A stretch of DNA of 64,000 nucleotides from Actinophytocola sp. (lineage in GTDB: Bacteria; Actinomycetota; Actinomycetes; Mycobacteriales; Pseudonocardiaceae). The stretch's first letter is position 1; each line of letters opens with the position of its first letter. The translations under genes were made by a program, and so were the position numbers. The notes below the pieces were generated by a model, which saw only the letters and a program-made list of their open reading frames with translations, ran no database searches and was not told where the DNA came from. This document shows, piece by piece, positions 1 through 64,000 of this stretch. The stretch spans positions 2,724 through 66,723 of the forward strand of contig NZ_JBJMIE010000042.1 in NCBI RefSeq assembly GCF_045807065.1. Direction: 5' to 3'.

Positions 1-348
1 CGGTTCGGCGACGATGCGTCCCACTGGCATCCGCGGATCCAGGCTGGCATAGGGGTCCTGGGGGATCAGCTGCATTCGCCGCCGCACGGCTCGCAATGCG
101 CGGGTGTTGAGATCGGTGATGTCCTGCCCGGCGAAGTGGATGCGGCCGGCGTCCGGGCGATGGGTCCGCATCACGGCCAGCGCCACCGTGGACTTGCCGG
201 CACCGGACTCCCCGACCAGCGCCACCGTGTGCCCGTTGTGAACGGTCAGTGAGACGTCGTCGACGGCGCGCAGCGGCCGGCCTCCGGCTGTGAACGTGAC
301 GGTGAGGTTCTCGACACGCAGTAGTGGCTCAGCCAGTGGCTCAGCCAT
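1..348 (-). CDS. Oligopeptide/dipeptide-type ABC transporter ATP-binding subunit, 3' part outside the window
   Basis: Read manually on the minus strand from ATG at 348: MAEPLAEPLLRVENLTVTF...LVGESGAGKSTVALAVM...QLIPQDPYASLDPRMPVGRIVAEP. Has Walker A and the DppD/F-type Q-loop; overlaps the stop of the upstream gene. Confidence 0.9.
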   Translation of the reverse strand, partial: MAEPLAEPLLRVENLTVTFTAGGRPLRAVDDVSLTVHNGHTVALVGESGAGKSTVALAVMRTHRPDAGRIHFAGQDITDLNTRALRAVRRRMQLIPQDPYASLDPRMPVGRIVAEP

Positions 349-2149
349 CGGCATCGCCGGCCTTGACGCAGGCAACCTGCACGTCGCCGACGGCCCGCAG
401 CGCGGGTTCGTCGCCCTCGCACCGAGTTTCGGCGACCGGGCAACGCGGGGCGAATCGGCACCCGGGCGGCTCCTGGCCCGGTGCCGGTGGTTGTCCGGGG
501 ATGGGGTGCAGTGGTGCCCGGGGGGTGGCGAAGTGTGGCCGGGCGGCCAGCAGCCCCCGCGTGTAGGGGTGGCGCGGTATGGCCAGCAGGCTCGCGGTGG
601 GTCCGATCTCCACGATCCGCCCGGCGTAGACCACGGCGACGCTGTCGCACGTCTGCGCGGCGACGCCGAGGTCGTGGGTGATCAGGATGATGGCGGTGGT
701 GCTGGCCTGCTCGCGCAGTACGTCGAGAACCTGGGCCTGGATCGTCGCGTCCAGCGCGGTGGTGGGCTCGTCCGCGACCAGTACTGCCGGCGAATTGGCC
801 AGCGCAAGGGCGATCACGGCTCGCTGGCGTAGGCCGCCGGACAGTGTGTGCGGGTAGGCCCGCACACGCTCTTCGGGGGCCGGCATACCCACCCGTCGCA
901 GCGTCCGAATGGCCTGCACCTGTGCGTCCTTCCTGGACAGGTGTTGATGTCGGCGGATCGACTCGACCAGGAGCGACCCGATGGTCCGCACCGGGTTGAG
1001 TGCCATCATCGGGTCCTGGAACACCATCGCGATCCGCGCGCCGCGTAACGAGCGCAACCGGCGTTCGTCCGCGCCGAGGATCTCCTCGCCCGTCACGCGC
1101 ACCGAGCCGGTGACCACGCCGGGCGGGGGCACGAGCCCCAACAGGCTCATCGCGAGCGTCGTCTTGCCGGCACCGGACTCGCCGACCAGACCGAGCGTCT
1201 CGCCCTGCCGTAGACACAGGCTGACGTCACGAACCACCGGACGGGGGCCGGTGCCGCCGGGAAAGGTCACCGTCAGCCCCCGCACCGTGATCGCCGCGGC
1301 GTCGTCCGGCTCGCCGATCGCTCTTGATGGACCGGGGCCTGCTGTGCGCCGGCGGGGGAGCACTTGGCCGCGGATCGCGGAGTCGGTTCCGACGAGGTTG
1401 GCCGCGGTCACCGCCAGCACGATCGCGATGCCGGGTCCGAGCAGCAGCCAGGGCGCGTCGACCAGGTGCGCGCGGCTGTCGGCGAGCATGTTGCCCCAGG
1501 TCGGTGTGCCGAGCGGGGCACCGAGACCGAGGAACGAGAGGCCGGACTCCGCGATGATCACCTCGGCGAACTGCAGCGCGCACAGCACCCGCAGGGTCGC
1601 GCCCAGTGCCGGGAGCACGTGGGTGACCAGGATGCGTGCCGACGCCGCGCCGGTCAGGCGTGCGACGAGCACGTAGGGGCGGGTCCGGACGCTGAGCGTC
1701 TCGGCGTAGGTCACCCGCGCGTAGCTGGGCCAGGTCACCAGGCCGAGCGTCAGCGCCAGCGGCCAGAACCCGTGACCGGCGAGCGCGACGACCACGACCG
1801 CGACCACCAGGTACGGGAAGGCGATCATCAGGTCGATCAGCCTGGTCAACACGGCACGCGACCAGCCGGTGCGCCAGCCGGCAAGCAGCCCGACGAGCGT
1901 GCCGATGGCCGCGCCCACGATGGTCGCCACCAGGCTGATACCCAGGGACCACGGGAACCCCGCCAGCACCCGGGAGAGCACGTCGCGACCGAGTTGATCG
2001 GTGCCGAGCAGGTGCGAAGGCCAGTCCGGAGCCGCCAGCCGGTGCGGGAGGTCGGCGGCGTACGGGTTCGCGGGCGCCAGCACCGGCTGGATGACCGCGA
2101 GGACGCCGAGCAGCGCCGCGATGCCGAGGCCGACCCGCCGCCCGGTCAC
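341..2149 (-). CDS. Fused ABC permease (DppC-like) and ATP-binding (DppD-like) protein
   Basis: N-half: HLLGTDQLGRDVLSR and EAxLSFLGLG permease motifs. C-half: GESGAGKT, LSGGLRQR, DEPTTALD, HPYTRGLL and the C-terminal CRFAPRC Cys cluster. Confidence 0.92.
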   Translation of the reverse strand: MTGRRVGLGIAALLGVLAVIQPVLAPANPYAADLPHRLAAPDWPSHLLGTDQLGRDVLSRVLAGFPWSLGISLVATIVGAAIGTLVGLLAGWRTGWSRAVLTRLIDLMIAFPYLVVAVVVVALAGHGFWPLALTLGLVTWPSYARVTYAETLSVRTRPYVLVARLTGAASARILVTHVLPALGATLRVLCALQFAEVIIAESGLSFLGLGAPLGTPTWGNMLADSRAHLVDAPWLLLGPGIAIVLAVTAANLVGTDSAIRGQVLPRRRTAGPGPSRAIGEPDDAAAITVRGLTVTFPGGTGPRPVVRDVSLCLRQGETLGLVGESGAGKTTLAMSLLGLVPPPGVVTGSVRVTGEEILGADERRLRSLRGARIAMVFQDPMMALNPVRTIGSLLVESIRRHQHLSRKDAQVQAIRTLRRVGMPAPEERVRAYPHTLSGGLRQRAVIALALANSPAVLVADEPTTALDATIQAQVLDVLREQASTTAIILITHDLGVAAQTCDSVAVVYAGRIVEIGPTASLLAIPRHPYTRGLLAARPHFATPRAPLHPIPGQPPAPGQEPPGCRFAPRCPVAETRCEGDEPALRAVGDVQVACVKAGDADG

Positions 2150-3066
2150 GATGCGCTCCGCAGGCGTGGGTCGAGCATCCGGAACACCAGGTCCAGCCCG
2201 GTGTTGACGACGAACACGCCGACGGCGACGACGACGACGGTGGCCTGGACCACCGGGAAGTCCAGCCGGGTGACCGCCTCGACCAGCAGCCGGCCGAGCC
2301 CCGGCCAGCCGAAGATGACCTCGGTGAGCAGGGCACCGGAGATGAGGTAGGCGAACTGGGTGCCGATGACGGCGACCGTGGCCAGCAGGGCGTTGGGCAG
2401 CACGTGCCTGACGAGCAGGGCCGCACCGCCGGCACCGGTCGCCAACGCGGTACGAACGTAGTCCTCGCGCATGGCTTCGGCGACGTTGGTAGCCACGATC
2501 CGGATCAGTTGCGGAGCAAGGAAAGCAGCCAGCGTCAGCGACGGCAGCACCCAGCTGCCCGGTCCGGCGGCGCCGATCGAGGGCAGCCAGCGCAGGTCGA
2601 CGGCGAAGACCTGGATGAGCAGGAGGCCGACGACATAGGCGGGTACGGCCTGGGCGACGAAGACGCCCGAACTGACCACCCGGCGGCCGATGGAGCCGGT
2701 GCGGGCACCAAGCCAGGTACCCACCACGACGGCGAGCACCGCGTCGACGGTGATCGCGGTGGCCGCCAGCGACAGGGTCGGGGTGATCCGGGCGAACACC
2801 AGGTCCAGGGCAGGTTGACCGGTGGCCAGTGACGTGCCGAGGTCTCCGGTCAGGACGTTGCCGACGAACGTCGCGTACTGCGCCGGCAAGGGTCGGTCCA
2901 GCCCGTAGTGGGCGCTGATCCGGGCCACCGCGTCCGGGGTGGGGTCCGAGCCGGCGAGCACGACGGCCGGATCACCGGTCAGCCGTAGCACGAAGAACAG
3001 CACCGTCGAAATGAGGATCAGCAGGATCGCCAACTGCGCGGCGCGGTTGAGCAGGACGCGCGCCAC
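2146..3066 (-). CDS. ABC transporter permease (DppB-like)
   Basis: YGLDRPLPAQY, GDLGTSL, EDYVRTALATG, EVIFGWPGLGRL and RLDFPVVQ motifs; overlaps the next gene. Confidence 0.93.
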   Translation of the reverse strand: MARVLLNRAAQLAILLILISTVLFFVLRLTGDPAVVLAGSDPTPDAVARISAHYGLDRPLPAQYATFVGNVLTGDLGTSLATGQPALDLVFARITPTLSLAATAITVDAVLAVVVGTWLGARTGSIGRRVVSSGVFVAQAVPAYVVGLLLIQVFAVDLRWLPSIGAAGPGSWVLPSLTLAAFLAPQLIRIVATNVAEAMREDYVRTALATGAGGAALLVRHVLPNALLATVAVIGTQFAYLISGALLTEVIFGWPGLGRLLVEAVTRLDFPVVQATVVVVAVGVFVVNTGLDLVFRMLDPRLRSAS

Positions 3067-3070
3067 GTCG

Positions 3071-4618
3071 CTACGAGCCCACGGTCAGCTCGTGGTAGTT
3101 GATCACCCGGTTGACGTCGTGGTAGCCCTTGACCCCACCGGCGGTCGCGTTGAGGTCGATCTGTTCGACCAGCAGCAGGCTTGGTGGGTTGTCGTGCGCT
3201 GCCCTGGCCAGGTCAGCGAGCAGCGTTGCCCGCCGTCCGGTGTCGAATTCGGTGCTCGCCTTGGCCTGTAACGGCATTACCGCCTCGTCGCAGAAGAACG
3301 CCGGCGTCTTCGCGCAGGAGAACAGGGCGTACGGACGGGAGGCGTCCAGGATCGGTGCGGTATTCCAGGACAACCCGAACGCGGGCGTGTCCCAGGTGCC
3401 CTTGGTGTACTTGTCCAGCCAGGCCGCGAACTGCACCTGACGCAACGTCACCCGCACCCCGACTTTGGCCAGGTCGGCCGCCATCGCCTGGTAGATCTCC
3501 GCGTCGGCGGGGTAGGTGCCGACCACGACCTCGGCGGGCAGCGCGAAACCACTGCCTACGCCCGCCTCGGCCAACAGCCGTCTGGCCTTCGCCGGGTCGT
3601 AGGGATACGGTTTGACGTCCTCGGCGTAGCCGAAGGCACCGGGGGTGGCGCCCTGGCTCGCCGGCCGGCCAAGCCCGGCCATGACGTTGTCCACAATGGA
3701 GTTCTTGTCTACGGCGTAGTTGAGCGCCTGTCGCACTCGCCGGTCGCTCAGCGGTGTGCTGCCCCTGGTCGTGACGAACGCCAGGGACATCACCTGCGGG
3801 GCCGGGGTGACCTGGACTGTGGCGCCAGCCGCGGTGATCCGTGCCTGTTGGTCAGGGGACAGGCCGAGTACCAGGTCGAGCTGGCCGGACTGCAGAGCCT
3901 GCAGGCGGGCCGCCGGCTCACCAATTTCGGTGATCTCGAGTCGAGGCACCACGGGTCTACGCCAGGAGCCGTTGAAGCCGGTGAAGGTCACCTTTCCCGG
4001 ATTCCACGACTCGACCTGATAAGAACCGGAACCCACCGGACTGGCGGCGAACCCTCCCGGGCCCCGCTCGGCCCAGGCTTTCGGCGCGACGATGTACATC
4101 GTGGCAATCCGGTTCGGCAGGATCGGATCCGGCGCCGCTGTGGTGAACTCGACCTCGGTTGCGGAGACCGCCCGGCTCGCGCTCAGCGTGAGCAGCTCTT
4201 TCCCGACGACGGTGGCCCTGCCCGGGTCGGAGTGAAGATAGTCGAACGTGGCCACGACCGCGGCGGCGTCGAGCTTCTCGCCGTCGCTGAACCTCAGACC
4301 GGAACGCAGGGTGAACGTCCACGTCGTGCGGCTGGTCGACGCCCACTTCCGCGCCAAAGCAGGGGCCGGTTCGCCGTTCGCGTTCACCACGGTGAGCGCA
4401 TCGAACATCGGCGACCAGGTGTAGATGCTCGGAGAGCCCACTGCACTGAACGGATTTCCCTGACCCGGCGGCAAGGTCTGGACCCCGACACGCAGCACCC
4501 CGGCCGTCGCGGCGTCGCCACCCTCGCCGTCGGAACCGCAGCCGGACATCATCAGCATGCCGATCGACAACACGACGATGAATCGGCGACAGCCAGGACC
4601 TGTCGAGGAACACAGCAT
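3071..4618 (-). CDS. ABC transporter substrate-binding lipoprotein (family 5)
   Basis: Lipobox-like MMSGC; PALAxKW, FTLRSGLRFSDG, PVGSGSY, RVRQALNYAVD and YDPAKARRLLAEAG motifs. Start uncertain. Confidence 0.9.
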   Translation of the reverse strand: MLCSSTGPGCRRFIVVLSIGMLMMSGCGSDGEGGDAATAGVLRVGVQTLPPGQGNPFSAVGSPSIYTWSPMFDALTVVNANGEPAPALARKWASTSRTTWTFTLRSGLRFSDGEKLDAAAVVATFDYLHSDPGRATVVGKELLTLSASRAVSATEVEFTTAAPDPILPNRIATMYIVAPKAWAERGPGGFAASPVGSGSYQVESWNPGKVTFTGFNGSWRRPVVPRLEITEIGEPAARLQALQSGQLDLVLGLSPDQQARITAAGATVQVTPAPQVMSLAFVTTRGSTPLSDRRVRQALNYAVDKNSIVDNVMAGLGRPASQGATPGAFGYAEDVKPYPYDPAKARRLLAEAGVGSGFALPAEVVVGTYPADAEIYQAMAADLAKVGVRVTLRQVQFAAWLDKYTKGTWDTPAFGLSWNTAPILDASRPYALFSCAKTPAFFCDEAVMPLQAKASTEFDTGRRATLLADLARAAHDNPPSLLLVEQIDLNATAGGVKGYHDVNRVINYHELTVGS

Positions 4619-4684
4619 CGGTAACTCCCTCGTTCGCCCGACCCGTCGCCGCGAGAGAAACGCTAGCCAGTATTCATCATCAAC

Positions 4685-5539
4685 TCAACGAAAGGCCGAC
4701 GGCCGCAACTCGAGAATCGCACCGTCCGGGGTCACCAGCACGCGCGGCGCGCTTTTCGGCGCATCGACGACGACCACGGCGACTCCCGGCGGAAGGGCAC
4801 CGGACAGCACCGGACGCCGGACAGCCAGCGGCGGATACTGGTTGATCTCAACCAGGTTCCGTCCAGCCAGCTGAACCGAGCTGAGCCGGTGCACGGCGGA
4901 CGCGGGCAACCCGAATGCCTGGTTGAGCACACCGATCGCACCGAACCGGTCCGAACAGCGGCGCACCGAAAACGTTTCCTCCCACCAGGTCCGAGCCAGC
5001 TCCAGATCCTCGGCGGCATACACGACGCCGTAGACACCATCCACCGCACCAACACCAGGATCCGGCCGGCCCGGCAACTCGAACGGCGGCAGCTCGCCGC
5101 GAATCTCAGTCAGGTACAACACCTCGCCGGTCGGCCCTGCCACCTGGGCCGACCGCAGCACTGCTCCCGCCCTGCCGGTCAGCGGCGCCGGCGCGCGCAG
5201 CGTCGTGAACCCCGCGCCAAGGCCAGCGAACACCACATCGACGTCAGCCACCGACAACTCCAGCGCCGCCCAGCCAAAACTGCGCATCGGCAGGTAGCCA
5301 GGTGTGGCCGCGCCCTCCACCATCTGGATCACACCACCCACGCCGCTCGCCGAGGCAACCGTCACGTACGGCGCGCCCGCCACAGCCGGCGCAAGCCAGC
5401 GTGCCGCAGTCCGATCATCGATCACGCCGACGGCCACGACACCGAACCCGAGCCCGTCCCGGTAAGCAGTGACACTCCGCTCGAGATCGCCGGTGCTCAC
5501 CACAACCGAGCGAATCGGCCCCACCCTGGGAATTCTCAC
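4685..5539 (-). CDS. VOC/glyoxalase-superfamily protein (two-domain)
   Basis: SVVVSTGDLERSVTAYRDGLGF and VVYAAEDLELARTWWEETF resemble two VOC beta-alpha-beta starts; co-oriented upstream of the ABC genes. Confidence 0.6.
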   Translation of the reverse strand: MRIPRVGPIRSVVVSTGDLERSVTAYRDGLGFGVVAVGVIDDRTAARWLAPAVAGAPYVTVASASGVGGVIQMVEGAATPGYLPMRSFGWAALELSVADVDVVFAGLGAGFTTLRAPAPLTGRAGAVLRSAQVAGPTGEVLYLTEIRGELPPFELPGRPDPGVGAVDGVYGVVYAAEDLELARTWWEETFSVRRCSDRFGAIGVLNQAFGLPASAVHRLSSVQLAGRNLVEINQYPPLAVRRPVLSGALPPGVAVVVVDAPKSAPRVLVTPDGAILELRPSAFR

Positions 5540-5593
5540 CTTCCCACAACTAGCAGGGACAATGGCTGGTGTGAACCCGTCCTGGTGAGGAGA

Positions 5594-6030
5594 TCATGCA
5601 CTAGACGGGATTGTTTGGCCAAAAATGATGTGGACCGGGAGGCCGCCGGTGACGGCCTCCGTGGCAAACATCCGCCGGAAGTCGTGGGGCCGGTAACGCA
5701 GCGGTTCGTTGTCGGCGGCTGTCAAGCTGGTGTGGCCGAGGGCCTGGTCGAGCAACTTGTAAATGGTGGTATCGCGTGGGACTTCCCACTTCCAGCCGTT
5801 GGGCTTGTGCTGGAACAGGTGCAGTAACGGTGGGCCGACCACGTGTTCGTGGTGTCGTAACGCCCGGTCAGGGGAATGGTGCTGTCGTTGTCGTGACGGA
5901 GCCGGTGCAGCCACACGAACGACTCCTGTTTGGCCGGCAGCCACTGCTCGGCCTCGATCCCTTGCGGATCACCCGCACGAGCTGGTCGTCCCAGTGCAGG
6001 TCAACTCCGCTAAGTGCGGGCAGGCACCGG
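5594..6030 (-). pseudogene. Fused, frameshifted fragments of tyrosine recombinases (trio/Tn554-like element remnant)
   Basis: RYRPHDFRRMFATEAVTGGLPVHI contains the H-x-x-R box. The upstream piece VDLHWDDQLVRVIRKGS/EQWLPA resembles the lysine region of a second recombinase. No start and no catalytic Tyr. Confidence 0.75.
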
Positions 6031-6110
6031 GCCATTCCGGAACGGTACTGAGGGGCGCCGCGCCGAGCGGTGCCCCTCACCATCACTCGGTAGTACAGGC
6101 ATCCGTTCTG

Positions 6111-6140
6111 CCTTCTTGCCGGGACGCCCCGGCAAGGAGG
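6111..6140 (-). terminator. Intrinsic terminator-like hairpin downstream of the beta-helix gene
   Basis: ccttcttgccggg-acgc-cccggcaaggagg: 13-bp stem with one mismatch, 12 nt past the stop at 6153. Confidence 0.65.
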
Positions 6141-6152
6141 CACGGCAAGAAC

Positions 6153-7223
6153 TCAGGTGTTGCCCCACGTTCGAACCCGCTGTTCGCCGTCGTTGGTGCA
6201 CGGGGCGGCGCCGGAGTAGGTGAGGCTGCCGACGATCATGGCCCAGTTCGACAGGGAGGCGCCGTCGTAGCCGGAGATGTTGTCGTTCTCGTGGAAGAGG
6301 TTGCCTTGTGACGCGCACTCGCGCGGGTGTGTCGAGTCGACGCAGCCGGTGCTGGTGTCGCAGAACCAGTCCGAGAACTGGCCCTTCTGGCCGGTGCGTT
6401 CGAGGACGTTGCCGTAGATGTCGTTGTGGTTGCTGTCGTTGCGGGCGCGGACCGGGTCGCCGCTGACATAGGCGAACTCGTTGTTGACGATGACGTTGTC
6501 GCTGCTGTGGTGCGCGATGTACACGCCGTGCAGCAGCGCCGTCTGGCTGCCGGTGTTCTCCAGGTGCACGAAATGGTTGTCCTGTATGACGTTCCCGCTG
6601 GAGTTCACCAGGTCCACGCCGCCGTAGGCGTAGCCGGCCGACGACCACTTGGAGCCGATGTCGACCAGTTCCATGCCGAAGACCTTGTTGTGGTTGAAGC
6701 CCGCGTCCGCCGGGACGCGGAGGCCGTCCACGGTCTGGTAGCGGCCCGCCAGGGCGATTCCGCCCTCGCTGTAGCGTTCCACCCGCAGATAGTAGAACCG
6801 CAGGCCGCCGTCGCCGCCCTGCGGCATGGTGTCGGGCATCTTGCCTCGCAACCAGTACCCCGCCGTGCCGTTGCCGCGGAAGACGGGGCGTCCCGCGATG
6901 TCGTCGACTCCGTCGCCGTACTCGTAGTCGGTCGGCATGAAGTTCACGGTGTGGCCCGGCACGATGTAGGTCCAGGTGGTCGTCGGGGCGGTGTAGGTGC
7001 CCTGCTTGATCCGGACCTCGACATCTGTCTGTGGCTGCGCCGCGGTCAGCACCTCCTGTGCCCGGGTCAGGGTCCTCACCGGCGCCGAGGCGCTCAGCCC
7101 GGAGTTGGTGTCCGACCCCGCGGGGTCCAGGAACACCTGGAACGCATCGGCGGGCTCCGCTGTGGCTTGACCAGCCCCGCTGAGCAGAAGCGTCAGCACA
7201 GCCGCGATCACGGTCGCGCGCAT
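6153..7223 (-). CDS. Secreted right-handed parallel beta-helix protein (pectin-lyase-like fold)
   Basis: Signal peptide; VFLDPAGSDTNSGLSASAPVRTL (DUF1565-like start); Asn-rich rungs (SSGNVIQDNHF, SSDNVIVNNEF, SNHNDIYGNVL). Confidence 0.8.
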   Translation of the reverse strand: MRATVIAAVLTLLLSGAGQATAEPADAFQVFLDPAGSDTNSGLSASAPVRTLTRAQEVLTAAQPQTDVEVRIKQGTYTAPTTTWTYIVPGHTVNFMPTDYEYGDGVDDIAGRPVFRGNGTAGYWLRGKMPDTMPQGGDGGLRFYYLRVERYSEGGIALAGRYQTVDGLRVPADAGFNHNKVFGMELVDIGSKWSSAGYAYGGVDLVNSSGNVIQDNHFVHLENTGSQTALLHGVYIAHHSSDNVIVNNEFAYVSGDPVRARNDSNHNDIYGNVLERTGQKGQFSDWFCDTSTGCVDSTHPRECASQGNLFHENDNISGYDGASLSNWAMIVGSLTYSGAAPCTNDGEQRVRTWGNT

Positions 7224-7621
7224 CGTTGTCTCCTGTCTGGTTCACGGCTCATGACGCCGTGTCTAGCGCGCGATGCGTTGTCCGGCTTCGTGGTTCGGAC
7301 GCCGGACATCAGGGACCGGACAACGGGTCAGCCGCAGGCGGGGTGGAAGGGCGCTTCGGGGTCGACGACATCGGAGAGCTTCGCCTTGGTAGCACCCCGT
7401 CAAGCTCGGCGATGGCCGGGTTGTAGGCGCCTTTCTGCAGCCTGAAGTTGGCGGCGGTAAGACCTGCCGAGGCGGCCGTCACGTGAATGCTCAGCGCGGC
7501 AGCCGCGTTCATCATGACCCGCTCAGGACAGCCCATGACACCCGGTCCAGACTCGCGCACGCTACCCGTCCACGAAACTTCCGACCGGCGGCGCGTGGGG
7601 GTTTGCGCCATCATTCGGGGT

Positions 7622-7831
7622 ATGGCGGAAAAGTACGAGTACAAGGTTGTCGAGCTTCGGGAGAAGCTGCTCGGCGGCAAGATGTCCGGCGCGAAGCTCG
7701 AAAGCGTGCTCAACGAGCACGCGGCGAAGGGTTGGCAACTGAAGGCCATCACGGCCACGGAGGTGAAGGGCCGCATCGGGCCGGGAGGTGTTGACGGGGT
7801 CCTGGTCACCTTCGAACGCAGGGCGGGCTGA
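7622..7831 (+). CDS. DUF4177-type small protein
   Basis: MAEKYEYKVVELREKLLGG...LESVLNEHAAKGWQL matches the typical YEYKVV...LN.A..GW pattern. Confidence 0.8.
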   Translation: MAEKYEYKVVELREKLLGGKMSGAKLESVLNEHAAKGWQLKAITATEVKGRIGPGGVDGVLVTFERRAG

Positions 7832-7851
7832 GCAGCACGCCGCCCCCGGGG

Positions 7852-8313
7852 TCAGTACTCGTTCTTGATGACGAAGTAGGAGCCGCGGATGGTTCCGGCC
7901 AGCTTCGACTTCTGTCGGGCGAACTTGAACGAGGAGAGTTCGGCGGGGACCTCCATCCCGTCGGAGAGTTTGAAGCCGACGGCTCGTTTGCCGGAGTCTT
8001 CGAGGGTGTACATCACGTTGATCGACAGGCCGTTCTCGTAGAACACGTATGCCATCCGGATGTTCTCGACCTCGAACGCGGTCGCTTCGAGCGGGCGGGC
8101 GGAGATCTCGATGCCGCGTTCCTCCTTGAGGATCCGGGCCACCCAGTCGATGGTCGGCCCGGCGTCGCTCGCGGGCTCGACCGTGAAGACGTGGTCGTAC
8201 TTGTTCTTGAAGTACCGGGCCTCGTTCGCCCGCAGGCCGGCGAGCGCGGGCGCGACCGGCGACGACTCCAGGCCGACGGTCGACACGGTGTCGAAGTCCA
8301 CGGCATGGGGCAT
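7852..8313 (-). CDS. Conserved hypothetical protein
   Basis: Coding-like codon bias, globular composition, GGAG RBS upstream; no motif I can assign. Confidence 0.7.
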   Translation of the reverse strand: MPHAVDFDTVSTVGLESSPVAPALAGLRANEARYFKNKYDHVFTVEPASDAGPTIDWVARILKEERGIEISARPLEATAFEVENIRMAYVFYENGLSINVMYTLEDSGKRAVGFKLSDGMEVPAELSSFKFARQKSKLAGTIRGSYFVIKNEY

Positions 8314-8383
8314 GTCCAGCTCCTCCGGTCGGATTCAGCGTATGCGCTGGTAGCGAAGGTACGCGAGGCGGGACGCGCGTGCC

Positions 8384-8944
8384 TCACGACGGCAGGAAGA
8401 TCGTCGTCGCCTCGTCGGCGAGTGCGGCGGAGTTGGGGGCGTCCGGGTCGGTCTGCGCCAGGTGCAGCAGTCCGAGGATGGCCGCGTAGGCGACCCGCGC
8501 CCGGGACACCGCCCGGTCCGGCGGTAGGCCGAGCTCGCGGTACGTGCGGGCCAGGAGGTCCAGCCGGGCCCGGTTCACCTGGCGGACCGCGTTCCTGACC
8601 CGGGGGTCGTTGCGGTCGCCGAGCAGACTCAGGTGCACCGATGGGGCCAGCGGCTGGACGGCGTGCACGACCGTGGTGAGCAGGTCGCGCAACCGCTGCG
8701 CCGGATCGGTGATCGCGGCGAGCTCGGCGAGCCCCTCGTCGCCGTGGGTTCGTACCCACTCGGCGAGCGCGGCCGTGACCAGCTCGTCGCGGTTCCGGTA
8801 GTGCGCGTAGAAACTGCCCTTGGTCACGCCGAGTGTCCGCGCCAGCGGTTCGACCGCGACCGCGGCCAGCCCGCCGTCCGCGATCGCCTTCAGCGCGGCC
8901 CGCGCCCAGTCCCGGGCGGACAGCCGGGTCGACTCGCTCACCAC
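8384..8944 (-). CDS. TetR/AcrR family transcriptional regulator
   Basis: GLAAVAVEPLARTLGVTKGSFYAHYRNRDELV HTH; GTG start at 8944 or 8941 (ORF track over-extends). Confidence 0.9.
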   Translation of the reverse strand: MVSESTRLSARDWARAALKAIADGGLAAVAVEPLARTLGVTKGSFYAHYRNRDELVTAALAEWVRTHGDEGLAELAAITDPAQRLRDLLTTVVHAVQPLAPSVHLSLLGDRNDPRVRNAVRQVNRARLDLLARTYRELGLPPDRAVSRARVAYAAILGLLHLAQTDPDAPNSAALADEATTIFLPS

Positions 8945-8954
8945 GGGCCACAGG

Positions 8955-9019
8955 ATACGCGTGCGTATTGACGGTCCCGCCAGCGCTGGATACGGTACCG
9001 TATCAATACGGTGGCGTAT
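8955..9019. promoter_or_regulatory. Three ATACG-N4-CGTAT palindromes, putative TetR operators
   Basis: Copies at 8955-8968, 8990-9003 (perfect 16-bp GATACGGTACCGTATC at 8989-9004) and 9006-9019, between the divergent tetR and cupin genes. Confidence 0.75.
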
Positions 9020-9034
9020 TAAGGAGTGGAGCGC

Positions 9035-9574
9035 ATGGGAGTTCGCCGAGTGGTCACCGGGCACGACGCCGAGGGCAGGGCCCGCGTGGTCGACGACGGC
9101 GTGGTCGAGCCCATCACGTCCGAGCTGATGCCCGGCTGTGCGGCCTACCGGCTGTGGGGCCGGGACGAGCGGCCCACGTTCCCGGACGACGGCGCGCCGC
9201 GCGGCGCGGAGGCGTACTTCCCGCCTCGGGACGGATCGCGCTTCATGATCAACACGATCCCGCCCGGTGAGCTGGTCCCATCCCCGGACCTCGACGTGGC
9301 CGCGGCCTGGGACGAGCTGGAGCGGCAGATGCCGGGCGCGGCGGCCACGATGGAGCCCGACGCCCCGGGGATGCACACCACCGACAGCCTCGACTACGTC
9401 CTGGTCGCGTCGGGCGAGGTCACGCTGGAACTCGACGACGGCGAGCGGACGGTGTTGCGAGCAGGCGACGTGGTCATCCAGAACGGCACCCGGCACGCCT
9501 GGCGCAACCACGGCACCGAGACCTGCACGATCGTCGGCGTCGCCATCGGCGCGGACCGGCCCCGGCCGGCATAG
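9035..9574 (+). CDS. Cupin domain protein
   Basis: RRVVTGHDAEGRA start, MHTTDSLDYVLVASGEVTLELDDG, GDVVIQNGTRHAWRN; AGGAG RBS before ATG 9035. Confidence 0.9.
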   Translation: MGVRRVVTGHDAEGRARVVDDGVVEPITSELMPGCAAYRLWGRDERPTFPDDGAPRGAEAYFPPRDGSRFMINTIPPGELVPSPDLDVAAAWDELERQMPGAAATMEPDAPGMHTTDSLDYVLVASGEVTLELDDGERTVLRAGDVVIQNGTRHAWRNHGTETCTIVGVAIGADRPRPA

Positions 9575-9622
9575 TCCGCCGCCGCTTCGCGTTCGACACG
9601 ACGAAGTCCCCGGCCGCCCAGA

Positions 9623-10231
9623 TCACGATCTCGGCAACGCCACACGGTAGGTGAGCTCGTACTCGTAGCCGTCGACCACCCGCACCGTGGCCGACAGCAC
9701 CGGGGCGCGCACGGTGCACGCCGTGGCCTCCCTGGTCACGTAGTCACCGCAGTCGATCGCGCCGTACAGGCTGTACGCGTCCGGTTGGCCGGTCGCGCCG
9801 CTGACCATCATCAGCACGCCGAAGATGGCGGACTTGAGGTCGCGGGGCGGGGCCGCGTCCAGCGTCGTCGTACCCGTCCCGTCGGCGTTCAGCGGGAAGC
9901 TCCAGGTGGTCATGCCGTACCGCGTGGTGATGCGGCTGTTGTTCGCCCGGCGCTCGTCGTGGAAGAACGTGCTTGAGTAGCCGTAGCGGCCGGCCGCGTC
10001 GCGCAGGCGACAGGTGTAGCCGGAGTCGTCGGGCACGGTGCAGTGGGCGGTGACCGTCGTGTGCTCTTCCCGCCCGACGCCCGACGCCACGTCCTGCTCG
10101 GCCTCATGCTGACTGGGTAGCGACGGCGTGGCCAGGGACCAGATCCCCACCGCGATACCCACCGCAGTGAGCACCGCCAGGCCGCGGAACCACCAGGACC
10201 TGACAACCTGGCTGGGCGTCTTGCTCTCCAC
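9623..10231 (-). CDS. Hypothetical membrane-anchored/exported protein
   Basis: Single N-terminal hydrophobic helix followed by a domain with four Cys. Confidence 0.6.
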   Translation of the reverse strand: MESKTPSQVVRSWWFRGLAVLTAVGIAVGIWSLATPSLPSQHEAEQDVASGVGREEHTTVTAHCTVPDDSGYTCRLRDAAGRYGYSSTFFHDERRANNSRITTRYGMTTWSFPLNADGTGTTTLDAAPPRDLKSAIFGVLMMVSGATGQPDAYSLYGAIDCGDYVTREATACTVRAPVLSATVRVVDGYEYELTYRVALPRS

Positions 10232-10503
10232 GCGACCTGTGATGGCCGGCGGTCACGTGCGGTTCCCTGTGACATCGTCGTGTGATGACACCTGCCCGCC
10301 ACCAGAGACTTTCGGTCTTCCTGTGGCGGCCCGCCGGGGACGGCAACCGGGTGCGCGTCGGCTAACCCGGGCTGCGCGGTGATCGTGTCGTCCGGGACCA
10401 GGCCGCGACCGCGGTCGCGAAGAAGGTGTGGACCCACCTACCCGAACCGTGACGGACGCGACCTCGATCGGCGCGGCGGCGGCGCCTGGAGGACGATCAA
10501 GCC

Positions 10504-10881
10504 GTGGACCTTCCCGAGGAACTGCTCGACCTGTTGCGGAACCGCGCCCTCTGCTTCGTCGCGACGGTCATGCCCGACGGCGCGCCCCAGCTGACCGAGA
10601 CCTGGGTCGACACCGACGGCACGCACATCCTCGTGAATACCGTCGAGGGGTTCCAGAAGATCAAGAACGTGCGGCGGGACCCGAGGGTGGCGCTCAACAT
10701 CGCCGATCCGGACCGGCCGGTGCGCTACTTCGACGTCCGTGGCCGGGTCGTCGGCATCTCCACGGACGGTGCCGCCGAGCACATCGAGAAGCTGTCACAC
10801 CGGTACACCGGCAAGCCCTACTCGTTCGGGCGCGGCGGTACGCGAGTGCTGCTCACGATCGAGGTCGACCGGGTCCGCTGA
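10504..10881 (+). CDS. PPOX-class F420-dependent oxidoreductase
   Basis: CFVATVMPDGAPQLTETW, KIKNVRRDPRVAL, YFDVRGRV, IEKLSHRYTG. Confidence 0.9.
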   Translation: MDLPEELLDLLRNRALCFVATVMPDGAPQLTETWVDTDGTHILVNTVEGFQKIKNVRRDPRVALNIADPDRPVRYFDVRGRVVGISTDGAAEHIEKLSHRYTGKPYSFGRGGTRVLLTIEVDRVR

Positions 10882-10961
10882 GGACGTTTGTTGGCATCGG
10901 CAGCGACAGAGGTTCGTCCGCCGGCCACGGGCCCGTCACCGAGGGCTGCTGATGTTGCCCC

Positions 10962-12998
10962 ATGTCAGAGACCACGGGACTCAACCGCCGCAGGTTCCTG
11001 CAACTGGCCGGCGCGACCGCGACATTCACCGCCTTATCGGACAGCATAGCCGCGGCCGCCGCCCTGCCGGCCCACCGCCGCACCGGCACCATCCGCGACG
11101 TCGAGCACATCGTGGTCCTGATGCAGGAGAACCGGTCGTTCGATCACTACTTCGGCGCGCTGCGCGGTGTCCGCGGCTTCGGCGACCCGCGCCCGGTGTC
11201 GCTGCCGAACGGCAGGTCGGTGTGGCACCAGTCCGACGGCACCAGGGACGTCCTGCCGTTCCGCCCGGCCGCCGACGACCTCGGCCTGCAGTTCATCCAG
11301 GACCTCAACCACGACTGGCAGGGCGGCCACCGCGCGCTCAACGGCGGTAGGTACGACCAGTGGATCCCGGCCAAGACGCCGACCACCATGGCGTACCTGA
11401 CCCGCGAGGACATCCCGTTCCACTACGCGCTCGCCGACGCCTTCACCGTCTGCGACGCCTACCACTGCTCGTTCATCGGCTCCACCGACCCGAACCGCTA
11501 CTACCTCTGGACCGGCTACACCGGCAACGACGGCACGGGCGGGGGACCGGTGCTCGGCAACGACGAAGCCGGCTACGGCTGGACCACCTACCCCGAGCGC
11601 CTCGAGCGCGCGGGCGTGTCGTGGAAGATCTACCAGGACGTCGGGGACGGCCTGGACGCCGCCGGTTCCTGGGGCTGGACGAACGACGCCTACATCGGCA
11701 ACTACGGCGACAACTCGCTGCTGTACTTCAACCAGTACCGCACCGCGCGGCCGGGGAACCCGCTCTACGACAAGGCGCGCACCGGCACCAACGCCAAGTC
11801 GGGCCAGGGTTTCTTCGACATCCTCGAAGCGGACGTGCGCGCGAACCGGCTGCCGCGGATCTCCTGGATCGCCGCGCCGGAGGCGTTCACCGAACACCCG
11901 AACTGGCCGGCGAACTACGGCGCCTGGTATGTCGCGCGCGTGCTCGACGCGTTGACCAGCAACCCGGACGTGTGGAGCAGGACGGCCCTGTTCATCACCT
12001 ACGACGAGAACGACGGCTTCTTCGACCACGTCGTCCCGCCGATGCCGCCGCTCTCACCCGCGCAGGGCAGGTCGACCGTCGACGTGGGCCTCGACCTCTA
12101 TCCCGGCGACGCGAGCCGCGTGCCCGGCGCGTACGGGCTGGGGCAGCGGGTGCCGATGCTGGTCGTGTCGCCGTGGAGCAAGGGCGGTTTCGTCTGCTCG
12201 GAGACGTTCGACCACACGTCGGTCATCCGCTTCATGGAAGAACGCTTCGGCGTGCACGAGCCGAACATCTCGCCGTGGCGCCGTACCGTCTGCGGTGACC
12301 TGACCTCGGCGTTCGACTTCGCGCAGGCCGATCCGCGGCCCGCGCGACTGCCCGGCACCGGCGGGTACGAGCCACCCGACCGCGACCGCCACCCCGACTA
12401 CGTGCCGCCGGTGCCCGCCGACCCGAAGCTGCCGGTGCAGGAACGCGGCCGGCGCCACACCAGACCCCTCCAGTACCAGCCGTTCGTGGACGCCCACGTG
12501 CAGCGGTCGGCACTGACGCTGACCTTCGGCACCGGCCCGGCGGCGGGCGGCGCGTTCCACGTCACGGCCGCGAACCGCACGGACGGCCCGTGGACGTACA
12601 CCACCGAGGCGGGCAAGACGGTCACGGACACGTGGACCGGTGCGTACGACCTGACCGTGTTCGGGCCCAACGGTTTCCTGCGCACGTTCGCGGGCGCGGC
12701 GCCGGTGGCCGAGGTGACCGCCCGGCACAACGGCGGCCGGGAGGCCCTGACCCTGACCCTGCACAACCCGTCGACCACGACGGTGAGTCTGACCGTCACC
12801 AGCGCGTACGGCGGACAGCGGACGTTCACCCTGCACCGCAACGCGACGCTCACGCACACGGTCGACCTGGACCGCACCGACCGCTGGTACGACGTGACCG
12901 TGACGTGCGACAAGGACAGGACGTTCCGCCGCCGGTTCGCAGGCCACGTCGAGAACGGCAAGCCAGGCCTGAGTGACCCGGCGATACTCACCCACTGA
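10962..12998 (+). CDS. Tat-exported phosphocholine-specific phospholipase C
   Basis: NRRRFLQ Tat signal; EHIVVLMQENRSFDHYFG, CDAYHCS, TDPNRYYLWTG, TYDENDGFFDHV, GLGQRVP; C-terminal DUF756-like domains. Confidence 0.95.
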   Translation: MSETTGLNRRRFLQLAGATATFTALSDSIAAAAALPAHRRTGTIRDVEHIVVLMQENRSFDHYFGALRGVRGFGDPRPVSLPNGRSVWHQSDGTRDVLPFRPAADDLGLQFIQDLNHDWQGGHRALNGGRYDQWIPAKTPTTMAYLTREDIPFHYALADAFTVCDAYHCSFIGSTDPNRYYLWTGYTGNDGTGGGPVLGNDEAGYGWTTYPERLERAGVSWKIYQDVGDGLDAAGSWGWTNDAYIGNYGDNSLLYFNQYRTARPGNPLYDKARTGTNAKSGQGFFDILEADVRANRLPRISWIAAPEAFTEHPNWPANYGAWYVARVLDALTSNPDVWSRTALFITYDENDGFFDHVVPPMPPLSPAQGRSTVDVGLDLYPGDASRVPGAYGLGQRVPMLVVSPWSKGGFVCSETFDHTSVIRFMEERFGVHEPNISPWRRTVCGDLTSAFDFAQADPRPARLPGTGGYEPPDRDRHPDYVPPVPADPKLPVQERGRRHTRPLQYQPFVDAHVQRSALTLTFGTGPAAGGAFHVTAANRTDGPWTYTTEAGKTVTDTWTGAYDLTVFGPNGFLRTFAGAAPVAEVTARHNGGREALTLTLHNPSTTTVSLTVTSAYGGQRTFTLHRNATLTHTVDLDRTDRWYDVTVTCDKDRTFRRRFAGHVENGKPGLSDPAILTH

Positions 12999-13057
12999 GG
13001 CACCGCACGAGCCGGCGTGTGACTGTCGGCCTGGGACGGGTCTGTGGTGTTCGTGAC

Positions 13058-14074
13058 ATGTCGGCTCGGACGGGGGTCGGGGCTGTCACCGTGGGACCAG
13101 TGACCGGGCGTGATGAGTTGGTGGGGCCGGAGTCGTCGACGGCACGCGGCGTTGTCCCTGTTGTGGGGGCGGTGACCGCTGGCGTCGGGCTGGCGGTGCA
13201 GGCCCGGTTGAACGGGGAGCTCGGTTCGTGGGTGGGCGACGGTATCGCGGCGACACTGGCGTCGACGACGGTCGGGCTCGTCCTGCTGCTGGTGGTTGTC
13301 CCGCTGCTCCCGGCCGGCCGACGCGGGCTGGATCTGATCCGCACGGCAGTGCGCACCGGCGAGTTGCGCTGGTACCACCTGGCCGGCGGTGTCTGCGGCG
13401 CGGTGTTCGTGGCCGGCCAGGGAATCAGCGTCGGAGCCGTCGGGGTCGCCGTGTTCACTGTCGCCGTCGTGGGCGGCACGGCCGTCGGTGGTCTGGTCGT
13501 CGACCGTTTCTGGAGCGGCGGCCCCAGCGGTCCGCGGCCGATCACGATGGCGCGGACGGCAGGGGCCGGGGTGTGTGTGGTGGCGGTCGCGATCGCCGGG
13601 CACGGAGCGTGGGACGGCTCCGGATCCCTGGCACTGGTCGTGCTGCCACTAATCGGCGGGATCGCGATCGCGGTCCAGTCAGGACTGAACGGGCGGGTCG
13701 GCGCGGTCGCGAGGTCTCCGTGGCCGCCCACGCTGATCAACTTCACGGTTGCCGCCGTCTCACTCACCCTCGCCCTGACCGTGCGGGTCGTGTTCCGCGG
13801 GGGCCCACCCGGCCGCCTCCCGACGGAACCGCTGCTCTACCTGGCCGGAGTGATCGGTATCGGCGTCATCGCGGTCGCCACGATCGCCGTGCGGCACATC
13901 GGTGTTCTGGTCTTCGGCCTGGCCAGCGTCACCGGCCAACTGCTCGGCGCGGTCGTGCTCGACGCACTCACCCCCGGCCGGCAGCCCTCACCCGCCACGT
14001 TCACCGGCGTCGCGATCACCTTCCTCGCACTGGTGCTGGCCGCCCAACCAGGTTTCCGAGGCGCCAACCACTGA
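13058..14074 (+). CDS. DMT family transporter (YdcZ/DUF606-like, duplicated domain)
   Basis: Two repeats (AVQARLNGEL / AVQSGLNGRV) and about ten hydrophobic helices. Start uncertain. Confidence 0.85.
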   Translation: MSARTGVGAVTVGPVTGRDELVGPESSTARGVVPVVGAVTAGVGLAVQARLNGELGSWVGDGIAATLASTTVGLVLLLVVVPLLPAGRRGLDLIRTAVRTGELRWYHLAGGVCGAVFVAGQGISVGAVGVAVFTVAVVGGTAVGGLVVDRFWSGGPSGPRPITMARTAGAGVCVVAVAIAGHGAWDGSGSLALVVLPLIGGIAIAVQSGLNGRVGAVARSPWPPTLINFTVAAVSLTLALTVRVVFRGGPPGRLPTEPLLYLAGVIGIGVIAVATIAVRHIGVLVFGLASVTGQLLGAVVLDALTPGRQPSPATFTGVAITFLALVLAAQPGFRGANH

Positions 14075-14143
14075 CTCGGGCGAGTGAACGCGCTCACACG
14101 AGACCGGGCCGGGCAGATCGGCGCCGCCGCGAGACGGCAACGG

Positions 14144-15457
14144 TCAGCACGGTGGACGTCTCGGCTGGCGCAACGCGGCCGGGATGAGCTCACCGTGCGC
14201 CGCCAACAGCTCGTCGCACATCGCCTCGGCCTGGCGGGTGGTCAGCACGGCGGCGGCGTTCGGGTCGAGTAGTACCGCTTGGTGCACGTGCCGGCGGTCG
14301 CCGTCCAGTACGGCGCGTACCGTCAGCTCGACGACGTTGAGGAACGTGCGGTTGAGGGCCGCCAGCTGCGGTGGCAGTGCGCCGACCGGCTGCGGGTGCG
14401 GCCCCGACGCGTCGACGACGGCCGGTACCTCCACACAGCATTCCGCCGGCAGGTTGCTGATCAGCCCGTCGTTGCGGACGTTGAGGTAGATCTCCCGCGC
14501 GGCACCGGTCTGGTGCGCGTGGATGAACTCCGACGCGAGCTCCGAGGTCGGTGTCAGCGTGAGCGGGCCGCCGCTCTCCAGCTCCCTGCGGGTCTCGCCG
14601 TACTCGTCGAGGTTGCGCTCGGACCGGCGCAGGTACTCCCCGACCGGGATGCGGAAGTGCTCGATCTCGTCGTCGTGGCGCATGAACCAGGGCACGTACT
14701 CCGCGCCGTGCTCGCTGGACTCGGTGGGGAAGTAGCCGAAGCGGCGGAAGATCTCGACCCGGACCCTGCGCCGCAGCTGGGGATCGGCGTCGATCGCGGC
14801 GTGAAGTCGGGGATACAGGTCGGTTCCGTCGTGCTCGAAGCGAAGCACGAACGCCTGGTGGTTGAAGCCGGCGGTCAGGAAGTCCACTTCGGACACCGGC
14901 AGGCCGGCGACCCCGGCGAGGAACCGGTGCGTGTCCCGGACCGAGTGGCACATCCCGACGACCCGGGCGAACGGCGTCCCGGCGTAGACCGCCCACGGCA
15001 GCATCGCCATCGGGTTGCTGTAGTTCAGCAGGTACGCGTCCGGCGCGACCTTCGCCAGGTCCTCACCGATCGCCATCAGCACCGGGATCGTGCGCAGGCC
15101 ACGGAAGACGCCGCCGACACCGATGGTGTCCGAGATGGTCTGGCGGACGCCGTAACGCGCGGGGATGTCGAAGTCGGTCCGCGTGGCCCGGTAGCCGCCG
15201 ACCTGGATCTCGTTGATGACGTAGTCCGCGCCCTCGACCGCGGCCTGCCGGTCGAGGCTCGAGCCGACGCGGGCACCCGCGCCGGTCTGCTGGTTTATCC
15301 GCCGTACCAACGCTTCCGCGTACCCGAGCCGCTCCTCGTCGATGTCGTGCAACATCAGGTCCAGCTGGCCGTGCAGCGCAGTGAACCCGCACAGGTCGGT
15401 GACGACGTTGCGGGTGAACTCGACGCTGCCCGCGCCGATGAACGCCACCTTGGTCAT
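14144..15457 (-). CDS. melA: GH4 alpha-galactosidase/alpha-glucosidase
   Basis: KVAFIGAGS NAD-binding start, DTIGVGGVFRGLRTIP, LNYSNPM, VGMCHSV (GH4 Cys-His), AGFNHQAF. Confidence 0.92.
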   Translation of the reverse strand: MTKVAFIGAGSVEFTRNVVTDLCGFTALHGQLDLMLHDIDEERLGYAEALVRRINQQTGAGARVGSSLDRQAAVEGADYVINEIQVGGYRATRTDFDIPARYGVRQTISDTIGVGGVFRGLRTIPVLMAIGEDLAKVAPDAYLLNYSNPMAMLPWAVYAGTPFARVVGMCHSVRDTHRFLAGVAGLPVSEVDFLTAGFNHQAFVLRFEHDGTDLYPRLHAAIDADPQLRRRVRVEIFRRFGYFPTESSEHGAEYVPWFMRHDDEIEHFRIPVGEYLRRSERNLDEYGETRRELESGGPLTLTPTSELASEFIHAHQTGAAREIYLNVRNDGLISNLPAECCVEVPAVVDASGPHPQPVGALPPQLAALNRTFLNVVELTVRAVLDGDRRHVHQAVLLDPNAAAVLTTRQAEAMCDELLAAHGELIPAALRQPRRPPC

Positions 15458-15504
15458 GCTCGCACTATGACACCGACTGCACGAAGCAAACAACGACTCG
15501 ACTC

Positions 15505-15539
15505 AAACGCGCAACTTCTACGCCGTTTACTGCGCGTTT
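15505..15539. promoter_or_regulatory. AAACGCGCA-N17-TGCGCGTTT inverted repeat upstream of the GH4 gene
   Basis: Shares the AACGCGCA half-site with the palindrome at 16494-16515. Confidence 0.5.
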
Positions 15540-15552
15540 GATCATGCGTACC

Positions 15553-16311
15553 TCAGACGAGCGTGACCTCGCAGCCGAGCGCCCGAATCGCGCCGATCTT
15601 GGCCTCGTCGGCGCGGTCGTCGGTGATCAGCAGGTCCACCTCGCCCATCTCGCACACCCGCGCGAGCGCGACCCGGCCGATCTTCGTGGCGTCGGCCAGC
15701 ACGATGGTCCGCCGCGCGCGGCTGCGCATCACCCCGTTCGCACGCGATCCCGCCGGGTCGTAGTTCGTGCAGCCGGCCTCGGCGTCGACCCCGTCCACGC
15801 CGACGAACGCGACGTCGAGGTTGTACTCGGACAGGAAGGTCTCGGCGGAGTGGCCGACCGCCTCCTGGCTGCTGCTGCGGATCTCCCCACCCGCCGAGAA
15901 CACCCGCAGCCGCGGGTTGTCCAGCAGGTGCAGCGCGACGTTGAGGGCGTTGGTGACGACGGTGAGCCCCTCGTGTTCCAGCAGCAGCCGCGCGAACTCG
16001 GTGACCGTGGTGCCGCCGGTCACCCCGATGACCCTGGCGCCGGCCAGGTGCTTGCGTGCCTCGTGCGCGATCTTGCGCTTCTCGGTAAGGTCCTGCGTGG
16101 TCTTGTAGCTCAGCGGCAGGTCGTTGAACGCGGCGTGGATCGTCGCGCCGCCCCGGGTCCGGCTGACCAGCCGCTGCTGTTCGAGCAGCTCGAGATCGCG
16201 CCGGATGGTCGCATGCGACACGTCGAACATCTCGGCGAGCTCCGGAACCTCCAACGACCCGTGCGCGACCACAGTGGACAGGATCTGGTTGAGACGTTGG
16301 TTGCGCCGCAT
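15553..16311 (-). CDS. DeoR/GlpR family transcriptional regulator
   Basis: LAEMFDVSHATIRRDLELLE HTH; GGTT, VVTNALN, LDVAFVG, TIVLADATKIG. Confidence 0.93.
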   Translation of the reverse strand: MRRNQRLNQILSTVVAHGSLEVPELAEMFDVSHATIRRDLELLEQQRLVSRTRGGATIHAAFNDLPLSYKTTQDLTEKRKIAHEARKHLAGARVIGVTGGTTVTEFARLLLEHEGLTVVTNALNVALHLLDNPRLRVFSAGGEIRSSSQEAVGHSAETFLSEYNLDVAFVGVDGVDAEAGCTNYDPAGSRANGVMRSRARRTIVLADATKIGRVALARVCEMGEVDLLITDDRADEAKIGAIRALGCEVTLV

Positions 16312-16493
16312 GGCGCCGAGGGTATCGCACGAACAAGCAGAGTGCGCATAGCTTCCCCGTCCTGCGCGCAATTTGCGCACAGGAGAGCGTTACCCGGTCT
16401 TAACCCCAACAAAGCGGAAGTATCGGACTTCGCTCTGTTGACCAGCCGATGAACGCGTGCCATAGTCCAGTTCAACATTCGGACCGATCATGT

Positions 16494-16515
16494 AACGCGC
16501 AAATATTTGCGCGTT
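16494..16515. promoter_or_regulatory. Perfect 22-bp palindrome AACGCGCAAATATTTGCGCGTT, putative DeoR operator
   Basis: Lies between the divergent deoR and sugar-ABC starts. Confidence 0.7.
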
Positions 16516-16577
16516 TTCTGATCGAAATGCTCGGAGTTCGCCGGCCCGGCCAGTCCCAGTTGTGAGAGGCGTCGCTC

Positions 16578-17906
16578 ATGTTCTCGCCGCGAAGGAACGT
16601 CCGGCTGACCGCCGGCATCGCCGTCCTGTCCAGCCTCGCCCTGCTGGGCACCGCGTGCGGGGGCGGCGACAGCGGCGCGTCCCAGGAGACGACCGGCGTC
16701 ACGATCAACGTCACCCTGGGAGCCGCGTCGCCGCCCCAGGCGGCGCTGGAGGCGTTCACGAAGTCCACCGGCATCAAGGTGAACTGGACGAACCTCGACT
16801 GGGACAGCCTGCAGACGAAGATCGCGGCGGCCGCCACCGCGAAGACCTACTTCGCCGACGCGACCGACGTCGACTGGTCGCGGGTGGGCCAGCTGGGCAA
16901 GCTCAACTGGTTCTATCCCATGGAGAAATACCTCGACACCAAGAAGCTGACCTCGGACATGCCGCAGCTGTCGTCGTTCACGACCGACGGCCACGTCGTC
17001 GGCATCCCGTACGACGCGTCGTTCCTCGTGGCCACGGTCAACAAGAAGATGTTCGCCGACGCCGGCGTCACGTCGATGCCGACGACGATCGCCCAGTACA
17101 CACAGGATCTGAAGCAGATCAAGGCAAAGGGCGCCGTCCAGTACCCGCTGAACATCCCGTTCGCGGCGGCCGAGGGCCTGTCCACCTACTGGTACCAGAC
17201 CACCGCGGCGTTCGGCGGCAAGGTACTGGACGAGAAGGGCAAGCCGCAGTTCGCCAGCCGAGGTTCCGCGGGGTACAAGGCGGCACAGTGGATGGTCGAC
17301 GCGCTGAAGCAGGGCCTCGTCGCGCCAGGCAACATCAACGTGACCGACAGCCAGGGACAGCAGACCCTGATGGCGCACGGGCAGACGGCCAGCGTGTTCG
17401 GCGACTACTCCGGCAACGTCGGCAGCCTGTACGACGTGCCGGAATCCTCGACGGTGGTCCATCAGGTCGGCTACCTGCCGACGCCCGGGGTGAGCGGACC
17501 GGGGCCGAACATGAGTAACCCCGACGGCATCGGCATCCCCGTGAACGCCAAGTACCCGAAGGCCGCGGCGAAGTTCATCGAATGGTTCACCTCGGCGGAG
17601 AACCAGGCCGACTTCGCGGGCCTGAACGGGCCGGACAAGGCGTGGAAGAGTTACAACATGCCGTCCCGCCTCAGCGCGGTCGAGCAGCTCAACAAGAACG
17701 GCAACATCATCGGCGGGGACACGCTCGCCTCGCTGCTGAAGGACCAGGCCCGGCCGGTGTTCCCCGGCGGCGCACCGAAGTGGTACCCGGAGTTCTCCAC
17801 CGCCGTCTACACGAACCTGCACGCGGCCGCGACGGGCGCGATGTCGGTCGACACAGCGATCAAGACCATCGCCGGCACCACGGACCGGCTGGCGAGCGGC
17901 CAGTGA
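16578..17906 (+). CDS. Sugar ABC transporter substrate-binding lipoprotein
   Basis: Lipobox LGTACG; family-1 SBP features (GIPYD, KAAAKFIEWF). Confidence 0.9.
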   Translation: MFSPRRNVRLTAGIAVLSSLALLGTACGGGDSGASQETTGVTINVTLGAASPPQAALEAFTKSTGIKVNWTNLDWDSLQTKIAAAATAKTYFADATDVDWSRVGQLGKLNWFYPMEKYLDTKKLTSDMPQLSSFTTDGHVVGIPYDASFLVATVNKKMFADAGVTSMPTTIAQYTQDLKQIKAKGAVQYPLNIPFAAAEGLSTYWYQTTAAFGGKVLDEKGKPQFASRGSAGYKAAQWMVDALKQGLVAPGNINVTDSQGQQTLMAHGQTASVFGDYSGNVGSLYDVPESSTVVHQVGYLPTPGVSGPGPNMSNPDGIGIPVNAKYPKAAAKFIEWFTSAENQADFAGLNGPDKAWKSYNMPSRLSAVEQLNKNGNIIGGDTLASLLKDQARPVFPGGAPKWYPEFSTAVYTNLHAAATGAMSVDTAIKTIAGTTDRLASGQ

Positions 17907-18841
17907 CCAGTACCCGGCTCCCGACCAGGCCGGTGACGACCAGCGAGCCCAGCCCGAGGCAGCGAAAACGCCGTCGCCGGTTCGATCTCCTGCCGTACGT
18001 GCTGGTCGCGCCGCTGGCGCTGTTCATCGTCGGCCTGGCGCTGGTGCCGGCGGGTTTCACGGTCGTGGAGTCGTTCTTCAAGGTCGACACCCTCGACCCG
18101 CCGACCCGGTTCTTCGGCCTCGGCAACTTCCGGCAGATCTTCGGAGATCCGCTGCTGCGCACCACCGTCGTCAACACGCTCGGCTACGTCGTGATCGGGA
18201 CGGCGTTGTCCACCATCCTCGGCATCGCGATGGCGGTCACCCTCCAGCACCGCTTCGCCGGGCGCTCGGTGCTCATCGCGATCCTGGTGCTGCCGTGGGC
18301 GCTGCCCGGTGTCGTGGAAGGCATCGTGTGGACCGGGATCTGGGACGCGAACACCGGACTGCTCAACAGCGTGCTCACCTCCCTGCACCTGATCGACCAC
18401 TACCAGGTCTTCCTCGGCCAGCACCGGTGGCTGACGATCTTCCTGATCGAGATCGTGCAGGTGTGGCAGATAACGCCGCTGTCGGCGCTGCTGGTGCTGG
18501 CCGCGCTGCAGAACATCCCCGGCGACCTGTACGAGTCCGCCCGGCTCGACGGCTGTTCGGGCCCGCAGGCGTTCCGGCGGATCACGCTGCCGCTGGCCCG
18601 GCCGGGCATCGCGATCGCGATGGTGCAGGCGGTGATCACCACACTCAACGTCTTCGACCAGCCGTACGTGCTCAACGGCGCCGCGTCGACCGCGTCGTCG
18701 GTGATGATCCAGACCTACCTCGTCAGCTTCCAGAACCTGAACTTCGGCGAAGGATATGCGTTGTCACTGCTCGTCACCGTGGCCACGCTGGTGCTGTCCC
18801 TCGGCGCGGTGAAGCTCGTGTACCGACGGGTGGAGTACTGA
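17903..18841 (+). CDS. Carbohydrate ABC transporter permease
   Basis: FFGLGNF and EAA loop IPGDLYESARLDGCS; GTG start overlaps the upstream stop. Confidence 0.92.
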   Translation: MTSTRLPTRPVTTSEPSPRQRKRRRRFDLLPYVLVAPLALFIVGLALVPAGFTVVESFFKVDTLDPPTRFFGLGNFRQIFGDPLLRTTVVNTLGYVVIGTALSTILGIAMAVTLQHRFAGRSVLIAILVLPWALPGVVEGIVWTGIWDANTGLLNSVLTSLHLIDHYQVFLGQHRWLTIFLIEIVQVWQITPLSALLVLAALQNIPGDLYESARLDGCSGPQAFRRITLPLARPGIAIAMVQAVITTLNVFDQPYVLNGAASTASSVMIQTYLVSFQNLNFGEGYALSLLVTVATLVLSLGAVKLVYRRVEY

Positions 18842-19674
18842 TGCGCGCGCGGATCCGGCTGCGGTGGTTCGGGATCGCGTTCATCCTGCTGTGGTCGCTC
18901 GTCCCGATCTACTGGACGATCAACATCAGCCTGCAGTCCGAGGCAGACCTCGGCAGCAAACCGGCGCACTACCTGCCACCCAATCCGACGCTGAAGAACT
19001 ACGAGGCACTGCTCAGCGGATCCGGCCCCGTGCCCGGCCAGATCCGCGCCTCCGCGGTCAACATCGTCGTCGAGTGCGCCGCCGCGACCATCATCACGGT
19101 CGTGCTGTCCACCCTTGCCGCGTACGCGTTCGCACGCATGAAGTTCAAGGGCCGCAACGTGTTGTTCTACGCGACCCTGGCGACGATGGCCTTCCCCGCC
19201 TACACGACGTTGATACCCCTGTACCAGATCCTCACCGAGTTCAGCCTCGTCAACACCTACACCGGCATCGTCCTGGTGTACGTCTCCGGCTTCCTCCCGC
19301 TGGCGACCTGGATCATGTACAACTACCTGCAGAGCCTGCCCGCCTCCCTGGAGGAAGCGGGCCTCGTCGACGGCGCACACCGGATGCAGGTCTTCTGGCA
19401 CGTGCTCCTACCGCTGGCCCGCCCCGGCATCATCTCGACGGCCATCATCACGTTCCTGTTCTCGTGGACGCAGTTCCTCTTCCCACTGGTGCTCTCCACC
19501 GACCTGTCCACCCAACCGCTGACCGTCGTCGTGCAGGCACTGCAAGGACAACACGTGGTACCGACGACGCTGCTCAGCGCCGCGGGCGTAATCGCGATCG
19601 CCGTACCCGCCGTCATCGGGTTCACCCTCAACCGCTACATCGTGAGCGGCCTACTCGCGGGAAGCGTCAAATAG
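18841..19674 (+). CDS. Carbohydrate ABC transporter permease
   Basis: AAYAFARMKFKGR and LPASLEEAGLVDGA; ATG overlaps the upstream TGA. Confidence 0.92.
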   Translation: MRARIRLRWFGIAFILLWSLVPIYWTINISLQSEADLGSKPAHYLPPNPTLKNYEALLSGSGPVPGQIRASAVNIVVECAAATIITVVLSTLAAYAFARMKFKGRNVLFYATLATMAFPAYTTLIPLYQILTEFSLVNTYTGIVLVYVSGFLPLATWIMYNYLQSLPASLEEAGLVDGAHRMQVFWHVLLPLARPGIISTAIITFLFSWTQFLFPLVLSTDLSTQPLTVVVQALQGQHVVPTTLLSAAGVIAIAVPAVIGFTLNRYIVSGLLAGSVK

Positions 19675-19714
19675 CGCGAACCGCTCCCACGAGTCCGTCC
19701 GCCCCGGCGAACAG

Positions 19715-20695
19715 TCAATGGTGGCCGAGCACGGCGTGCGGTCGGTACGGTGCGTGCAGCGTGGCCACCTCGTCCTCGGTCAGTCCCGTATGGACCGCGG
19801 CGATCGCGTCCGTCAGGTGTTCTGTTCTGGTTGCGCCGATGATCGGTGCGCTCACCCCTGGCCGGCCGAGTAGCCAGGCCAGGGCGATCCGCGCCGGCGG
19901 CAGGTCGCGCTGGGCGGCGACCGTGCGCACCGCGTCGACCACGTCGAAGTCGTCGTCGGTGTACAGGTTGTCGGCGACGGGGTCGGAGCCGGACCGCACG
20001 GTGGTCTGTGCGCCGCCGCGTCCGCGGGTGCCGGTGAGCAGTCCGCGTGCCAGCGGGCTCCACGGGATGAGGCCGACACCCTGGTCGAGGCAGAGGGGGA
20101 TCATCTCCCGTTCCTCCTCGCGGTAGACGAGGTTGTAGTGGTTCTGCATCGACACGAACCTGGTCCAGCCGTGGGTATCGGCGACGTGCTGTGCCTTGGC
20201 GAACTGCCAGGCGTACATGCTCGACGCGCCGATGTACCTGGCCTTCCCGGCGGAGACCACGTCGTCGAGGGCGTTCATGGTCTCCTCGATCGGGGTCTCG
20301 GGGTCCCAGCGGTGGATCTGGTACAGGTCGACGTGGTCGACGCCCAGCCGGTCGAGCGAGGCGTCGATGGCGGCCATGATGTGCTTGCGGGACAAGCCCT
20401 TGTCGTTCAGACCGGGCCCCACTGGGAAGTAGACCTTGGTGGCCAGGACGTAGTCGTCGCGGCGGGGGAACAGCTTGGCGAGCAACCGGCCGGTGATCAC
20501 CTCGCTGGCTCCGTCGGAGTACATGTCCGCGGTGTCGAAGAACGTCACGCCCGCCTCGACGGCGTGGCGGACGATCGGCTCCGCGGCGTCCTCGCCGAGG
20601 ATCCAGTCCCGCTTGGTGGGGCTGCCGTAGCTCATCATGCCGAGGCAGATGCGGGACACGGCGAGGCCGGAGGTGCCCAACCGGGTGTAGTCCAT
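19715..20695 (-). CDS. Aldo/keto reductase
   Basis: MDYTRLGTSGLAVSRICLG, FFDTADMYSDG, DHVDLYQIHRWD, MQNHYNL, PWSPLARG. Confidence 0.95.
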   Translation of the reverse strand: MDYTRLGTSGLAVSRICLGMMSYGSPTKRDWILGEDAAEPIVRHAVEAGVTFFDTADMYSDGASEVITGRLLAKLFPRRDDYVLATKVYFPVGPGLNDKGLSRKHIMAAIDASLDRLGVDHVDLYQIHRWDPETPIEETMNALDDVVSAGKARYIGASSMYAWQFAKAQHVADTHGWTRFVSMQNHYNLVYREEEREMIPLCLDQGVGLIPWSPLARGLLTGTRGRGGAQTTVRSGSDPVADNLYTDDDFDVVDAVRTVAAQRDLPPARIALAWLLGRPGVSAPIIGATRTEHLTDAIAAVHTGLTEDEVATLHAPYRPHAVLGHH

Positions 20696-21561
20696 CAGTT
20701 TTCCTCTTCTCCCTGGGGTTCCTGGTGCACGGCGACGCCTGTGGCGATCAGCGCGATGCCGGTCAGCTCCCGGATGGTGGGCACCTGGGTGAGCACGACG
20801 ATCCCGATCACCGTCGCGACCGCCGGCAGGATGGTCAGCATCAGCGCGAAGGTGTCCCGGCGCAACCGGGCCATGGCGAGTTGGTCGGTCACGTAGGGGA
20901 TGACTGACGAGCAGATGCCCACGCCCACCCCGGCCAGCAGCGCCGCCGGGCTGATGAAGGCCGGCGCGGCGGCGGTGACGGAGAACGGTGTCGCGACCAC
21001 CGCGGCGACCAGCATCGCGGCGCCCAACTGGTCGATGCCGGCGCCGGTGTTGGCGATCCGGTGGCCGAGGACCACGTAGAGCATGAACAGCGCGCAGTTG
21101 ACGAACGCGAAGACGAAGCCGAGCGCCGCACCGGCGAGTTGGAGATCGGTCAACGCGACCACCCCACCCACGGCGAGCACGAGGGCGATCAGGTTGCGGG
21201 CGTTGCGCACCCCGACCGCAGCGAGCACGATCGTGCCGAGGAACTCGATGGCCCCGACGGTCGCGAGCGGCAGCCGGTCGATGGCGAGGTAGAACGTGGT
21301 GTTCATGACCGCGAGCACCACCCCGAGCCCGAGCAACACGCGGCGCTGGCGCGGTGCGAGACGCCGGACCAGCCGCCAGGGCCTGCGCCACACCGCGAAC
21401 ACCACGGCGGCACTGGCGATCCGCAGCCAGGCCACGCCGAGCACGTCCACGCGGGCGAACAGCAACACGGCGAAGGCCGGCCCGAGGTAGTGGAAGACCG
21501 CGCTGACGCCGAAGTAGACCGGCGCCGGCATCCGAGACGCGATCCCGGACGGTGTCGTCAT
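20695..21561 (-). CDS. EamA family transporter
   Basis: HYLGPAFA, FYLAIDRLPLATVGAIEFLG, SSVIPY; about ten TM helices. Confidence 0.9.
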   Translation of the reverse strand: MTTPSGIASRMPAPVYFGVSAVFHYLGPAFAVLLFARVDVLGVAWLRIASAAVVFAVWRRPWRLVRRLAPRQRRVLLGLGVVLAVMNTTFYLAIDRLPLATVGAIEFLGTIVLAAVGVRNARNLIALVLAVGGVVALTDLQLAGAALGFVFAFVNCALFMLYVVLGHRIANTGAGIDQLGAAMLVAAVVATPFSVTAAAPAFISPAALLAGVGVGICSSVIPYVTDQLAMARLRRDTFALMLTILPAVATVIGIVVLTQVPTIRELTGIALIATGVAVHQEPQGEEEN

Positions 21562-21625
21562 GCGGAGTATCTTCCAAAGCAATACCCCGAGGCCGGAATG
21601 GCACTATCCAGGAAGAAGGCCTGAG

Positions 21626-22132
21626 TTGCCTGGAACTTCAAGGCCAACCGGCCAAGATTCCTTCCCCGAGCGGTCCCGGCTGCTGGACGAGGTGAACGTG
21701 CGACTGCTGAACGAACTGCACGAGAACCCGCGGCTGTCGATGTCCGAACTGGCCCGCCGCGTCGGCATGTCGGCCCCCGCGGTAACTGAGCGTGTACAAC
21801 GCCTGGAACGCACCGGTGTGATCACCGGCTTCCGGATGGAGGTCGACCCGGCCGCCCTGGGCATGCCCGTGACGGCGCTGGTGCGCATCCGCCCCGGCCC
21901 CGGTCAACTCCCCAAGATCGCGGCAGCGGCCCGAGACACGCCACAGGTGGTGGAGTGCTCCCGCATCACCGGCGAGGACTGCTTCCTACTCAAGATGCAC
22001 GGCCCGTCAATCAGCCAACTCGAAGAAATACTCGATCGGTTCCTGATGTTCGGCCAGACCACCACGTCGATCGTCGTATCCGAGCCGGTCCCACGCCGAC
22101 CGCTGCCCGTCCCCACCGTGGACAAGCGATAA
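21626..22132 (+). CDS. Lrp/AsnC family transcriptional regulator
   Basis: NPRLSMSELARRVGMSAPAVTERVQRLE and RITGEDCFLLK. Start uncertain (TTG 21626 chosen). Confidence 0.92.
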   Translation: MPGTSRPTGQDSFPERSRLLDEVNVRLLNELHENPRLSMSELARRVGMSAPAVTERVQRLERTGVITGFRMEVDPAALGMPVTALVRIRPGPGQLPKIAAAARDTPQVVECSRITGEDCFLLKMHGPSISQLEEILDRFLMFGQTTTSIVVSEPVPRRPLPVPTVDKR

Positions 22133-22300
22133 CGCGCCCTCAACCGAGCCAGGACTGTCACCGCCGACCTCGCTGGCCAGTGCACGTCCTCGCGGTTCGT
22201 TGCTGGGGGTGGAGCCGTCCGGCTCATTTTGCTAGGCCGTACAACGCAAACACGGTCTGAATGGTGTTGGTGCCGGTCGGGGCGGCCCAAGATAGCCGTC

Positions 22301-22690
22301 ATGGACAGACTTTCCGTGATCCGCCGGTTAGCCGGATTCGCCATGGCCCTTGTCGCCGCGCTCGCTCTGGCGACCGCCCCGGCCGCCGCTCAGACGACAC
22401 CGCAGATCACCATGGCGAGTGCGGTGGCCGTGGTGAATCCGGGTAACCAGAGGCTCGTCGAGTTCGATTCGGTGCAGCTTCAGATGACCGCGACTGGCGG
22501 TGCCTCGCCGTACACGTGGGCGGCGGCCGGGCTGAGCACACGGCTGAACATCAACCCGTCGACGGGCCTGATCTCCGGGATCGCGACGGCCGGCCGCTAC
22601 ACCGTGACGGTCACCGCGACGGACGCAGCCGGTTCGGCTGGCAGTGTCACCTTCACCATCTGGGTTCCTCGGGAGTGTCGCACCTGCTGA
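22301..22690 (+). CDS. Small secreted protein with a single putative Ig-like domain
   Basis: Signal peptide then TATGGASPYTWAAAGL...INPSTGLISG...YTVTVTATDAAG (He_PIG-like); ends CRTC. Confidence 0.8.
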   Translation: MDRLSVIRRLAGFAMALVAALALATAPAAAQTTPQITMASAVAVVNPGNQRLVEFDSVQLQMTATGGASPYTWAAAGLSTRLNINPSTGLISGIATAGRYTVTVTATDAAGSAGSVTFTIWVPRECRTC

Positions 22691-22914
22691 GCGTCGCACC
22701 TGCCCAGCGGGACGGAGGAGGCTCGGTCCCGTTTTCCGCTTCGTCCTGGCGGTGGATCTCGATCAGTTCCTCACGATAGCGAGGTCCACTATGGACAGTT
22801 CTCGTGTGTCTCGGCGCCGTTTTCCCATCAGTGGATCAGGCCGCGGTCCAGTTGCTATGGAGTGCGAACGGTGCGAGAGTGGTCGCGGGAACAAGTCTGG
22901 TCCGATGTGGACCG

Positions 22915-23562
22915 TCAGCGGGGTTCGTATCGGGCGAGGAACGTGTCCACGGCGCCGGTGGTCAGCCGGTCGGCCAGGTCGCCGGGCAGTGTGTCGCCGA
23001 AGGAGGCCGCCACCAGGTGCGGGTACACGGTGAGCGCGTAGAACTGGATCGTGGCCACCTCCGGGTCGGGCACTTCCAGGCGGCCGTGTGCGGTCTGGTC
23101 GCGTAGCCAGTCGGCGAAGTAGCCCGCGAACCGTGCTGGGCCACGCCGTTCCCAGGTGCGGCCGAGGTCGGGGAACCGGCGCAATTCGCCCGACATGAGG
23201 TTGCGCATGGCCAGGACGTCCGGCCTGGTGACGCTGGCGATCAGCGACCGGGCGGCCTCGGTGAGTGCCGCGCGCAGGTCGGTGGCGTCGGTCAGGACCG
23301 CGGTGGCGGCGTCCATGGTGAGGGCGCTGGTCTCGTCGCCCAGTTCGCCGATGACCGCCGTGAACAGGTCTTCCTTGCTGCCGAAGTGGTTGTACACCGT
23401 CACCTTGGACACGCCGGCGCGCGCGGCGATCGTGTCCATGCTCGCGTCGAACCCGTCTCGCAGGAACTCCGCCCGCGCGGCGGCCACGATGGCCCGGCGG
23501 CTGCGTTCGGCTCGCTTGCCCGAGGGCGGCTCGGTTCCGGTGGCGACCATGACCACCAGCAT
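22915..23562 (-). CDS. TetR/AcrR family regulator (TetR_C_7-like C-terminus)
   Basis: SMDTIAARAGVSKVTVYNHFGSKEDLF. Confidence 0.92.
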   Translation of the reverse strand: MLVVMVATGTEPPSGKRAERSRRAIVAAARAEFLRDGFDASMDTIAARAGVSKVTVYNHFGSKEDLFTAVIGELGDETSALTMDAATAVLTDATDLRAALTEAARSLIASVTRPDVLAMRNLMSGELRRFPDLGRTWERRGPARFAGYFADWLRDQTAHGRLEVPDPEVATIQFYALTVYPHLVAASFGDTLPGDLADRLTTGAVDTFLARYEPR

Positions 23563-23565
23563 AAC

Positions 23566-23609
23566 TGTACTGTTGCGTACATCAAAACTGACCTGTACCG
23601 TTCAGTACA
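23566..23609. promoter_or_regulatory. Two TGTAC-N6-GTACA palindromes, putative TetR operators
   Basis: Copies at 23566-23581 and 23594-23609 in the short divergent intergenic region. Confidence 0.7.
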
Positions 23610-23631
23610 GTCACTTCGAGGGGAGCCACCC

Positions 23632-24441
23632 ATGATGTCCACCGCCAGCAGCCTTGCCGTGCCGGGAGTACGGCTGCACTACGAACTCCGCGGCGCCGGC
23701 CCCCTGGTGGCGCTCGTTGGCAGCCCCATGGACGCCGCCGCGTTCGCGCCGCTGGCCGAGTCGCTGGCCGCCGACCACACGGTGCTCACCACCGACCCGC
23801 GCGGCATCAACCGCAGCCCGCTGGACGACCCGACCGCCGAGTCCACGCCCGACCTGCGTGCCGGCGACCTGTCCCTGCTGTTGGCCCATGTCGACGCCGG
23901 TCCGGCCGCGGTGCTGGGCTCCAGTGGTGGCGCGGTCACCGCGCTCGCGCTGGCCCAGGCGCACCCCGAACGGGTGCACACCGTCATCGCCCACGAGCCG
24001 CCGCTGGCCCAGCTGCTGCCCGACCGCGAGGCGTTGCTCGCGGCCACCGACGACACGATCGCCACCTACCTGGGCGGCGACGTTCGCGGCGCCTGGGCGA
24101 AGTTCATGGTCACGGCGAGCATCCAGCTGCCCGACGGCGTGCTGGACATGATGTCCCGGCCGGACCGGGACGCCCAGCAGGTGGCCGACGAGCGGCGCTG
24201 GTTCGCACACGAGATGCGGGCCACCATCGCCTGGCGGCCCGACCTGTCCGCGCTGCGGGCGGCGAGCCCACGCGTCGTCGTGGGCATCGGCAAGGACTCG
24301 GCCGGACAGCTGTGCGACCGCACGTCCCGGGCGCTGGCCCTCGAGCTGGGGATCGAGCCCACCATGTTCAGCGGCGGGCACACCGGGTTCGTCGACAACC
24401 CCGCGCGCTTCGCGGCCGAACTTCGGGCCGTGCTGGACTAG
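23632..24441 (+). CDS. Alpha/beta hydrolase
   Basis: DPRGINRS, nucleophile elbow GSSGG, HEPP, C-terminal GGHTGF. Confidence 0.9.
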   Translation: MMSTASSLAVPGVRLHYELRGAGPLVALVGSPMDAAAFAPLAESLAADHTVLTTDPRGINRSPLDDPTAESTPDLRAGDLSLLLAHVDAGPAAVLGSSGGAVTALALAQAHPERVHTVIAHEPPLAQLLPDREALLAATDDTIATYLGGDVRGAWAKFMVTASIQLPDGVLDMMSRPDRDAQQVADERRWFAHEMRATIAWRPDLSALRAASPRVVVGIGKDSAGQLCDRTSRALALELGIEPTMFSGGHTGFVDNPARFAAELRAVLD

Positions 24442-24510
24442 ACCGAGAGCTGGCGCCCCTCCAACCGGATCACACGCCGGCGAGCCCAGGTGGCGCCGAG
24501 CCCACCCCCG

Positions 24511-24695
24511 GTGAACGCGCTGGGCATGCACCGCGTCATGTTCGCCGTCCACGACATCGAGGACGTCATCGACCGCCTCAAACCACGCGGCGCCGAACTC
24601 GTCGGCGAGGTGGTGTCGTACGAGAACAGCTACCGGCTCGCCTATCTGCGCGGCCCGCGGGCATCTTCGTCGCGCTGGCCGAGCAGACCACGTGA
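24511..24695 (+). pseudogene. C-terminal fragment of a VOC family protein, frameshifted
   Basis: NALGMHRVMFAVHDIEDVIDRLKPRGAELVGEVVSYENSYRLAYLRGP then a frameshift to GIFVALAEQ; N-terminus missing. Confidence 0.75.
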
Positions 24696-24801
24696 GAACC
24701 ATAACCCCGTCTCGCAGCGGACGTCCGCTGCCGCCGATGGTCGGCTAGCGCCTCCATCGTCGCCGCTGGTGCGCGGATCCTGACGCCTGTCGCCATGCCC
24801 T

Positions 24802-24844
24802 TCCCGAAGGGATCGGCATCCGGTGGGCGCCGATCCCTTCGGGA
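24802..24844 (-). terminator. Strong hairpin, probable terminator of the large secreted-protein gene
   Basis: tcccgaagggatcggc / gccgatcccttcggga: perfect 16-bp stem, 11-nt loop, 7 nt past the stop at 24852. Confidence 0.75.
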
Positions 24845-24851
24845 CAAGAGG

Positions 24852-27800
24852 TCAGAAGCCGCCGCCGTCGCTGGACGTGCTGCTGTCGCTGGACGTACTG
24901 CTGGACATACCGCTGCTGTCGCTGGACATGCTGCTGCTTTCGCTGCTGGTCGACGACGTGTCGCCGCCATAGCTGGTCGAGGTGTCTCCGTCCATCGAGG
25001 AGGTCGCCGCGCTGTCGCTGGAGGCGGGTTCGCTGTCGGAACTGGTAGTCGTGGTGTCGGTATCGGTGCTGTAGTCGCCGGTCGGCGCGTACCCGCCGAG
25101 GGTGTCGGTCGTGGTCGCAGGGGCCTCGGGACTCACCACGGTGTCGGTGGTTTCCGTGCTGTAGTCCCGGGTCGGGGCATACCCGTCGTCGTAGGTGTCG
25201 TCGGGGGTGGGAGCCTCGGCACTCAGCTCGGACGGTGTCTCGGTGTCCATATCGGGGTCGACATCGGCCAGTGCCGTCTGCTGCTCGGGGTCGAGCGTCA
25301 GGTCGTCCGCCCGGCGCTCGGGCAGCGGTGGCGGTGCGAACGGGTTGCGCTCCGGGTCGGGCGGCGGTGCGAACGGGTTGCGCTCGGGGACCGGCGGGGT
25401 CACCAACGCCACGAGGGCGTCGTTGATGTCCTTGTTGGTGAGGGCGAAACCCGGCAGGTTCAGGGAGTTGGGCGGATTCGTCATGGCCGCCTGGACCCCG
25501 ATGCGGTCCGCGAGGTCACTGAGGACTCGGTTGTTCGCCACGGTGTCCGGGTCGGTCTCGGCCAGGTCCCGCGCCCGCTGGATCATGTCGCCCTGGGACA
25601 GGGTGTAGTTCTGGCCGAGAGCCCGGAACGACACCTCGTTGACGTTCACGCCACTGTCCTTGACGCTACGAATCGTCGCGTCGACGGGGACCGACTCGCC
25701 ACCGAAGATCGTGTGGCCTCCGTACTGGACCGAGACGTCTCCGAAGGGACCACCGGTGCCCAGCCGGCTGATCTCCGTCTTCGTGTAGCCGACCGGCTCG
25801 GCGTGGCTGGGGTCACCGTCCACCGACTTCATGAGCGTGTAGTTCGTGGTGACGACCCCGGTCCGGCTGACCGCGCCCTTGGCCTCGCCCTCGGGCAGGC
25901 CGGGAATGCTCTTCCCGGAGACCCTGTCGCCCGCGTAGCTGACGCCCTCCAGCTTGTTCGAGCTGACGTCGGTGTAGTACGTGCCCGGCTCCTGGACTGG
26001 AACCTGTTGGTTCTCGAGGCTTTCGCGGGCTGTCCGGAGGGCGTTCAGTCCCTCCGGCGTCTTGGCGTCGTACACGACCTCGGTGCCGTGGAGGTTGGTC
26101 TCCGTCGAGTCGACGTTGTTGCCGACCGTGTTCGCCATCCACGAGGCCTGACCGGTGAAGCGGGTGCGTGCGGAGTCGGCCTGACCGTAAGTGAGGCTGT
26201 AGAGCCCGTCGCCCAGCGCCTTCACGGTGTAGGTCAGTTGCGGCCCCTCATAGCCCTTGCCGACGCTGACCTCGGCGAACTTGCCCACCGGCCGTCCCAC
26301 GCCGTACTCGGTGACCTTGCCGGCGGGCGTGCGCGTGATCGAGTCACCCGGTTGCATGTTGCTGAAGTTGGGGATCTTGTTGCCGAGCTCGAGCGACTGC
26401 GGTCCCACCTTGGCGCTCGTCCGGTCCGCGTCCTGGTTCGAGTACCGCGCGAAGCCCCCGGGGATCTCGTAGGTGGTTCCGTCCCGACTGGTCACCTCGA
26501 ACTCGGCCGTGCCGTTCTCGGCGTCCCTGACGGCCTTGGCCGACTGGTTCGACTTCTCCCCACCCTTCCCGGCCTTCCCCGCGGCCGTGAGGGTGCCGGC
26601 GGTGTCGACGGTGACGGGATCGTTGTTCGGCACGAACTGGGTGAGATAGTCGGCGGCGTCCAGCTGCCGCATGGTGTTTTCCCTGTTCGGGACGTCCCCG
26701 AAGTAGCCGGGAAGACTGAACTCCGGGATCGGCGTCTCGCCGATGTCATACCCGCGGATCGGGCTGGGGGTGGGCATGGGCGGCGTCTGTTGTGCCTTGG
26801 ACGGTCGGGAAGCGACCGTGTCGCCAGGACCGGGAACGGAAGGACCGTAGATGGCCGGGGGCGTGGTGGGCATGTCAGCAGCCGCGAGGGTCATCATGCC
26901 GTCGGCGGTGACGGGCCCGTCGACGGCCGAACCGTCCAGCGAGGCCATCATGGGCGTGGCGGCGTCTTCCTGGACAGCCACGTCCTCGCCGGCGTCCGGG
27001 CCACCGGGCTCGGGCGGTGCCGCGGCGGGTTCCACCGACAGGGCCACAGGGCCGACGACGAGGGTGTCCTCGCGCGCCGGAACCTGGTAGTCGACGCGCT
27101 CCATGCGCGGGGGCTCGTCGTCCCCACCGCGGCTGGGGTGGGCCGGCCGCGTGTCGCGAAGTCCCTCGACGTCGACCGCGACGGGCGGGCGTGACCGCCT
27201 GTCGCCCGGCGCGGGGGCGTCCTGGGAACGGGACGGGTCGTCGGGCGCCCGGTCCTCGGCGTCGGACACCCGGTCGCCATCCCGGTCGGACGCGCCGCTC
27301 CGCACGTCGATGTTGTCCGGCGTGGTCATCCGCCCGTCACTCGGCGCCGGTGCGGTGACCGAGAGCAGCTGGGCGATGGTGTCCGCGATCGGGTTGGCGA
27401 TCAGGGACGCGCCCTTCTCGTTGGGCTGGAACTGTGCCTGCGGTGCCGGTAGACCGGCCTGGGTGAGCTGCTCGTTGAACGCCGAGTCGGTGGTGTACGC
27501 CTCGTGGCCCGCCACCGCGCCGGACATGTCCACAAGGGACGCGCACTGGCAGATCCGCACGGCCCGGTCGATCGCCTTGTTCAGGTCGTAGCCGAACTTC
27601 CGCACGGTGGTCAGGTCGTCCTCACCGATCGTGCTCGCGGCGTGCGGGTTCTGCGGGTCCACGGCCAGCGGGTAGTTGGTGACCACGATCGTGGCATGCG
27701 GTGCCCTGGCCCGGACGCCGGCCACCACCTGCAGCATCCGCGACACCAGGGTCGGCGCCTGCCCCATCGGCGACGACTTCGCCTGCTCGACGTACTCCTC

Positions 27801-28331
27801 GTCCGACGCGCCGGTGTCCAGCAACGGACCGAGGTCGTGGACGACCTTGTCCAGCGACGCGTTCGGCCCGCCGGCGGTGCGCCTCGCGTTCGCGATCACC
27901 GTCGCCAGCTGGGCGTCCTCGCCGCCGAAGCCAACGATGACGAACTGGGCGTCGGGACGGACCTGGTCGCGCTGTGCCGGATTGACGACGACGTGGTTCA
28001 GCCCGGTCTGTGCCTGGAAGAAGTTGGCGATCTCGGCGCCGGAGGCCGCGACGATGTTCGCGTCCACCTTCAGCTGGACGTTGTCACTCGCCACCCGGGA
28101 CAGCGCCTGCAACGTCGGTGCGGCCGAGGAGCGGTGGCGTGGATCGGCCGGGTCGAGGTAGTCGGCGCCGACCCCGTCGCCTGCCATGTAGGAGTCGCCG
28201 ACGACGTCGACCGTCACGGCGAGACTGTGGGGCGGCGCAGAAACCGGGTCCGCGGACGCCGACGGCAGCAGACCCAGCGCGGCGCCGACCGACACCACGC
28301 CCACTGTCGCCACGGACAGCGCTCGCGGCAT
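24852..28331 (-). CDS. Large secreted protein: SGNH/GDSL-like domain (probably inactive), unknown central domain, low-complexity acidic tail
   Basis: Signal peptide from ATG 28331 (MPRALSVATVG...); GDSY block I, GGED block III, FQPN in place of FHPN; Pro-rich linker; Ser/Thr/Asp-rich C-terminus. Confidence 0.75.
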   Translation of the reverse strand: MPRALSVATVGVVSVGAALGLLPSASADPVSAPPHSLAVTVDVVGDSYMAGDGVGADYLDPADPRHRSSAAPTLQALSRVASDNVQLKVDANIVAASGAEIANFFQAQTGLNHVVVNPAQRDQVRPDAQFVIVGFGGEDAQLATVIANARRTAGGPNASLDKVVHDLGPLLDTGASDEEYVEQAKSSPMGQAPTLVSRMLQVVAGVRARAPHATIVVTNYPLAVDPQNPHAASTIGEDDLTTVRKFGYDLNKAIDRAVRICQCASLVDMSGAVAGHEAYTTDSAFNEQLTQAGLPAPQAQFQPNEKGASLIANPIADTIAQLLSVTAPAPSDGRMTTPDNIDVRSGASDRDGDRVSDAEDRAPDDPSRSQDAPAPGDRRSRPPVAVDVEGLRDTRPAHPSRGGDDEPPRMERVDYQVPAREDTLVVGPVALSVEPAAAPPEPGGPDAGEDVAVQEDAATPMMASLDGSAVDGPVTADGMMTLAAADMPTTPPAIYGPSVPGPGDTVASRPSKAQQTPPMPTPSPIRGYDIGETPIPEFSLPGYFGDVPNRENTMRQLDAADYLTQFVPNNDPVTVDTAGTLTAAGKAGKGGEKSNQSAKAVRDAENGTAEFEVTSRDGTTYEIPGGFARYSNQDADRTSAKVGPQSLELGNKIPNFSNMQPGDSITRTPAGKVTEYGVGRPVGKFAEVSVGKGYEGPQLTYTVKALGDGLYSLTYGQADSARTRFTGQASWMANTVGNNVDSTETNLHGTEVVYDAKTPEGLNALRTARESLENQQVPVQEPGTYYTDVSSNKLEGVSYAGDRVSGKSIPGLPEGEAKGAVSRTGVVTTNYTLMKSVDGDPSHAEPVGYTKTEISRLGTGGPFGDVSVQYGGHTIFGGESVPVDATIRSVKDSGVNVNEVSFRALGQNYTLSQGDMIQRARDLAETDPDTVANNRVLSDLADRIGVQAAMTNPPNSLNLPGFALTNKDINDALVALVTPPVPERNPFAPPPDPERNPFAPPPLPERRADDLTLDPEQQTALADVDPDMDTETPSELSAEAPTPDDTYDDGYAPTRDYSTETTDTVVSPEAPATTTDTLGGYAPTGDYSTDTDTTTTSSDSEPASSDSAATSSMDGDTSTSYGGDTSSTSSESSSMSSDSSGMSSSTSSDSSTSSDGGGF
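25330..25385 (-). repeat. 33-bp-period tandem repeat encoding PERNPFAPPP twice
   Basis: ggcggtgcgaacgggttgcgctc at 25330 and 25363. Confidence 0.85.
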
Positions 28332-28523
28332 TCTCGTGCATTCCTCACCCGAACCGCGCTTTTTGTGCGCAGGAATGAACATTGTTCGACCCTTCAGCAG
28401 CGTTTTCGAATGACGCCTGGGTATGAGTTCCAGCATCGAATCCTGGTGTGGTCTCGCGTGCGCGGTCCATGCCGCACGTGTGCGGCATGGACGCATCGGG
28501 GAGCCGATGCCAGGCTGGAGGGG

Positions 28524-29771
28524 ATGAGTACCCGTACCGAGTCGGCGATGTCGGAGGGCGAAGCTCTGCCGGCACGCGAGCCAGGTGTGGTGAGCCTGCA
28601 TCGGCAGGTGCGCGGGATCGTGGCGGCGGTGGTGGTGCTTTCCCGGTTGGCCACACTGGCGATGGTCGCCATCAGCATCGTCGGTGCCGTACAAGTCCAC
28701 GCCTACGCGCGGGTCGCGCTGGCCGTCACCGTGTACGCGACCCTGTTCGCATGGAGCGCGGTGCTGATCACGCTGGTGCTCCGCAGCGCGGCCGTGTCCG
28801 GCAAGGTGATGGTCGCGGACGTCGCGGTCACCGTCGCCACCATGATCATGCTGCCGCTGACGGTGGACAACACGGCCTTCTCGCTCGTGTCCAACTCCTA
28901 CCTGGAGCCGATCATGGTCAGCGTCGCGGCATCCGTGGCGCTGGTCAGCGGTTCGGCGCGGGGCACCGCGGTCAGCTGCACCGCGCTCGCAATCGCCTAC
29001 GTCGTCGGACAGGCGCCGCTTTCCAAGAGCGGCGCGGACGACGCGTCACTGGTCAGCACGGTCGGCTGGCAGGTCGGCTTCGCCGTGTGCTGCCTGGTGT
29101 TCATCAAGCGGTTGCGGCAGGTGGCACATCAGGTGGACGTCGCCACCACGCAGGTGATCACGGCACGGGAATGGCTCGCCGCCGAGCGCGCGCACACCGA
29201 GGAACGCGCCAGGCACTTCAGCGAGCAGGTCCGCCGCTACCGCGCCCTGCACGACGGGCCGCTGCGCATCCTGACCGCGATCGCCGGTCCTGGACCCGCC
29301 GCACATCCCGATCCTACGGTGCGACGCCAGTGCGCGGTCAGCGTCGACATCCTGCGCGGGGCCGCCCCCGACGAGACCGGCGGCACCCTCACCGACCTGT
29401 CACTGGCCCTCATGGAGGCCGGCAGCAGCAGCGCCGCACTGGGGCTGCGGGTGGAGTACCACTTCACCAACCTGCCGGACAACCTCCCCAGCACCGTGGT
29501 CGAGGCGTTGCGCCTCGCCAGTGCCGAGGCGTTGAGCAACGTCGCCGCGCACGCCGGCACCACCCGTGCGCGCCTCACCGCGATGGCCAGTGGGGAGGTC
29601 GTGACCGTCGCGATCGTCGACCAGGGCAAGGGGTTCGACCCGGCGACCACAGAAATCGGGTACGGCATCCGGCACTCGATCATCGACCGGATGAGCGAGA
29701 TCGGCGCGTCGGCCGCCGTGGACAGCCAGCCAGGTGAAGGCACCCGCATCGACCTGCGGTGGCCGGCATGA
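28524..29771 (+). CDS. Membrane sensor histidine kinase (HisKA_3-type)
   Basis: About five TM helices, H-box RALHDG, EALSNVAAHAG, DQGKGFD, GYGIRHSI; GGAGG RBS before ATG 28524. Confidence 0.88.
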   Translation: MSTRTESAMSEGEALPAREPGVVSLHRQVRGIVAAVVVLSRLATLAMVAISIVGAVQVHAYARVALAVTVYATLFAWSAVLITLVLRSAAVSGKVMVADVAVTVATMIMLPLTVDNTAFSLVSNSYLEPIMVSVAASVALVSGSARGTAVSCTALAIAYVVGQAPLSKSGADDASLVSTVGWQVGFAVCCLVFIKRLRQVAHQVDVATTQVITAREWLAAERAHTEERARHFSEQVRRYRALHDGPLRILTAIAGPGPAAHPDPTVRRQCAVSVDILRGAAPDETGGTLTDLSLALMEAGSSSAALGLRVEYHFTNLPDNLPSTVVEALRLASAEALSNVAAHAGTTRARLTAMASGEVVTVAIVDQGKGFDPATTEIGYGIRHSIIDRMSEIGASAAVDSQPGEGTRIDLRWPA

Positions 29772-30394
29772 TCCGCATCGCCGTGATCGACAACGACAAG
29801 CTCGTGCCCGCCGGTCTCCAGGCGCTGCTCGCCGACACCACCGACATCACCCTCACCCAGACCGCCACCACCGTCGGCGACTACCTCGCGGCCACTCCCG
29901 GCGACGCGGACGTCGTCCTGCTCGACCTGCGACTGGAGGACGGCAGCAACCCCGCGGCCAACGTCGCGGCGCTACGCGCCACCGGCATCGCCGTCCTCGT
30001 CCACTCCGTACACGGCGACCGCCGCCACGTCCGCGCCACCATCCGCGCGGGCGCCTCCGGCTACCTCATCAAGGACGACGAAGCCGACAAGCTCGCCGAC
30101 GCCATCCGCACCGTCCACAAGGGACAGCTGGCGCTGACCACCGAGCTGATGACCCTCATCAACGACGACCCGCCCGAGCTGTCGACCCAGGAGCTGCACG
30201 TCCTCTACCTCTACGGCACCGGTAGTACGCTCGCGGCCACCGCGCGCCGCCTCGGCATCGCCATCCCCACCGTCCGCTCCTACCTCGACCGCATTCGAGC
30301 GAAATGGGCGGCGGCCGACGAGCCGGTCGACGACATCCGGGACCTCATCCACGAGTACCCGCACCCCAACCCACCGCCGGCCGCGGGGCACTAG
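29768..30394 (+). CDS. NarL/LuxR-type response regulator
   Basis: IAVIDND, DVVLLDLRL, GASGYLIK, C-terminal HTH; ATGA overlap with the kinase. Confidence 0.92.
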   Translation: MIRIAVIDNDKLVPAGLQALLADTTDITLTQTATTVGDYLAATPGDADVVLLDLRLEDGSNPAANVAALRATGIAVLVHSVHGDRRHVRATIRAGASGYLIKDDEADKLADAIRTVHKGQLALTTELMTLINDDPPELSTQELHVLYLYGTGSTLAATARRLGIAIPTVRSYLDRIRAKWAAADEPVDDIRDLIHEYPHPNPPPAAGH

Positions 30395-30461
30395 CAGCCA
30401 GAACACCGTCATTGACGCCATCCTGGGGCTGCCGGGCCGAGGCGGTGTTTCTGGCGACCGT

Positions 30462-30491
30462 TTCTAACGAAAGCCTGCGTTGTTCTTAGAA
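30462..30491. promoter_or_regulatory. TTCTAA-N18-TTAGAA inverted repeat upstream of the HTH regulator
   Basis: A second copy (N17) lies at 31131-31159. Confidence 0.6.
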
Positions 30492-30498
30492 TGGTGGG

Positions 30499-31152
30499 AT
30501 GGAGGACATCGAGGCGATCGTCGTGCTGCAGGACGCTGTCCGGCGGCGGCTGTACGAGTACGTGGTTGCCCAGGACCACGAGGTGAGCCGGAACGAGGCC
30601 GCCGAGGGTGCCGGGATCCAGCGGACGCTCGCCGCGTTCCACCTCGACAAGCTCGTCGACGCCGGGTTGCTCGTCACCGAGAGCCGGCGGCTCACCGGGC
30701 GTTCGGGTCCGGGCGCGGGTCGGCCGGCCAAGCTCTACCGCCGGTCCGGCGCCGAACACCACGTCTCGGTTCCCGCTCGGGACTACCGCACCGCCGCCGA
30801 CCTGCTGGCCGAGGTGGCGGACTGCGCCCGGCTGGACGACGAGTTGCGGGCCGCCGCCGCGCGGGAGGGGCGGGCCGCGCTGGCCGCCGCCGGACCGATC
30901 GAGGACCTCGACGCGATGCGGGCCGTGCTGTCCGCGCGCGGCTACGAGCCGCGGGCGGACGGCGCCGTCCTTCGCCTGGTCAACTGCCCGTTCCACGTCC
31001 TCTCGGAGCGGCATCCCGCGCTGATCTGCGGCATGAACCTGGCGCTGCTAGAGGGGCTTGTCGAGGGCGCCGAAGGGCTGCGGGCCCGCATGGATCCGCG
31101 GCCTGGAATGTGTTGTGTCGCGGTCGAGACTTCTAAAAATAATGACGATTGA
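30499..31152 (+). CDS. ArsR-like/SufR-like HTH transcriptional regulator with C-terminal Cys motifs
   Basis: VRRRLYEYV, AAFHLDKLVDAGLL, GAGRPAKLYR, NCPFH...LICGMNL...PGMCCV. Confidence 0.88.
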   Translation: MEDIEAIVVLQDAVRRRLYEYVVAQDHEVSRNEAAEGAGIQRTLAAFHLDKLVDAGLLVTESRRLTGRSGPGAGRPAKLYRRSGAEHHVSVPARDYRTAADLLAEVADCARLDDELRAAAAREGRAALAAAGPIEDLDAMRAVLSARGYEPRADGAVLRLVNCPFHVLSERHPALICGMNLALLEGLVEGAEGLRARMDPRPGMCCVAVETSKNNDD

Positions 31153-31159
31153 CTTAGAA
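31131..31159. promoter_or_regulatory. TTCTAA-N17-TTAGAA inverted repeat containing a TTGACT -35-like box, upstream of the DUF3291 gene
   Basis: Overlaps the regulator's stop codon; matches the copy at 30462. Confidence 0.62.
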
Positions 31160-31184
31160 GGTGCGGGATGGTGAGGTGAGTGGC

Positions 31185-31691
31185 ATGAGCGGACACCACC
31201 TCGCCCAGCTCAACGTGGGCACCCTGAGACACCCTCTGGACGACCCGCGCACGCACGGCTTCACGTCGATGCTGGACACCCTGAACAGCGTCGCCGACCG
31301 GTCGCCCGGGTTCGTGTGGCGACTGGTCGGCGACGGGGGCAACGACGCCACCGCGATCCGGACCTCACTCGGCGCGGACGTCATCGTGAACATGTCGGTC
31401 TGGGAGAGCCGCGAGAGCCTGTGGGACTACGTCTACCGCAGCGGTCACCTGGACGTGCTCCGGCGCCGCGCCGAGTGGTTCGAGCTGCCGAAGACGGCGT
31501 TCCAGGTTATGTGGTGGGTTCCGGCCGGCCACGTGCCCACCGTCGAGGAGGCGGTCGAGCGGCTGGAACTCCTGCGCGCGCACGGGCCGTCGCCCAGCGC
31601 CTTCGGCTTCAGGGACCGGTACACGGCCGCGGAGGCAGACCTTGCCGTCCTGGCACCGGCGGCGACGACCAAGGCCCAGCCCACCGACTGA
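31185..31691 (+). CDS. DUF3291 domain protein
   Basis: HLAQLNVG, ADRSPGFVWRL, NMSVWES, YVYRSGH, RRRAEWF, WWVPAGH. Confidence 0.9.
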   Translation: MSGHHLAQLNVGTLRHPLDDPRTHGFTSMLDTLNSVADRSPGFVWRLVGDGGNDATAIRTSLGADVIVNMSVWESRESLWDYVYRSGHLDVLRRRAEWFELPKTAFQVMWWVPAGHVPTVEEAVERLELLRAHGPSPSAFGFRDRYTAAEADLAVLAPAATTKAQPTD

Positions 31692-31731
31692 GCGTCGACC
31701 GTCCGCAATGCGGCAGTCATGGCCGGGTTCC

Positions 31732-32304
31732 TCAATGGACTATGCGGTAACGCAGATGTGTGGCGTCGCGGCCTTCGAGCCGCCGGACGAGCTCCAGTTC
31801 GATGTGGCCGTGTCCGGTCGGCTCGAACAGCCGCCGCCCGTCACCCAGCAGTACGGGGACGAGGTGCAGTTCGAGTTCGTCGAGCTGGCTGGCCGCCAGC
31901 AACGCCTGCGCCGCACCCGCGCCGTGGACCAGCACGGCTCGATCTCCCGCCGCTTCTCGGGCCTCGTCGGCGCACGCGTTGACGTCGGTGTAGTACTTCA
32001 CGCTGCCCGGTGGCTCGTCGGCCGGGTCGATGTGGTGGGTGAGCACGTGGATCGGCACGCCGTCGTGGTGGTCGCCGTGCCATCGACCGGCCAGCTCGTA
32101 GGTGCGGCGTCCGGATATCACGGCGCCGGTCGAGCTGGCCTCGGCGTACACCTGCCCGTTGATCCCCTCGGACATCCGGTCGTCGAGCCAGTTGAACAGC
32201 CGCCCTCCGTCGCGGCCGAGCTCCTGGCCCGGCCGGTCGTCCGGCCCGGCGATGTACCCGTCGACCGACATGGACATGTACAGCCGCAGCGGCGTCCTAC
32301 CCAT
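31732..32304 (-). CDS. Dihydrofolate reductase/RibD C-terminal family protein
   Basis: YMSMSVDGYIAGPDD, GAVISGRRTY, LDELELHLVPVLLGDGRRLF. Confidence 0.9.
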   Translation of the reverse strand: MGRTPLRLYMSMSVDGYIAGPDDRPGQELGRDGGRLFNWLDDRMSEGINGQVYAEASSTGAVISGRRTYELAGRWHGDHHDGVPIHVLTHHIDPADEPPGSVKYYTDVNACADEAREAAGDRAVLVHGAGAAQALLAASQLDELELHLVPVLLGDGRRLFEPTGHGHIELELVRRLEGRDATHLRYRIVH

Positions 32305-32467
32305 CCTGGTTCCCCTTCCTCTGGCCGGTCGGCACCGACTCGACCCGCGCCGATCATCCCCGTGACTAGCCCACATTGACAGGGGTTCGGCTAGGTTGAG
32401 GCAGTTCCGCCGGCAATGGACCCGGCTGAACCTCATACGTGACGGACAGGAGACTGAGGTGGCCGAG

Positions 32468-33016
32468 TGTCCCGCCCCGGGTTTGATGGAGACATTGAAC
32501 ACCCGGAGGATCTGGAGTTATGGCGGCACCACGGAAGTACCCGGATGAGTTGCGTGAGCGGGTGACGCGTTTGGCGGTCGAGGCCAGGCGGGATCCGGCG
32601 TCTGCTGGTGGGGCGATCAAACGGATCTCGGACCAGTTGGGTGTGCATCCGGAGGCGTTGCGGACGTGGGTGAAGTAGGCCGAGACCGATGGCGGGGTGC
32701 GGTCGGGGACGACCTCGACCGAGGCCGCCAGGATCGCCGAGTTGGAGCGGGAGAACCGTGAGCTGCGGCGTGTGAACCAGATTTGAAGTCAGCGGCCAGT
32801 TTCTTTGCGGCGGAGCTGGACCGTCCGTCGCGATGAAGGTCGAGTTCGTCGACGCCCAGCGGGAGGAACACGGTGTCCAGCCGGTCCTGGAGGCGCTCAA
32901 GCACACGCCTGCCGGGATCGCACCGTCGACCTACTATGCCGCCAAGACCCGCCGCGAGTCCGCTGGTGCGGCCCGGGACCGGGAGCTGGTCGAGAAGATC
33001 AGGCGGGTTCACGATG
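32468..33016 (+). mobile_element. Degenerate IS3-family element (left end, broken orfA, start of orfB)
   Basis: IRL-like TGTCCCGCCCCGGGTTTGATGGAGAC at 32468. orfA from ATG 32520 (MAAPRKYPDELRER...) has a premature TAG and a frameshift. orfB (FVDAQREEHGVQPV...IAPSTYYA) is cut after about 60 codons; no right end found. Confidence 0.88.
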
Positions 33017-33663
33017 ACACGCCGAGGACGAGGAACCGGTCCGACAGCGCGAAGGGCGGCGTGCTGTTCATCGACGAGGCCTACGCGCTCTCCCGGGAGG
33101 ACGACGGCGGGGACTCCGGCCGCGAGGCGATCGACACTCTGGTCAAGCTCGATGTCGAGAAGTGGCCGGGTACCGGCATCGACCAGGGTGACGATGTCGC
33201 GAGGTGGCTCGGTGACGTGCTGGGCAGGCCCGCTCGGCTCGTCCGTGAACCCGCCAGGGCCGCGCGTGCCCGCCGGCCCGACCCCACCACGGTGCCGATC
33301 ACCACCGAGTCCTCTTTGGACCTGCTCAACACCCACATTCAGCGCCGCGGCGCCAGTGCGGTGCCGATGACCCGGTTTCGTCCCAACATCGTCATCACCG
33401 GCTGGCCAGCCCCACACACCGAGGACCGCGTGCACCACATGACGATCGGCACCACCGGCGTCGGCTTCAGCGAACTGGCCATCCGCTGCGCGATGACCAT
33501 GACCGACCAGGCCACCGGCCACCGCCGCGGCCCCGAACCGCTGCGCACCCTCGCCGACTACCGCCGCGAACCCGACGGCGTCAGCTTCGGCCTGAAGGCC
33601 ACCGTCCTCACCCCCGGCCACATCGCCACGAACGACCCCGTCACCGTCACCGCCTGGCGTTGA
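33017..33663 (+). pseudogene. AAA ATPase (CbbX/SpoVK-like) fragment fused in frame to a MOSC-domain C-terminal fragment
   Basis: AKGGVLFIDEAYALS...GREAIDTLVKL (Walker B), then SLDLLN...MTRFRPNIVITG...EPLRTLADYRR...GVSFG. Confidence 0.75.
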
Positions 33664-33743
33664 CCCCGTGCACCCGTAGCCGTGTATCGCGGATGTCGGA
33701 ATCGCATACGGCGTGCAACGGTGTTGCGTCTTCAGTGGCGGGC

Positions 33744-34144
33744 ATGGATCACAGCGCATCGACGGTCAGTTCGTCGGAGTCCGTACGTGGTGTCGACCGG
33801 CGGCGGTTGCTCGGGTGGGGCGGGTTGGCGGCCGCCGGCGTGGTGGCGGCCGGCACGCCGCTGCTGAACGCACAGCCTGGCCACGCCGACCGCAGGACCT
33901 GCAACGCGTCTTCTACAGCCGGGAGGAGGTGCACGAGTACAACGAGCAGTGGACCCGGCAGGCGACGCTCGTGGCCGCCCCCGGCACCGGCACCAACGGC
34001 CACTCCGGCGTCAACCCCGGCAGCGCCGCCAGCTGGAACATCTACCCGTACACCGGCTGGGTCGGCGTCGTCCTCAGCAACAGCGACGACGCGCCGTTGC
34101 AGGACATCCTGCAGCGGGAGGTGCGGGCCGTCACGGGCACGTGA
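33744..34144 (+). pseudogene. Internally deleted Tat-exported serine hydrolase (beta-lactamase family)
   Basis: Tat-like leader VDRRRLLGWGGLAAAG from ATG 33744; in another frame the C-terminal GHSG...IYPYTGWVGVVLSN; the SxxK catalytic core is absent. Confidence 0.65.
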
Positions 34145-34275
34145 CGATCTCCGCCGTTCCCACCGCATCTGCCGACCCCCGCCGCTAACTTGAGCGTGGG
34201 TCCGCGTGTCGGCGGACCCAGCTCAAGCCAGGTGTCGAGTCGACCGGTGTTGGTGCCGGGGGAACAGGAGATCCG

Positions 34276-34950
34276 GTGTCGATGGAACCGCATGAGACCG
34301 GCGGGTGGTACGAACCGCACCCGGAGTCCCCGGCCCCGCCGAACGGCGGTCGTGCGGTCGCGGTCGTCGCCGGCGTTGTCGGCGTGGTCGTCGGCGCCGG
34401 TCTGGCGAGTGGCGCGTGGCTGCTGTTCGGTGGTGACGGTGGCGGCGGCTCGTCGGCCGCCGTCTCGGCGCCGGCGCGGCTCGGTGACTACTACCGGTAC
34501 CCGGACCTGCAGAAGGTGCGCGAGCGCAACGGCCAGAGCGGCGACATGACGAAGCTGGTGGACCACCAGGCCACGTGGGACAAGGAGAGCTCGGCCCGCC
34601 TGTCGGCGAGCCGCGACGGCGCTGGTGCAGTCGTGCAGCAGTACGCGAACGAAGAGCTCGAGTCGATGTTCTCGCTGGAGGTGGTGCGTTCGCCCAGCGC
34701 GTCGCCGCAGTACGTGGCCTACTCCGACCCCGGGTACCTCGGCGTCGACAAGCCCCCGGAGGAGATGGTCGAGTTCGGCCCGGTGTCGTGCGTGGTGCGG
34801 AACGACACGACCGGGCAGACGTTCGTGGTCAACTGCCAGCGCACGAGCGCCGAGCTGACCGTGACCGTCACCCACGCGAACGGCGACCTCGGCGGAAACC
34901 CGCGAGCCGTCGCGGACGTGGTGAACGAGGCCTGGTCACAGCTCGGCTGA
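34276..34950 (+). CDS. Hypothetical single-pass membrane protein
   Basis: Pro-rich N-terminus, one TM helix, Gly linker, extracellular domain with two Cys. Confidence 0.7.
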   Translation: MSMEPHETGGWYEPHPESPAPPNGGRAVAVVAGVVGVVVGAGLASGAWLLFGGDGGGGSSAAVSAPARLGDYYRYPDLQKVRERNGQSGDMTKLVDHQATWDKESSARLSASRDGAGAVVQQYANEELESMFSLEVVRSPSASPQYVAYSDPGYLGVDKPPEEMVEFGPVSCVVRNDTTGQTFVVNCQRTSAELTVTVTHANGDLGGNPRAVADVVNEAWSQLG

Positions 34951-36132
34951 CCGGGCCGGCTCGTTCCCCCGACGACGACCGCGGCGCCATTCCCGAAGCG
35001 GCGACGCGGCGACGGCGAGGACGACCGCCGCGGCCCACACGTAGGCGTTCCCGGTCAGCAGGCGCCAGACGCCCCATGGTGCCTTCGGGTCCCACCACCA
35101 GTGTGGCGCGAGGGCGAAGAGCAGCGTCCCCGCGGCGACGGCGGCGATCGCGGTCACGCGTCGGGTGCGCCAGGCGAAGACGCCGCCGGTCAGCAGGATC
35201 GGCACGATCCACACCCAGTGATGCGAGTACGACACGGGGGAGAACAGCAGCGTGCCGAGCGCGTTGAGGCTCAACGCCCACGCCGGCCATCCCGCGGCGA
35301 ACGCCCGTCGCATGCCGATGGCGGTCACGCCGAGCACCGCGACCGCGAGCAGCGGCCACAGCAGCTTCGGGTCCACGCCGAACCGCACCAGCAGCACCTT
35401 GAGCGACTGGTTCATCTCGTTGGACATGCCGCGGAACTGGGCGGAGAAGAACGCCTCGTGCGTCCAGAACCGCACGGAGTTCGACCAGCTCACCAGGAAC
35501 CCGACGGCCGTCGCGCACAGGAACGACACGCCCGCGGTGAGTGCGGCCCGACGGTCGCCGCGCAGCAGGAAGAACAGCACGAAGACCGCGGGCGTCAGCT
35601 TCACCGCCGCGGCGATGCCCACCAGCGCGCCGCGCGGCCAACGTGGGGAGCGGACCAGGCAGTCCGCCACGACCAGCACCATCAAGAACGCGTTGACCTG
35701 GCCGAAGTACAGCGTCTCGCGTACCGGCTCCAGTGCCAGGGACACCGGCAGCAGCGTGCCGACCAGCAGTGCGGTGGGTCGCACGTCCAGGGCGCGGAGC
35801 ACCAGCACGAGCACCAGTGCCACCGCCGCGATCGTGACGAGCGCGAAGACCGCGCTGGCCAGCCAGAACGGCACCACGGCGAACGGCGCCAGCACGACGA
35901 CCGCGAACGGCGGGTAGATGTAGGGCAGCTGCCAGCCGTTCTGCAGCGTGGGCAACTCCGCGTACAGGTCACCGCCCCGCCACCACACGTCCACAGCGAC
36001 CCGGTAGACATCCAGGTCCATGCGGTAGGCGCTGCCGAGCACCCCGTCCCGGAATGACAGCAGGACCCACGCGACCACGGCGACGTTGACCACCACCAGA
36101 CCGACGAGCACAGCCTTTCGTACGGCGACCAA
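34936..36132 (-). CDS. GT87 family (alpha-1,2-mannosyltransferase-like) membrane glycosyltransferase
   Basis: DLDVYR, PYIYPPFA, EPVRETLYFGQVN, AAAVKLTPA, NQSL, SPVSYSHHWVW. Confidence 0.9.
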   Translation of the reverse strand: MVAVRKAVLVGLVVVNVAVVAWVLLSFRDGVLGSAYRMDLDVYRVAVDVWWRGGDLYAELPTLQNGWQLPYIYPPFAVVVLAPFAVVPFWLASAVFALVTIAAVALVLVLVLRALDVRPTALLVGTLLPVSLALEPVRETLYFGQVNAFLMVLVVADCLVRSPRWPRGALVGIAAAVKLTPAVFVLFFLLRGDRRAALTAGVSFLCATAVGFLVSWSNSVRFWTHEAFFSAQFRGMSNEMNQSLKVLLVRFGVDPKLLWPLLAVAVLGVTAIGMRRAFAAGWPAWALSLNALGTLLFSPVSYSHHWVWIVPILLTGGVFAWRTRRVTAIAAVAAGTLLFALAPHWWWDPKAPWGVWRLLTGNAYVWAAAVVLAVAASPLREWRRGRRRGNEPARSAEL

Positions 36133-36293
36133 CGCGGCTTCCTCCCGGTGACATGATCAAGTGGCGGTCGGCATCATGCCAAGCCGACCCCCGACGCCTA
36201 CCCGCGAGGTAGACGTCCGGCGCCGGCCAGCCGTTCACGTAGCCGATGTGACCTTCCACGAACAACGAGACGTAGGTCGTCACCCGCGGGGCC

Positions 36294-36959
36294 GTGCCGA
36301 TCGCCCACGCGCCGGCCGGCACGCTGAGCCACAGCCAAACGCCGGTCGGTCAGGGAGCGGTAGCCGGCCGCCGCGACCGCGACCAGCGCGGGCATCGTGG
36401 TGTCCCAACCGAACTGGACGGCGAGCAGCAGGGTGCCGATGAGGATCAGCGGGAAGCGGGCGAGCAGCCAGCCCAGCTCGACCAGCCGCAGGGCGTCGAG
36501 CATTCGAGGGGACGTCGCGCCGACGAGGAGCTCCCGTACGGTGCGGACCTCGGGCAGCTCGACGGCGGCGGCGTCGCGACCGAGCCGGACGACCAGGAAC
36601 CACGAGCCGACGAGCGCCACGGCGATGACCGGCATGGAGTAGCGGGCGTCGTCGCCGACCAGTTGGTGGCAGATGAAGCCGCCGTAGGCGCGGTGCCGGT
36701 GGCTATCACGAGCGTCCACAACGCGACTCGCGCGGCGAGTGTCCGGCGGGTCCCGCCGGTCGGGAAGCCGGCCGCGGCACGCAGTTCCGCCGCGAGCTCG
36801 ACCGGTGGCCGAGCTCGCCGGCCGCCGCCGTGTCCGCGAGCCGCGGTGCGATGTCGTCGATGATCGCGTCCACCTCGGCGTGCGGCAGGTCGCGAGCACC
36901 TGCCGCAGCTCGGCGACGCAGATCTCGGCGTGAGTGTCGGTGGCGTGGTTGGTGTTCAC
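36294..36959 (-). pseudogene. Frameshifted/deleted HAAS-domain (DUF1700-like) membrane protein
   Basis: GTG overlaps the padR stop; YV/CVAELRQ.L / DLPHAEVDAIIDDI...ELAAELRAAAG is spread over frames, followed by hydrophobic fragments. Confidence 0.55.
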
Positions 36960-37233
36960 GCGTTCGCTCCCAACAGATCGGTCATCGTGGCGGCGAAGCC
37001 GTGCCACACGGCGGACGACTCGGCGAGCCGGCGGCGGCCGGTGTCGTTCAGGCCGTAGTACTCGCGGTGCGGCCCCTCCTCGCTCGGCACCACGTACGAC
37101 GTGAGCGCGCCCTGGTTGTACAGCCGGCGCAGCGTGCCGTAGACCGAGGCGTCCCCGACCTCGGTCAGCCCCGCCAGGCGCAACCGGCGCACGACGTCGT
37201 AGCCGTAGCCGTCCTCCGTGCCCACTGCACAAA
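36956..37233 (-). pseudogene. PadR family regulator lacking its N-terminal helix
   Basis: EDGYGYDVVRRL...SVYGTLRRL...SEEGPHREYYGLNDTG; no start codon or RBS in frame nearby. Confidence 0.8.
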
Positions 37234-37492
37234 CACCTGCTGCAGCAGGACCCGCTGATCTGGCGGCCCCACCTCCACGCCATGAGCGGCAACCCCGCCG
37301 CGCTCGCCCAGGGCGTGAAGGCCGCGCTGGACGCCACCGCCATCCCAGCCCCGACACCACCGGGCTCCCAGCCGCCGATCGACCTGGACACCGCCGGCAT
37401 CGGCCCACTTCTGGGCCGTCGACGACGGCGTCACCTTCGCCAAAGCCCTCCGGTCCGCAGTGGACGCCGCCCACGTGCAACCCGCCAGCTGA
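37222..37492 (+). pseudogene. Doubly deleted DUF1259 (LppY/LpqO-like) gene
   Basis: LHKHLLQQDP...HLHAMSGNPAALAQGVKAALDATAI...PPIDLDTAGI joined to the C-terminal HFWAVDDGVTFAKALR. Confidence 0.6.
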
Positions 37493-37515
37493 CCGCAGTG
37501 GATGATTGCCCCGCG

Positions 37516-38556
37516 CTACCGGGCAGGCTCCTGCTCGAGCAGCGCGGGACGACCGTCCGCCCCGGTAGGTACCGGGTAGAAGCTGTGGTGGCTGCCCGGA
37601 TCCACTGCTACCACATGCGCCCCGTCGGCCAGATGCGCCGACCCGGTCACCGTCAGCCGGCGGTCGCGCAGATCCAGCACCGTGACCGGGCCGCTCTCCG
37701 CGGCGACGTAGAGCCGGTGCGCAGCCGCGTCGTACGCCAACACATCCGGATCGTCGCCGACCATGCTGGTGCCGATCACCTGCCAAGTGTTCAGGTCCAC
37801 GGTCAGCAGGGTCGCGTTGCCGTCGCAGGCCACGAACGCCAACCGGTCCGTGGTGTCCAGGGCGAGGCCGTGGTCGTGGTCGCAACCCGGCAGCGGGACC
37901 CGTCGCTCGACTGTGAGGTCAGCCGGGTCGATCACGGCGAGGTCATCCCGGCCTTGGACGTCGACCAGCATCCGGTCGCTGGCCGGGTCGTAGGCGACGT
38001 TGCCGACCTCACCACCCAACGTGACAGTGCCGCGCACGGCTCCAGTGGCGGCGTCGATCACCGTTTCCGAACCACCGGACTCGTTGGTCGTCCAGATCGC
38101 ACCCCGGCGCGGGTCGTAGGCCAGCCCGTCCGGATACTCGCCCGTCGGCGCCTGGCCGACGACGGTCCCGGTGTCCTCGTCCAGGACGACCATCCGGTTC
38201 GCGCCGGTCGCGGTCGCGAACACCCGATGCAACGCGGGCACCACCAGCACCCCGTGCACCTGCGACAGGTTCTGGATCGTGCGTACCACTCGGTGGGCGT
38301 GGATGTCGATTTCGATGACCTCGCTGGCGCCCAGATGCGCCACGAACAACAAGCCGCGGTCGGCGTCCAGGCTGGCGTAGTCGAAGCGCGAGGAATCCCC
38401 CGGCAACGCCATCTCGCCAGCCGTCCGCAACGGCGACGCCGCGGTCGACGGCTGCCCACCGCCGCTGCGTGTGACCACGACGAGGACCACGACCAAGGCG
38501 ACCACCACGGCACCCGCCGCCACCAGCAGCCTGCGAGAGCGCGCGGCCAGCCTCAT
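37516..38556 (-). CDS. YncE/YVTN-type beta-propeller protein, exported
   Basis: N-terminal TM/signal; RFDYASLD, VHGV, YPDGLAYDP, GNVAYDP, HGLALD, DVLAYD, AHVVAVDP blades. Confidence 0.88.
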   Translation of the reverse strand: MRLAARSRRLLVAAGAVVVALVVVLVVVTRSGGGQPSTAASPLRTAGEMALPGDSSRFDYASLDADRGLLFVAHLGASEVIEIDIHAHRVVRTIQNLSQVHGVLVVPALHRVFATATGANRMVVLDEDTGTVVGQAPTGEYPDGLAYDPRRGAIWTTNESGGSETVIDAATGAVRGTVTLGGEVGNVAYDPASDRMLVDVQGRDDLAVIDPADLTVERRVPLPGCDHDHGLALDTTDRLAFVACDGNATLLTVDLNTWQVIGTSMVGDDPDVLAYDAAAHRLYVAAESGPVTVLDLRDRRLTVTGSAHLADGAHVVAVDPGSHHSFYPVPTGADGRPALLEQEPAR

Positions 38557-38657
38557 CGCACCCGCCTCCGCTACCGACGATCATCGGGCTCAAAGCAACC
38601 AAGGTTACAGTGCAGACGGTGGTGTCCTGGTGTGCTGCGCGGAGGGTGGTGGTCGTG

Positions 38658-38900
38658 GTGATCCGAGCGTCCCAGCCTGGCGGCCCCGGCGACTGGGTGC
38701 TGCTGTCCTACCGGATACCCCGCGAGCCCTCCACACCGCGGATCACGATCTGGCGTAAGCTCAAACGCCTCGGCGTCGCCCAGATCTCCGACGGCCTTAT
38801 CGTCCTCCCGGCCGACGCCCGCACCCGCGAGCACCTGGACTGGACTGCCGACGAGATCCTCGAAGCCAGCGACAGCGCCTCGATCTGGATCGCCCAGCTA
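38658..38900 (+). pseudogene. N-terminal fragment of a ChrB-like chromate-resistance protein
   Basis: WVLLSYRIPREPSTPRITIWRKLKRLGVAQISDGLIVLP...REHLDW; similarity ends abruptly near 38900. Confidence 0.75.
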
Positions 38901-39344
38901 CCACAGGATGAAAAAGCTTCAGTAACCGCTCACGCCTGGTGCGTGCCTTCTATGCGACAACGTAATTTTAAAGCTCCGTGCCAGCGGACATCGGCTGGGA
39001 TACACCACTGGCACGGAGCCTCCTCCCCCCTGCGCCACCACTTTCGCCGATCGATGTTGACCGATAGTTGCGTGCGTGTTGAATCACGCATAACCAGCGA
39101 AGTAAGGCCTGGTGGGTTCCGCACGTGGTGGTACCGCTGCACCGTGCGAGTGAAGGACCTCGGGCCCCGGCACGGTCTTCTCCAGCGGACGCGACGGTCG
39201 AGATCGCGACAAGGCCATGCGAATCGGGGCTTTCACGCTCAACTTGCGTGGTATGGCCGGTGTCATGGCCCATTTCCACGACAGTTCATGGACAGGCGCC
39301 CACGTCAGCACCGTCGTCCGGGGAAGCGGTGCTTGAATGTCGAT

Positions 39345-40961
39345 ATGCATCGTCGGCCGTCTGACCGGGGCAAGTCGGTGTTGGTCGAGGCGCGAGGGGT
39401 TGCCGTTGCTAGCGCGGTCAGCCGGCTGACGGGGTACGTTCGGACGGCGAGTCTCGGAGCCGCGCTCGGCGGTAGCCTGGTGGCGGATATCTATGCCAAC
39501 GCCGTTCTGGTGCCCGCTGTCGTCGAGTCAGTGATATTGGGTGCCGCGTTCAGTGGATTTCTGGTACGGCTCCTGACTGGCGCCGTGCTCGAGTCCGGCG
39601 AGGATGAAGTCTTGTTCGTTCAGCGTCTCGTCACGCTGACGTTCGTGTGCCTGGGCATTCTCGCGACAGCAATGTGGCTGTCGGTGGATCTTCTCGCTAA
39701 CCTGTTCGCGGACGTCCAGGCGCGGGCATTGCTGACCCAGTTCCTGTACCTGGTCATTCCCACCTTCATCTTCTCCGGTATGTACCTCGTGTACTCGGCC
39801 GTGCTAAACGTTCATCGGAGGTTCCGTCCCGCGGCGTGGGCCCCCGTCGGTGCCAACATGCTCGTTTCCGCCATTGCCTGGTACGTCGCCGGCTCGCTGC
39901 GCGACGGTCAGGACTCGCCGGCGACGTTCCCGCGGTGGATCGCCATCCTCATCGCTGGTGCCACCCTGATGGCATCGATATTCCAGGTCGTCGTGCTGAT
40001 TCCATTCCTGCGGTCGGTCAGAGTCACTTTTCGAGCGCGATTTGACTTCTCCCTGTTGCCGCTGCGGAGCGTGGCCCGCAACTTTCTCTGGGGCCTGGTC
40101 GCCGCGGGCTCAGGTCAGGCGAGTATCGTCGTCATCGCCATCCTCGCTAACCGCGCATCCGTCCAGGGTTATGCCGGTCTCTTCATCTTCAACAACGTTT
40201 ACCTGTTGATGGCCGCGGCGCACGGCGTGATCACCTTGTCGATCAACACGGTGGTGTTGCCGCGGATGAGCGAGGCGGCGCACGGCCTCGACCGTGGTGA
40301 CGTGGCGGCACAGGCCGACTTCGCCTGTGTCTACTGCGTCCTGTTGCTGGTCCCGGTATCCGTCGTGTTCCTCGTGCTGAGCGGCGACATCGGCCGGTTG
40401 CTGTTCCAGTGGGGGCGGTTCAGCCCGGCCGATCTGGCGGGCATGGCGCCAGTCATCGCCGTAGCGGCCGTCGCGTTGGTTCCGTTCTCGCTCAGTCAGA
40501 TTGTTCTCATGGCATTCTGGGCATTCGAGGATCTGCGCACAGTGGCACTGCTGGGTTTTCCGACCTATCTTCTCCGGATCGTGCTCAGTATCGCGGCCTT
40601 CGTCGTCCTTCACCCGAGGTACGCCACGGCGGGGACGATGGGAGCGTTGGCGATATCCTTCCTGCTCGAGATCGCGATCGCGCGCCACCTACTCCGGCGA
40701 CGGAAAATAGTGATCTGGGCACACGGCGCCACGCGGACGATGTCGCGTGCCCTGCTGGCCGGGCTGGCGGCAAGTGTGTTCACCGCGGTGTTCACGCATT
40801 ATATGCTGGCTGCGGCACCGACGGCGAAGGTCGCCGAAATGCTCTATTTCGGGGCCGGCTGCTGTTGTGCGGTGGTGTCGTACGTGGTTTTCTGCTGGCT
40901 GTTCCAGGTTTCCGAGATGCGCAGATTGGTCACGGTCGTCACCGGCTGGCTTCGATCGTAG
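39345..40961 (+). CDS. murJ: MurJ/MviN-like lipid-linked substrate flippase (short, extra copy)
   Basis: SAVSRLTGYVR, ADIYANAVLVP, VLNVHRRFRPAAWAPV, VVLPRMSEAA, LLFQWGRFS, ALVPFSLSQ; many TM helices. Start at ATG 39345 is inferred. Confidence 0.8.
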   Translation: MHRRPSDRGKSVLVEARGVAVASAVSRLTGYVRTASLGAALGGSLVADIYANAVLVPAVVESVILGAAFSGFLVRLLTGAVLESGEDEVLFVQRLVTLTFVCLGILATAMWLSVDLLANLFADVQARALLTQFLYLVIPTFIFSGMYLVYSAVLNVHRRFRPAAWAPVGANMLVSAIAWYVAGSLRDGQDSPATFPRWIAILIAGATLMASIFQVVVLIPFLRSVRVTFRARFDFSLLPLRSVARNFLWGLVAAGSGQASIVVIAILANRASVQGYAGLFIFNNVYLLMAAAHGVITLSINTVVLPRMSEAAHGLDRGDVAAQADFACVYCVLLLVPVSVVFLVLSGDIGRLLFQWGRFSPADLAGMAPVIAVAAVALVPFSLSQIVLMAFWAFEDLRTVALLGFPTYLLRIVLSIAAFVVLHPRYATAGTMGALAISFLLEIAIARHLLRRRKIVIWAHGATRTMSRALLAGLAASVFTAVFTHYMLAAAPTAKVAEMLYFGAGCCCAVVSYVVFCWLFQVSEMRRLVTVVTGWLRS

Positions 40962-40965
40962 GGAT

Positions 40966-41877
40966 TCATTTCGCTGGTGGGGCCTCGGGAAACCCCGGTG
41001 GGAGTGGCAGGGAGTGGTCGAGCTCCGGCTCGCGTGTGTCGACCCAGACCGGCAGGTGGCCGGGTAGACAGGAGGAGAAGTCCGGGAACACCATGACCAT
41101 GTTGATCACGGCGTTGCTCAGGAACCACTGGGCGCGCCCGGGGATCTGCATGTCGCACGCGTGGCCGGGATCTGTGTCGGGCACCGGCAGCATCGGGGGC
41201 GTGAACGGCGTGGCCGACGAGACCGGCGGTCCGATCCGATACAGCAAACGGTCACGCCACGGAACCGAACCCGTGTTGTACAGCCGCACGGGAAGCAGGA
41301 ACAGCTCGCCTCGTGTCATCTCCGCGGCGAGCACGGAGTGGACGCGGTCGACGGCTACGCCGTCATCCGGGCTCGCCTGCCATTGTCCGGCGGTGGCCGC
41401 GCCGCGTTCGAAGCGTTTGCGTGCCTCGTGGAGAATACGCACGCGGTCGACGCCATGACGTGCGAGAATTCCGCGGTACTGGCCCATGTTCGCCGGATTG
41501 GTCGCGCGTGCGACCAAGGTGAGCGGGTATCGCCACCACCGATTGTCGCTGAGCTGGTCCGCCGCACGGGTCCACCGTTCGAGCCGCTGGCGGGGAGTGG
41601 GTACGGGCACTGGCTCGATGGGGAGTCCGGCCATCCGAAGTCCGGCCACGTCGCCTGCCGCACGGCCACTGGCGATCATTGCCGCCGCGATGTCATCCCA
41701 CAGGGCGTCGGGCAGTTCCGAGTCGCCGGACTCGACGTCGCGAAGACGGTGCCGGCTCAGCCGGCCTGCCGCAAGGCCGTTGGCGGCAAGGAGCTCTGTG
41801 AACGCCCGCAACGACATGTCACCGCGTAGCCGCCGCAACGTGTGGCGTCGCTGGTCAGATGAGTACTCATCCGGCAT
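40966..41877 (-). CDS. XRE-like HTH plus NBR1/Ig-like (FW) domain protein
   Basis: LRRLRGDMSLRAF...LSRHRLRDVESG at the N-terminus; C-terminal RLYNTGSVPWRDR...VPDTDPG. Confidence 0.65.
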   Translation of the reverse strand: MPDEYSSDQRRHTLRRLRGDMSLRAFTELLAANGLAAGRLSRHRLRDVESGDSELPDALWDDIAAAMIASGRAAGDVAGLRMAGLPIEPVPVPTPRQRLERWTRAADQLSDNRWWRYPLTLVARATNPANMGQYRGILARHGVDRVRILHEARKRFERGAATAGQWQASPDDGVAVDRVHSVLAAEMTRGELFLLPVRLYNTGSVPWRDRLLYRIGPPVSSATPFTPPMLPVPDTDPGHACDMQIPGRAQWFLSNAVINMVMVFPDFSSCLPGHLPVWVDTREPELDHSLPLPPGFPEAPPAK

Positions 41878-42892
41878 GATCAACCCATTCCGGCAGCGGA
41901 TCGATCAGATCGGCAGGTGCCACGACCACGGTGACGAACAGCCCGAGCAGTGTGGTCGGAAAGCAGTAGGTGCCATCCGGCCACCCTTGCTTCAGACAGG
42001 CCCGGTAGGTGCCAGGGGTTTTCGGTACCCGCATCGGACATTGGATCCGCACGGACGAGCCGGGGTCGACGTCGGGGATGACGATGAACGCGGGCGTCCG
42101 CACTCCGCCCAAGTAACTGCCGACCCGGTACACCACCCGGTGGCGCCAGGGCACCGAGCCGGTGTTGTGCAGTACCCAGCTGGCGACCAGTTGGCTGTCG
42201 GGAGCGACAAGTAGCCCTTCCGGGGTTTCGTCCTCGGCGCTCGACTCGTCCGCCGCCGACGGCCACCACGGCGCGTTGGGGCTTGAACGTACGTCACGCA
42301 ACCCGACGACAGCCTCGGCCTGAGCCGCCAGCACGGCGGACACGCGACCGTCGGTATCGGGGAAGTGTTCGGTGAAGAAGTCGAGTTCTCGACCCGGTGG
42401 CACGTGCGCGGGCAGGTCGCGCAGCCGCCGGGGGACATCCCGGAGCTGGTCGGCCAACAGGGCGTTGCTCCAGGCGTACATGTCCACCAGGTAGCCATCC
42501 GCGCCGAACGCGAGATCGTAGGCGCGAACCAGCCATCCCGGCACCCGGCTGGTGTAGAGCCGGGTCCTGTCGCCGACCTTTGTGAGGTTGATCCACGCGG
42601 GCAGCCGGTAAAGATCTAGCCGTGAATGATGGCCCTTCTCCAAAGCCTGCAGGAAGGCCTCGTCAACCAGATGTGGGTGCGCACGTACGTGCGTTCCTGC
42701 GTCGGCCCAGGTAGCGCCCGGATACAGGGATGTGATCGCCGGGTTCAGCATCGCCACCGCACTCGACAGGCTGTCGCCGGTGGCCACCCGAAGCTGCCGC
42801 ATCGCGGCTGTCAGTTCACGCGCGGCCAGGATGTGCACCGGGGCCGGCGGGCGGGGCCGGCCGCGCAGGACGTGCCGGGGCACTGTGATCAC
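41867..42892 (-). CDS. HTH-like plus NBR1/Ig-like (FW) domain protein
   Basis: GAGGAG RBS and GTG start; AMRQLRVATG...VRAYDLAFGADG; C-terminal DETPEGLLVAP...SWVLHNTGSVPW...IPDVDPG...PKTPGTYRACLK. Confidence 0.68.
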   Translation of the reverse strand: MITVPRHVLRGRPRPPAPVHILAARELTAAMRQLRVATGDSLSSAVAMLNPAITSLYPGATWADAGTHVRAHPHLVDEAFLQALEKGHHSRLDLYRLPAWINLTKVGDRTRLYTSRVPGWLVRAYDLAFGADGYLVDMYAWSNALLADQLRDVPRRLRDLPAHVPPGRELDFFTEHFPDTDGRVSAVLAAQAEAVVGLRDVRSSPNAPWWPSAADESSAEDETPEGLLVAPDSQLVASWVLHNTGSVPWRHRVVYRVGSYLGGVRTPAFIVIPDVDPGSSVRIQCPMRVPKTPGTYRACLKQGWPDGTYCFPTTLLGLFVTVVVAPADLIDPLPEWVDHAG

Positions 42893-43482
42893 AAACTCCT
42901 CGGTGCCGCTGTGGTCAGGCTGGTGCGCGTTTTTCGTTGTATCGCACTATTGCCGCATGAACAACATTCCTCAGCAAAATTCGCGACGACCGGAGAGTGC
43001 CGAATATCTCGCCCTCGACGTGCCGGTGAGCGGAGGATGGATGAACCGGCCCTGGAAGCACCCGAGAGGCCCGCCGACCGAACAAATTCACACGACAACG
43101 TGCCGGTACGGCAACCTGCTTTGTTGACCACGACGCAAAGCAGTAAGAAAAGCCTCGGCTATTTCGCATTCGAGCGGCATCCCATCTCGCCACAATCCAG
43201 GTGGAAACTGCCACAAATCACGTGGCCGGATCCTCCTGTGCCCGAAAACGCATAGTGAAAGGATCGCAGAAATGTTCAAAATCTTTGTTGGTGGGGCACT
43301 CGTTCTCATCTTCGCGGTCGCAGGTTCAGCGCTCAGGTCGGTCACCGCCGAACATTCTCGAAGCTCGGTCGAAGTCTTCGTGGCCGGCGACATCCCCTGT
43401 TGCCGGATGATGCCGTAGGTCGATCGGCCGGGGATCGGCGCCGTCGGTCCCCGGCCACACCCAGCGGACTGCCCGTCGTCTG

Positions 43483-46326
43483 TCATGGCTGTGGCGGCTT
43501 CTTGGGTCCGGGTAGTCGCGCATACTCGTCGAATGCGTCTGCCCTGACCTGGGTACCGTGCAGGTCCTGGCTGAGCCGCACGGCTTGCTCCGCGTAGTAG
43601 CGCGCCCGGTCCGGTTCACCGTGTAGCCGGTGAGCTCTGGCGAGCGTGGTGAGTGCCCATATCTCCCCGTAGCGATATGTGTGTCTACGGGCGAGGTCGA
43701 GCCCGCGGGTCATGATCGTGATCGCCTGCTCGTAGTTCCCTCGGTCGACATGAATCTTCGCCAGTATCTCGTGTGCGTCGCACTGCCGATAGTGATCGCC
43801 GGTTTTATTATACCAGGACAGCCCTTTCTCGACCATGGTGATGGCCTCGCCGGAATTGCCGAGTTGGTGGTTCGCCTTGCCGAGGTTGACCAGCGCGAAA
43901 GCCTGGCCGAGGGGCACGCCGATGTCCCGGGCGAGGTCCAGTTGTTGTTGAAGGTAGGCGATGGCCTGCTCCGGTTGCCGCTGGGCGAGATGGGTGTGGC
44001 CGAGGTTGCCCAGCGCACGCTGCTCACCGAACCGGTCGCGGATCTCCTGGCAGATGGCCAGTTCCTCGAGAAGGTGGGCACGTGCCTGGTCGAGCTGACC
44101 GATCTGGCTCAGATGCATGGCCAGGTTGCCGTGTGCGTGCGCCAGCGCGACAGAGTGCCCGAGGCGCTCGGCTGCTGCGACGACGCTGTCGAGGAAGCTG
44201 ATCGTGTCGGGTAGGTCGCTCACGCCGGAGTGGAGAAAGCGGTACCAGTGCAGAGCCAGGGCGAGCCCGACGCCGAGGCGGACCTCCTCGGCGGGACCCT
44301 GCCAAGCTTGTAGGACTACCGCGACCATGTTGTGGTGTTGTTCGTCGAGCCACTGCAGCGCTTCGTCGTGGTTGGCCAACGGTTTGGGCGGCGCGGTAAC
44401 CTCGGGTGCGGGGTGGTGCGCTCGATGTGGGTAGACCAGCGCATTGGCTCGACAGGTCGTGGCGATGTAGTAGCTCAGCACGCGAATTATCAGCATGTGT
44501 CGTTCCGCCGGCGCGAGGGTTCTGGTGCCGAGTTCGTGCGCGAAGAGCCTGGTGAGGTCGTGCATGTGCAACCGCCCGGGCTTGGGTTCCTCCATCAGGT
44601 GCGCGTCGAGCAGGCGCTCGGTGATCAGGTCAGCCTCGGCGGGCGTCGTGTCGAGCACTGCGGCGGCGAGGTCCGAGTCGGTGTCGGTGCTGGGTAGCAG
44701 TCCGAAGAGGCAGAGTGCTCGGGCTGCCTTCCGGTCGATGTGGTTGGCACTGTCGTGAAGGGCGGTGTGGCTGACAGCGAGGCTGCTGCGCAAGGCGATG
44801 TCGTCGGCGGCGAGCTCGGTGAGCCGGTGCCGCTCGTTGGCCAGCCGGTCGACCATGTCGTGCACGCGCCAGCTCGGTCGGGCGTTGAGCCGGGCAGCGG
44901 CTACGTGCAGCCCCAACGGCAGATGGTCGCACAGCTCCGCCAGCCGGTAGGTCGCTTCGAACTCCACCGGTCTAATGTCCGGAAGCAGGCTCGCGAGCAT
45001 CATACGGGCCTCGTCGGGAGTGAGCGGACCGAGGACCAGGTGAGTCGCGCCTTCGAGTGCCGCCAAACGGCTTCGGCTGGTGATCAGCACAGCGGTGTCC
45101 GGACCGCCGGGCAGCAGCGGTCGTACCTGACCGGTGCTGGCGGCGTTGTCCAGCATGATAAGCAGCCGCCGCCCGGCCACCACGGTACGCAGCCGTGCGG
45201 CCGCTTCTTCTACGCCAGACGGTATCTCCGTGTTGGCGACGCCCAGCGTCCGCAGCAGGTGGTGCACGGCCTCCACCGCGGACAGCGGCCGCATGCCCGG
45301 TGTCGCGCCACGCAGGTTGACGTGCAGCTGCCCATCCGGGAAACGTGGCATCACCAGATGTGCCGCACGCACGGCGAGCGCCGACTTACCCACTCCTGGC
45401 GCGCCGTGGATGACCACGACCGGTCCCGCCGCCGACGTGGGTTCCGTGGTGAGGAGGCCGGTGAGGGTGGCCACTTCCTGGTCCCGGCCGACAAACGTGT
45501 TCAGGTCACGCGGAAGTTGTCGATGTGTCCGAGTTCCGGTGGCGTGCCCTGCCGCGACACCGGTGTCGGGGGCCGGTGTGGAGATGATCAGCGTCGGGTC
45601 GGCGTTGAGAATTCGTTGGTGCAGTTGCTGCAACGGCTGGCCGGGATCGACGCCGAGCTGTTCTGCGAGCCGCAGTCGGATCTGTTGATAACACTCAAGG
45701 GCCTCAGCCTGCCGTCCACAACGGTACAGCACTGTCATGAGTTGGCTGGCGCACCTCTCGTCCAAGGGGTATGCCGATACTTGCGCCAACACCCGGGCGA
45801 GCAACTCCTTGTGGCGGCCAAGCCGCAGCTCGACGTCGGTCCGGTCAAGCTCGGCGGCCAGCCGTTCCTGGTTCAGCGCGAGCCGGGTGGCATTGATCCA
45901 CGGAGTGTCCAGTCCGCCGAAGGCCTCGCCTCGCCACAGGTTCAGTCCCTGCGCGAAGAGCTCGGCGGCGGCGTCATCAGCTCCAACCGAGCGAGCTTGG
46001 GCGAGTAGGCGTCGACTGACGAACAGATCCACCGACTCGGGCGCGGTCGTCACCACATAGCCGGCCAGTCGCCGTTCTATGCCAACATCTTCCGCACCCG
46101 CCAGCACCTGCCGAAGACGTGACACATAGCTGGCAAGAGAACGGTCGGCCCGCGCCGGCAACCGCTCCCCCCACACGCGCTCGGCGAGGACCCCGGTCGG
46201 TACCGCACGGCCAACATCGACCAGCAGAGCCACCAACACGGCCCGCTGACGGGCATGACCAGGGTCAACCTGCCGTCCGTCGACCCACGCCTCGACATCG
46301 CCCAGAACTCTGAATCTCGTCGCCAC
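43483..46326 (-). CDS. AfsR/SARP family regulator (wHTH-BTAD-NB-ARC-TPR)
   Basis: FRVLGDVEAW, QRAVLVALLV, LNLWRGEAF, YPLDER, FVGRDQE, Walker A GAPGVGKS, LIMLDNA, HLPLGL, MHDLTR, TPR tail. GTG 46326 is the likely start. Confidence 0.93.
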   Translation of the reverse strand: MATRFRVLGDVEAWVDGRQVDPGHARQRAVLVALLVDVGRAVPTGVLAERVWGERLPARADRSLASYVSRLRQVLAGAEDVGIERRLAGYVVTTAPESVDLFVSRRLLAQARSVGADDAAAELFAQGLNLWRGEAFGGLDTPWINATRLALNQERLAAELDRTDVELRLGRHKELLARVLAQVSAYPLDERCASQLMTVLYRCGRQAEALECYQQIRLRLAEQLGVDPGQPLQQLHQRILNADPTLIISTPAPDTGVAAGHATGTRTHRQLPRDLNTFVGRDQEVATLTGLLTTEPTSAAGPVVVIHGAPGVGKSALAVRAAHLVMPRFPDGQLHVNLRGATPGMRPLSAVEAVHHLLRTLGVANTEIPSGVEEAAARLRTVVAGRRLLIMLDNAASTGQVRPLLPGGPDTAVLITSRSRLAALEGATHLVLGPLTPDEARMMLASLLPDIRPVEFEATYRLAELCDHLPLGLHVAAARLNARPSWRVHDMVDRLANERHRLTELAADDIALRSSLAVSHTALHDSANHIDRKAARALCLFGLLPSTDTDSDLAAAVLDTTPAEADLITERLLDAHLMEEPKPGRLHMHDLTRLFAHELGTRTLAPAERHMLIIRVLSYYIATTCRANALVYPHRAHHPAPEVTAPPKPLANHDEALQWLDEQHHNMVAVVLQAWQGPAEEVRLGVGLALALHWYRFLHSGVSDLPDTISFLDSVVAAAERLGHSVALAHAHGNLAMHLSQIGQLDQARAHLLEELAICQEIRDRFGEQRALGNLGHTHLAQRQPEQAIAYLQQQLDLARDIGVPLGQAFALVNLGKANHQLGNSGEAITMVEKGLSWYNKTGDHYRQCDAHEILAKIHVDRGNYEQAITIMTRGLDLARRHTYRYGEIWALTTLARAHRLHGEPDRARYYAEQAVRLSQDLHGTQVRADAFDEYARLPGPKKPPQP

Positions 46327-46566
46327 AGCGCGTCCTCTGATAGACAGCACCCGGATAACCACGGGTATCCCAGTCATCAACTGTTCAACAATCTCACAAC
46401 AGTTTGCCGACATCGAGCGGGCAACATGGTGGAGCGCTGGTGCGGCACCGTTCAGCAGCGCGGAACCGGCCCGGTCCGAACCGCTCGGGTAGGTCGACGA
46501 CCGAGGACGAAACGACCATCACCTGGCAGGCATCGAAAGTATGCGGAGACGTACGTGCTGACACTG

Positions 46567-48585
46567 ATGACGGTGTTGCTGGTCGCTGTGGTCGGCATCA
46601 GGCGACGTCGGCGCACAACCGCTGGCAAGCCGCGGTTACGAGCTCGGACTCGATCCGTCATCCTGGTGTCGGCGATTCTCGCGTTCAACATGACACCGGG
46701 CACCTCCGCCGAGGCAAAGAGTCGTCATTCCATTCCAGACATACCGAACCCGTGCACCGATATTCTCGGCAAGATCCCCAGTATGCCCTACCTGCCCGAG
46801 GCGTGCGACAAGGTCTTCGACGCGGTTGACCGAGCCGTGAGGAATGCGTGTACCGACGCGCCGGACATACAGCGACCAGGTGCGGGTCTGGTGGGTGCGG
46901 TCGACCCGTCACGAGGCCACGGGAGTGAGGGCAGCGTGTACCGCGACTACGGCTACGCGGGCATGGTCTGGCAGGTGTACGACGACAACTGCGTTCTCCC
47001 GAAGCCGGTCACCGACCCGATGACGACCATTGACACCTGGACCGGAAACCAGTTGTTCAACCTGGGAAAGTTCGTGGTGGGAGTCACGAACTCACTACAC
47101 TACGCGCTGTACGACGGTCGCATCCTCGAGCGTCTGAACAACAAGGTGAAAGACCTCGCCCAACAGGTGTTCGACAACATCTACCTCAAGCTCGCCGGCT
47201 TGTTCCTGCTGGTTCTCGCCGTACTCATGTTCCGGCATATCTGGCGCGGTGACCTGGCCTCGGTGTCGAAGCGAGCACTTTTCGCGCTCTGCGGGATGTG
47301 GTTCGCGTCGTCGACTGTGGTAATGGTGGGCAACTACGGCCGGATAGACGACACGATCGTCGGAGTCACCACGGGCATCCAGAACGGCTTTGTCGAGCCG
47401 GAGAAGAAGGGTGACGCCAGGGACACACTGCCAACCGAGCTGCACACGAAGGTGGTGTACGACAACTGGTTGCGCGGTGAGTTCGGCAGTCCGGACACCG
47501 AGCAGGCGCGGAAGCTCGGCCGCACACTGCTCGACGCGCAGGCGTGGACCTGGGAACAGGAGGCGCAGAGCACCAACGAGAAATCCAGGAACCAGACAGA
47601 GAACGGGAAGAAGTCGCGGTACAAGCAGTTCGTCTACCAGCTCGGGCCTACCGCCGGGACCTTCACCGGCACGGACGGATCTCGCATGGGTGCCGGGTTC
47701 CTGTCATTCCTGCAAGCGCTCGTCTACTCACTGTTCCAACTGTTCGCCAAGTTCGCCGTGCTGCTGGCCCAACTGCTCCTGCGGATTCTCACACTCACCG
47801 CTCCGATCATCGGCTTGGTCGCCGTGGTCCACCACGAGATCCTTCGACGGGTTGGCAAGGCGGCCGCCGCAGTGGTGCTCAACGTCCTCGTACTCGCGAT
47901 ACTGGCCGGCGTGCACTCCAAGTTCCTGCAACTGATCTTCGGCCCTGGCATGAACCTGTCCCTCACGGTCCAAATGCTACTCGGGGCCATCGTCACACTG
48001 GTGTTCATCCGCGCTGGGCGCCCACTGCAACGCATCTGGCAGATGGTCGACCTCTCCATGGGCGCGGTGGGCATCTCCAACCCGACAGCCGAGCGCACCC
48101 GCCGGACCCGACCCAATCGCCCATCGCACAACTCCGCGTCGGCACAAGGTGGGTTCTGGAGCGGAGTCCGCGAAAGAGCAAACGGCAAGGAGAAAACCAG
48201 GACGGTCACGGCCGGACGGCCGGAGGCACGACCACCCGTCCCCGCTGTCGCCCAACCCCGCCACACGGGTAACAGCCCTGCCGGGGCGACCAGGTCATCG
48301 ACTTCGAACGCGCGGCGGCGTCGAACCGTGATCCTCGAAGGAAACGACAAGGCAGCCAACAGGCGAAATGTCCACGACGATGTCCACGCAACACCAAAGA
48401 GGGCGATGATGACGCCGAACACAGCACCCGCCGGTGATCGTGACTACGGTCGCCCGAAGAACCTTGACTACAAAGGTCCCCGGACACAGCTTGTCTACCG
48501 TCCGTCGACCGGTCGGGTCGAGCCAGCTCCCAGCCAACAGCCACGAAGTACGTTGAGCGACAGCGAAGCGCCACAGACTCGATGA
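46567..48585 (+). CDS. VirB6/TrbL-like membrane protein of the actinomycete conjugation-like gene family
   Basis: YGYAGMVWQVYD, IDTWTGNQLFNLGK, YDNWLRGEFG, DAQAWT, multiple TM helices, basic/Pro-rich disordered tail. Start uncertain. Confidence 0.62.
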   Translation: MTVLLVAVVGIRRRRRTTAGKPRLRARTRSVILVSAILAFNMTPGTSAEAKSRHSIPDIPNPCTDILGKIPSMPYLPEACDKVFDAVDRAVRNACTDAPDIQRPGAGLVGAVDPSRGHGSEGSVYRDYGYAGMVWQVYDDNCVLPKPVTDPMTTIDTWTGNQLFNLGKFVVGVTNSLHYALYDGRILERLNNKVKDLAQQVFDNIYLKLAGLFLLVLAVLMFRHIWRGDLASVSKRALFALCGMWFASSTVVMVGNYGRIDDTIVGVTTGIQNGFVEPEKKGDARDTLPTELHTKVVYDNWLRGEFGSPDTEQARKLGRTLLDAQAWTWEQEAQSTNEKSRNQTENGKKSRYKQFVYQLGPTAGTFTGTDGSRMGAGFLSFLQALVYSLFQLFAKFAVLLAQLLLRILTLTAPIIGLVAVVHHEILRRVGKAAAAVVLNVLVLAILAGVHSKFLQLIFGPGMNLSLTVQMLLGAIVTLVFIRAGRPLQRIWQMVDLSMGAVGISNPTAERTRRTRPNRPSHNSASAQGGFWSGVRERANGKEKTRTVTAGRPEARPPVPAVAQPRHTGNSPAGATRSSTSNARRRRTVILEGNDKAANRRNVHDDVHATPKRAMMTPNTAPAGDRDYGRPKNLDYKGPRTQLVYRPSTGRVEPAPSQQPRSTLSDSEAPQTR

Positions 48586-48594
48586 GGATCACCC

Positions 48595-48897
48595 ATGTAT
48601 ATTCGCGCGAGCGCGGCCGCCGTGTCGATGGCTTTCGAAGTTGCTCAACCGACACCTGACGGGCCACCGACGCTGGGCACAGGCGGTCTGCAAAACTGGA
48701 TTCTCGACAACGTCATTCCGCTGTTTCTTCTGCTGGTAGCGCTGTTAATTCTCTGGCTCGGCGGCGCCAAGGGCGACAACGCGGGAGTCATGCGGCGCCT
48801 CGGTGGTGTGGTTGTCGCCCTGGCCCTCATCGGCCTGGCGCTGAGCGGCGCCGGCGTGAACATCGGCACCTGGCTGACCGATCTGATCGTGCATTAG
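48595..48897 (+). CDS. Small two-TM protein (VirB2/pilin-like of actinomycete conjugation-like clusters)
   Basis: GLQNWILDNVIPLFLLLVALLILWLGGAKGDNAGVMRRLGG; AGGA RBS directly after the previous stop. Confidence 0.65.
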   Translation: MYIRASAAAVSMAFEVAQPTPDGPPTLGTGGLQNWILDNVIPLFLLLVALLILWLGGAKGDNAGVMRRLGGVVVALALIGLALSGAGVNIGTWLTDLIVH

Positions 48898-49547
48898 ACA
48901 CTACTGACACTCTGGCGCTACTCACCGCCGGTACCACTCCACCACGTCTTCGTTCAGCAACACGGAGATGATGACGCCCGCGATCACGATGCCGACGAGG
49001 CCGCCAGGGCGGTCATTGTATCTGACGGCGGTTCGACCTGATCGTCAAAGCGTGTAACTGGCGGACTCGGCTCGACCATGACCTGCCCCGTCTTGGTCGA
49101 CGATTGGCCGGGAACGGTGGTCGTCGGAACAGGGCTTCGGCGGTGATGGCGAGGTCGCGGACGCGACGGCCAGTGGGTGAAAGACGGCTCCAGCCGCCGA
49201 TGACTCATCCACGGCCCCGGTTCGCGAAGTGTGCGTTCGTGCCCCTGGGGCGGCTTGCGCTGCATTCACGTCGAGGTCCGCCTGGCAGCTTTTCCGACCG
49301 ATATGGTCCCGACAGGGCGCTTCGCACGAACTTCGCCGGCGTGGGGTTGATGTCGATGATGCGGCCGCCAAGTGCTTGATCTGGGTGTCGGGATGGGTTG
49401 TTGGCAGGTGTGGCAGTGGCCAGCGGGCAGCCTGCCATGCCCTCGCCTCATGGCGGCTACTCGAACCGCCCGCGCAGGTAAGCGGTGTGTAGCGCCGCGT
49501 CCCTAGCGTTGTCCATCGACTGGTCTGCGTGTGGAGAGGGGAAGCGC

Positions 49548-50480
49548 GTGAGCGGGTTTTCGGTGGAGTGCGCGTCGGCGCAGGACTTGCAGCAGGCGGC
49601 GTCGGCGGCCCTGGTGCCGCTGCGGGTGACGGCTCCGGACACGGCGCCGTTCTGGGCCAGCGTCGTCGCGGTCCGGGCTGGGCGGGTGGCGGTCGCCAGA
49701 GTGCGGAGCGAGCCGCATGAGGTGTGCCGGCCGGCGGAGTGGATCACCTCGACCGACCCCGAGCTGGTGAAGGTGACCTGGCATCGGCGGGGGTCCTGGA
49801 CGGTGGCGCAGGGCGAGCGGCAGAGCCGCGTGCGAGCGGGGCAGCTGGTCGTGTTCGACACCACCAGACCCTACTCGATCAGGGTGACGGAGCGGTGCGA
49901 CGTCGTGGCCGCCAGCGTGCCACGCGCGATGCTTGGCCGCCACGCCGACCGGTTGCGCCACCACATCGCCGCGCCGCTCGCCGGGGACGACGGGATGCGA
50001 GCGGTGCTGGCGGCCCTGCTGTGCGGTATCGGCGACCACGCCGACGAGCTGACGGGCGCGATCCGACCACGGCTGGGCGATGCGCTCGCCACGCTGCTGG
50101 CCGGCACACTCACCGACGAGCCGGCGCGACGGACCGACGTGACCGTCGAACTGCTGGATCAGATCGTTGTCCACGTGCTGGCCAACCTTGGCGACCCCGA
50201 CCTGTCGGTCACGTCGGTCGCCCGCCGGCACGGCATCTCACCCCGGTACCTGCACCGGTTGTTCCAGCGGCACGAACGCGGTTTCGCCGCGTGGGTACGA
50301 CACGAACGGCTGCGCCGCATCCGCCGTGACCTGCTGGATCCCACGCTCGCCGGACGCACGACGGCAGCGATCGCCGCGCGCTGGGGGCTACTCGACCACC
50401 GGCACCTCGGCCGCGCGCTACGCGCCGAGTTCGGCGCCACCGCCGAGGAACTGCGACGGTCGGCGGTCCGCTCCCGATGA
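49548..50480 (+). CDS. AraC family regulator with FeaR-like N-terminal domain
   Basis: VAQGERQSRVRAGQLVVFDTTRPY, DPDLSVTSVARRHGISPRYLHRLFQ, IAARWGL...RAEFGATAEE. Confidence 0.9.
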   Translation: MSGFSVECASAQDLQQAASAALVPLRVTAPDTAPFWASVVAVRAGRVAVARVRSEPHEVCRPAEWITSTDPELVKVTWHRRGSWTVAQGERQSRVRAGQLVVFDTTRPYSIRVTERCDVVAASVPRAMLGRHADRLRHHIAAPLAGDDGMRAVLAALLCGIGDHADELTGAIRPRLGDALATLLAGTLTDEPARRTDVTVELLDQIVVHVLANLGDPDLSVTSVARRHGISPRYLHRLFQRHERGFAAWVRHERLRRIRRDLLDPTLAGRTTAAIAARWGLLDHRHLGRALRAEFGATAEELRRSAVRSR

Positions 50481-50502
50481 GCACGGGAGCGGACCGGAGG
50501 CG

Positions 50503-50886
50503 CTACGGCGCGACGTGCCAGACACCGACGCAGTGACCACCGCTGGCCGGGAACAGCTCCACCCTGCCCCACCCGGCGACCTCGTCCGGGGTGTTGACCG
50601 AGGTCTGGCCCGGCCCCACCGAGCTGACGTCCGTGTTGTACCCGAGCTGCGGCGAGTCGGAGTAGTCCAGGTAGATGATGTCGTTGTAGTGGCCGCCGGT
50701 GATCTGGCCGTGCCACTGACCGTTGGCGTTGTTGTACCAGAGGACCGCGTGCGTGCTGCCAATGGTGCAGCCGCTCAGCTGGACGTAGCTGTACGGCCCG
50801 ACGGTATCGGCCTTGGCCGTGCCGGCCGCCAACCCCGCGCTGAGCACCACACCGGCGACAAGTGCCGCCGCCTGGGTCATCCTCAT
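50503..50886 (-). CDS. Small secreted hypothetical protein
   Basis: Signal peptide ending AGTAKA, GGAGG-type RBS, two Cys. Confidence 0.7.
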   Translation of the reverse strand: MRMTQAAALVAGVVLSAGLAAGTAKADTVGPYSYVQLSGCTIGSTHAVLWYNNANGQWHGQITGGHYNDIIYLDYSDSPQLGYNTDVSSVGPGQTSVNTPDEVAGWGRVELFPASGGHCVGVWHVAP

Positions 50887-51109
50887 GAGTTCCCTCCCTC
50901 GACAGGCGCACCAGTTGAGTGCGCGAGAAGAACGCTAGACAGCCAGAAGCACCGTGCTGCGCCTGATCGCGCAGGCGGAGTCGCCATTCAGCGCACAGCC
51001 ACAGGGCGGGGCACGGAGAGCGGGTCTGCTGACGCCCGAAAGGCCGACACCTGACCGGATCACCCAGGTTGCCTTCCGGTTCTCTTTTGGTCCAGTCTTC
51101 CTCGGTGAA

Positions 51110-51540
51110 CACCCGCGTCGCCCACGCGCTCGACGCACTGCCCGCCCCCGGCGCGCGGGTTCGCGGCGAGGTCCTCGATGTCGCGGACCCCACGCCGCCG
51201 CCGGCTTCGCCGCGCGGGATCTGCTGCTGCGGGCAGGTCAGGCGATGGTGCCACCCTTCGCGCCGAGGCGCCGCGGGACGAGACCGCCGCGGTGGTGCGC
51301 CGGCTGGCGGCGCTGCTCACCCCGACCTCGCCGCGCTGCGGCGCACCTTCACCGTCCAGACCTTGGACCTGGTCGGCGCGGCACCGGCCCGGGTCTGCTC
51401 GACCTGGCCCGGCGCGAGGCGCCGGACGTCTCGCTGCGGGTGCTGGCCGAGGAGTGGGAGGCGGGCCCCGCACTGCGCGTGTCCGCCGCCTCTGGGGGAG
51501 GGCCGTCCCATGCCGCCCGACGTGAAGTGTCGGCGCCTTG
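51110..51540 (+). pseudogene. Degraded LysR-type regulator fragments
   Basis: Frameshifted pieces: VAHALDAL, DLLLRAGQAMVP, DLAALRRTFTVQ, LARREAPDVSLRVLAE. Confidence 0.55.
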
Positions 51541-52245
51541 TCAGCCCCGGAGGATCGGTGGGTACAGCACGGTCGCCGAACCACGCCGGTAAAGCATTGC
51601 CGGGCGGCCGCCGTTCTTGATGCTCTGCTCGCCCGTGGGGTCGAGGAAGTTCTCGACGCTGGTCACCTTGCGGTGGAAGTTGCGCGGGTCCAACTGCTGC
51701 CCCCACACGATCTCGTAGACGTTCCGCAGCTCGGTGACGGTGAACACCGGTGGGCAGAATGCGGTGGCCAGGTTGGTGTATTCGAGCTTGCTCCGTGCCC
51801 GCTCGACGGCGTCGCCGACGATCTTCTTGTGGTCGAAAGCGAGCGGTCGTCTTGTTCTGAGGATCTTGTCGACGGGTTTCCATTCCGCCGCCTGTGCGTC
51901 ACCGCCTGCCGCCGGTAACGGCAGGTCAGGCACCAGCGCGAGATAGCACACCGTGACGACGCGGCGCCGTGGATCACGGTCAGGAGCGCCGTAGGTGCGC
52001 AGCTGTTCCAGGTGCAGGCGCTCCACCGCCAGCCCGGTCTCCTCTGCGAGCTCCCGCGCCGCCGCGGTGTCGATGTCCTCGTCCTCGGATGCCAGGAAGC
52101 CGCCGGGTAACGCCCACGTCCCGAGGAACGGCTCGATGCCACGACGTACGAGTAATATCTGCAGCTGTCCTGACTGGACGGTGAGTATTGCCAGGTCGAC
52201 TGCGACGGCCACCGTGGGGATCGTCCAGCCGTCTTCGGATGTCAT
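51541..52245 (-). CDS. nrtR: NrtR-family Nudix-related transcriptional regulator
   Basis: VAVDLAIL...WALPGGF...AAARELAEETG...LEQLRTYGAPDRDPR...LAFDH..I, then wHTH FTVTELRNVYE...LDPRNFHRKV...GGRPAMLYR. Confidence 0.9.
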   Translation of the reverse strand: MTSEDGWTIPTVAVAVDLAILTVQSGQLQILLVRRGIEPFLGTWALPGGFLASEDEDIDTAAARELAEETGLAVERLHLEQLRTYGAPDRDPRRRVVTVCYLALVPDLPLPAAGGDAQAAEWKPVDKILRTRRPLAFDHKKIVGDAVERARSKLEYTNLATAFCPPVFTVTELRNVYEIVWGQQLDPRNFHRKVTSVENFLDPTGEQSIKNGGRPAMLYRRGSATVLYPPILRG

Positions 52246-52259
52246 GCGTGCAGTCTAGG

Positions 52260-52314
52260 TTATCGTCAACGTGACGACAAGCAATGATCGACATTACCGT
52301 CATGTTGACGAGAA
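52260..52314. promoter_or_regulatory. Two 21-bp palindromes (TT-N2-CGTCA-N3-TGACG-N2-AA), putative NrtR operators
   Basis: TTATCGTCAACGTGACGACAA at 52260-52280 and TTACCGTCATGTTGACGAGAA at 52294-52314, in the 103-bp divergent intergenic region. Confidence 0.8.
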
Positions 52315-52348
52315 ATAGGGTCGCGGTCTACCGTCGAGACTTCGGTTC

Positions 52349-53254
52349 ATGGGGGACCGTAAAAATCGGAGCGAGCCAATGATCGTGATCCTCACCGCAC
52401 TGCAACGAGAATTCACAGCGGTTCGACGACACCTGACCGACGTGCGAACGCATCGGCACAACGCTGGCACACTGTTCGAAGTCGGGTCGCTCGCGGACCA
52501 CCCGGACCGGCAGGTCGGGCTGGCGGTCATCGGCGAGGGCAACGCGCCGGCGGCGACCATCACCGAGCGGGCGATCAACGAGTTCTGCCCGACTGCCGTG
52601 ATGTTCGTCGGGATCGCCGGAGCGCTGCACGGGTGGCTCCAGCTGGGTGACGTCGTGGTGGCGACGCGGGTTTACGGCTACCACGGCGGAAGCAGCCGAG
52701 ACGACGGGTTCAAGGCTCGGCCACGTGCCTGGGACAGCTCACACGAGCTCGAACAGGTGGCCCGGCATGTCAACCAGGATGATGTCCGGTGGTCGGCGAT
52801 GTCGGGCAAACCGACGGTCTATTTCTGCCCCATCGCCGCCGGCGAGGTACTTTTGGAGTCTTCGGCGTCACCCGTCGCGAAGCAGTTGCACGACCACTAC
52901 AACGACGCGGTGGCCGTCGAGATGGAAAGCGCCGGAGTCGCCCAGGCGAGCCAGCTGAACCTGTCGACGCTCTCCATCACGATCCGCGGCATCAGCGACT
53001 TCGCCAGCAGGACGAAGCGGTTCACCGACCGGCAGGGGATGCCGCAGGTCGCGGCCGACAACGCCGCCGCGTTCGCGGTGGCCGTCATCTCCGGAATCGT
53101 GGACACCGGAGAACGGTCCGACCGGGGTGGGGCGGACGAGAAGCGCTATCGCGTCAAGAACGAGGCCACGGGCAACGCGAACGTCGTCGCGCAGATCGGT
53201 GTGGTGCACGGCAGTGTCCAGTTCGGCTCGGACACGGGCAAGGGCGGATCGTGA
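52349..53254 (+). CDS. PNP_UDP_1 / MTA-SAH nucleosidase-family effector with C-terminal RHIM/BASS-like motif
   Basis: VILTALQREF, FVGIAG, GDVVV, IAAGEVL, AVEMESAGVA, IRGISDFA; tail VKNEATGNANVVAQIGVVHGSVQF. Confidence 0.88.
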   Translation: MGDRKNRSEPMIVILTALQREFTAVRRHLTDVRTHRHNAGTLFEVGSLADHPDRQVGLAVIGEGNAPAATITERAINEFCPTAVMFVGIAGALHGWLQLGDVVVATRVYGYHGGSSRDDGFKARPRAWDSSHELEQVARHVNQDDVRWSAMSGKPTVYFCPIAAGEVLLESSASPVAKQLHDHYNDAVAVEMESAGVAQASQLNLSTLSITIRGISDFASRTKRFTDRQGMPQVAADNAAAFAVAVISGIVDTGERSDRGGADEKRYRVKNEATGNANVVAQIGVVHGSVQFGSDTGKGGS

Positions 53255-55464
53255 TGCCTGACCCCAAGCCGGCCGGCGGTTCACAGGCGACCAACACCGC
53301 GACCGGAAACGCGACGGTTGATGCCCAGATCGGTTACGTTGAAGGTGACGCAGTCTTCCACAAGCACGAAACCATCTACCAAGTCGCCGCCGACGACTCC
53401 CCCGAGAAGAAGTTCCAAGTGGCACGCAACCTCATCGACGGCGGAGTACCGAGGCCGGCGGAGGATCTCATCAGGCAGGCGCTCAACGTGGGGTATGCCT
53501 CCACGGAGGTCGCGTACTACTACGCCATCTCCGTCCTGAGTGAACGTTCGTTGAACCAACTGGGAGCCAACGAGCTGGACAAGCTCGAACACGCCATACG
53601 TGTGGCCGAGCGCGAGCCGCACGATGAATGGTGGGCGGCCATCGTGGTCATCGGCGAGCTGGTGCAGTGCGCAGTCGATCCCGACAGCGCACCCAATCCG
53701 CGACACGCCGCGCTGCGGGTCGTACTCGACGACTTCCGGGCACTCGTTCAGCAACGGCAGGCCGAGATCACGCGGCACCTCGACATGATCTTCAGCGGAG
53801 CGGTGCAGGAGGAGCTCGACCGGCTGAACTCCGCGACCGTCGCCGCGGAACGTGCGAAGGGCAACCGAGCAGACCGCGCGTGGAAGTACTTCCACCCCGA
53901 TCCGACGTCACCGCGACGCGGCACGCCGCCCCCGTTGCGGGACGGAGAGCCACGGTCGTTCGCATGGGCCGTGACAGCGTTCGGCGTCGTCGTGTTCGGC
54001 CTGTTCGCCACACTGGACGTCAGGACCTCTGGAATGTCCTGGCGAAGCCTGTGGCCCCGAATGCTGTTCGTGGTTGGCGCGCTGGTCGTCGTATGGTCCG
54101 GGTCGGAAGCGTTGACCTCCTACATCCGCAGGCGGATGCGGGAAGCCGAGCACGGCAGGAACCCGGCGGAGTTCGACGAGCACGAGGAGCTCGGCATAGC
54201 GCTCAACGCCACGCAGAAGTTCGCGTCCGCGACGTGGAAACGGGTGCGCTACTACTTCGCCGTTCGCGGGCCGATCAGGAACACGGGCGAATGGGCGATG
54301 AAGACGAAGGGTATCCAGGCCGCGCTGCACTGGCGGCTGGTACGGCTGTACAGCGCTGGACGAGTGGAGGTGACCACTCTCAACTGGCTGATCCGGTGGT
54401 ACGCCAAGCAGACCGCCGAGCAGTGGCGAGCCGGGAGCCTGCCCGATTTTCGCCGGACGCTCCGCCCGAGTCCGTCCACGGTCCTGTCGGTGGGAGTTGG
54501 TGCGGTCGTCGCGGCCAGTGGCGCCGTACTGCAGTTCGTGAGCTCCGTTGCGTTGGGCTTTCTGCCCACGCTGCTCTCTGTCCCGCAGGTGCTGACGGCC
54601 TGTGCTGTCGGCGGGGGTGTCATGTACCTGCTGGGCGATCACCGTGCGAGAGCTCGGGAGCAGGAGGTGCTCGACGAGCTCTTCGAAGGTGAGAAGCGCG
54701 AGTTCCACCGGTGGGAGCAGCGCCTGCGGGATCGGCCGACGGACTCCGAGATGGCACACTGGCTGGAGTACGACAAGTCGCACCTGAAGACCCTGGCGAT
54801 GCGCCGCTGCGAGCTGAACAGCCGGGAGATCATCGCTCATGTCGTGCTGACGGCCGGTAAACCACGTGCCATGCGCGCCAGGGTCGTCAACGGTCCACCC
54901 CGTTTCTCCAGATACGTCGTGCTGGTCTTCCTCCTCACCGAGCACGGCGTCCGGGAGGTCGACGTCGACCTGAACTTCCTGACGGGTGCGATCTACGACG
55001 AACGGCGCACGTCGTTCCGATACGACGCGCTCGCGTCCGCTCGGGTGCTCGAGAAGGGCTTCCAGTCGGCCGAAGGCCAGCAGCACGTCGTACTCCTCGG
55101 GCGGGACGTGCACCTGACCGACAAGTCGGCGCTCGTGATCAGCCGGACCTTCGAGCTGGCCCTGGTCAATGACCAGACGATCGAAGTCGTCGTGGACAAC
55201 TACGAAGGGCTGATCGACGACAGCACCGCCGAGGACAAGTCCGCTCTGGACACAATGGCGCTCGATTCGTCCGGTGTCGCGATCGCGCTGCACATTCTCG
55301 AAGCGGTCGCCGCTGAGGGCCGGGAGTGGATCACACGGGAGCAGGACCGCCGGACCCGGCGGTGGCGCGAGTGGGAACGTGGTCGGCGTCGCATTGTCGC
55401 GCTCATCGGCAGACCGTGGCCGCTGACCCTCGCGTCGGGGAGAGGCCCGGCAGAGGCGTCCTAG
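53254..55464 (+). CDS. Membrane protein with N-terminal RHIM/BASS-like motif, helical region, about four TM helices and a soluble C-terminal domain
   Basis: ATG overlaps the upstream TGA. N-terminal ATNTATGNATVDAQIGYVEGDAVF; TPR-like KFQVARNLIDGG...YYYAISVL; hydrophobic segments; no P-loop seen. Confidence 0.78.
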   Translation: MPDPKPAGGSQATNTATGNATVDAQIGYVEGDAVFHKHETIYQVAADDSPEKKFQVARNLIDGGVPRPAEDLIRQALNVGYASTEVAYYYAISVLSERSLNQLGANELDKLEHAIRVAEREPHDEWWAAIVVIGELVQCAVDPDSAPNPRHAALRVVLDDFRALVQQRQAEITRHLDMIFSGAVQEELDRLNSATVAAERAKGNRADRAWKYFHPDPTSPRRGTPPPLRDGEPRSFAWAVTAFGVVVFGLFATLDVRTSGMSWRSLWPRMLFVVGALVVVWSGSEALTSYIRRRMREAEHGRNPAEFDEHEELGIALNATQKFASATWKRVRYYFAVRGPIRNTGEWAMKTKGIQAALHWRLVRLYSAGRVEVTTLNWLIRWYAKQTAEQWRAGSLPDFRRTLRPSPSTVLSVGVGAVVAASGAVLQFVSSVALGFLPTLLSVPQVLTACAVGGGVMYLLGDHRARAREQEVLDELFEGEKREFHRWEQRLRDRPTDSEMAHWLEYDKSHLKTLAMRRCELNSREIIAHVVLTAGKPRAMRARVVNGPPRFSRYVVLVFLLTEHGVREVDVDLNFLTGAIYDERRTSFRYDALASARVLEKGFQSAEGQQHVVLLGRDVHLTDKSALVISRTFELALVNDQTIEVVVDNYEGLIDDSTAEDKSALDTMALDSSGVAIALHILEAVAAEGREWITREQDRRTRRWREWERGRRRIVALIGRPWPLTLASGRGPAEAS

Positions 55465-55616
55465 GTCGACGAGGTGGCAGCCTGCGAGGCCGAGCGAACG
55501 TGCTGCCCCGGCCCTTCCGGTGACCAGCGATGGCCGACCGCGGTCGAACACGCGCCGCGGGCGCTCCAGCTCAGAAATGCGATCGCGCTCGCGATCCACG
55601 ATGAAGGGATAGTTCC

Positions 55617-55952
55617 GTGATTGAGCCGGTTCTCATGTCGATCGCCGCCGCACTCGCCGGGAAGTCCGTGACATCGCTCTACGAGTTGGTGAAGCGCAGG
55701 TTCACCGGTCGCGGGGAGGCCGCGGCGGCGCTCGAGAAGGCGTCGGACGCGGCTCCCGGCTCGCCCGAGGTGGCGGCCTTGGCCGCACACCTCGCTGCCG
55801 CGGAAGTGGAGAACCCGGCCTTTGGCCTCGAGATGCGACACATCTGGCGGCAGGCAACCGCCGACCGCCGCGGTGTGGTCAACGTGATCACGGGAAACGT
55901 GTCCGGCAAGGTAGTTCAGGCGGGGGACATCGAGGGCGGGATCAGGTTCTAG
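55617..55952 (+). CDS. Small Bell/HeLo-like helical protein with C-terminal RHIM/BASS-like motif
   Basis: Hydrophobic N-terminal helix MIEPVLMSIAAALAGKSVTSLYELVKRRF, helical bundle, tail VVNVITGNVSGKVVQAGDIEGGIRF*; GAAGGG RBS before GTG. Confidence 0.78.
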   Translation: MIEPVLMSIAAALAGKSVTSLYELVKRRFTGRGEAAAALEKASDAAPGSPEVAALAAHLAAAEVENPAFGLEMRHIWRQATADRRGVVNVITGNVSGKVVQAGDIEGGIRF

Positions 55953-56159
55953 TCGTCCCGGCAGCTCCAGCCGCGCCCGCTCGAAGGGGCTTCGCCGAAC
56001 GCGTCGCACCACCGCGTGGCGTGAGCGTCCACATCGGACTACCCCTGCCGTGCTGCGGCAGTCCGAGCCGGCCGAACTGGTCGTAGCAATGCGCCGGTGT
56101 CGGTGAGCACGCCGATCCGGTCACCCTCGAGCTGGAACTTCACGACGCTGACGTCCTGG

Positions 56160-56543
56160 CGCATGGCGGCGGGCTCTACGCCTACATCCAGCCCGATGGC
56201 AGCTGGATGATCAACAACACCGGGTTCCTCGTCGGCGCGGGCGGTGTCGTCGCGATCGACTCGTGCTTGACGGAACGGCGGACCCGCGCCTTCCTCGACA
56301 GGGTCCGGACCGTCAGCGGTGGTTCCGTCCACACGCTGCTCAACACCCACAGCCATCCCGACCACACCGCCGGGAACGGCTGGTTCCCCGGTGCCACGAT
56401 CATCGCCCCAGGAACGCACCCGCGCCGACCTGCTCGCGGCGAGAGGCGCACCGCCACTGCGCGACATCTTCGAACCGATCGACGAGGGCGAACTGCCACC
56501 CGCCCCACCGTTCCTGACCTACACCGACGGCGTCACGCTGTAA
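56160..56543 (+). pseudogene. Truncated, frameshifted MBL-fold metallo-hydrolase (cyclase-like)
   Basis: YAYIQPDGSWMINNTGF...LLNTHSHPDHTAGN (HxHxDH), frameshift near 56408, stop after GVTL. Confidence 0.78.
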
Positions 56544-56760
56544 CATCACCACCGACCGAAACGCGAGCGTCTTTCGGATCAGTCCGCTGCCTCCGTACAG
56601 CGCGCACCTCGGGATTCTCGCGGTCCGGCCGCTGGTGTGCCGGCAGCCGCCGTTCGAGCGTCCCGCACGGCGGCCGCCGAGATCCATGTGGCAGGCCGGA
56701 GCGGGTCGCTCGCGCACGTGACACCTGTCCGGCACGGCTTGGGATCAGTGGTGTCAATCA

Positions 56761-56932
56761 ACCTGGATGACGTCGAACAACGGCTCGCCGCGTTCGAGCA
56801 ACGCTACGACGCGACCGCGAAACCGTTCCAGTGGAAGTTCACCCGCACCGAACTCCACGACCTACTCGACCGGATCAACCAGCACGAACAACAACACGAC
56901 ACCACCGACCTTCCAACCGCCGCGAGATCAAC
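56761..56932 (+). mobile_element. IS630-family transposase C-terminal remnant
   Basis: VEQRLAAFEQRYDATAKPFQWKFTRTELHDLLDRI resembles the IS630 C-terminal PF.W motif. Confidence 0.65.
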
Positions 56933-56957
56933 CCCCGAAGAACTTCCAATTCGACCA

Positions 56958-57180
56958 CTAAGCCAACCTGATTTTTGGCCTTCGCGCGGGTGATCCGTTG
57001 TCCCATGGTGGTCTCGGCCACCGCAGGTAGGCGCGGGCGATCTCAGACACGGTCAGATCGCCGACCATGCGCAGCGTCAGTGCCACGCGGGTCTCCAGCG
57101 CGGGGTGGCAGCAGGTGAAGATCAGCCGGAGGCGGTCGTCGTCGATGGCGTCGAGGGGTTCGGGCAGCTGGCCGAACAGG
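56958..57180 (-). pseudogene. Internal fragment of an ECF sigma factor (ECF42/DUF6596-type)
   Basis: IDDDRLRLIFTCCHPAL...VALTLR...EIARAYL / EATMGQRITRAKAKI, with a frameshift. Confidence 0.75.
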
Positions 57181-57262
57181 GGCCGCCGCCCGGCCGAACG
57201 GCGGGAGAATGGCAACTGTCAGCACTTTTTGGTTGCTGTGTACGGGTTTTAGGATTGATGTC

Positions 57263-59875
57263 GTGGGGGACAGATGGCCCCTGGTCGGCCGGTTGTCGGA
57301 GTTACAGGCTATCGACGCGGTCGTTCGCCAGGCCGGCGGTGGGCGTGGTGTGGTGCTGGCAGGCGCCGCGGGGGTGGGGAAGACGCGGCTCGCCCGCGCG
57401 GCGTTGGCCAATGCACGGCGCGATGGGGTGCTCACCCGCTGGGTGGCGGGCTCGGAGTCGGCGCGCACGGTGCCGTTGGGGGCGTTCGCCTCGGTGTTGC
57501 CGTCCGTGGGGTCTGATCCGTTCCGCGCCCTGGGGCAGGCGAGCGGCGCGCTGCTCGCCGGTGCCGGTCAGCAGGGGGCGCTCGTGGTGGTGGACGACGC
57601 GCACCTGTTGGACGAGCTGTCGGCGACGCTGGTGCACCAGCTGGCGGTCGGCGCGGCGGCGACGGTCGTGCTGACCGTGCGTACGGGGGAGCCGGCGCCG
57701 GATGCGGTGACGGCGGTGTGGAAGGACGCCTACCTGGACCGGCTCGAGGTCGCGCCGCTGACCCGGGCCGAGACCGGGATGTTCCTGGAGGCCGTGTTGG
57801 GCGGGCCGGTCGAGATGGTCGCCGCGACGCGGATGTGGCGGCTGTCCCGAGGCAACGCGTTGTACCTGCGGGAACTCGTGGTGGGCGAGCGGGACGCCGG
57901 GCGGCTTACCGACCTCGGTGGCGTGTGGCGCTGGTCCGGTCAGCCCGCGCTGTCACCGAAGCTCGTGGAACTCGTGGAGTCCCGCATGGGCACCGTGCTC
58001 GACCCGGCTCGGGAAGTGGTTGACCTGCTCGCCTTTGCCGGCCCACTCGGCGTGGACGTCCTTGGCCGCCTGGTGGACAACTCCGCGCTGGAGTCGGCGG
58101 AGACGGCCGGCCTGGTGGAGGTGGAGGCCGACGGCCAGCGCTTGACGACGGGGCTCGCGCACCCGCTGTACGGGGAGGTTCGGCGGGCCGCGACCGGGGT
58201 GTTGCGGGCCCGCGGTCTGCGCGGCCGGATCGCCACGGCCCTGCTGGACACCGGCGCCCGCCGTGCCGACGACGAGCTGCGCTGTGCGGCGCTGATGCTC
58301 GACTCCGACCTCACCCTCGACCCGGATCTCCTCTCACGTGCGGCGGGCCGGTCGGCGCAGCTGCTGGACCTGCCGCTCGCGGTGCGGCTCGCACTGGCCG
58401 CGGTGGCGGCCGGCGCCGGGTTCGCCGCGCGGGCGATCGTCGCGCAGTCGCTGACCATGCAGGGGTGGGGTGCCGAGGCGGAGGCCGAGCTGCGGGTCCT
58501 CGCGGAGTTGGCTGATACCGATGTCGAGCGGGCGTGGGTGGCCGCGATGCGGGCCGGCAACATGTTCCTGACGCTGAACGACCCGGCTACCGGTGACCGG
58601 CTGCTGACCGAGGCGCTCACCGCGATCCCGAACGTCGGCGCCAGGGAGATCCTGTGGGCGCTGCGCTCGGTGTTCGACAGTCACCTGGCCCGACCCGCCG
58701 ACGCACGGCGGGCCGCCACCGTCGTGCTCGACGCGCCGTGCCCACAGCCCATCTCGGAGTTCGCGGCCCGCTGGGGGTTGACCGGCGCGCTCGGCCTCAC
58801 CGGCCACGCCGACGAGGTCGAGGCGGTGGCATCCCGCGCCTACCTGCTGGCGAACACCTTCGACACCGCGGTGTTGCGGTTCAACCTGGCCGAGTTCGAA
58901 CTCCTGGCCTACCGGCTCGCCGGGTATCTCGCGCAGGCCGACGCGGTCGCGGCCCGTTGCCGCGACGAGGCCGCCGAGATGCCCGGTGTTCCGCTGCTGT
59001 TCGCCGCCGCGCTGACTGGGCACGCCGAGCTCGCCAGGGGCCACCTGCGGGACGCCGTGCGCTGGCTGCGGGAGGCCCTGGCCGGGTTCACCGTCGTCGA
59101 TCCGGCCGGACGGGTGTTCGACTGCCTGCTCTGGCTGACCCAGGCGCTGGCGACGGCCGGTGACACCGACGCCGCGCGGCGGGCGTTGGCCGACATGGAG
59201 GCCAACCGGCATCACGGGTTCGTGTACCGGGAGCCCGAGGTGTTGCTGGCCAGGGCCACCGTGGCCGCGGCGCAGGGCGCGCTGAGCAAGGCCGTCGCCC
59301 TGGCCAGGGAGGCGGCCGGGACCGCGAGGGCGGCGGGACTCGCGGCCTACGAGGTGCAGGCGCTGCAGACCGCGGTGCGCTTCGGCGATCACGGCACGGC
59401 CGCGCGGCTGGCCGAGCTGGCCGTTCTCGTCGACGGCCCCCGGGCGCGTACCGCCGCCGCGCACGCGGCCGCCCTCGCCGAGCGCGACGGGCTCGCGCTG
59501 CACGCGGTGTCGCTGGAGTGGGAGCGCATGGGTGACCTGATCGCTGCCGCCGACGCCGCTGCCCAGGCCGCTGCCGCGCACGACCGCTGGAATCACGCCG
59601 CCCGACCGAGGACCGACGCCGGGCGGGCGCACCGGCTGGCCGAGGCGTGCCAGGGTGCCAGGACACCCGCGATCCGCGCCGCCGCACGCCCTCTGCCGAT
59701 CACCGCGCGAGAGCGGGAGATCGTCGGCCTCGCCGGTGGTGGTCTGTCCAACCGGGACATCGCGGAACGGCTCGGGGTCTCCGTGCGCACGGTGGAGGGC
59801 CACCTCTACCGTGCCGCTGCCAAGCTCGGCGTCACCCGCCGGGCCGACTTCGCCGAGCTGCTGGGCAACGTCTGA
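57263..59875 (+). CDS. LuxR-family AAA ATPase regulator (MalT/LAL-like)
   Basis: WPLVGR, Walker A GAAGVGKT, VVDDAHLLD, GNALYLREL, C-terminal ITARERE...SNRDIAERLGVSVRTVEGHLYR. Start uncertain. Confidence 0.92.
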   Translation: MGDRWPLVGRLSELQAIDAVVRQAGGGRGVVLAGAAGVGKTRLARAALANARRDGVLTRWVAGSESARTVPLGAFASVLPSVGSDPFRALGQASGALLAGAGQQGALVVVDDAHLLDELSATLVHQLAVGAAATVVLTVRTGEPAPDAVTAVWKDAYLDRLEVAPLTRAETGMFLEAVLGGPVEMVAATRMWRLSRGNALYLRELVVGERDAGRLTDLGGVWRWSGQPALSPKLVELVESRMGTVLDPAREVVDLLAFAGPLGVDVLGRLVDNSALESAETAGLVEVEADGQRLTTGLAHPLYGEVRRAATGVLRARGLRGRIATALLDTGARRADDELRCAALMLDSDLTLDPDLLSRAAGRSAQLLDLPLAVRLALAAVAAGAGFAARAIVAQSLTMQGWGAEAEAELRVLAELADTDVERAWVAAMRAGNMFLTLNDPATGDRLLTEALTAIPNVGAREILWALRSVFDSHLARPADARRAATVVLDAPCPQPISEFAARWGLTGALGLTGHADEVEAVASRAYLLANTFDTAVLRFNLAEFELLAYRLAGYLAQADAVAARCRDEAAEMPGVPLLFAAALTGHAELARGHLRDAVRWLREALAGFTVVDPAGRVFDCLLWLTQALATAGDTDAARRALADMEANRHHGFVYREPEVLLARATVAAAQGALSKAVALAREAAGTARAAGLAAYEVQALQTAVRFGDHGTAARLAELAVLVDGPRARTAAAHAAALAERDGLALHAVSLEWERMGDLIAAADAAAQAAAAHDRWNHAARPRTDAGRAHRLAEACQGARTPAIRAAARPLPITAREREIVGLAGGGLSNRDIAERLGVSVRTVEGHLYRAAAKLGVTRRADFAELLGNV

Positions 59876-59880
59876 GGCGG

Positions 59881-62800
59881 TCAGATCGTGGTGAGGATGT
59901 TGCCGGTCGTCCAGCGGGTCTTCACCCAGGCGGTGACGGGGCCCCAGGGTTGGCTCGCGCCGGTCGCGAGGCCGACGGTGATGTCGCCGTTGGCGGCGAC
60001 CGCGCCGATGTCGTCACGGCCGTCCCCGTCGACGTCGGCCACGATGATCCGTTCGGCCGTCGTGCCGTTGATCAGGTCGGTGTCGCCGCGAACGAACGAC
60101 GTGTAGAGCCGGAAGTCCGCGGACAGGTCGCCGGTGGACAGGGACACCTGGATCGGGCCGGAGCTGAGCACCGCGGCGATGTCGTCCCGGCCGTCGCCGT
60201 TGACGTCGGCGACCAGGATTCTCGGCACGTTGGCCTGCGTCCACGCGGTCTGCACGACGGCCGTGGCGGGTCCGAGGACCTGGGCGTCGGTCATGGATCC
60301 CGACGCCAGCCACATGCGGACGTCACCGGTGCTGTAGTTGGCGCCGATGTCGTCGCGCCCGTCGCCGTTGACGTCGGCGACCAGGATCCTCGGGACGTTG
60401 GCGAGAGTCCATCCGGTGCCGGCGCTGACCGAGCTCGGGACAAGCCGGAAGTCGCCGGACAGGTCGCCGGTGGAGGGCCAGAACCGCAGCTCGCCGCTGG
60501 CCAGCACGGTGCCGATGTCGTCGCGCCGGTCGCCGTTGACGTCGGCGATCACGATCCGGGGCATGGCGGTGGCGGTCCACCCTGTCGCGACCAGCACGCC
60601 GGGCCCGCGCGCCCGGAAGTCGCCGGACAGGTCGCCGGTCGACGGCCAGAACCGCACGTCGCCGTTGCGGTAGACGGCACCGAAGTCGTCCTTGCCGTCG
60701 CCGTCGACGTCGGCCGTCAGGATCCGGCTGACCACCGCCGAGAGCCAGCCGGTGTCGACCAGTGCCGGCGGACCGTAGAGCCGGAAGTCGCCGGTGACGT
60801 CCCCGGTGCTGGGCCAGATCCGGACGTCGCCGGTCGGCGACACCGCTCCGATGTCGTCGCGGCCGTCGCCGGTGCGGTCGCCGGCCCTGACCACGGTGGG
60901 CTGGTCGGACACCGCGCCGCCGGTGATCTCCCGCGCCGTGGCCTGGGCGACGGCTCTGGTGCCGGTGGGTGCCGCCGGGACCGGCGCCGAGGGGCCGCCG
61001 GACACCGGCCCGTCCAGGGTCAGCGTGACGTCGTCGAGCACGAACGAGGTCTGCTGGATGGCGTCCTCGGTCCCGGTGAACAGGATCGACGCGCCGGACG
61101 GTGCGGAGACCTTCACCGTGCGGCGCACGTACCCCGGTGCGTGGTCCAGGTTGGAGTAGGTCGCGAGCACGGTGCCGTTGGCGGTGACGGTCAGCCGGTC
61201 GAACGGGGTGACCGTGGTGGTCTCGGCGGTGTCGACGTGCAGGGCGAAGCTCAGCGTCGCCCTGCAGCCGGGCGGGACGACCGCCGCCGGCTGCAGCGTG
61301 TCGGTGTGGGGTTGCCCGTAGCCGTCGAGCCACGCGGTCCGGGTTCCGCCGGCCGGTGGTTGGTCCCGTTGCGGGATGATCACTCCTCGGGTGGCGGTCC
61401 AACCGGTGGCGCCGTCCTCGAAGCCGGGGTTGGGCAGTATCTGCCCGGCGCAGTCGCTGATCGACCAGGTGAAGGTCACCGAGCGGCGCTGGGGCAGCGG
61501 GGAGCTGCTGGTGACCGTCACGGTCACCGTGAACGTGCCCGCCGCGGTGGGGGTCCCCAAGATCAGACCGGTGGCGGCGTTGATGGTCAGTCCTGGCGGC
61601 AGGCCGGTGGCGGTCCAGGTGTAGGGGGCGGTGCCGCCGGCGGCGGTGACTGGCGCGCTGGTCGCCACGCCGGTGACCCCGGTGCGGTTGCCAGGACTGG
61701 TGACGGTGAGCCCAGTGGCCGGTGAGCACGTCTCGGCGGCCTGTTGCGGCACGCGTTCCGCGTTCCATGCCGCTTGCACGACGAAGAACGGCGTGCAGTC
61801 GGTCGGGCTGAGGTACTTGGCGACCAGCAGCGTCCACGTGCGGTAGGAGGAGTAGGTGGCCGCGGAGTTCTTCATCAGCATGGCGCCGTAGAGGATCGCG
61901 AGGGCGAGTTGCACCGGGATGGCGGGTGCCTGGGTCACCGAACAGCTCGCCGGCGACACCGGCGGCGGCACGAACGTGGAAGCGACGAGCATGGCGAACC
62001 ACCGGTCGCCAGGACCGGAGGCCTGATGTGGGGTCGCGTTCTCGATTCCCGGCAGGTAGCAGTCGAGGGCGCCGAACCGTGACGGCTGGGCCAGGTAGCG
62101 GACCGGCGGACCCGGTCGTTCGCCAATGGTGAAGAGCTGATCGAGAGGGGTGCTCCGCTGGATGAAGTAGTCGGTCGCCACGCCGAACGCGTCCGCGATG
62201 AACTCCTGGAGGCCGCTGGAGTACCCGAAATGCGGGGTCGGGGTGTTGCCGTCGACGCTGTGCCCGAGTTCGTGGCTGACGATGTCCGGGGCGCTGTTCC
62301 AGAGGCCGTTCGAACGGCCGACGACGACCCGGTCCCCGTCGAACCACGAGTCCGGCAGGGTGGGGTCGAGGCGGATCGGCCAGCCGCCTCCGGAACCGTC
62401 AAACCCGTTGCGCGACAACCACGTCGAGAGTAGCCGCCGCTGGGACTGGGCGGCGAACAGTGCGTCGACGCAGGCGGTTGTCGGGTCGGTTTTGTTGTTG
62501 TTGCCGAAGACGTCGGTCACCTGCGCGGTCGGCGTGGCGCCGACCTGGCAGTCGAGGCCGGGCACGTTCGGATCGGCCAGTGTGTACCCGGCCGCGGTGT
62601 GCGTGGTGGCGAGCGGCACCGTGCCGCTCCATGCGCTGAGCCCGGTCCCGTGCGCCACGAGGTCTCTGACCTCGATGGCCTGGCCGGTCATGGCGTCCAC
62701 GAACACAGTCGGCCGGGACGGATAGTTGGGTGCGACCGAGCTGCGGCCCGTGACGGTGGTGCGCCAGGCGAGCCGGGGCGCGCCGCGTGCGAAGACCACG

Positions 62801-63249
62801 AGTTCCGGCGGGTCCACCGCGCTCACGGCGATCGTCCGGGACGCGCTCACGGCGATGCCCGCCACGGAGTCCGGCGGCACCGTGGGGTCCGTGGCGGCCA
62901 GGTTCACCGCGGTGCCGAGGGCGCTGGACTGGGCCACCACCGTCCCTGTCAGGTCGGTGACCACCACGAAGTCGCCCCCGACCACCGCAAGCCCGCGGTA
63001 GGTCCGGTCGTAGGGCACGAACTGCAGACCTCCGAGGTAGGAGATCACGGGATGCTGGACGTACGCGTCGTCCGCGCTCACGTGCAGCCACTCGGGCCGG
63101 GAGGCGACGAGGTCGGCGGCCGCACGCGCGGCCAGGGTCGGTGAGTCGGCCGGCGGCTCGGGATCCGCAGTGACGGGGGACGGGGCGATCACCGAGGCCG
63201 CGATCAGCGCGACGATCGCGGGCAGCGCGGCGATCCTGCGAGTACGCAT
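59881..63249 (-). CDS. Secreted M4 (thermolysin-like) metallopeptidase with propeptide, Ig-like, beta-sandwich and FG-GAP repeat domains
   Basis: Signal peptide; YDRTYRGLAVVGGD (FTP); DIVSHELGH zinc motif plus GLQEFIAD; TGLPPGLTIN Ig domain; about six ADV[ND]GDGRDDIG repeats. Confidence 0.88.
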   Translation of the reverse strand: MRTRRIAALPAIVALIAASVIAPSPVTADPEPPADSPTLAARAAADLVASRPEWLHVSADDAYVQHPVISYLGGLQFVPYDRTYRGLAVVGGDFVVVTDLTGTVVAQSSALGTAVNLAATDPTVPPDSVAGIAVSASRTIAVSAVDPPELVVFARGAPRLAWRTTVTGRSSVAPNYPSRPTVFVDAMTGQAIEVRDLVAHGTGLSAWSGTVPLATTHTAAGYTLADPNVPGLDCQVGATPTAQVTDVFGNNNKTDPTTACVDALFAAQSQRRLLSTWLSRNGFDGSGGGWPIRLDPTLPDSWFDGDRVVVGRSNGLWNSAPDIVSHELGHSVDGNTPTPHFGYSSGLQEFIADAFGVATDYFIQRSTPLDQLFTIGERPGPPVRYLAQPSRFGALDCYLPGIENATPHQASGPGDRWFAMLVASTFVPPPVSPASCSVTQAPAIPVQLALAILYGAMLMKNSAATYSSYRTWTLLVAKYLSPTDCTPFFVVQAAWNAERVPQQAAETCSPATGLTVTSPGNRTGVTGVATSAPVTAAGGTAPYTWTATGLPPGLTINAATGLILGTPTAAGTFTVTVTVTSSSPLPQRRSVTFTWSISDCAGQILPNPGFEDGATGWTATRGVIIPQRDQPPAGGTRTAWLDGYGQPHTDTLQPAAVVPPGCRATLSFALHVDTAETTTVTPFDRLTVTANGTVLATYSNLDHAPGYVRRTVKVSAPSGASILFTGTEDAIQQTSFVLDDVTLTLDGPVSGGPSAPVPAAPTGTRAVAQATAREITGGAVSDQPTVVRAGDRTGDGRDDIGAVSPTGDVRIWPSTGDVTGDFRLYGPPALVDTGWLSAVVSRILTADVDGDGKDDFGAVYRNGDVRFWPSTGDLSGDFRARGPGVLVATGWTATAMPRIVIADVNGDRRDDIGTVLASGELRFWPSTGDLSGDFRLVPSSVSAGTGWTLANVPRILVADVNGDGRDDIGANYSTGDVRMWLASGSMTDAQVLGPATAVVQTAWTQANVPRILVADVNGDGRDDIAAVLSSGPIQVSLSTGDLSADFRLYTSFVRGDTDLINGTTAERIIVADVDGDGRDDIGAVAANGDITVGLATGASQPWGPVTAWVKTRWTTGNILTTI

Positions 63250-63297
63250 GGGCGCTCCTGTGACGAGTTCACCAAGGGGACCAAGTTCGCGATCGGG

Positions 63298-63786
63298 TCA
63301 GCACCGCGCGAGGGAAGTACCGGACCGGCTCCACACGCCGGGCCGCACCTGCTGCTCGTCGATCCAGTACCGGAAGTTGGCGGAGGAGAGGCCCCAGACG
63401 CTTCTCCGCTCGCCGATCAGTCGGTGCCGGGCGATGAACGCCCCCACGACATCCGTGTAGGTCCCGATGCTGGTCGGGGTCGTGCAGGCGGGCTGCCCGG
63501 CCAGCGCCGCCGGCGTCAGGGTGGTCACCGGCCGGCTGACGTCGAGGACGCTGCACGAGACGGTGTCGGCGGAGCTGAACCGGAACTGCCCGAGGACGAG
63601 GTCCTCATGCAGCCAGTACATGCGCGACGTCGGCGGCGTTCCCTCCGTGGCGACCCGCCAGTGGGTCGTGTACGGCGGCACGGTCGTGCTGAAGTCGCCG
63701 GTGGTGCACCGCCAGTCCAGCGGGTCCGCGTCCGCGGTAGTGGGCGCCGCCATGAGCAGGAGGATGGCTATGAGCATGTATTTCAC
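63298..63786 (-). CDS. Small secreted hypothetical protein
   Basis: AAGGA RBS, GTG start, signal peptide ending TADA, four Cys. Confidence 0.65.
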   Translation of the reverse strand: MKYMLIAILLLMAAPTTADADPLDWRCTTGDFSTTVPPYTTHWRVATEGTPPTSRMYWLHEDLVLGQFRFSSADTVSCSVLDVSRPVTTLTPAALAGQPACTTPTSIGTYTDVVGAFIARHRLIGERRSVWGLSSANFRYWIDEQQVRPGVWSRSGTSLARC

Positions 63787-63919
63787 TGGAACCCGTTCCT
63801 TCTGTTCTGTCCCTGTTCCGCAAACCGGCGCGATGGCGTGACATCGACGGCCCTGCTCCGTCGCCATGGTGTGAAGCACTACCCCGCCTAGACTCTGGAA
63901 CCCACGCGGCGCCGCGTCA

Positions 63920-63937
63920 CGAGTAGTCGACTACTCG
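63920..63937. promoter_or_regulatory. Perfect 18-bp palindrome CGAGTAGTCGACTACTCG
   Basis: Lies about 130 bp upstream of the minus-strand secreted-protein gene. Confidence 0.45.
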
Positions 63938-64000
63938 AAACGTTCCCAAAATGTGCGCACCGTGGCTCCCTCCCGCTCCGGCCAGCAACGCCGCCGCGCC

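Follow-up and report, generated by a model that had tools for sequence, protein, structure and literature searches.

The regulator gene and its operator-like palindromes

The window, i.e. the whole stretch of 64,000 nucleotides that was analysed from Actinophytocola sp., harbours between positions 51541 and 55952 a minus-strand regulator gene, two 21-bp palindromes and three plus-strand genes encoding a PNP-fold nucleosidase, a membrane-anchored protein (hereafter MEM) and a small helical protein (55617-55952). An earlier note on this DNA had described this arrangement, including the divergent NrtR-family gene, the palindromes as operators and the TGA/ATG overlap at 53254 that would couple the membrane protein to the nucleosidase, and all of these elements are recovered here.

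The regulator (51541..52245, minus strand) combines a Nudix domain with a winged helix (Pfam NUDIX, 8.4e-21; NrtR_WHD, 1e-15). Its score against the NCBIfam NrtR equivalog is 154 bits, for a cut-off of 400, and its matches in PDB are equally close to AraR (3e-33) and to NrtR (3gz5, 3e-32). A second NrtR paralogue, which shares 42% identity with it, adjoins nadA on contig C402. The latter is the canonical housekeeping NrtR, and the regulator described here is a diverged, dedicated paralogue. The proposal of the earlier note that transcription is tied to NAD+ breakdown was thus overstated. The proximity to AraR, an arabinose sensor, was also counted against the explanation preferred below.

The two palindromes, TTATCGTCAACGTGACGACAA (52260..52280) and TTACCGTCATGTTGACGAGAA (52294..52314), stand between the regulator gene and the nucleosidase-MEM pair, and both match the pattern TTAnCGTCAnnnTGACGAnAA. 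The number of such sites expected in shuffled sequence is 0, these two are the sole sites of such quality in the 10.4-Mb genome, and relatives keep the palindrome at the same place in the divergent NrtR/PNP intergenic region. These data point to a pair of putative operators.

The nucleosidase and the membrane protein

The nucleosidase gene (52349..53254, plus strand, as for all features of the three genes; possible alternative start at ATG 52379, preceded by GGAG) encodes a predicted effector that matches PNP_UDP_1 (6.6e-28) and the PADLOC model 'Effector PN-superfamily' (3.6e-22), and no PADLOC system matches the module. The closest solved structures are housekeeping MTA/SAH nucleosidases, and the alignment with these enzymes shows that the catalytic Glu, EME and SD residues are present, suggesting that the nucleosidase is catalytically intact. 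At the GTGATG junction (53251..53256), its TGA (53252-53254) overlaps the ATG of MEM at 53254, GTG 53251 being an alternative MEM start. The two genes form a translationally coupled pair, and almost all related loci show an overlapping stop/start as well.

MEM (53254..55464, 736 aa), the constant component of the system, belongs to an uncharacterised family that comprises about 670 clusters at 50% identity. It has no match in Pfam, NCBIfam or PADLOC profile searches and its fold has no significant match in PDB, which upholds the view of the earlier note that the putative receptor is not an NLR; neither an NTPase nor any other domain recognisable as a sensor or switch was found by profile and fold searches. 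Hydropathy reveals hydrophobic stretches (aa 234-257, 270-289 and 408-452). Together with an AF2 model (pLDDT 79, pTM 0.73; helices 228-259 and 263-300), they delineate a first transmembrane helical hairpin (aa 234-289; 53953..54120) and a second one (aa 408-452; 54475..54609). According to this model, MEM would be a four-TM protein whose mass is almost entirely cytoplasmic, with, from N- to C-terminus, a TPR-like domain, a helical middle, a beta-rich domain (strands at aa 527-648; 54832..55197) and long helices forming a coiled coil. The C-terminal beta-rich part is the best conserved, and the invariant columns of the family concentrate at aa 491-696. In some homologues, an alpha/beta-hydrolase is fused at the C-terminus.

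Distribution and exchange of partners

An NrtR-family gene and a nucleosidase gene lie beside MEM in 49 of the 79 genome loci, which span several actinobacterial families, and every locus with a PNP match also has an NrtR match. The triad is also carried by the mobilizable Streptomyces plasmid pLBRS. In other genera, the place of the nucleosidase is taken by a TIR protein, by a SARP regulator or by a small helical protein (domains found by profile search: PNP_UDP_1, TIR_2, and Trans_reg_C + BTAD for SARP). The partners of MEM include classical immune effector domains. The TIR-type loci carry XRE-family regulators in place of NrtR, which indicates that the NrtR association follows the nucleosidase and not the receptor, a point that was counted against the preferred explanation. 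In other contexts, the NrtR-PNP cassette is paired with proteins that typify immune-like architectures (RCC1, WD40 and PknG-type). Within the genus, 8 of 24 genomes harbour MEM. The GC content is 0.61-0.69 within the module and 0.72-0.78 in its flanks, and an IS630-like remnant lies downstream. Overall, the NrtR-nucleosidase-MEM module is conserved among actinobacteria, moves horizontally and has an accessory character.

This distribution bears on the hypothesis that the module is not a conflict system but serves physiological signalling or metabolism in response to a Nudix-type metabolite sensor, and could control from the membrane either purine/NAD-related nucleoside turnover or development and secondary metabolism. 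Such a role would be consistent with the metabolic targets usual for NrtR-family regulators (PMC9503650), the housekeeping enzymes closest to the nucleosidase, the SARP partners, which typically regulate antibiotic clusters, and the neighbourhood, in which no known defence genes were found. However, the patchy distribution and plasmid carriage, the GC content below that of the flanks, the exchange of the nucleosidase for TIR or the fusion of an alpha/beta-hydrolase to MEM, the other associations of the NrtR-PNP cassette, the match of a PADLOC effector model to the PNP domain and the location of the housekeeping NrtR elsewhere all argue against it and make it quite improbable. The surroundings of the module in the window do not form an obvious defence island, and no MEM homologue was found in the viral contigs searched; these two observations, like the lack of an NTPase or switch domain in MEM, were counted against the preferred explanation.

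A 24-residue motif shared by the nucleosidase and MEM

The nucleosidase carries near its C-terminus a 24-aa motif, KNEATGNANVVAQIGVVHGSVQFG (53156..53227), that is related to the N-terminal motif of MEM, TNTATGNATVDAQIGYVEGDAVFH (53290..53361), itself conserved throughout the family. Among the 90,500 six-frame ORFs of the whole genome, each of the two is the best match of the other. When searched with an HMM built from MEM N-termini only, the nucleosidase motif (19.7 bits) ranks second of these ORFs, behind MEM itself, and the partner C-termini score 15-36 bits over a background below 5. The motifs are kept in homologues, and their identity averages 11.8 of 24 residues within loci versus 9.6 of 24 in non-cognate pairs, a within-locus value reached by 0 of 10,000 permutations; the co-variation also stands for 22 non-redundant pairs and for the motif pair of pLBRS. 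Whatever the partner type (PNP, TIR, SARP or small helical protein), its motif tracks the local MEM motif, e.g. in the variant pair of locus L040 (TIR with SRNTAGRDFIANIVADNFHGDVNYG, MEM with ARNTAGRDFRAGIVAENIYGDVRYE). These data show that the nucleosidase and MEM copies co-evolve.

The motif is rich in G (14.7%), V (12.9%), A (12.1%), N (9.8%) and Q (8.2%) and depleted in K (1.4%), L (0.9%) and P (0.4%), which is the bias described for BASS motifs. It has an x-Q-phi-G core and a Gly at roughly every fourth position, and it is disordered in the AF2 model of MEM (pLDDT about 30-36). The strict G-phi-Q-phi-G core of RHIM/BASS3 fits only 22 of the 110 motif instances, which was counted against the preferred explanation.

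Rather than an amyloid motif, these copies could be a plain heterotypic docking tag: resting MEM would hold an inactive partner at the membrane by pairing of short beta-strands and a signal would free it, as for anti-sigma factors or membrane-tethered regulators, so that the outcome could still be defence or stress signalling. Any specific interface would show co-variation, translational coupling predicts 1:1 co-production, the motif is not always terminal (in some loci, about 90 aa of helical tail come after it) and, for SARP activators, release is more sensible than aggregation. Against this, the composition and Gly periodicity are of BASS/RHIM type and unlike typical docking peptides, the layout (N-terminus of the constant partner, C-terminus of the variable effectors) copies that of known amyloid signalling pairs, and the small motif-bearing helical proteins of some loci resemble membrane-targeting executioners. 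We consider this docking model rather unlikely. That SARP partners are transcription factors and not killers, so that tether-and-release suits them better than templated activation, was nevertheless counted against the preferred explanation.

The small Bell-like gene

The third plus-strand gene (55617..55952) encodes a Bell-like protein of 111 aa, for which AF2 predicts five helices (aa 4-85) and a disordered tail (aa 86-111) that carries the C-terminal motif GVVNVITGNVSGKVVQAGDIEGGIRF (55872..55949). The earlier note viewed this protein as the third bearer of a single motif: MEM would template it as a second effector, and one receptor would trigger a pore-former as well as the nucleosidase. 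On the same strand, 152 bp separate the end of MEM from the small gene, no terminator was found between them, and their adjacency persists in the clade to about 72% MEM identity. Furthermore, if one indel is allowed, the two motifs share N-x-x-T-G-N ... Q-x-G ... E-G ... F, and partial cross-seeding across amyloid motif families is known (PMC7885112). Nevertheless, the small-protein motif resembles that of MEM no more than background does, as Smith-Waterman searches from it rank the MEM ORF 1919 and the nucleosidase ORF 47 of 90,500, and the HMM of MEM N-termini does not detect the small-protein motif. The best matches of this motif in the genome are the C-terminus of a TIR-like protein (contig C242) and the N-terminus of a NACHT NLR (contig C512), two proteins that use the same motif type. 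The gene is missing from 77 of the 79 loci and was found beside MEM only in the window, in loci L001 and L002 and on two short metagenome contigs, all of the same clade; among its 73 homologues, those examined outside the clade are in unrelated contexts without MEM.

With a motif of another type and synteny in the closest relatives only, the small protein was rejected as a motif-sharing third member, and the scheme of three proteins, one motif and two effectors fails. What stands is the motif shared by the nucleosidase and MEM, its co-variation and the synteny of NrtR, nucleosidase and MEM. The complete two-effector model is therefore unlikely. Most likely, the Bell-like gene encodes an independent amyloid-motif effector that arrived beside the module in its lineage.

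A model for the module

Taken together, these features suggest a new actinobacterial module for cell suicide or anti-phage signalling. The best explanation, which we regard as somewhat probable, is a repressor-gated nucleosidase coupled to MEM by cognate amyloid-like motifs, and its functioning could be as follows. The regulator would repress the pair until a small-molecule ligand, perhaps ADP-ribose or a ribose-phosphate formed by the nucleosidase, lifts the repression. MEM would act as a sensor or scaffold: a trigger at the membrane (phage attack, envelope or hyphal damage) would lead to its oligomerisation, and its N-terminal motifs would nucleate a beta-rich, amyloid-like assembly that recruits or templates the tail of the nucleosidase. 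Clustering would activate the enzyme, which would deplete adenine nucleotides like the ATP nucleosidases Cap17 and DtcC, so that growth would stop or the cell would die. The motif would wire this receptor to TIR, SARP or small helical partners in other genera, and in still others an alpha/beta-hydrolase is fused straight to its C-terminus.

Comparison with known systems

The earlier note knew of no description of such a combination. The MEM family is undescribed. The novelty is narrower than the earlier note had it, as non-NLR BASS receptors such as Agp (10.1101/2024.11.07.622273), fungal amyloid-motif PNP effectors (PMC12261475, PMC9815663) and predicted Nudix-gated conflict systems (PMC9503650) have already been described.

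The Bell/NLR pairs with motifs BASS1-10 (Dyrka et al. 2020, 10.1101/2020.01.06.895854) also have a motif of about 24 aa on the effector C-terminus and the receptor N-terminus, adjacent, collinear and often overlapping genes, the same composition bias, filamentous actinobacterial hosts and alternative effector domains such as TIR. For the motif, the likeness is one of composition and layout. The putative receptor studied here is a four-TM protein without NB-ARC, NACHT or repeats, and its main effector, a PNP nucleosidase, is missing from the bacterial alternatives listed by these authors. Bab/Agp of Escherichia coli (BASS11; Ibarlosa et al. 2024, 10.1101/2024.11.07.622273), for which abortive infection is proven, likewise relies on a non-NLR sensor, whose N-terminal amyloid motif is followed by a TPR-like region and which activates a neighbouring effector with a C-terminal motif. 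However, Agp (TPR-GreA/B-C-PIN) is a soluble protein that acts through a small Bell-like pore-former, whereas here the putative sensor is membrane-anchored, the cognate effector is an enzyme and the Bell-like neighbour does not share the motif.

In the fungal NLR/PNP_UDP pairs with PUASM motifs (Wojciechowski et al. 2022, PMC9815663; cited in PMC12261475), a short amyloid-type motif also couples a PNP_UDP effector to a receptor, but these pairs are eukaryotic and NLR-based, use other motif families and lack a dedicated transcription factor. The 'EAD principle' (effector-associated adaptor domains; Kaur et al. 2021, PMC8195603) of bacterial conflict systems similarly relies on one short adaptor, borne by a core signalling protein and by interchangeable neighbouring effectors (PNPase, TIR, alpha/beta-hydrolase). 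Its cores are STAND or other NTPases and its adaptors are folded domains, unlike the disordered 24-mer and the NTPase-less core found here. Cap17 and the Detocs effector DtcC (Rousset et al. 2023, 10.1101/2023.01.24.525353) resemble the nucleosidase in their PNP fold, conserved catalytic residues and separate sensor. Defensive PNP domains cleave ATP (10.1101/2023.01.24.525353). Unlike the model above, Cap17 and DtcC are activated by a cyclic nucleotide or a phosphorelay, without a shared peptide motif. Finally, the regulator has the Nudix sensor, winged helix and 21-bp palindromic operators of NrtR (Rodionov 2008) and of the Nudix-HTH regulators predicted for ARG-centred conflict systems (Iyer et al. 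2022, PMC9503650), for whose operons de-repression by ADP-ribose-like ligands was predicted. It differs from NrtR in falling below the equivalog cut-off, in lacking control of NAD genes and in being tied specifically to a PNP nucleosidase.

Nucleosidase and motif pairing

The region 51541–55952 comprises four genes. Its centre is occupied by two plus-strand genes, one encoding a PNP_UDP_1 nucleosidase (52349–53254; PF01048, 6.6e-28), the other a 736-aa protein of an uncharacterised family, referred to here as MEM (53254–55464). The TGA of the first gene (53252–53254) overlaps the ATG of the second at 53254; as this overlap sits in GTGATG, MEM might start at GTG 53251 instead. The start of the nucleosidase is ambiguous too, ATG 52379 having a GGAG at suitable spacing and ATG 52349 no obvious ribosome-binding site. 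The solved proteins closest to the nucleosidase are MTA/SAH nucleosidases (1e-10), whose catalytic positions Glu12, Glu174 and Asp197 (numbering of E. coli MTAN) align with its E21, VEMES and ISD. It is recognized by the PADLOC model PDLC00759 'Effector PN-superfamily' (3.6e-22, 76.6 bits) and, at a similar score that is under the equivalog cut-off, by the MTAN equivalog (78.7 bits). Apart from this generic effector model, the module hit a Nudix model of PADLOC-DB 2.0, weakly, and its core proteins correspond to no anti-phage system catalogued there. The PNP domains of the defence proteins Cap17 and DtcC split ATP and dATP (10.1101/2023.01.24.525353); as far as an alignment can tell, the nucleosidase has the PNP_UDP fold and intact catalytic residues in common with them.

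The earlier note had attributed one motif to three proteins, namely the nucleosidase, MEM and a small protein encoded 3' of them. The attribution holds for the first two, which carry the motif at the C-terminus and the N-terminus, respectively, and fails for the third (see the section on the small protein). An HMM built exclusively from the 24-residue N-terminal segments of MEM homologues gave the C-terminus of the nucleosidase 19.7 bits, which is rank 2 among the 90,500 six-frame ORFs of the genome, behind MEM itself; the following matches reached 14 bits and then at most 9. In single-sequence searches, the two motifs were reciprocal best matches (13.8 and 12.0 bits, for a background of ≤8). 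The pairing is kept in more than 50 loci.

The two motifs also change together from locus to locus, a point that the earlier note had proposed to check. In Amycolatopsis, the partner has QQVGAVYGDF and MEM has QQIGAIYGG; the corresponding pairs are GQQNGVNHG and GQQNAVNYG in the loci L025 and L060, AQFGFVSG and AQFGFVTG in L042, DNARVGFQAGRV and DNARVGFQAGVV in L047, SRNTAGRDFIANIVADNFHGDVNYG and ARNTAGRDFRAGIVAENIYGDVRYE in L040 (where the partner is a TIR protein), and STVGIMGGTVENSSVHV and STVGIQAEVVHNATVNF on the plasmid pLBRS. Over 54 pairs, motif identity is 11.8/24 for cognate vs 9.6 for non-cognate combinations, and over the 22 non-redundant pairs 11.2 vs 9.0; in both cases, none of 10,000 permutations gave a value as high. 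Paralogous segments evolving independently would be equally distant within and between loci, so that this excess points to co-evolution, or to repeated homogenisation, of an interacting pair. The nucleosidase and MEM very probably constitute a functional unit, with the motif as its interface.

The consensus of the motif is x-N-[VTI]-A-x-[DG]-N-A-[RH]-V-G-[QA]-Q-[IV]-G-V-[VN]-[HY]-G-D-x-x-[FIV]-x, in which residues 11, 15 and 19 are Gly and residue 6 is D or G. Its composition over 110 motifs (G 14.7%, V 12.9%, A 12.1%, N 9.8%, Q 8.2%; K 1.4%, L 0.9%, P 0.4%) shows the bias reported for the bacterial amyloid signalling motifs (BASS), which are rich in Q/N/G/V/I and poor in K/P/L. The Q-phi-G core recalls the signature G-phi-Q-phi-G of RHIM, PP and BASS3, which is found in its strict form in 22/110 motifs, x-Q-x-G being present in 96/110. 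As in BASS pairs, the motif has 20–25 aa and is located at the C-terminus of the effector and the N-terminus of the putative receptor, encoded by adjacent collinear genes.

The MEM family and its partners

MEM has no match in Pfam, NCBIfam, PADLOC or PHROGs. In its AF2 model (pLDDT 79, pTM 0.73), the motif is disordered (aa 1–31; pLDDT ~30–36) and is followed by a helical, TPR-like domain (aa 50–213), a helical hairpin (aa 228–300, hydrophobic at 234–257 and 270–289 according to hydropathy), a helical region (aa 306–392), a second hairpin (aa 407–490, hydrophobic at 408–452), a beta-rich domain (aa 527–648) and long helices (aa 662–718). Given the two hairpins and the lack of a signal peptide, the mass of the protein is predicted to be almost wholly cytoplasmic. 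The best-conserved columns of the family correspond to aa 491–696. Nothing significant was found when the model was compared with the PDB by Foldseek, the best E-value being 0.028 and the likenesses, to TPR and BAR-PH proteins, weak; no P-loop or other switch domain was detected by Pfam, NCBIfam, the AF2 model or the fold search. The receptors of BASS pairs are NLRs made of NB-ARC or NACHT and TPR/WD repeats, whereas MEM is not of this type; Pfam and NCBIfam give no NB-ARC/NACHT match and the model contains transmembrane hairpins, helical and beta domains but no P-loop fold, in agreement with the earlier view of a receptor that is not an NLR.

A word-indexed search retrieved 43 MEM homologues and a profile search 670 clusters at 50% identity (415 with E ≤ 1e-30), nearly all of 650–780 aa and with a match that begins within the first 5–20 residues. 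The 79 genome loci retrieved all belong to Actinomycetota (Pseudonocardiaceae, Streptosporangiales, Micromonosporaceae, Frankia, Streptomyces and Rhodococcus). The synteny proposed for the NrtR-family regulator, the nucleosidase and the membrane protein was recovered in 49 of them, the NrtR homologue accompanying every nucleosidase locus, in divergent orientation or 5' of the pair and in the same direction. In Nonomuraea and Dactylosporangium, the motif of the nucleosidase is followed by a tail of ~90 aa. In L021, L024 and L032 (Saccharothrix, Goodfellowiella), one nucleosidase gene precedes two tandem MEM paralogues, each with its own N-terminal motif variant, and a second NrtR paralogue lies close by. 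Apparent PNP-MEM fusions in L004, L023 and L032 (ORFs of 1,000–1,200 aa) were discarded as overextended high-GC frames. Some MEM homologues (P0148, P0149, P0175 and P0138) retain the N-terminal motif while being fused at the C-terminus to an alpha/beta-hydrolase or a histidine phosphatase.

In loci devoid of nucleosidase, the gene directly 5' of MEM encodes other proteins. One is a TIR_2 protein, the MEM cluster then having an XRE-type regulator on its 5' side and a zinc-ribbon/TM protein on its 3' side. Another is a SARP protein (Trans_reg_C + BTAD) that goes with an HTH_31-DUF5753 regulator. A third type of partner is a helical protein of ~120 aa with an N-terminal motif and a hydrophobic C-terminal helix. 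In L026, L028, L033, L042, L045, L049, L052, L058 and L062, these ~120-aa proteins have a topology that is the reverse of that of the small effector domain Bell, and they give a weak match to DUF5955 (E 0.005).

The BASS-like motif would fit signalling by amyloid-type templating, to which we give slightly less than an even chance; the disorder of the motif in the AF2 monomer would be indirect support for its assembly into cross-beta fibrils. Its main rival is a tether-and-release mechanism that does not involve any amyloid, and it is this rival that better accounts for the SARP partners.

The small protein

The third gene of the same orientation (55617–55952, plus strand) begins 152 bp 3' of the MEM gene, no terminator being detected in the spacer, and encodes a 111-aa protein. 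Its start, MIEPVLMSIAAALAG, forms a hydrophobic helix, residue 3 being acidic, and its AF2 model (pLDDT 75) has five helices (aa 4–85) and a disordered tail (aa 86–111). It fits the published description of Bell/Babybell proteins (~110–140 aa, hydrophobic N-terminal helix, acidic residue 2 or 3, five-helix bundle and C-terminal amyloid motif) and agrees with that of the 109-aa Bab, from the Bab/Agp pair of E. coli (10.1101/2024.11.07.622273). This likeness is one of description; the protein has no match in Pfam, NCBIfam, PADLOC or PHROGs and Foldseek found no PDB fold match with E <1.

In Bell systems, the adjacent receptor carries the motif of the effector, whereas here MEM does not carry that of the small protein. 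A search of the genome ORFs with the tail, GVVNVITGNVSGKVVQAGDIEGGIRF, misses both MEM and the nucleosidase; in Smith-Waterman comparisons with the motif, their ORFs rank 1919th and 47th of 90,500, respectively. The best match is the C-terminus of a TIR/SEFIR-like protein, GRVVNQITGTVTGNVVQAETIQGDLHF, encoded on another contig (C242:3578-4366, minus strand), and a lower-ranked one is the N-terminus of an NLR with NACHT and HEAT repeats, TNRFTGTVHGAAVQAETIYGGVHV, on a third (C512:1603-4125, minus strand). The genome thus has at least two motif types, that of the small protein being the one of the NLR. No Bell gene was found beside this NLR gene, where an IS3 transposase alone is present.

The earlier note had made the small gene a third member of the module, which its distribution does not support. 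It adjoins MEM in only two of the 79 loci (L001 and L002), as well as in short metagenome contigs of the same clade. Its 73 homologues, whose N-terminal helix and tail are highly conserved, include proteins from Plantactinospora, Actinokineospora, Amycolatopsis and A. xinjiangensis that are encoded in unrelated contexts without MEM. In Plantactinospora sp. BC1, a 450-aa protein without any Pfam match (L080:4548-5900), encoded 5' of the small-gene homologue, carries the motif type of the small protein at its end, HNDISGTVHGVVVQAGHIDDLHLHV. On these comparisons, we read the small protein as a putative independent amyloid-motif effector that lies beside the module in this lineage, and cross-talk between it and MEM seems improbable.

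The regulator and its operators

The divergent gene (51541–52245, minus strand) encodes a 234-aa protein of the NrtR family (NUDIX PF00293, 8.4e-21; NrtR winged helix PF21906, 1e-15). The 103-bp spacer between it and the nucleosidase gene contains two imperfect palindromes of 21 bp, TTATCGTCAACGTGACGACAA (52260–52280) and TTACCGTCATGTTGACGAGAA (52294–52314). They are the sole matches when the window is scanned with TTANCGTCANNNTGACGANAA allowing up to two mismatches (shuffle expectation 0), and the best other site of the 10.4-Mb assembly has at most 13 of the 16 specified bases. A scoring scan of relatives retrieved a palindrome T[TA]AnCGTCAnnnTGACGAnAA in their divergent intergenic regions, in two copies in the closest clades and one elsewhere; at co-directional loci, a related TGTCA-N3-TGACA box is located 5' of the regulator gene. 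The divergent NrtR gene with two operator-like palindromes described in the earlier note is thus confirmed. A consensus scan, which is uninformative for actinomycetes, found no sigma-70-type promoter in the intergenic region.

The regulator resembles NrtR in its Nudix and winged-helix domains and in its 21-bp palindromic operators; it differs in failing to reach the NCBIfam equivalog cut-off (154 bits vs 400) and in not adjoining NAD genes, and its solved relatives include the arabinose sensor AraR (3e-33) as near as the Shewanella NrtR (3e-32). A second NrtR paralogue of the genome (42% identity; C402:13427-15141, outside the window) is divergent from nadA, followed by nadB, and is likely the housekeeping NAD regulator of the organism. 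Given the low equivalog score, the equal closeness of AraR and the position of the other paralogue beside nadA, the earlier proposal that transcription of the module is tied to NAD+ breakdown goes too far.

In other Pseudonocardiaceae, paralogues of the regulator with at least 65% identity nearly always adjoin a PNP gene. Some of these PNPs occur without MEM, and either carry fused RCC1 repeats or have the gene of a WD40 protein or of a PknG-like kinase next in line; these RCC1, WD40 and PknG-like proteins may be other sensor partners of the same regulated effector. Such MEM-less NrtR-PNP cassettes were seen at L117:2833-4719, L118:2842-5684 and L121:2518-6004. Since these cassettes exist and since the TIR and SARP loci have XRE-type regulators instead, the regulator goes with the nucleosidase and not with MEM. 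This association argues for a regulator tied to the chemistry of the nucleosidase and counts against a generic alarm for NAD+ breakdown; ADP-ribose is a possible candidate for its putative ligand. Nudix-HTH regulators that gate conflict operons were predicted earlier for ARG-centred systems (PMC9503650).

A model for the module and its relation to known systems

Taken at the level of sequence, the comparisons establish a conserved pair of genes that are translationally coupled and apparently co-regulated and whose products bear co-evolving motifs at their termini, a dedicated regulator with private operator-like sites, and partner domains that are interchangeable, immune-type effectors (PNP, TIR) being among them. 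We favour, with some reserve, the view that the module is a conflict or defence system. Its operation might be depicted as follows: MEM would act at the membrane as a sensor or a scaffold, and its oligomerisation would nucleate a beta-rich assembly of its motif. This assembly would recruit or template the tail of the nucleosidase, which would then be switched on, leading to nucleotide depletion and to growth arrest or death. A broader and rather doubtful extension would make MEM the founder of a class of membrane-embedded, NTPase-free immune sensors of filamentous Actinobacteria, which would pass on their signal by templating a RHIM/BASS-like motif, in the manner of a prion, onto swappable effectors (SARP regulators, small proteins that target the membrane, TIR NADase and ATP nucleosidase); the dedicated NrtR paralogue would sense a ribose-phosphate product of nucleotide cleavage, a feed-forward in which the first firing boosts expression of the whole module.

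The remark of the earlier note that no description of this combination was known to it stands in part. Several of its elements have precedents: Bell/NLR BASS pairs use alpha/beta-hydrolase, TIR, CHAT and cyclase domains as alternative effectors (10.1101/2020.01.06.895854), Agp is a BASS receptor other than an NLR (10.1101/2024.11.07.622273), PNP_UDP effectors carrying amyloid motifs are known in fungi (PMC9815663, PMC12261475), and the principle of the effector-associated adaptor domains (EAD) covers PNPase and TIR effectors (PMC8195603). What is new here is that the constant partner belongs to a membrane-anchored family without an NTPase (MEM), together with the coupling of a PNP effector through such a motif in bacteria, an NrtR-family regulator dedicated to that PNP and a large natural series of co-varying motif pairs.

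If the model is confirmed, bacterial immunity based on amyloid or adaptor motifs would reach past NLR-type and soluble sensors to a membrane-anchored family of ~670 clusters, and Streptomyces-type bacteria, with their poorly mapped anti-phage repertoire, would gain a candidate defence system. The co-varying pairs with PNP, TIR and SARP partners would then be a natural set for studying how specificity is coded in templated signalling. As the nucleosidase effector is strictly accompanied by a Nudix-type regulator, the module is also a case on which the gating of an immune effector's expression by a metabolite can be tested.

Neighbourhood and mobility

No recognisable defence gene was found among the neighbours of the module in the window, which encode regulators of the AraC and LuxR/AAA types, a secreted M4 protease and the like, a context that is uninformative as to a defence island. 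No MEM relative was found in viral contigs. The GC content is 0.61–0.69 across the module (51500–57000) vs 0.72–0.78 in both flanks, and this drop suggests that the module was horizontally acquired. No clean gene is present at about 56000–57200, where an ORF (56637–56993, plus strand) without any Pfam match ends in FEQRYDATAKPFQWKFTRTELHDLLDRI and resembles the remnant of the C-terminal part of an IS630-type transposase. Within the genus, 8 of 24 genomes have MEM, and among relatives 11 of 61, with identities spreading from 30% to 77%, which implies several subfamilies or horizontal transfer. On pLBRS, a mobilizable linear plasmid of Streptomyces, the Nudix, nucleosidase and MEM genes are co-directional, with overlapping stop and start codons.

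Follow-up and report, generated by a model that had tools for sequence, protein, structure and literature searches.

Two near-identical palindromes lie between the gene of an NrtR-type regulator and a divergently oriented nucleosidase operon in Actinophytocola sp. Which genes do these sites control, to which signal does the regulator respond, and what is the operon for? An earlier note on this DNA had proposed that NrtR controls a conflict operon here, with NAD+ cleavage as the danger signal that could induce it. It is assumed that bacteria make most of their defence and cell-death modules constitutively and trigger them post-translationally; to our knowledge, a defined repressor that responds to a small molecule is rare among them. 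The locus studied here offers a recognisable regulator, a defined operator and a promoter layout conserved across dozens of genera, so its inducer and its function can be tested with standard tools. We argue that the palindromes are probably operators of the adjacent regulator, hereafter NrtR2, which would act as a local repressor and release both transcription units in response to a nucleotide ligand. The features discussed below are the following; the window is the whole stretch of DNA that was analysed (64,000 nucleotides).

51541..52245, minus strand: nrtR2, 234 aa; N-terminal Nudix domain, C-terminal NrtR winged helix, recognition helix DPRNFHRK
52252..52257, minus strand: -10 element TAGACT of the nrtR2 promoter, predicted from sequence, with a layout that matches the relatives
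52260-52280: candidate operator O1 (site 1), TTATCGTCAACGTGACGACAA, over the -35 element and spacer of the predicted nrtR2 promoter
52275-52280, minus strand: predicted -35 element TTGTCG of the nrtR2 promoter, within O1
52294-52314: candidate operator O2 (site 2), TTACCGTCATGTTGACGAGAA; its right half holds the -35 element of the predicted nucleosidase-operon promoter
52305..52334, plus strand: predicted nucleosidase-operon promoter; -35 TTGACG (52305-52310), 18-nt spacer, -10 TACCGT (52329-52334)
52368-52371, plus strand: ribosome-binding site GGAG, preceding the ATG at 52379
52379..53254, plus strand: PNP_UDP_1 nucleosidase, 291 aa; C-terminal RHIM/BASS3-like motif NEATGNANVVAQIG (53159-53200)
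53254..55464, plus strand: membrane protein, 736 aa; motif near the N-terminus (53293-53334), four hydrophobic segments, no Pfam family
55617..55952, plus strand: small protein, 111 aa; hydrophobic N-terminal helix, same motif at the C-terminus

Two rare palindromes overlap predicted promoters

The flanking genes are as the earlier note described them, i.e. a NUDIX plus NrtR_WHD protein on the minus strand and a PNP_UDP_1 protein on the plus strand. Its two near-identical palindromes are also there, with 76% identity (16/21) and 34 bp from start to start. They do not fill the intergenic region, as had been stated, but cover 55 bp of its 133 bp (52246-52378). Each site consists of two arms around a 3-nt centre. 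The arms of O1, TTATCGTCA and TGACGACAA, are complementary at 8/9 positions, and those of O2, TTACCGTCA and TGACGAGAA, at 7/9. Most NrtR motifs are palindromic over 21 bp and conserve a GT-N7-AC core (Rodionov 2008, PMC2330246). Both O1 and O2 contain this core, as G6T7 and A15C16. Their description as NrtR-type is borne out by this definition (21 bp, GT-N7-AC) and by the conservation of the sites at the loci of relatives.

These sites are rare. The pattern TTAYCGTCANNNTGACGRTAA, with up to three mismatches, has two matches in the window (O1 and O2), versus 0.02 expected from shuffled sequences. We then scanned the genome, a 10.4-Mb draft of 70.6% GC, where O1 and O2 are the sole matches to TTAYCGTCANNNTGACGRTAA with at most one mismatch. 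The third-best match to this strict pattern (C547:8570, three mismatches) was judged to be a chance match because it sits where the 3' ends of parB and ddl converge. The more generic pattern TTNNNGTCNNNNNGACNNNAA has three perfect matches genome-wide, two of which are O1 and O2. The third, C19:21217, was set aside: it lacks a CGTCA half-site and has no strong ORF nearby.

A scan of 52150-52450 for E. coli-consensus sigma-70 promoters and terminators found nothing, and the promoters were therefore predicted from conserved elements of actinomycete type, TAnnnT and TTGACG. On the minus strand, O1 is followed by CC, TAGACT, GCACGC and the ATG of nrtR2. The start codon thus comes 6 nt past the predicted -10 element, and for this reason the nrtR2 mRNA is probably leaderless. 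On the other side, the right half of O2 supplies TTGACG in five divergent loci, and 17-18 nt further on TACCGT is kept (TATTCT in one of them). If these predictions are right, both sites overlap core promoter elements, as repressor sites would be expected to do. The nucleosidase most likely starts at the ATG at 52379 and not at 52349, since two relatives have no upstream ATG.

One could also read the palindromes as autoregulatory for nrtR2 alone, as targets of an unrelated factor, or as a DNA or RNA hairpin, the link with the operon being incidental. O1 taken alone does show an autoregulatory layout. Furthermore, O1 can pair with O2 (17-nt arms, 88% complementary) and the RNA fold has a z-score of -2.7. 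Yet both sites lie outside the transcribed regions if transcription starts as predicted, at about 52341 (plus strand) and 52245 (minus strand), and we rejected an RNA element because an Rfam scan of the nrtR2/nucleosidase intergenic region gave no match. The loci of relatives provide further evidence on this point.

The operator follows the nucleosidase promoter across actinomycetes

The membrane protein has at least 264 relatives in named genome records, of which we analysed the best 80. All of these are from actinomycetes of at least six families (Pseudonocardiaceae, Micromonosporaceae, Streptosporangiaceae, Thermomonosporaceae, Nocardiopsaceae and Rhodococcus rhodnii). The earlier note had asked whether nrtR commonly adjoins homologous clusters. 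Of these best 80 loci, 73 contain relatives of NrtR, nucleosidase and membrane protein together. In the nine loci that were examined in full, the membrane-protein gene adjoins homologues of the nucleosidase and of NrtR2, except that L022 has a stand-alone Nudix protein instead. Most loci are co-directional, translationally coupled operons in the order nrtR, nucleosidase, membrane protein. A search of a plasmid collection returned one partial match only, which suggests that the system is mainly chromosomal.

The palindrome is found in nearly all of the 73 three-gene loci, and its position there coincides with predicted elements of the core promoter. In the four closest divergent loci (L018-L021), both sites are kept while the 11-15 bp in between cannot be aligned. 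Close relatives have their two sites at a spacing of 32-36 bp. We therefore rejected a cooperative tetramer bound in fixed helical phase, as this variation gives no indication of fixed-phase cooperative binding. Co-directional operons have a single site, TTyyTGTCA-N3-TGACArrAA, directly upstream of nrtR. An inter-site hairpin is thus impossible in these loci. In all 56 co-directional loci with a site (56/56), the order is the site, 1-4 nt, TAnnnT, 6-8 nt and the start codon. This layout implies that the operator would occupy the promoter spacer of a leaderless mRNA.

In a further set of loci, nrtR is not next to the nucleosidase promoter. L038 has twin sites before the nucleosidase gene and a separate site before a distant nrtR. 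In L053 the site precedes the nucleosidase gene and nrtR lies downstream of the operon, while L045 has one site in front of each gene. L093 has a site at the nucleosidase promoter and nrtR is absent from the locus. Finally, L040 and L046 carry the site in front of a Nudix-nucleosidase-membrane protein operon, which lies downstream of nrtR and has a stand-alone Nudix gene as its first gene. These placements argue against an effect of the palindromes on nrtR transcription alone. They uphold the claim that NrtR controls the nucleosidase operon and not just its own gene: when nrtR is elsewhere, the sites are still found at the nucleosidase promoter. In our case, the adjacent NrtR2 very probably controls the nucleosidase operon and not itself alone.

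The motif is also enriched at these loci. There are 69 perfect generic sites in the 767 kb of the loci, versus three in the 10.4-Mb genome, and only three matches at 9 of 10 positions fall outside regulatory positions within the loci. The stricter pattern occurs in 8 of 61 related genomes, and six of those matches are at the three-gene locus; a reversed control pattern matched in one of the 61. The sites are therefore conserved at the level of the regulon, i.e. they recur upstream of the same genes in related genomes, and the motif is essentially absent from genomes without the three genes. This last observation weighs against autoregulation alone, an unrelated factor or a hairpin.

Operator and regulator vary together. 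The consensus is TTnyCGTCA-N3-TGACGrnAA in the clade of our locus and TTyyTGTCA-N3-TGACArrAA in its sister clade. Recognition helices of the form RNF-H-RK pair with CGTCA half-sites (43/52) and those of the form RNF-Y-RK with TGTCA (108/112). This co-variation of H/Y with C/T supports binding by NrtR2. Ancestry may explain part of it: the H/Y split follows the two clades, and the co-variation is therefore not independent of ancestry. Together with the site placements, it leaves autoregulation alone, an unrelated factor or a hairpin as very improbable explanations. The palindromes are very probably NrtR2 operators.

NrtR2 has a paralog at the NAD biosynthesis genes

NrtR2 matches the Pfam models NUDIX (PF00293; 8e-21) and NrtR_WHD (PF21906; 1e-15). 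It matches the NCBIfam NtrR model with an E-value of 3.6e-45, under the equivalog cut-off, and aligns over its full length with BtAraR (5BS6) and SoNrtR (3GZ5), with E about 1e-33. The genome encodes exactly two NrtR_WHD proteins, NrtR2 in the window and NrtR1 on contig C402. The latter is encoded divergently from nadA-nadB-nadC. Sequence identity between the two proteins is 42%, and neither the recognition helix nor the Nudix box is the same in both. The nrtR1/nadABC intergenic region holds the motif GTTTTCG-N9-CGAAAAC. NrtR of M. smegmatis has been shown experimentally to bind GTTTTCGA-N7-TCGAAAAC (PMC6800001), and the motif on the nadABC side fits this mycobacterial site with one mismatch. 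These results fit a division in which NrtR1 and NrtR2 would have separate regulons and different operators. The predicted NrtR2 regulon has no NAD biosynthesis or salvage genes, as the only close sites in the genome flank the nucleosidase operon. An NAD regulon is typical of the NrtR family yet not defining, as AraR and draG regulons exist.

Within the related loci, NrtR is distributed like the nucleosidase and unlike the membrane protein. Four of the loci lack the nucleosidase and they also lack NrtR, which ties the regulator to the enzyme. One locus without the nucleosidase (L086) has a different partner protein that carries the same motif as the proteins of our operon (see below). Conversely, two genomes of the genus (L108 and L109) have an NrtR2-like gene with two sites, divergent from the gene of a different nucleosidase protein. 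In this protein the nucleosidase is fused to the motif, a transmembrane segment and a C-terminal repeat region.

A nucleotide is a plausible ligand of NrtR2. Two residues that contact ADP-ribose in SoNrtR (PMC4666351) have equivalents in NrtR2, namely Arg41 (R35) and Arg98 (the first Arg after DRDP); the equivalent of Arg98 is absent in the arabinose-binding BtAraR. An N-terminal Trp is also conserved in 68/75 members of the NrtR2 clade. Asn43 of SoNrtR is replaced by Ile and Lys76 by the canonical Nudix Glu, which makes the pocket of NrtR2 differ from that of SoNrtR, the only solved ADP-ribose complex. The REUxEE box of NrtR2 is intact, as it is in 71/75 members of its clade, whereas SoNrtR, MsNrtR and NrtR1 of the same genome have a degenerate version. 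The effectors of the family vary and include ADP-ribose, NAD+ (NdnR of C. glutamicum) and L-arabinose (AraR) (PMC4666351).

Three proteins of the operon share a RHIM/BASS3-like motif

The nucleosidase matches Pfam PNP_UDP_1 (6.6e-28) and two PADLOC models, 'Effector PN-superfamily' (6e-21) and PDC-M60C (1.7e-14). Its stop codon overlaps the start codon of the membrane-protein gene by 4 bp (ATGA), and this overlap is kept in all related loci; the two genes are translationally coupled, judging from this arrangement. The membrane protein combines a helical, TPR-like domain with a pair of hydrophobic hairpins and a beta-rich domain. In its AF2 model (mean pLDDT 80.7), residues 1-38 are disordered, and the TPR-like and beta-rich domains are accompanied by long helical hairpins. 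It matches no family in Pfam, NCBIfam or PADLOC and has no Walker A/P-loop motif. A Foldseek search of the model against the PDB gave no match at E <= 0.001, just weak TPR-like ones. The small-protein gene is an optional third gene that is found in the two closest relatives only, and its product matches no family in PADLOC, NCBIfam and other profile searches. A conjugation-type membrane protein is encoded nearby.

The C-terminus of the nucleosidase, the N-terminus of the membrane protein and the C-terminus of the small protein share the motif N-x-[AT]-x-G-N-...-Q-[IA]-G. The copies in the operon are NEATGNANVVAQIG, NTATGNATVDAQIG and ITGNVSGKVVQAG. This motif resembles the G-phi-Q-phi-G core of RHIM/BASS3 amyloid-signalling motifs, and the N-terminal copy of the membrane protein is conserved in 51 homologues. 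The same motif thus occurs at the C-terminus of the putative effector and at the N-terminus of the adjacent putative receptor, as in amyloid-signalling clusters. The receptor itself is neither an NLR-type STAND NTPase (NB-ARC/NACHT) nor a TGP protein. The gene of the membrane protein is found in 12/61 related genomes and in 9/24 within the genus, and the GC content of the region is 0.64-0.67, versus 0.706 for the genome.

The effector match in PADLOC, the shared motif, the 4-bp overlap, the patchy distribution, the lower GC and the nearby gene of a conjugation-type membrane protein are the basis for reading the locus as a conflict operon, as had been claimed. This part of the claim is plausible, i.e. 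the operon may be a conflict or cell-death module, given the match to effector models, the shared motif and the patchiness of the genes. On the other hand, there is no complete match to a described system: in PADLOC, not all components fit one such system, and the nucleosidase alone matches domain-level effector models.

The operators could also be real and the operon metabolic, with a role in ADP-ribose or adenine-nucleotide catabolism, detoxification or salvage. In such a route NrtR2 would sense ADP-ribose, a Nudix activity would convert it to AMP and ribose-5-phosphate, and the PNP enzyme would act as an AMP nucleosidase releasing adenine. NrtR regulons are classically metabolic, and the catalytically intact Nudix box of most NrtR2 members would suit this chemistry, as would the stand-alone Nudix hydrolase genes within the operons of L040, L046 and L022. 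The nucleosidase also resembles MTA/SAH nucleosidases, although distantly (E about 1e-10), and the absence of NrtR from the four nucleosidase-less loci ties the regulator to the enzyme. However, a metabolic operon leaves the shared motif and the coupled membrane partner unexplained. The RHIM/BASS3-like arrangement of motifs is known only from amyloid-signalling pairs of cell death or defence, and the nucleosidase matches a PADLOC effector model. Moreover, patchiness within the genus and a stretch of lower GC are a misfit for a core pathway. We regard a metabolic operon as quite improbable.

A proposed model for the regulation of the operon

We propose that one NrtR2 dimer would bind each 21-mer. 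At O1, over the -35 element and spacer of nrtR2, this would lead to autorepression. At O2, over the -35 TTGACG, it would keep the three-gene operon (nucleosidase, membrane protein, small protein) silent. A nucleotide bound in the Nudix domain would release NrtR2 from the DNA and induce both transcription units. The ligand would most likely be ADP-ribose or a close adenine-dinucleotide derivative; alternatively, the loss of NAD+ as a co-repressor would act in the same direction. Since its REUxEE box is intact, NrtR2 may also hydrolyse the ligand, which would make the induction transient. Taken together, the genes and sites of the locus suggest that a nucleotide signal of the ADP-ribose type acts here on a putative module of cell death or defence, and not on the synthesis of NAD.

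What would produce this signal? NrtR2 may be an alarm sensor, such that ADP-ribose from NAD+ cleavage, or a fall in NAD+, licenses a nucleosidase suicide module triggered by amyloid signalling. The NAD+ cleavers would be the cell's own TIR/SIR2-type defences, toxins or phage enzymes. If true, NAD+-depleting immunity would license a second-line effector, and a widespread metabolite-sensing repressor of actinomycetes would join two layers of immunity. We hold this only tentatively, as a possible but doubtful extension of the model. The Nudix domain could instead sense the nucleotide product of the system itself, or NAD+ as a co-repressor, and not ADP-ribose made by other NADases. NrtR2 would then provide feedback, as amplification or shut-off, and would not be an upstream danger sensor. 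Such feedback is consistent with the variety of effectors in the family, including the use of NAD+ by NdnR, and with a pocket for ADP-ribose that is just partly conserved. It would also account for NrtR following the nucleosidase rather than the membrane protein, and for its occurrence with the different nucleosidase fusion in L108 and L109, as if ligand and chemistry were linked. Against this, the kept equivalents of Arg41 and Arg98 and the N-terminal Trp fit an ADP-ribose-like ligand equally well. We consider feedback by a product or by NAD+ unlikely.

Comparison with known systems

The locus is closest in its regulation to the NrtR family itself (PMC2330246; SoNrtR, 3GZ5/3GZ6/3GZ8; MsNrtR, PMC6800001). 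It shares with this family the association of Nudix and winged-helix domains and the 21-bp operator with a GT-N7-AC core. It also shares the position of the operator in the divergent region between regulator and target, here over predicted promoter elements, as well as a probable autoregulation and one or two sites per promoter. It differs in its target, which is a PNP nucleosidase with a membrane partner and not a gene of NAD synthesis or salvage, and in having a separate NrtR1 with its own operator that serves nadABC. Unlike SoNrtR and MsNrtR, NrtR2 has an intact Nudix catalytic box.

NrtR regulons outside NAD metabolism have been described, namely arabinose utilisation for BtAraR (PMC4666351), and nrtR1-draG of Streptomyces and the 'Actinobacteria-2b' arrangement nrtR2<#>nrtX-nrtY (PMC2330246). 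They resemble our locus in the use of NrtR paralogs as local regulators and, in actinomycetes, in nrtR2 being divergent from a two-gene operon. The pair nrtX-nrtY is also listed in Proteus and Hahella, and its products are not stated there (PMC2330246). The best 80 relatives of our membrane protein are all from actinomycetes, and this difference in distribution would argue against identity of the two systems. Going by SEED role names, nrtX-nrtY would encode a Band-7 and a PpnK-like protein rather than a nucleosidase and our membrane protein. The locus would give the NrtR family a third kind of non-NAD target. We found no published description of an NrtR-nucleosidase pairing in the searchable literature.

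The idea of a danger signal is already published as a prediction for another system: one-component factors of the Nudix-HTH or WYL type were predicted to sense ADP-ribose and thereby to gate conflict systems based on ADP-ribosylglycohydrolase (ARG) domains (Iyer 2022, PMC9503650). Both proposals have an NrtR-like repressor that would tie the expression of a conflict system to an ADP-ribose signal. Those systems have ARG domains and phosphatases (PMC9503650 has no mention of a PNPase), whereas ours has a PNP nucleosidase with an amyloid-type adaptor motif.

Finally, the operon resembles the amyloid-signalling pairs described for BASS with Bell/NLR proteins (bioRxiv 10.1101/2020.01.06.895854) and for the antiphage Bab/Agp proteins (bioRxiv 10.1101/2024.11.07.622273). 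For one pair of this type, a function in abortive infection has been demonstrated (bioRxiv 10.1101/2020.01.06.895854; 10.1101/2024.11.07.622273). Neither of these two texts mentions a Nudix or NrtR regulator. The common features are a short Q/G/N-rich motif that sits C-terminally in the effector or effectors and N-terminally in the neighbouring protein, reading frames that overlap by 4 bp, and actinomycete hosts; the corresponding fungal systems are known to use PNP domains as effectors. The difference is in the receptor, which lacks NB-ARC, NACHT and TGP domains here and is a membrane protein of no recognised fold. The locus gives a handle on this receptor, which replaces the NLR in a cluster of the amyloid-signalling type.

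Partners of the membrane protein

The nucleosidase is not the only protein encoded ahead of the membrane protein. At one locus of a related genome, L086, the membrane-protein homologue is instead preceded by the following gene:

L086:2865-3992, 376-aa BTAD/SARP-like protein, Actinomadura chibensis

This protein ends at its C-terminus with the same RHIM/BASS3-like motif (NNTATGNARVGNQGIANG), and NrtR is absent from the locus. Hence, the membrane protein has an exchangeable partner, while NrtR accompanies the nucleosidase. The membrane protein can also be duplicated, as in Goodfellowiella (L039:1218-6019), where one nucleosidase is followed by two tandem paralogs. The AF2 model of the 736-aa protein of the window (53254-55464) has a mean pLDDT of 80.7 and matched no PDB fold at E ≤ 0.001; its TPR-like appearance seems, in this model, limited to the N-terminal helical part. 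Two blocks, C-terminal LE[AG][VI]AAEG and central RxxR[AV]W[KA]YF, hardly vary among 51 homologues.

Variants of the NrtR-nucleosidase association

Genes resembling that of NrtR2, the NrtR of the window, were found in another arrangement in two genomes of the same genus:

L108:1155-3850 and L109:1182-3870, NrtR2-like gene and divergent ~620-aa fusion protein

Two sites (e.g. TTTGCGTCAACATGACATGAA) lie at the NrtR2-like gene. In the fusion, a PNP nucleosidase at the N-terminus is combined with a Q/G-rich motif, a TM segment and, at the C-terminus, a repeat region. It represents a second architecture of putatively NrtR-controlled nucleosidase. Both architectures occur together in one of the two genomes. 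Twin sites are also present at an NrtR2-like gene in L110 (2850-3030), with no nucleosidase nearby and, on the divergent side, only a 16-codon hydrophobic ORF (MEVNAIVGLLLILLVL).

Other loci encode, directly 5' of the nucleosidase gene, a Nudix protein without HTH:

L040:2277-2780, L046:2477-2965 and L022:7073-7582, stand-alone Nudix proteins, ~165 aa

In the Lentzea loci an NrtR site precedes the stand-alone Nudix gene. Actinophytocola oryzae (L022/L078) has a Nudix-only gene in place of nrtR, and no NrtR site was found there.

Amycolatopsis loci carry additional sites:

L032:2125-2193, L033:2093-2161 and L034:1984-2052, second pair of NrtR-type sites

In all three, the sites are 48 bp apart and lie past the nrtR 3' end, between this gene and the point where a convergent ion-channel-like ORF ends, with no obvious gene downstream.

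Genomic context

The neighbourhood looks like acquired DNA. GC content is 0.61-0.67 at 38500-49500 and 51500-57000 of the window, against 0.706 for the genome, and the first of these stretches includes:

43483-46413, 976-aa BTAD/NB-ARC/TPR regulator
46255-48585, CD3337/EF1877-family 'mobilome membrane protein'

Downstream of the operon, a 187-aa ORF (56207-56770) matches the metallo-beta-lactamase fold profile only in the profile's first ~80 positions and is possibly a truncated gene.

The same genome encodes a second NrtR:

contig C402:13300-15140 (locus L002), NrtR of 241 aa with a degenerate Nudix box

Its gene is divergent from nadA-nadB-nadC, and the intergenic region between them contains GTTTTCGATCCTAAGGCGAAAAC, an NrtR site of the mycobacterial type. 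Since nadA-nadB-nadC thus has its own NrtR and site, the housekeeping NAD regulon is separate from NrtR2.

Follow-up and report, generated by a model that had tools for sequence, protein, structure and literature searches.

The question raised by this locus is whether a short N-terminal motif of the kind carried by NLR receptors can be attached to transmembrane (TM) helices in place of an NLR ATPase and, if so, to what such a protein would signal. The locus was analysed within a 64,000-nt window from Actinophytocola sp. (GCF_045807065.1 NZ_JBJMIE010000042.1:2724-66723). For the 736-aa membrane protein encoded in the ORF 53254-55464 (+), searches of Pfam, NCBIfam and PADLOC yielded zero matches; Pfam searches with 66 diverse family members likewise gave nothing consistent, just scattered matches to families of TM regions, so that membership in a known housekeeping family, a concern of the first-pass annotation, is not indicated. 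No AAA, NACHT or NB-ARC match was obtained with Pfam for this protein or the 66 diverse members, and a regular expression search for Walker A (G....GK[ST]) agrees with the annotation that the motif is missing, with no GK[ST] anywhere in the protein either. Pfam, a profile search of PDB and Foldseek detect no recognisable switch (NTPase) or sensor fold. The short motif is located at residues 13-35, where NLRs carry theirs, as the annotation had it, and the start codon lies upstream of it, the next in-frame start being codon 56; a start downstream of the motif, another concern, can thus be set aside. The parts of the protein are as follows.

53254..55464, plus strand: four-TM protein without a known domain, 736 aa
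53290..53358 (residues 13-35), plus strand: N-terminal motif TNTATGNATVDAQIGYVEGDAVF, delineated by identity to the nucleosidase tail
53401..53889 (residues 50-212), plus strand: all-helical N-terminal domain, possibly TPR-like (AlphaFold secondary structure; weak Foldseek TPR matches)
53950..54120 (residues 233-289), plus strand: hydrophobic hairpin 1, TM1-TM2 (AlphaFold; hydropathy)
54169..54459 (residues 306-402), plus strand: helical cytoplasmic middle domain with a conserved WLIRWHA (AlphaFold; family conservation)
54472..54639 (residues 407-462), plus strand: hydrophobic hairpin 2, TM3-TM4 (AlphaFold; hydropathy)
54736..55404 (residues 495-717), plus strand: the most conserved part, a helix, a nine-stranded β domain and three helices (conservation; AlphaFold)

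The hydrophobic segments have Kyte-Doolittle 19-residue peaks of 2.09, 1.75, 1.92 and 1.82, at positions kept in all 20 of 20 close homologues despite the variable sequence of these regions. The AlphaFold model contains two long helical hairpins (residues 228-301 and 407-490), and the stretches quoted for the two hydrophobic hairpins in the first-pass annotation are present. Lysines and arginines are in excess in the flanks (4 and 5 at hairpin 1, 3 and 4 at hairpin 2) over the short loops (2 and 0), which assigns the N-terminus and every soluble domain to the cytoplasm. From hydropathy and this charge bias, the protein is predicted to be integral, N-in, with four TM helices, and the motif to be cytoplasmic, as had been anticipated. 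The β-rich C-terminal domain described previously is recovered as nine strands at residues 526-648 in two AlphaFold models (pLDDT about 60-85 in this region; 70.8 for the whole protein and 69.4 for a separate model of residues 466-722). The region described as TPR-like is indeed all-helical, but its likeness to TPR is weakly supported (Foldseek E about 0.02-0.2). Against PDB, Foldseek finds nothing at E<=0.001 for the whole-protein model, with weak matches to TPR proteins and nothing else; for residues 466-722, the best match is at E 0.035, to unrelated proteins, and a profile search of PDB sequences with the family gives no match. Two specific folds were considered for the β domain and gained no convincing support: there is no Cap15, the 2TM-β-barrel protein, among the Foldseek PDB matches, and the bacterial PH-like domain is suggested by nothing better than matches to hSac2, SIN1, SSRP1 and Rtt106 at E 0.1-0.4.

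The membrane-protein gene is preceded by a gene for a PNP_UDP-fold nucleosidase, with the ATG of the former overlapping the TGA of the latter by one base (cgTGATGcc).

52349..53254, plus strand: PNP_UDP-fold nucleosidase, the presumed effector, 301 aa (Pfam PNP_UDP_1 6.6e-28, residues 12-247)
53159..53224 (residues 271-292), plus strand: C-terminal motif of the nucleosidase NEATGNANVVAQIGVVHGSVQF, delineated by alignment to the membrane-protein head

The nucleosidase matches the PADLOC profile 'Effector PN-superfamily' at 3.6e-22. Its VEME and ISD motifs, which we take to contain the catalytic Glu and Asp residues on the basis of what is known of MTA/SAH nucleosidases, align with those of the E. 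coli MTA/SAH nucleosidase. Judging by these similarities, the enzyme has an immune-type effector fold with intact catalytic motifs.

The head of the membrane protein (residues 13-35, NTATGNATVDAQIGYVEGDAVF) and the tail of the nucleosidase share 14 of 22 residues, with a Smith-Waterman score of 63 compared with 21.1±4.2 (maximum 44) in 5000 shuffles. Across the family, the motif follows the consensus N-x-A-x-[DG]-x-A-x-V-x-x-Q-[IV]-G-V-[VI]-H-G-D, in which Q25, G27 and G31 are nearly invariant, and among the 66 diverse members it is enriched in N (4.0-fold), Q (2.4-fold), V (2.1-fold) and G (1.8-fold) and depleted of P (0.04-fold), L (0.12-fold) and K (0.43-fold). The two copies are versions of a single peptide of 22-25 residues that is rich in N, Q, G and V and has Q-[IV]-G at its core; Pfam RHIM (PF12721) is not matched at E<=1 by any of the three proteins of the locus (hmmscan). 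Compared with locus L060, the 32 motif codons differ by 14 synonymous and 2 non-synonymous changes, and compared with L059 by 10 and 2, respectively; this synonymous excess indicates that the motif is translated and under purifying selection. In the AlphaFold model, which does not include the partner, the N-terminal motif has a pLDDT of 29-36, with short strands at low confidence, and is accordingly predicted to be flexible. In the nucleosidase, the motif lies at or just past the end of the catalytic domain. In most clades, it is internal and is followed by an 85-aa helical domain, unlike the classical terminal motifs; the 'class B' nucleosidases, examined over their last 150 residues, have an internal motif ahead of a helical tail domain.

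The two copies evolve in concert. In 20 pairs, the mean score of a head against the tail of its own partner is 53.7, compared with 29.8 against the heads and 27.4 against the tails of other clades, and none of 20000 permutations reaches the mean of the true pairs. The sharing of the motif between head and tail was seen again in 19-20 further pairs. This was the check proposed in the first-pass annotation, and it came out positive: the motif changes in step with the neighbour, whose domain is exchangeable. The motif drifts from clade to clade, yet the two copies remain similar; for this reason, the most likely arrangement, as far as can be judged from the sequences, is in-register stacking into a parallel cross-β assembly of the amyloid type.

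On the other side of the nucleosidase, a regulator gene is transcribed divergently, and the intergenic region contains twin palindromes.

51541..52245, minus strand: NrtR-like regulator (Pfam NUDIX 8.4e-21, NrtR_WHD 1e-15)
52260..52280, no strand: operator-like site 1, a 21-bp palindrome TTATCGTCAACGTGACGACAA (repeat and inverted repeat)
52294..52314, no strand: operator-like site 2, a 21-bp palindrome TTACCGTCATGTTGACGAGAA, 34 bp from site 1

The locus thus displays the features of NrtR regulation, namely a Nudix domain joined to a winged helix and twin 21-bp palindromes ahead of the putative target genes. The palindrome core CGTCAnnnTGACG occurs in 3 copies in the 64-kb window compared with 0.26 expected, and an operator-like site is found in the same intergenic position in ten other loci, namely L001, L002, L005, L039, L042, L043, L045, L046, L059 and L060. 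NrtR regulators normally control NAD metabolism, and the best NCBIfam matches of the nucleosidase are MTA/SAH nucleosidase and futalosine hydrolase, which would suit an NrtR-controlled enzyme of nucleoside or NAD salvage held on a membrane scaffold and unconnected with conflict. Such a housekeeping function appears very improbable, given that the nucleosidase scores far below every NCBIfam equivalog cut-off (e.g., 78.7 vs 169) and is recognised by the PADLOC effector profile, and that the distribution of the unit, described below, is patchy, with flanks that are never alike. Furthermore, we know of no precedent for this motif architecture in metabolism.

An exhaustive profile search identifies 589 representatives of the membrane-protein family at 50% identity. 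Of 101 genomes of the same taxonomic family, 27 contain a member, as do 9 of 300 other genomes of the class; the module is missing from about 73% of the former and about 97% of the latter sample. A phylum-wide single-protein search of 400 genomes gave no match to the membrane protein, which is a weak negative because two candidates were scored per genome. The three-gene unit of regulator, nucleosidase and membrane protein is found throughout filamentous actinobacteria; in 34 of 36 contexts, the family member is accompanied by an NrtR-like regulator and a PNP_UDP enzyme with a matching motif, the regulator by itself being counted next to the pair in 33 of 36. The flanks of the unit are unrelated and never the same between contexts; some contain transposases, a DUF2397/DUF2398/SbcC cluster, STAND NTPases, or PIN and caspase-like genes. 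In a few contexts the partner is swapped and the motif is kept, the replacement being a small SARP regulator (wHTH-BTAD) in one case (L061) and a miniprotein consisting of the motif and a helical domain in two.

For the SARP partner, release from a membrane tether is at least as good an explanation as activation by an amyloid. Under constitutive tethering, the motif would dock the partner (nucleosidase or, in L061, SARP) in an inactive state on the membrane protein until a membrane signal frees it, with no prion-like templating. Partner sequestration of this kind is known from anti-sigma factors and from PtsG-Mlc, and membrane release is a well-known way of controlling regulators such as a wHTH-BTAD protein. 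Also compatible with tethering are the lack of an oligomerisation switch in the membrane protein (by Pfam and the Walker A search), the translational coupling of the two genes, which suggests equimolar synthesis, and the helical domain of most nucleosidases, which could add a conventional interface. However, ordinary heteromeric interfaces evolve by complementary rather than identical changes, and here both copies keep the same sequence; moreover, the composition of the motif is that of amyloid signalling motifs, and a flexible, undocked motif is predicted, albeit in a model without the partner. We regard tethering as a rather unlikely, although credible, alternative to amyloid-type templating.

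Another alternative concerns the role of the membrane protein itself. Some family members end in an α/β-hydrolase or histidine phosphatase domain of their own, so a pure receptor role does not apply throughout the family. The membrane protein might act as executioner or co-effector and, on assembly, damage the membrane, the motif bringing together two toxic activities and sensing being performed elsewhere, for example, by transcriptional induction through the NrtR-like protein. The four TM helices and these C-terminal enzyme domains are compatible with such a role, as is the dedicated regulator with its conserved operators, which suggests that the trigger could be transcriptional. Nevertheless, in known systems the N-terminal motif is on the receptor and the C-terminal motif on the effector, and Foldseek relates the membrane protein neither to known pore formers nor to 2TM-β-barrel effectors. 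In addition, the roughly 500 cytoplasmic residues are far better conserved than the TM segments, which suggests binding or regulatory domains and not a simple pore. We regard an executioner role as improbable.

The preferred reading, a membrane-embedded receptor that acts by amyloid-type templating, also draws on comparison with characterised systems. The closest are the bacterial Bell-BASS/BASS-NLR pairs, in which, as here, the genes are adjacent and overlapping with the effector first (by 4 bp in a published Bell/NLR pair), filamentous actinobacteria serve as hosts, effector domains are exchangeable, and a motif of ~22-25 aa, N/Q/G/V-rich and P/L/K-poor, is shared by the effector C-terminus and the partner N-terminus; BASS motifs are enriched in N, Q, G and V and depleted of K, P and L (Dyrka et al. 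2020, bioRxiv 10.1101/2020.01.06.895854). Unlike BASS-NLR, the partner here contains no NB-ARC, NACHT or Pfam-recognised repeats and has four TM helices instead, and, unlike in the Bell-BASS pairs, the effector is a PNP_UDP enzyme and the unit includes a dedicated NrtR-like regulator. [quoted passage not shown] 2020, bioRxiv 10.1101/2020.01.06.895854). The RHIM/BASS3/PP motif resembles the one described here, by eye and in composition only, in its central Q-[IV]-G, flanking N/G and hydrophobic alternation (AQIG, QQIG, VQAG).

In the E. coli antiphage system Bab/Agp, the BASS11 motif links a small effector to a non-NLR receptor (Ibarlosa et al. 2024, bioRxiv 10.1101/2024.11.07.622273). Like the membrane protein, Agp is not an NLR and has the motif at its start, ahead of a helical-repeat region; however, Agp is soluble (TPR-GreA/B-C-PIN), whereas the protein here has four TM helices and no Pfam match to GreA/B or PIN. 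The effector of Bab/Agp is a Bell-type pore former, whereas the main effector here is an enzyme, although a Bell-like protein is encoded nearby in the window. Because Agp is already published, the claim of the first-pass annotation that the locus would extend amyloid signalling beyond NLRs was overstated; the module is a new variant of a known principle, not a new principle. Coupling of PNP_UDP effectors to receptors by amyloid motifs is experimentally documented in fungi (Wojciechowski et al. 2022, PMC9815663), and in the PNP_UDP-PUASM/NACHT-WD40 pairs, as here, a single C-terminal motif of the PNP_UDP protein matches the N-terminus of the adjacent product. The motifs themselves differ (FxGxGxQxxGxGxF in PUASM vs N-x-A-x-[DG]-x-A-x-V-x-x-Q-[IV]-G-V-x-H-G-D here), the fungal partner is an NLR, and the kingdoms are different. 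Bacterial PNP domains serve as ATP-nucleosidase immune effectors in CBASS (Cap17) and Detocs (DtcC) (Rousset et al. 2023, bioRxiv 10.1101/2023.01.24.525353). There too a PNP-fold effector is subordinate to a separate sensing module, and the nucleosidase here matches the PADLOC PN-effector HMM; control is exerted by a cyclic nucleotide or a phosphorelay through fused domains in Cap17/DtcC, whereas here it would involve a short shared peptide. The new elements are a membrane-embedded, enzyme-less partner and a PNP_UDP effector from bacteria.

Several lines of evidence thus lead to the amyloid reading: the identity, concerted evolution, BASS-like composition and terminal place of the motif, its disorder in the model and purifying selection; the gene order and stop/start overlap, which match the published Bell/NLR pair, and the immune-type effector fold; and the recurrence of the unit amid unrelated flanks, its patchy distribution, the swapping of partners with the motif kept, and the Agp precedent. 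On balance, we somewhat favour a three-gene accessory module in which an NrtR-like repressor, a nucleosidase and a four-TM protein act by amyloid-type templating. The unit resembles a switch for immunity or stress that has not been described before and that does without the usual NLR ATPase; its role in defence is inferred from genomic context and analogy. The NrtR-like protein would bind the twin palindromes and, responding to a ligand, control the operon, and the membrane protein would take the place that the NLR has in the known amyloid pairs, as a receptor. A cue at the membrane, or one perceived via the helical or β domains, could cluster the membrane protein, whereupon the N-terminal motifs would fold into a cross-β nucleus. 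This nucleus could then template the motif of the nucleosidase, gather the enzyme domains and switch on nucleotide cleavage. By analogy with the Cap17/Detocs PNP effectors and the fungal PNP_UDP-PUASM/NLR pairs, the outcome might be growth arrest or abortive infection.

In the lineage of this window, a second output may come from a Bell-like miniprotein whose motif is related.

55617..55952, plus strand: Bell-like small protein, 111 aa, with a hydrophobic N-terminal helix; lineage-specific accessory
55881-55949, plus strand: related C-terminal motif of the Bell-like protein NVITGNVSGKVVQAGDIEGGIRF, with weak likeness to the other two motifs

The likeness of this motif to the other two is weak (shuffle frequencies of 96/5000 and 22/5000). 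The Bell-like family comprises 72 clusters, and adjacency to the TM-protein gene is confined to the window and L059, along with three inferred close relatives. An obligatory third component was considered and rejected, since the Bell-like protein is missing from most contexts and its motif does not track that of the pair.

Bacterial amyloid signalling so far involves NLR-type ATPases plus one soluble non-NLR receptor. The module would add a partner that is embedded in the membrane, the first PNP_UDP effector in bacteria to act via such a motif, and a metabolite-type regulator within the unit. The concerted evolution of the motif leads to a falsifiable prediction, in-register co-assembly, and the swapped partners amount to a natural experiment that bears on activation versus sequestration by the motif. 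More tentatively, and doubtful at this stage, the membrane protein could be a hub without an NTPase, in which prion-like cross-β templating serves as a general output connector, relaying a signal sensed at the membrane through the N-terminal peptide to interchangeable partners (a nucleotide-degrading enzyme, a small helical and possibly membrane-attacking domain, a SARP activator), the whole unit being gated by an ADP-ribose-type metabolite through the NrtR-like repressor; if so, amyloid templating would be a mode of signal transduction that reaches gene regulation. With hundreds of clusters at 50% identity, the family is common in one actinobacterial family, and naming it would annotate many 'hypothetical' genes.

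The four-TM membrane protein encoded in this high-GC window carries close to its N-terminus a peptide that recurs at the C-terminus of the nucleosidase encoded immediately upstream. The genes concerned are the following:

51541-52245, minus strand: NrtR-like regulator (Nudix and NrtR winged-helix domains), divergent, upstream of the nucleosidase gene
52349-53254, plus strand: nucleosidase (Pfam PNP_UDP, 6.6e-28; PADLOC 'Effector PN-superfamily', 3.6e-22)
53254-55464, plus strand: membrane protein, 736 aa

The ATG of the membrane protein gene has one base in common with the TGA of the nucleosidase gene (cgTGATGcc). The matching peptide spans residues 13-35 of the membrane protein (the head, NTATGNATVDAQIGYVEGDAVF), within the first ~35 residues as the first-pass annotation had it, and aligns without gaps with residues 271-292 of the nucleosidase (the tail, NEATGNANVVAQIGVVHGSVQF), with 14 of 22 positions identical; this local alignment scores 63, compared with 21.1±4.2 (maximum 44) in 5000 shuffles. 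The protein starts upstream of the motif: over 32 motif codons, 14 synonymous and 2 non-synonymous changes separate the window from the homologous locus L060, and 10 and 2, respectively, separate it from the locus L059, a codon-level pattern that shows translation; no further in-frame start occurs before codon 56. The consensus across 66 diverse members is N-x-A-x-[DG]-x-A-x-V-[GDE]-x-Q-[IV]-G-V-[VI]-H-G-D, with Q25, G27, and G31 nearly invariant. Relative to the remaining protein, the motif columns are rich in N (x4.0), H (x2.6), Q (x2.4), V (x2.1), and G (x1.8) and poor in P (x0.04), L (x0.12), R (x0.19), and K (x0.43), the same compositional bias as in bacterial amyloid signaling motifs (BASS; Dyrka et al., bioRxiv 10.1101/2020.01.06.895854).

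The two motifs evolve in concert. Among 19 pairs, the mean score of true partners was 53.6 vs. 32.2 for non-partners, and none of 20000 permutations attained the observed mean. In a second comparison, of 20 motif cores delimited by hand, a head resembled the tail of its own partner (53.7±10.1) about as closely as the heads of its own clade (51.6), with both heads (29.8) and tails (27.4) of other clades far below. Pair-specific matches include TTVGQQNEINYG / TTIGQQNGVNYG, GTVGIQAGGDV / GTVGIQAGGNV, and STVGAQAGTVHGDV / TWVGAQAGVVHGDV. The likeness among related loci follows from shared descent; that one peptide is kept by two genes while drifting between clades is not explained by it. The expectation that homologs change the N-terminal motif together with that of the neighbor is borne out both by the true-partner scores and by the swapped partners described below. 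In-register parallel β-stacking, the structural principle of amyloid signaling motifs, demands identical rather than complementary sequences, and the identity of head and tail thus points to stacking of this amyloid type.

The hydrophobic hairpins proposed earlier are indeed present. Four stretches, with 19-residue Kyte-Doolittle scores of 1.75-2.09, keep their positions in 20 of 20 close homologs while their sequences change, and the AlphaFold model, of moderate confidence, folds them into a pair of long helical hairpins (228-301 and 407-490). Clusters of K/R flank both hairpins, ahead of TM1 and TM3 and behind TM2 and TM4, and are absent from the short loops, which predicts a cytoplasmic location for the N-terminus and for each of the three soluble regions. 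This bias around the hydropathy-defined helices would place the motif on the anticipated side of the membrane; no export signal is evident on reading the sequence of the nucleosidase, which carries the same motif. As originally noted, the protein lacks Walker A (GxxxxGK[ST]), and the C-terminal third is beta-rich, two independent models of moderate confidence showing nine β-strands and, after them, helices; the TPR-like character assigned to the helical region (residues 50-212) is tentative and comes from weak Foldseek matches. The protein has no Pfam, NCBIfam or PADLOC matches, and its nearest homologs (74-80% identity) are labeled Actinophytocola, family Pseudonocardiaceae.

The nucleosidase scores far under every NCBIfam equivalog threshold; its VEME and ISD motifs align with their counterparts in E. 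coli MTA/SAH nucleosidase. A purely metabolic unit is the least probable of the readings considered here. The 103-bp intergenic region contains two 21-bp palindromes, spaced 34 bp, resembling operators; the window has 3 copies of their core CGTCAnnnTGACG vs. 0.26 expected, and ten further loci have this core at the equivalent intergenic place. In one clade of homologous loci, extra NrtR/Nudix-like ORFs, one full and one half-length, are located 5' of the nucleosidase gene and add to or replace the divergent regulator:

L039:3528-4857, L040:4461-5788, L041:5786-7040, L079:3601-4858: extra NrtR/Nudix-like ORFs

A word-indexed search yielded 20 clusters of the membrane protein family, and an exhaustive profile search 589 representatives at 50% identity (368 with E<=1e-30). 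In the members listed (150 of the 589 representatives), the length is 650-780 aa in nearly all, and a variable leader of 5-25 residues precedes a similar motif. The source genome has a single copy. Of 101 genomes from the same taxonomic family, 27 (covering 21 of 60 genera) encode a member, as do 9 of the 300 genomes sampled elsewhere in the class. Among 36 distinct contexts sampled and scanned in six frames with purpose-built HMMs, a PNP_UDP gene lies directly upstream of the membrane protein gene in 34, mostly overlapping it, and 33 of these also include an NrtR-like gene; Pfam upheld the assignments on a sample. The flanking genes differ at each context, and include transposases (L059, L060, L064), a DUF2397/DUF2398/SbcC cluster (L005), STAND NTPases (L004), and PIN and caspase-like genes (L064). 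In the clade of the window, the regulator is divergent and the motif is at the end of the nucleosidase; in most other clades, the operon opens with the regulator gene, and the nucleosidase has the motif right after its catalytic domain, ahead of an 85-aa helical domain whose C-terminus reads ...LKRLRGL...AA.ITAV.GLS.

These observations modestly favor a model in which the membrane protein occupies the place of an NLR. A cue at the membrane, or one sensed via the cytoplasmic helical or β domains, would cluster the membrane protein; the N-terminal peptides would build a cross-β nucleus that templates the motif copy of the nucleosidase, whose catalytic domains would be drawn together and activated. 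Amyloid formation, the direction of signaling, the trigger, the substrate, and a role in defense are all presumed in this model. Assembly is known to activate the immune PNP domains of CBASS, Detocs, and NLR fusions (bioRxiv 10.1101/2023.01.24.525353), and in fungi, PNP_UDP effectors are linked by amyloid motifs (PMC9815663). That the membrane protein is itself the executioner appears unlikely.

The gene next to the module encodes a Bell-like protein:

55617-55952, plus strand: Bell-like protein, 111 aa, hydrophobic N-terminal helix, C-terminal peptide NVITGNVSGKVVQAGDIEGGIRF

This peptide is weakly similar to head and tail (shuffles match its scores in 96 of 5000 and 22 of 5000 cases, respectively). 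The Bell-like family (72 clusters in Actinophytocola, Plantactinospora, Actinokineospora, and Amycolatopsis) has an almost invariant tail, GVVNQITGNVSGKVVQARDI.GGI.F, regardless of the neighbor. In Plantactinospora (L006:4548-5900), a 450-aa protein encoded upstream of the Bell-like gene carries a comparable peptide, NDISGTVHGVVVQAGHIDDLHL, at its own C-terminus, and this locus showed no matching receptor. Further 3' (56207-56993) are a metallo-β-lactamase-fold ORF that is truncated (Pfam Lactamase_B, limited to the first 76 residues) and then a 118-aa ORF with no Pfam matches that resembles the C-terminal end of an IS630-type transposase, which suggests that the stretch immediately 3' of the module is decayed or rearranged. 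On the other side, 6 kb upstream, lies an AfsR/SARP-type regulator (43483-46413, minus strand; Trans_reg_C, BTAD, NB-ARC/AAA_16, TPR), its end overlapped by ~160 bp by a candidate ORF (46255-48585, plus strand; 776 aa, no Pfam matches, G+C 61-64% vs. 66-75% around). The ORF at 40966-42892 contains an N_BRCA1_IG (NBR1-type Ig-like) domain (Pfam, 3.5e-09).

The window pair resembles BASS pairs in motif, composition, gene arrangement and effector but lacks the NLR. The Q-[IV]-G core is similar to that of RHIM/BASS3, although Pfam RHIM is not matched, and the domain content differs from that of Agp. A 2020 list of bacterial non-Bell BASS effectors does not include PNP_UDP (bioRxiv 10.1101/2020.01.06.895854), and no description of the three-gene unit or of a transmembrane amyloid-motif partner was found in the full-text literature, within incomplete coverage. 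The suggestion that the protein would extend amyloid signaling beyond NLRs is overstated, because a non-NLR amyloid receptor has already been described; hence the pair is not a new category.

The partner of the membrane protein is exchangeable. In L061, the membrane protein (5001-8270) has a C-terminal α/β-hydrolase, and the product of the upstream gene (3950-4957) is 335 aa long and matches Pfam BTAD. We read this product as a small SARP, taking its N-terminus for a winged-helix DNA-binding domain; it ends FSNSDQVKVGSQIYRNDGSLIIH, vs. the head FVNRDKVKVGGQFNVMYGDVHIY. A second α/β-hydrolase gene lies 3' of the membrane protein gene. A transcription factor joined via an amyloid-type motif would be unusual. 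The SARP partner favors the main rival reading, in which a permanent tether keeps the partner sequestered and a signal then sets it free; the homotypic motif speaks against such a tether, which we regard as possible but improbable. In two other loci, the upstream gene encodes a miniprotein that consists of an N-terminal motif and the helical tail domain, and nothing else:

L063:2293-2661, L064:3627-4004: motif and helical-domain miniproteins, 122-125 aa, upstream of the membrane protein gene
C-termini of nucleosidases in L049, L050, L052-L058, L077, L078, L080, L082-L085: helical tail domain, ~85 aa, unannotated

The latter domain (pattern …VLALKRLRGLVADIA.LAAKVAALITAV.GLS, last helix hydrophobic) trails the motif in most nucleosidases and could be a membrane-targeting output domain because the motif-first, hydrophobic-helix-last layout mirrors Bell/HeLo effectors. 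For the orphan family member in L044, no partner gene was found within 9 kb; a 1036-aa BTAD-AAA_16 gene is directly upstream, and the SARP-type genes near this locus and the window module may be a coincidence in SARP-rich genomes. In one genome (L039:6774-11173), one nucleosidase gene precedes two tandem membrane protein paralogs whose motif variants differ, and the gene just 3' of them codes for an NB-ARC/TPR protein. Given this partner swapping, the membrane protein is the constant element, which the motif links to variable outputs, a modularity also found in NLRs and the effectors that amyloid motifs link to them.
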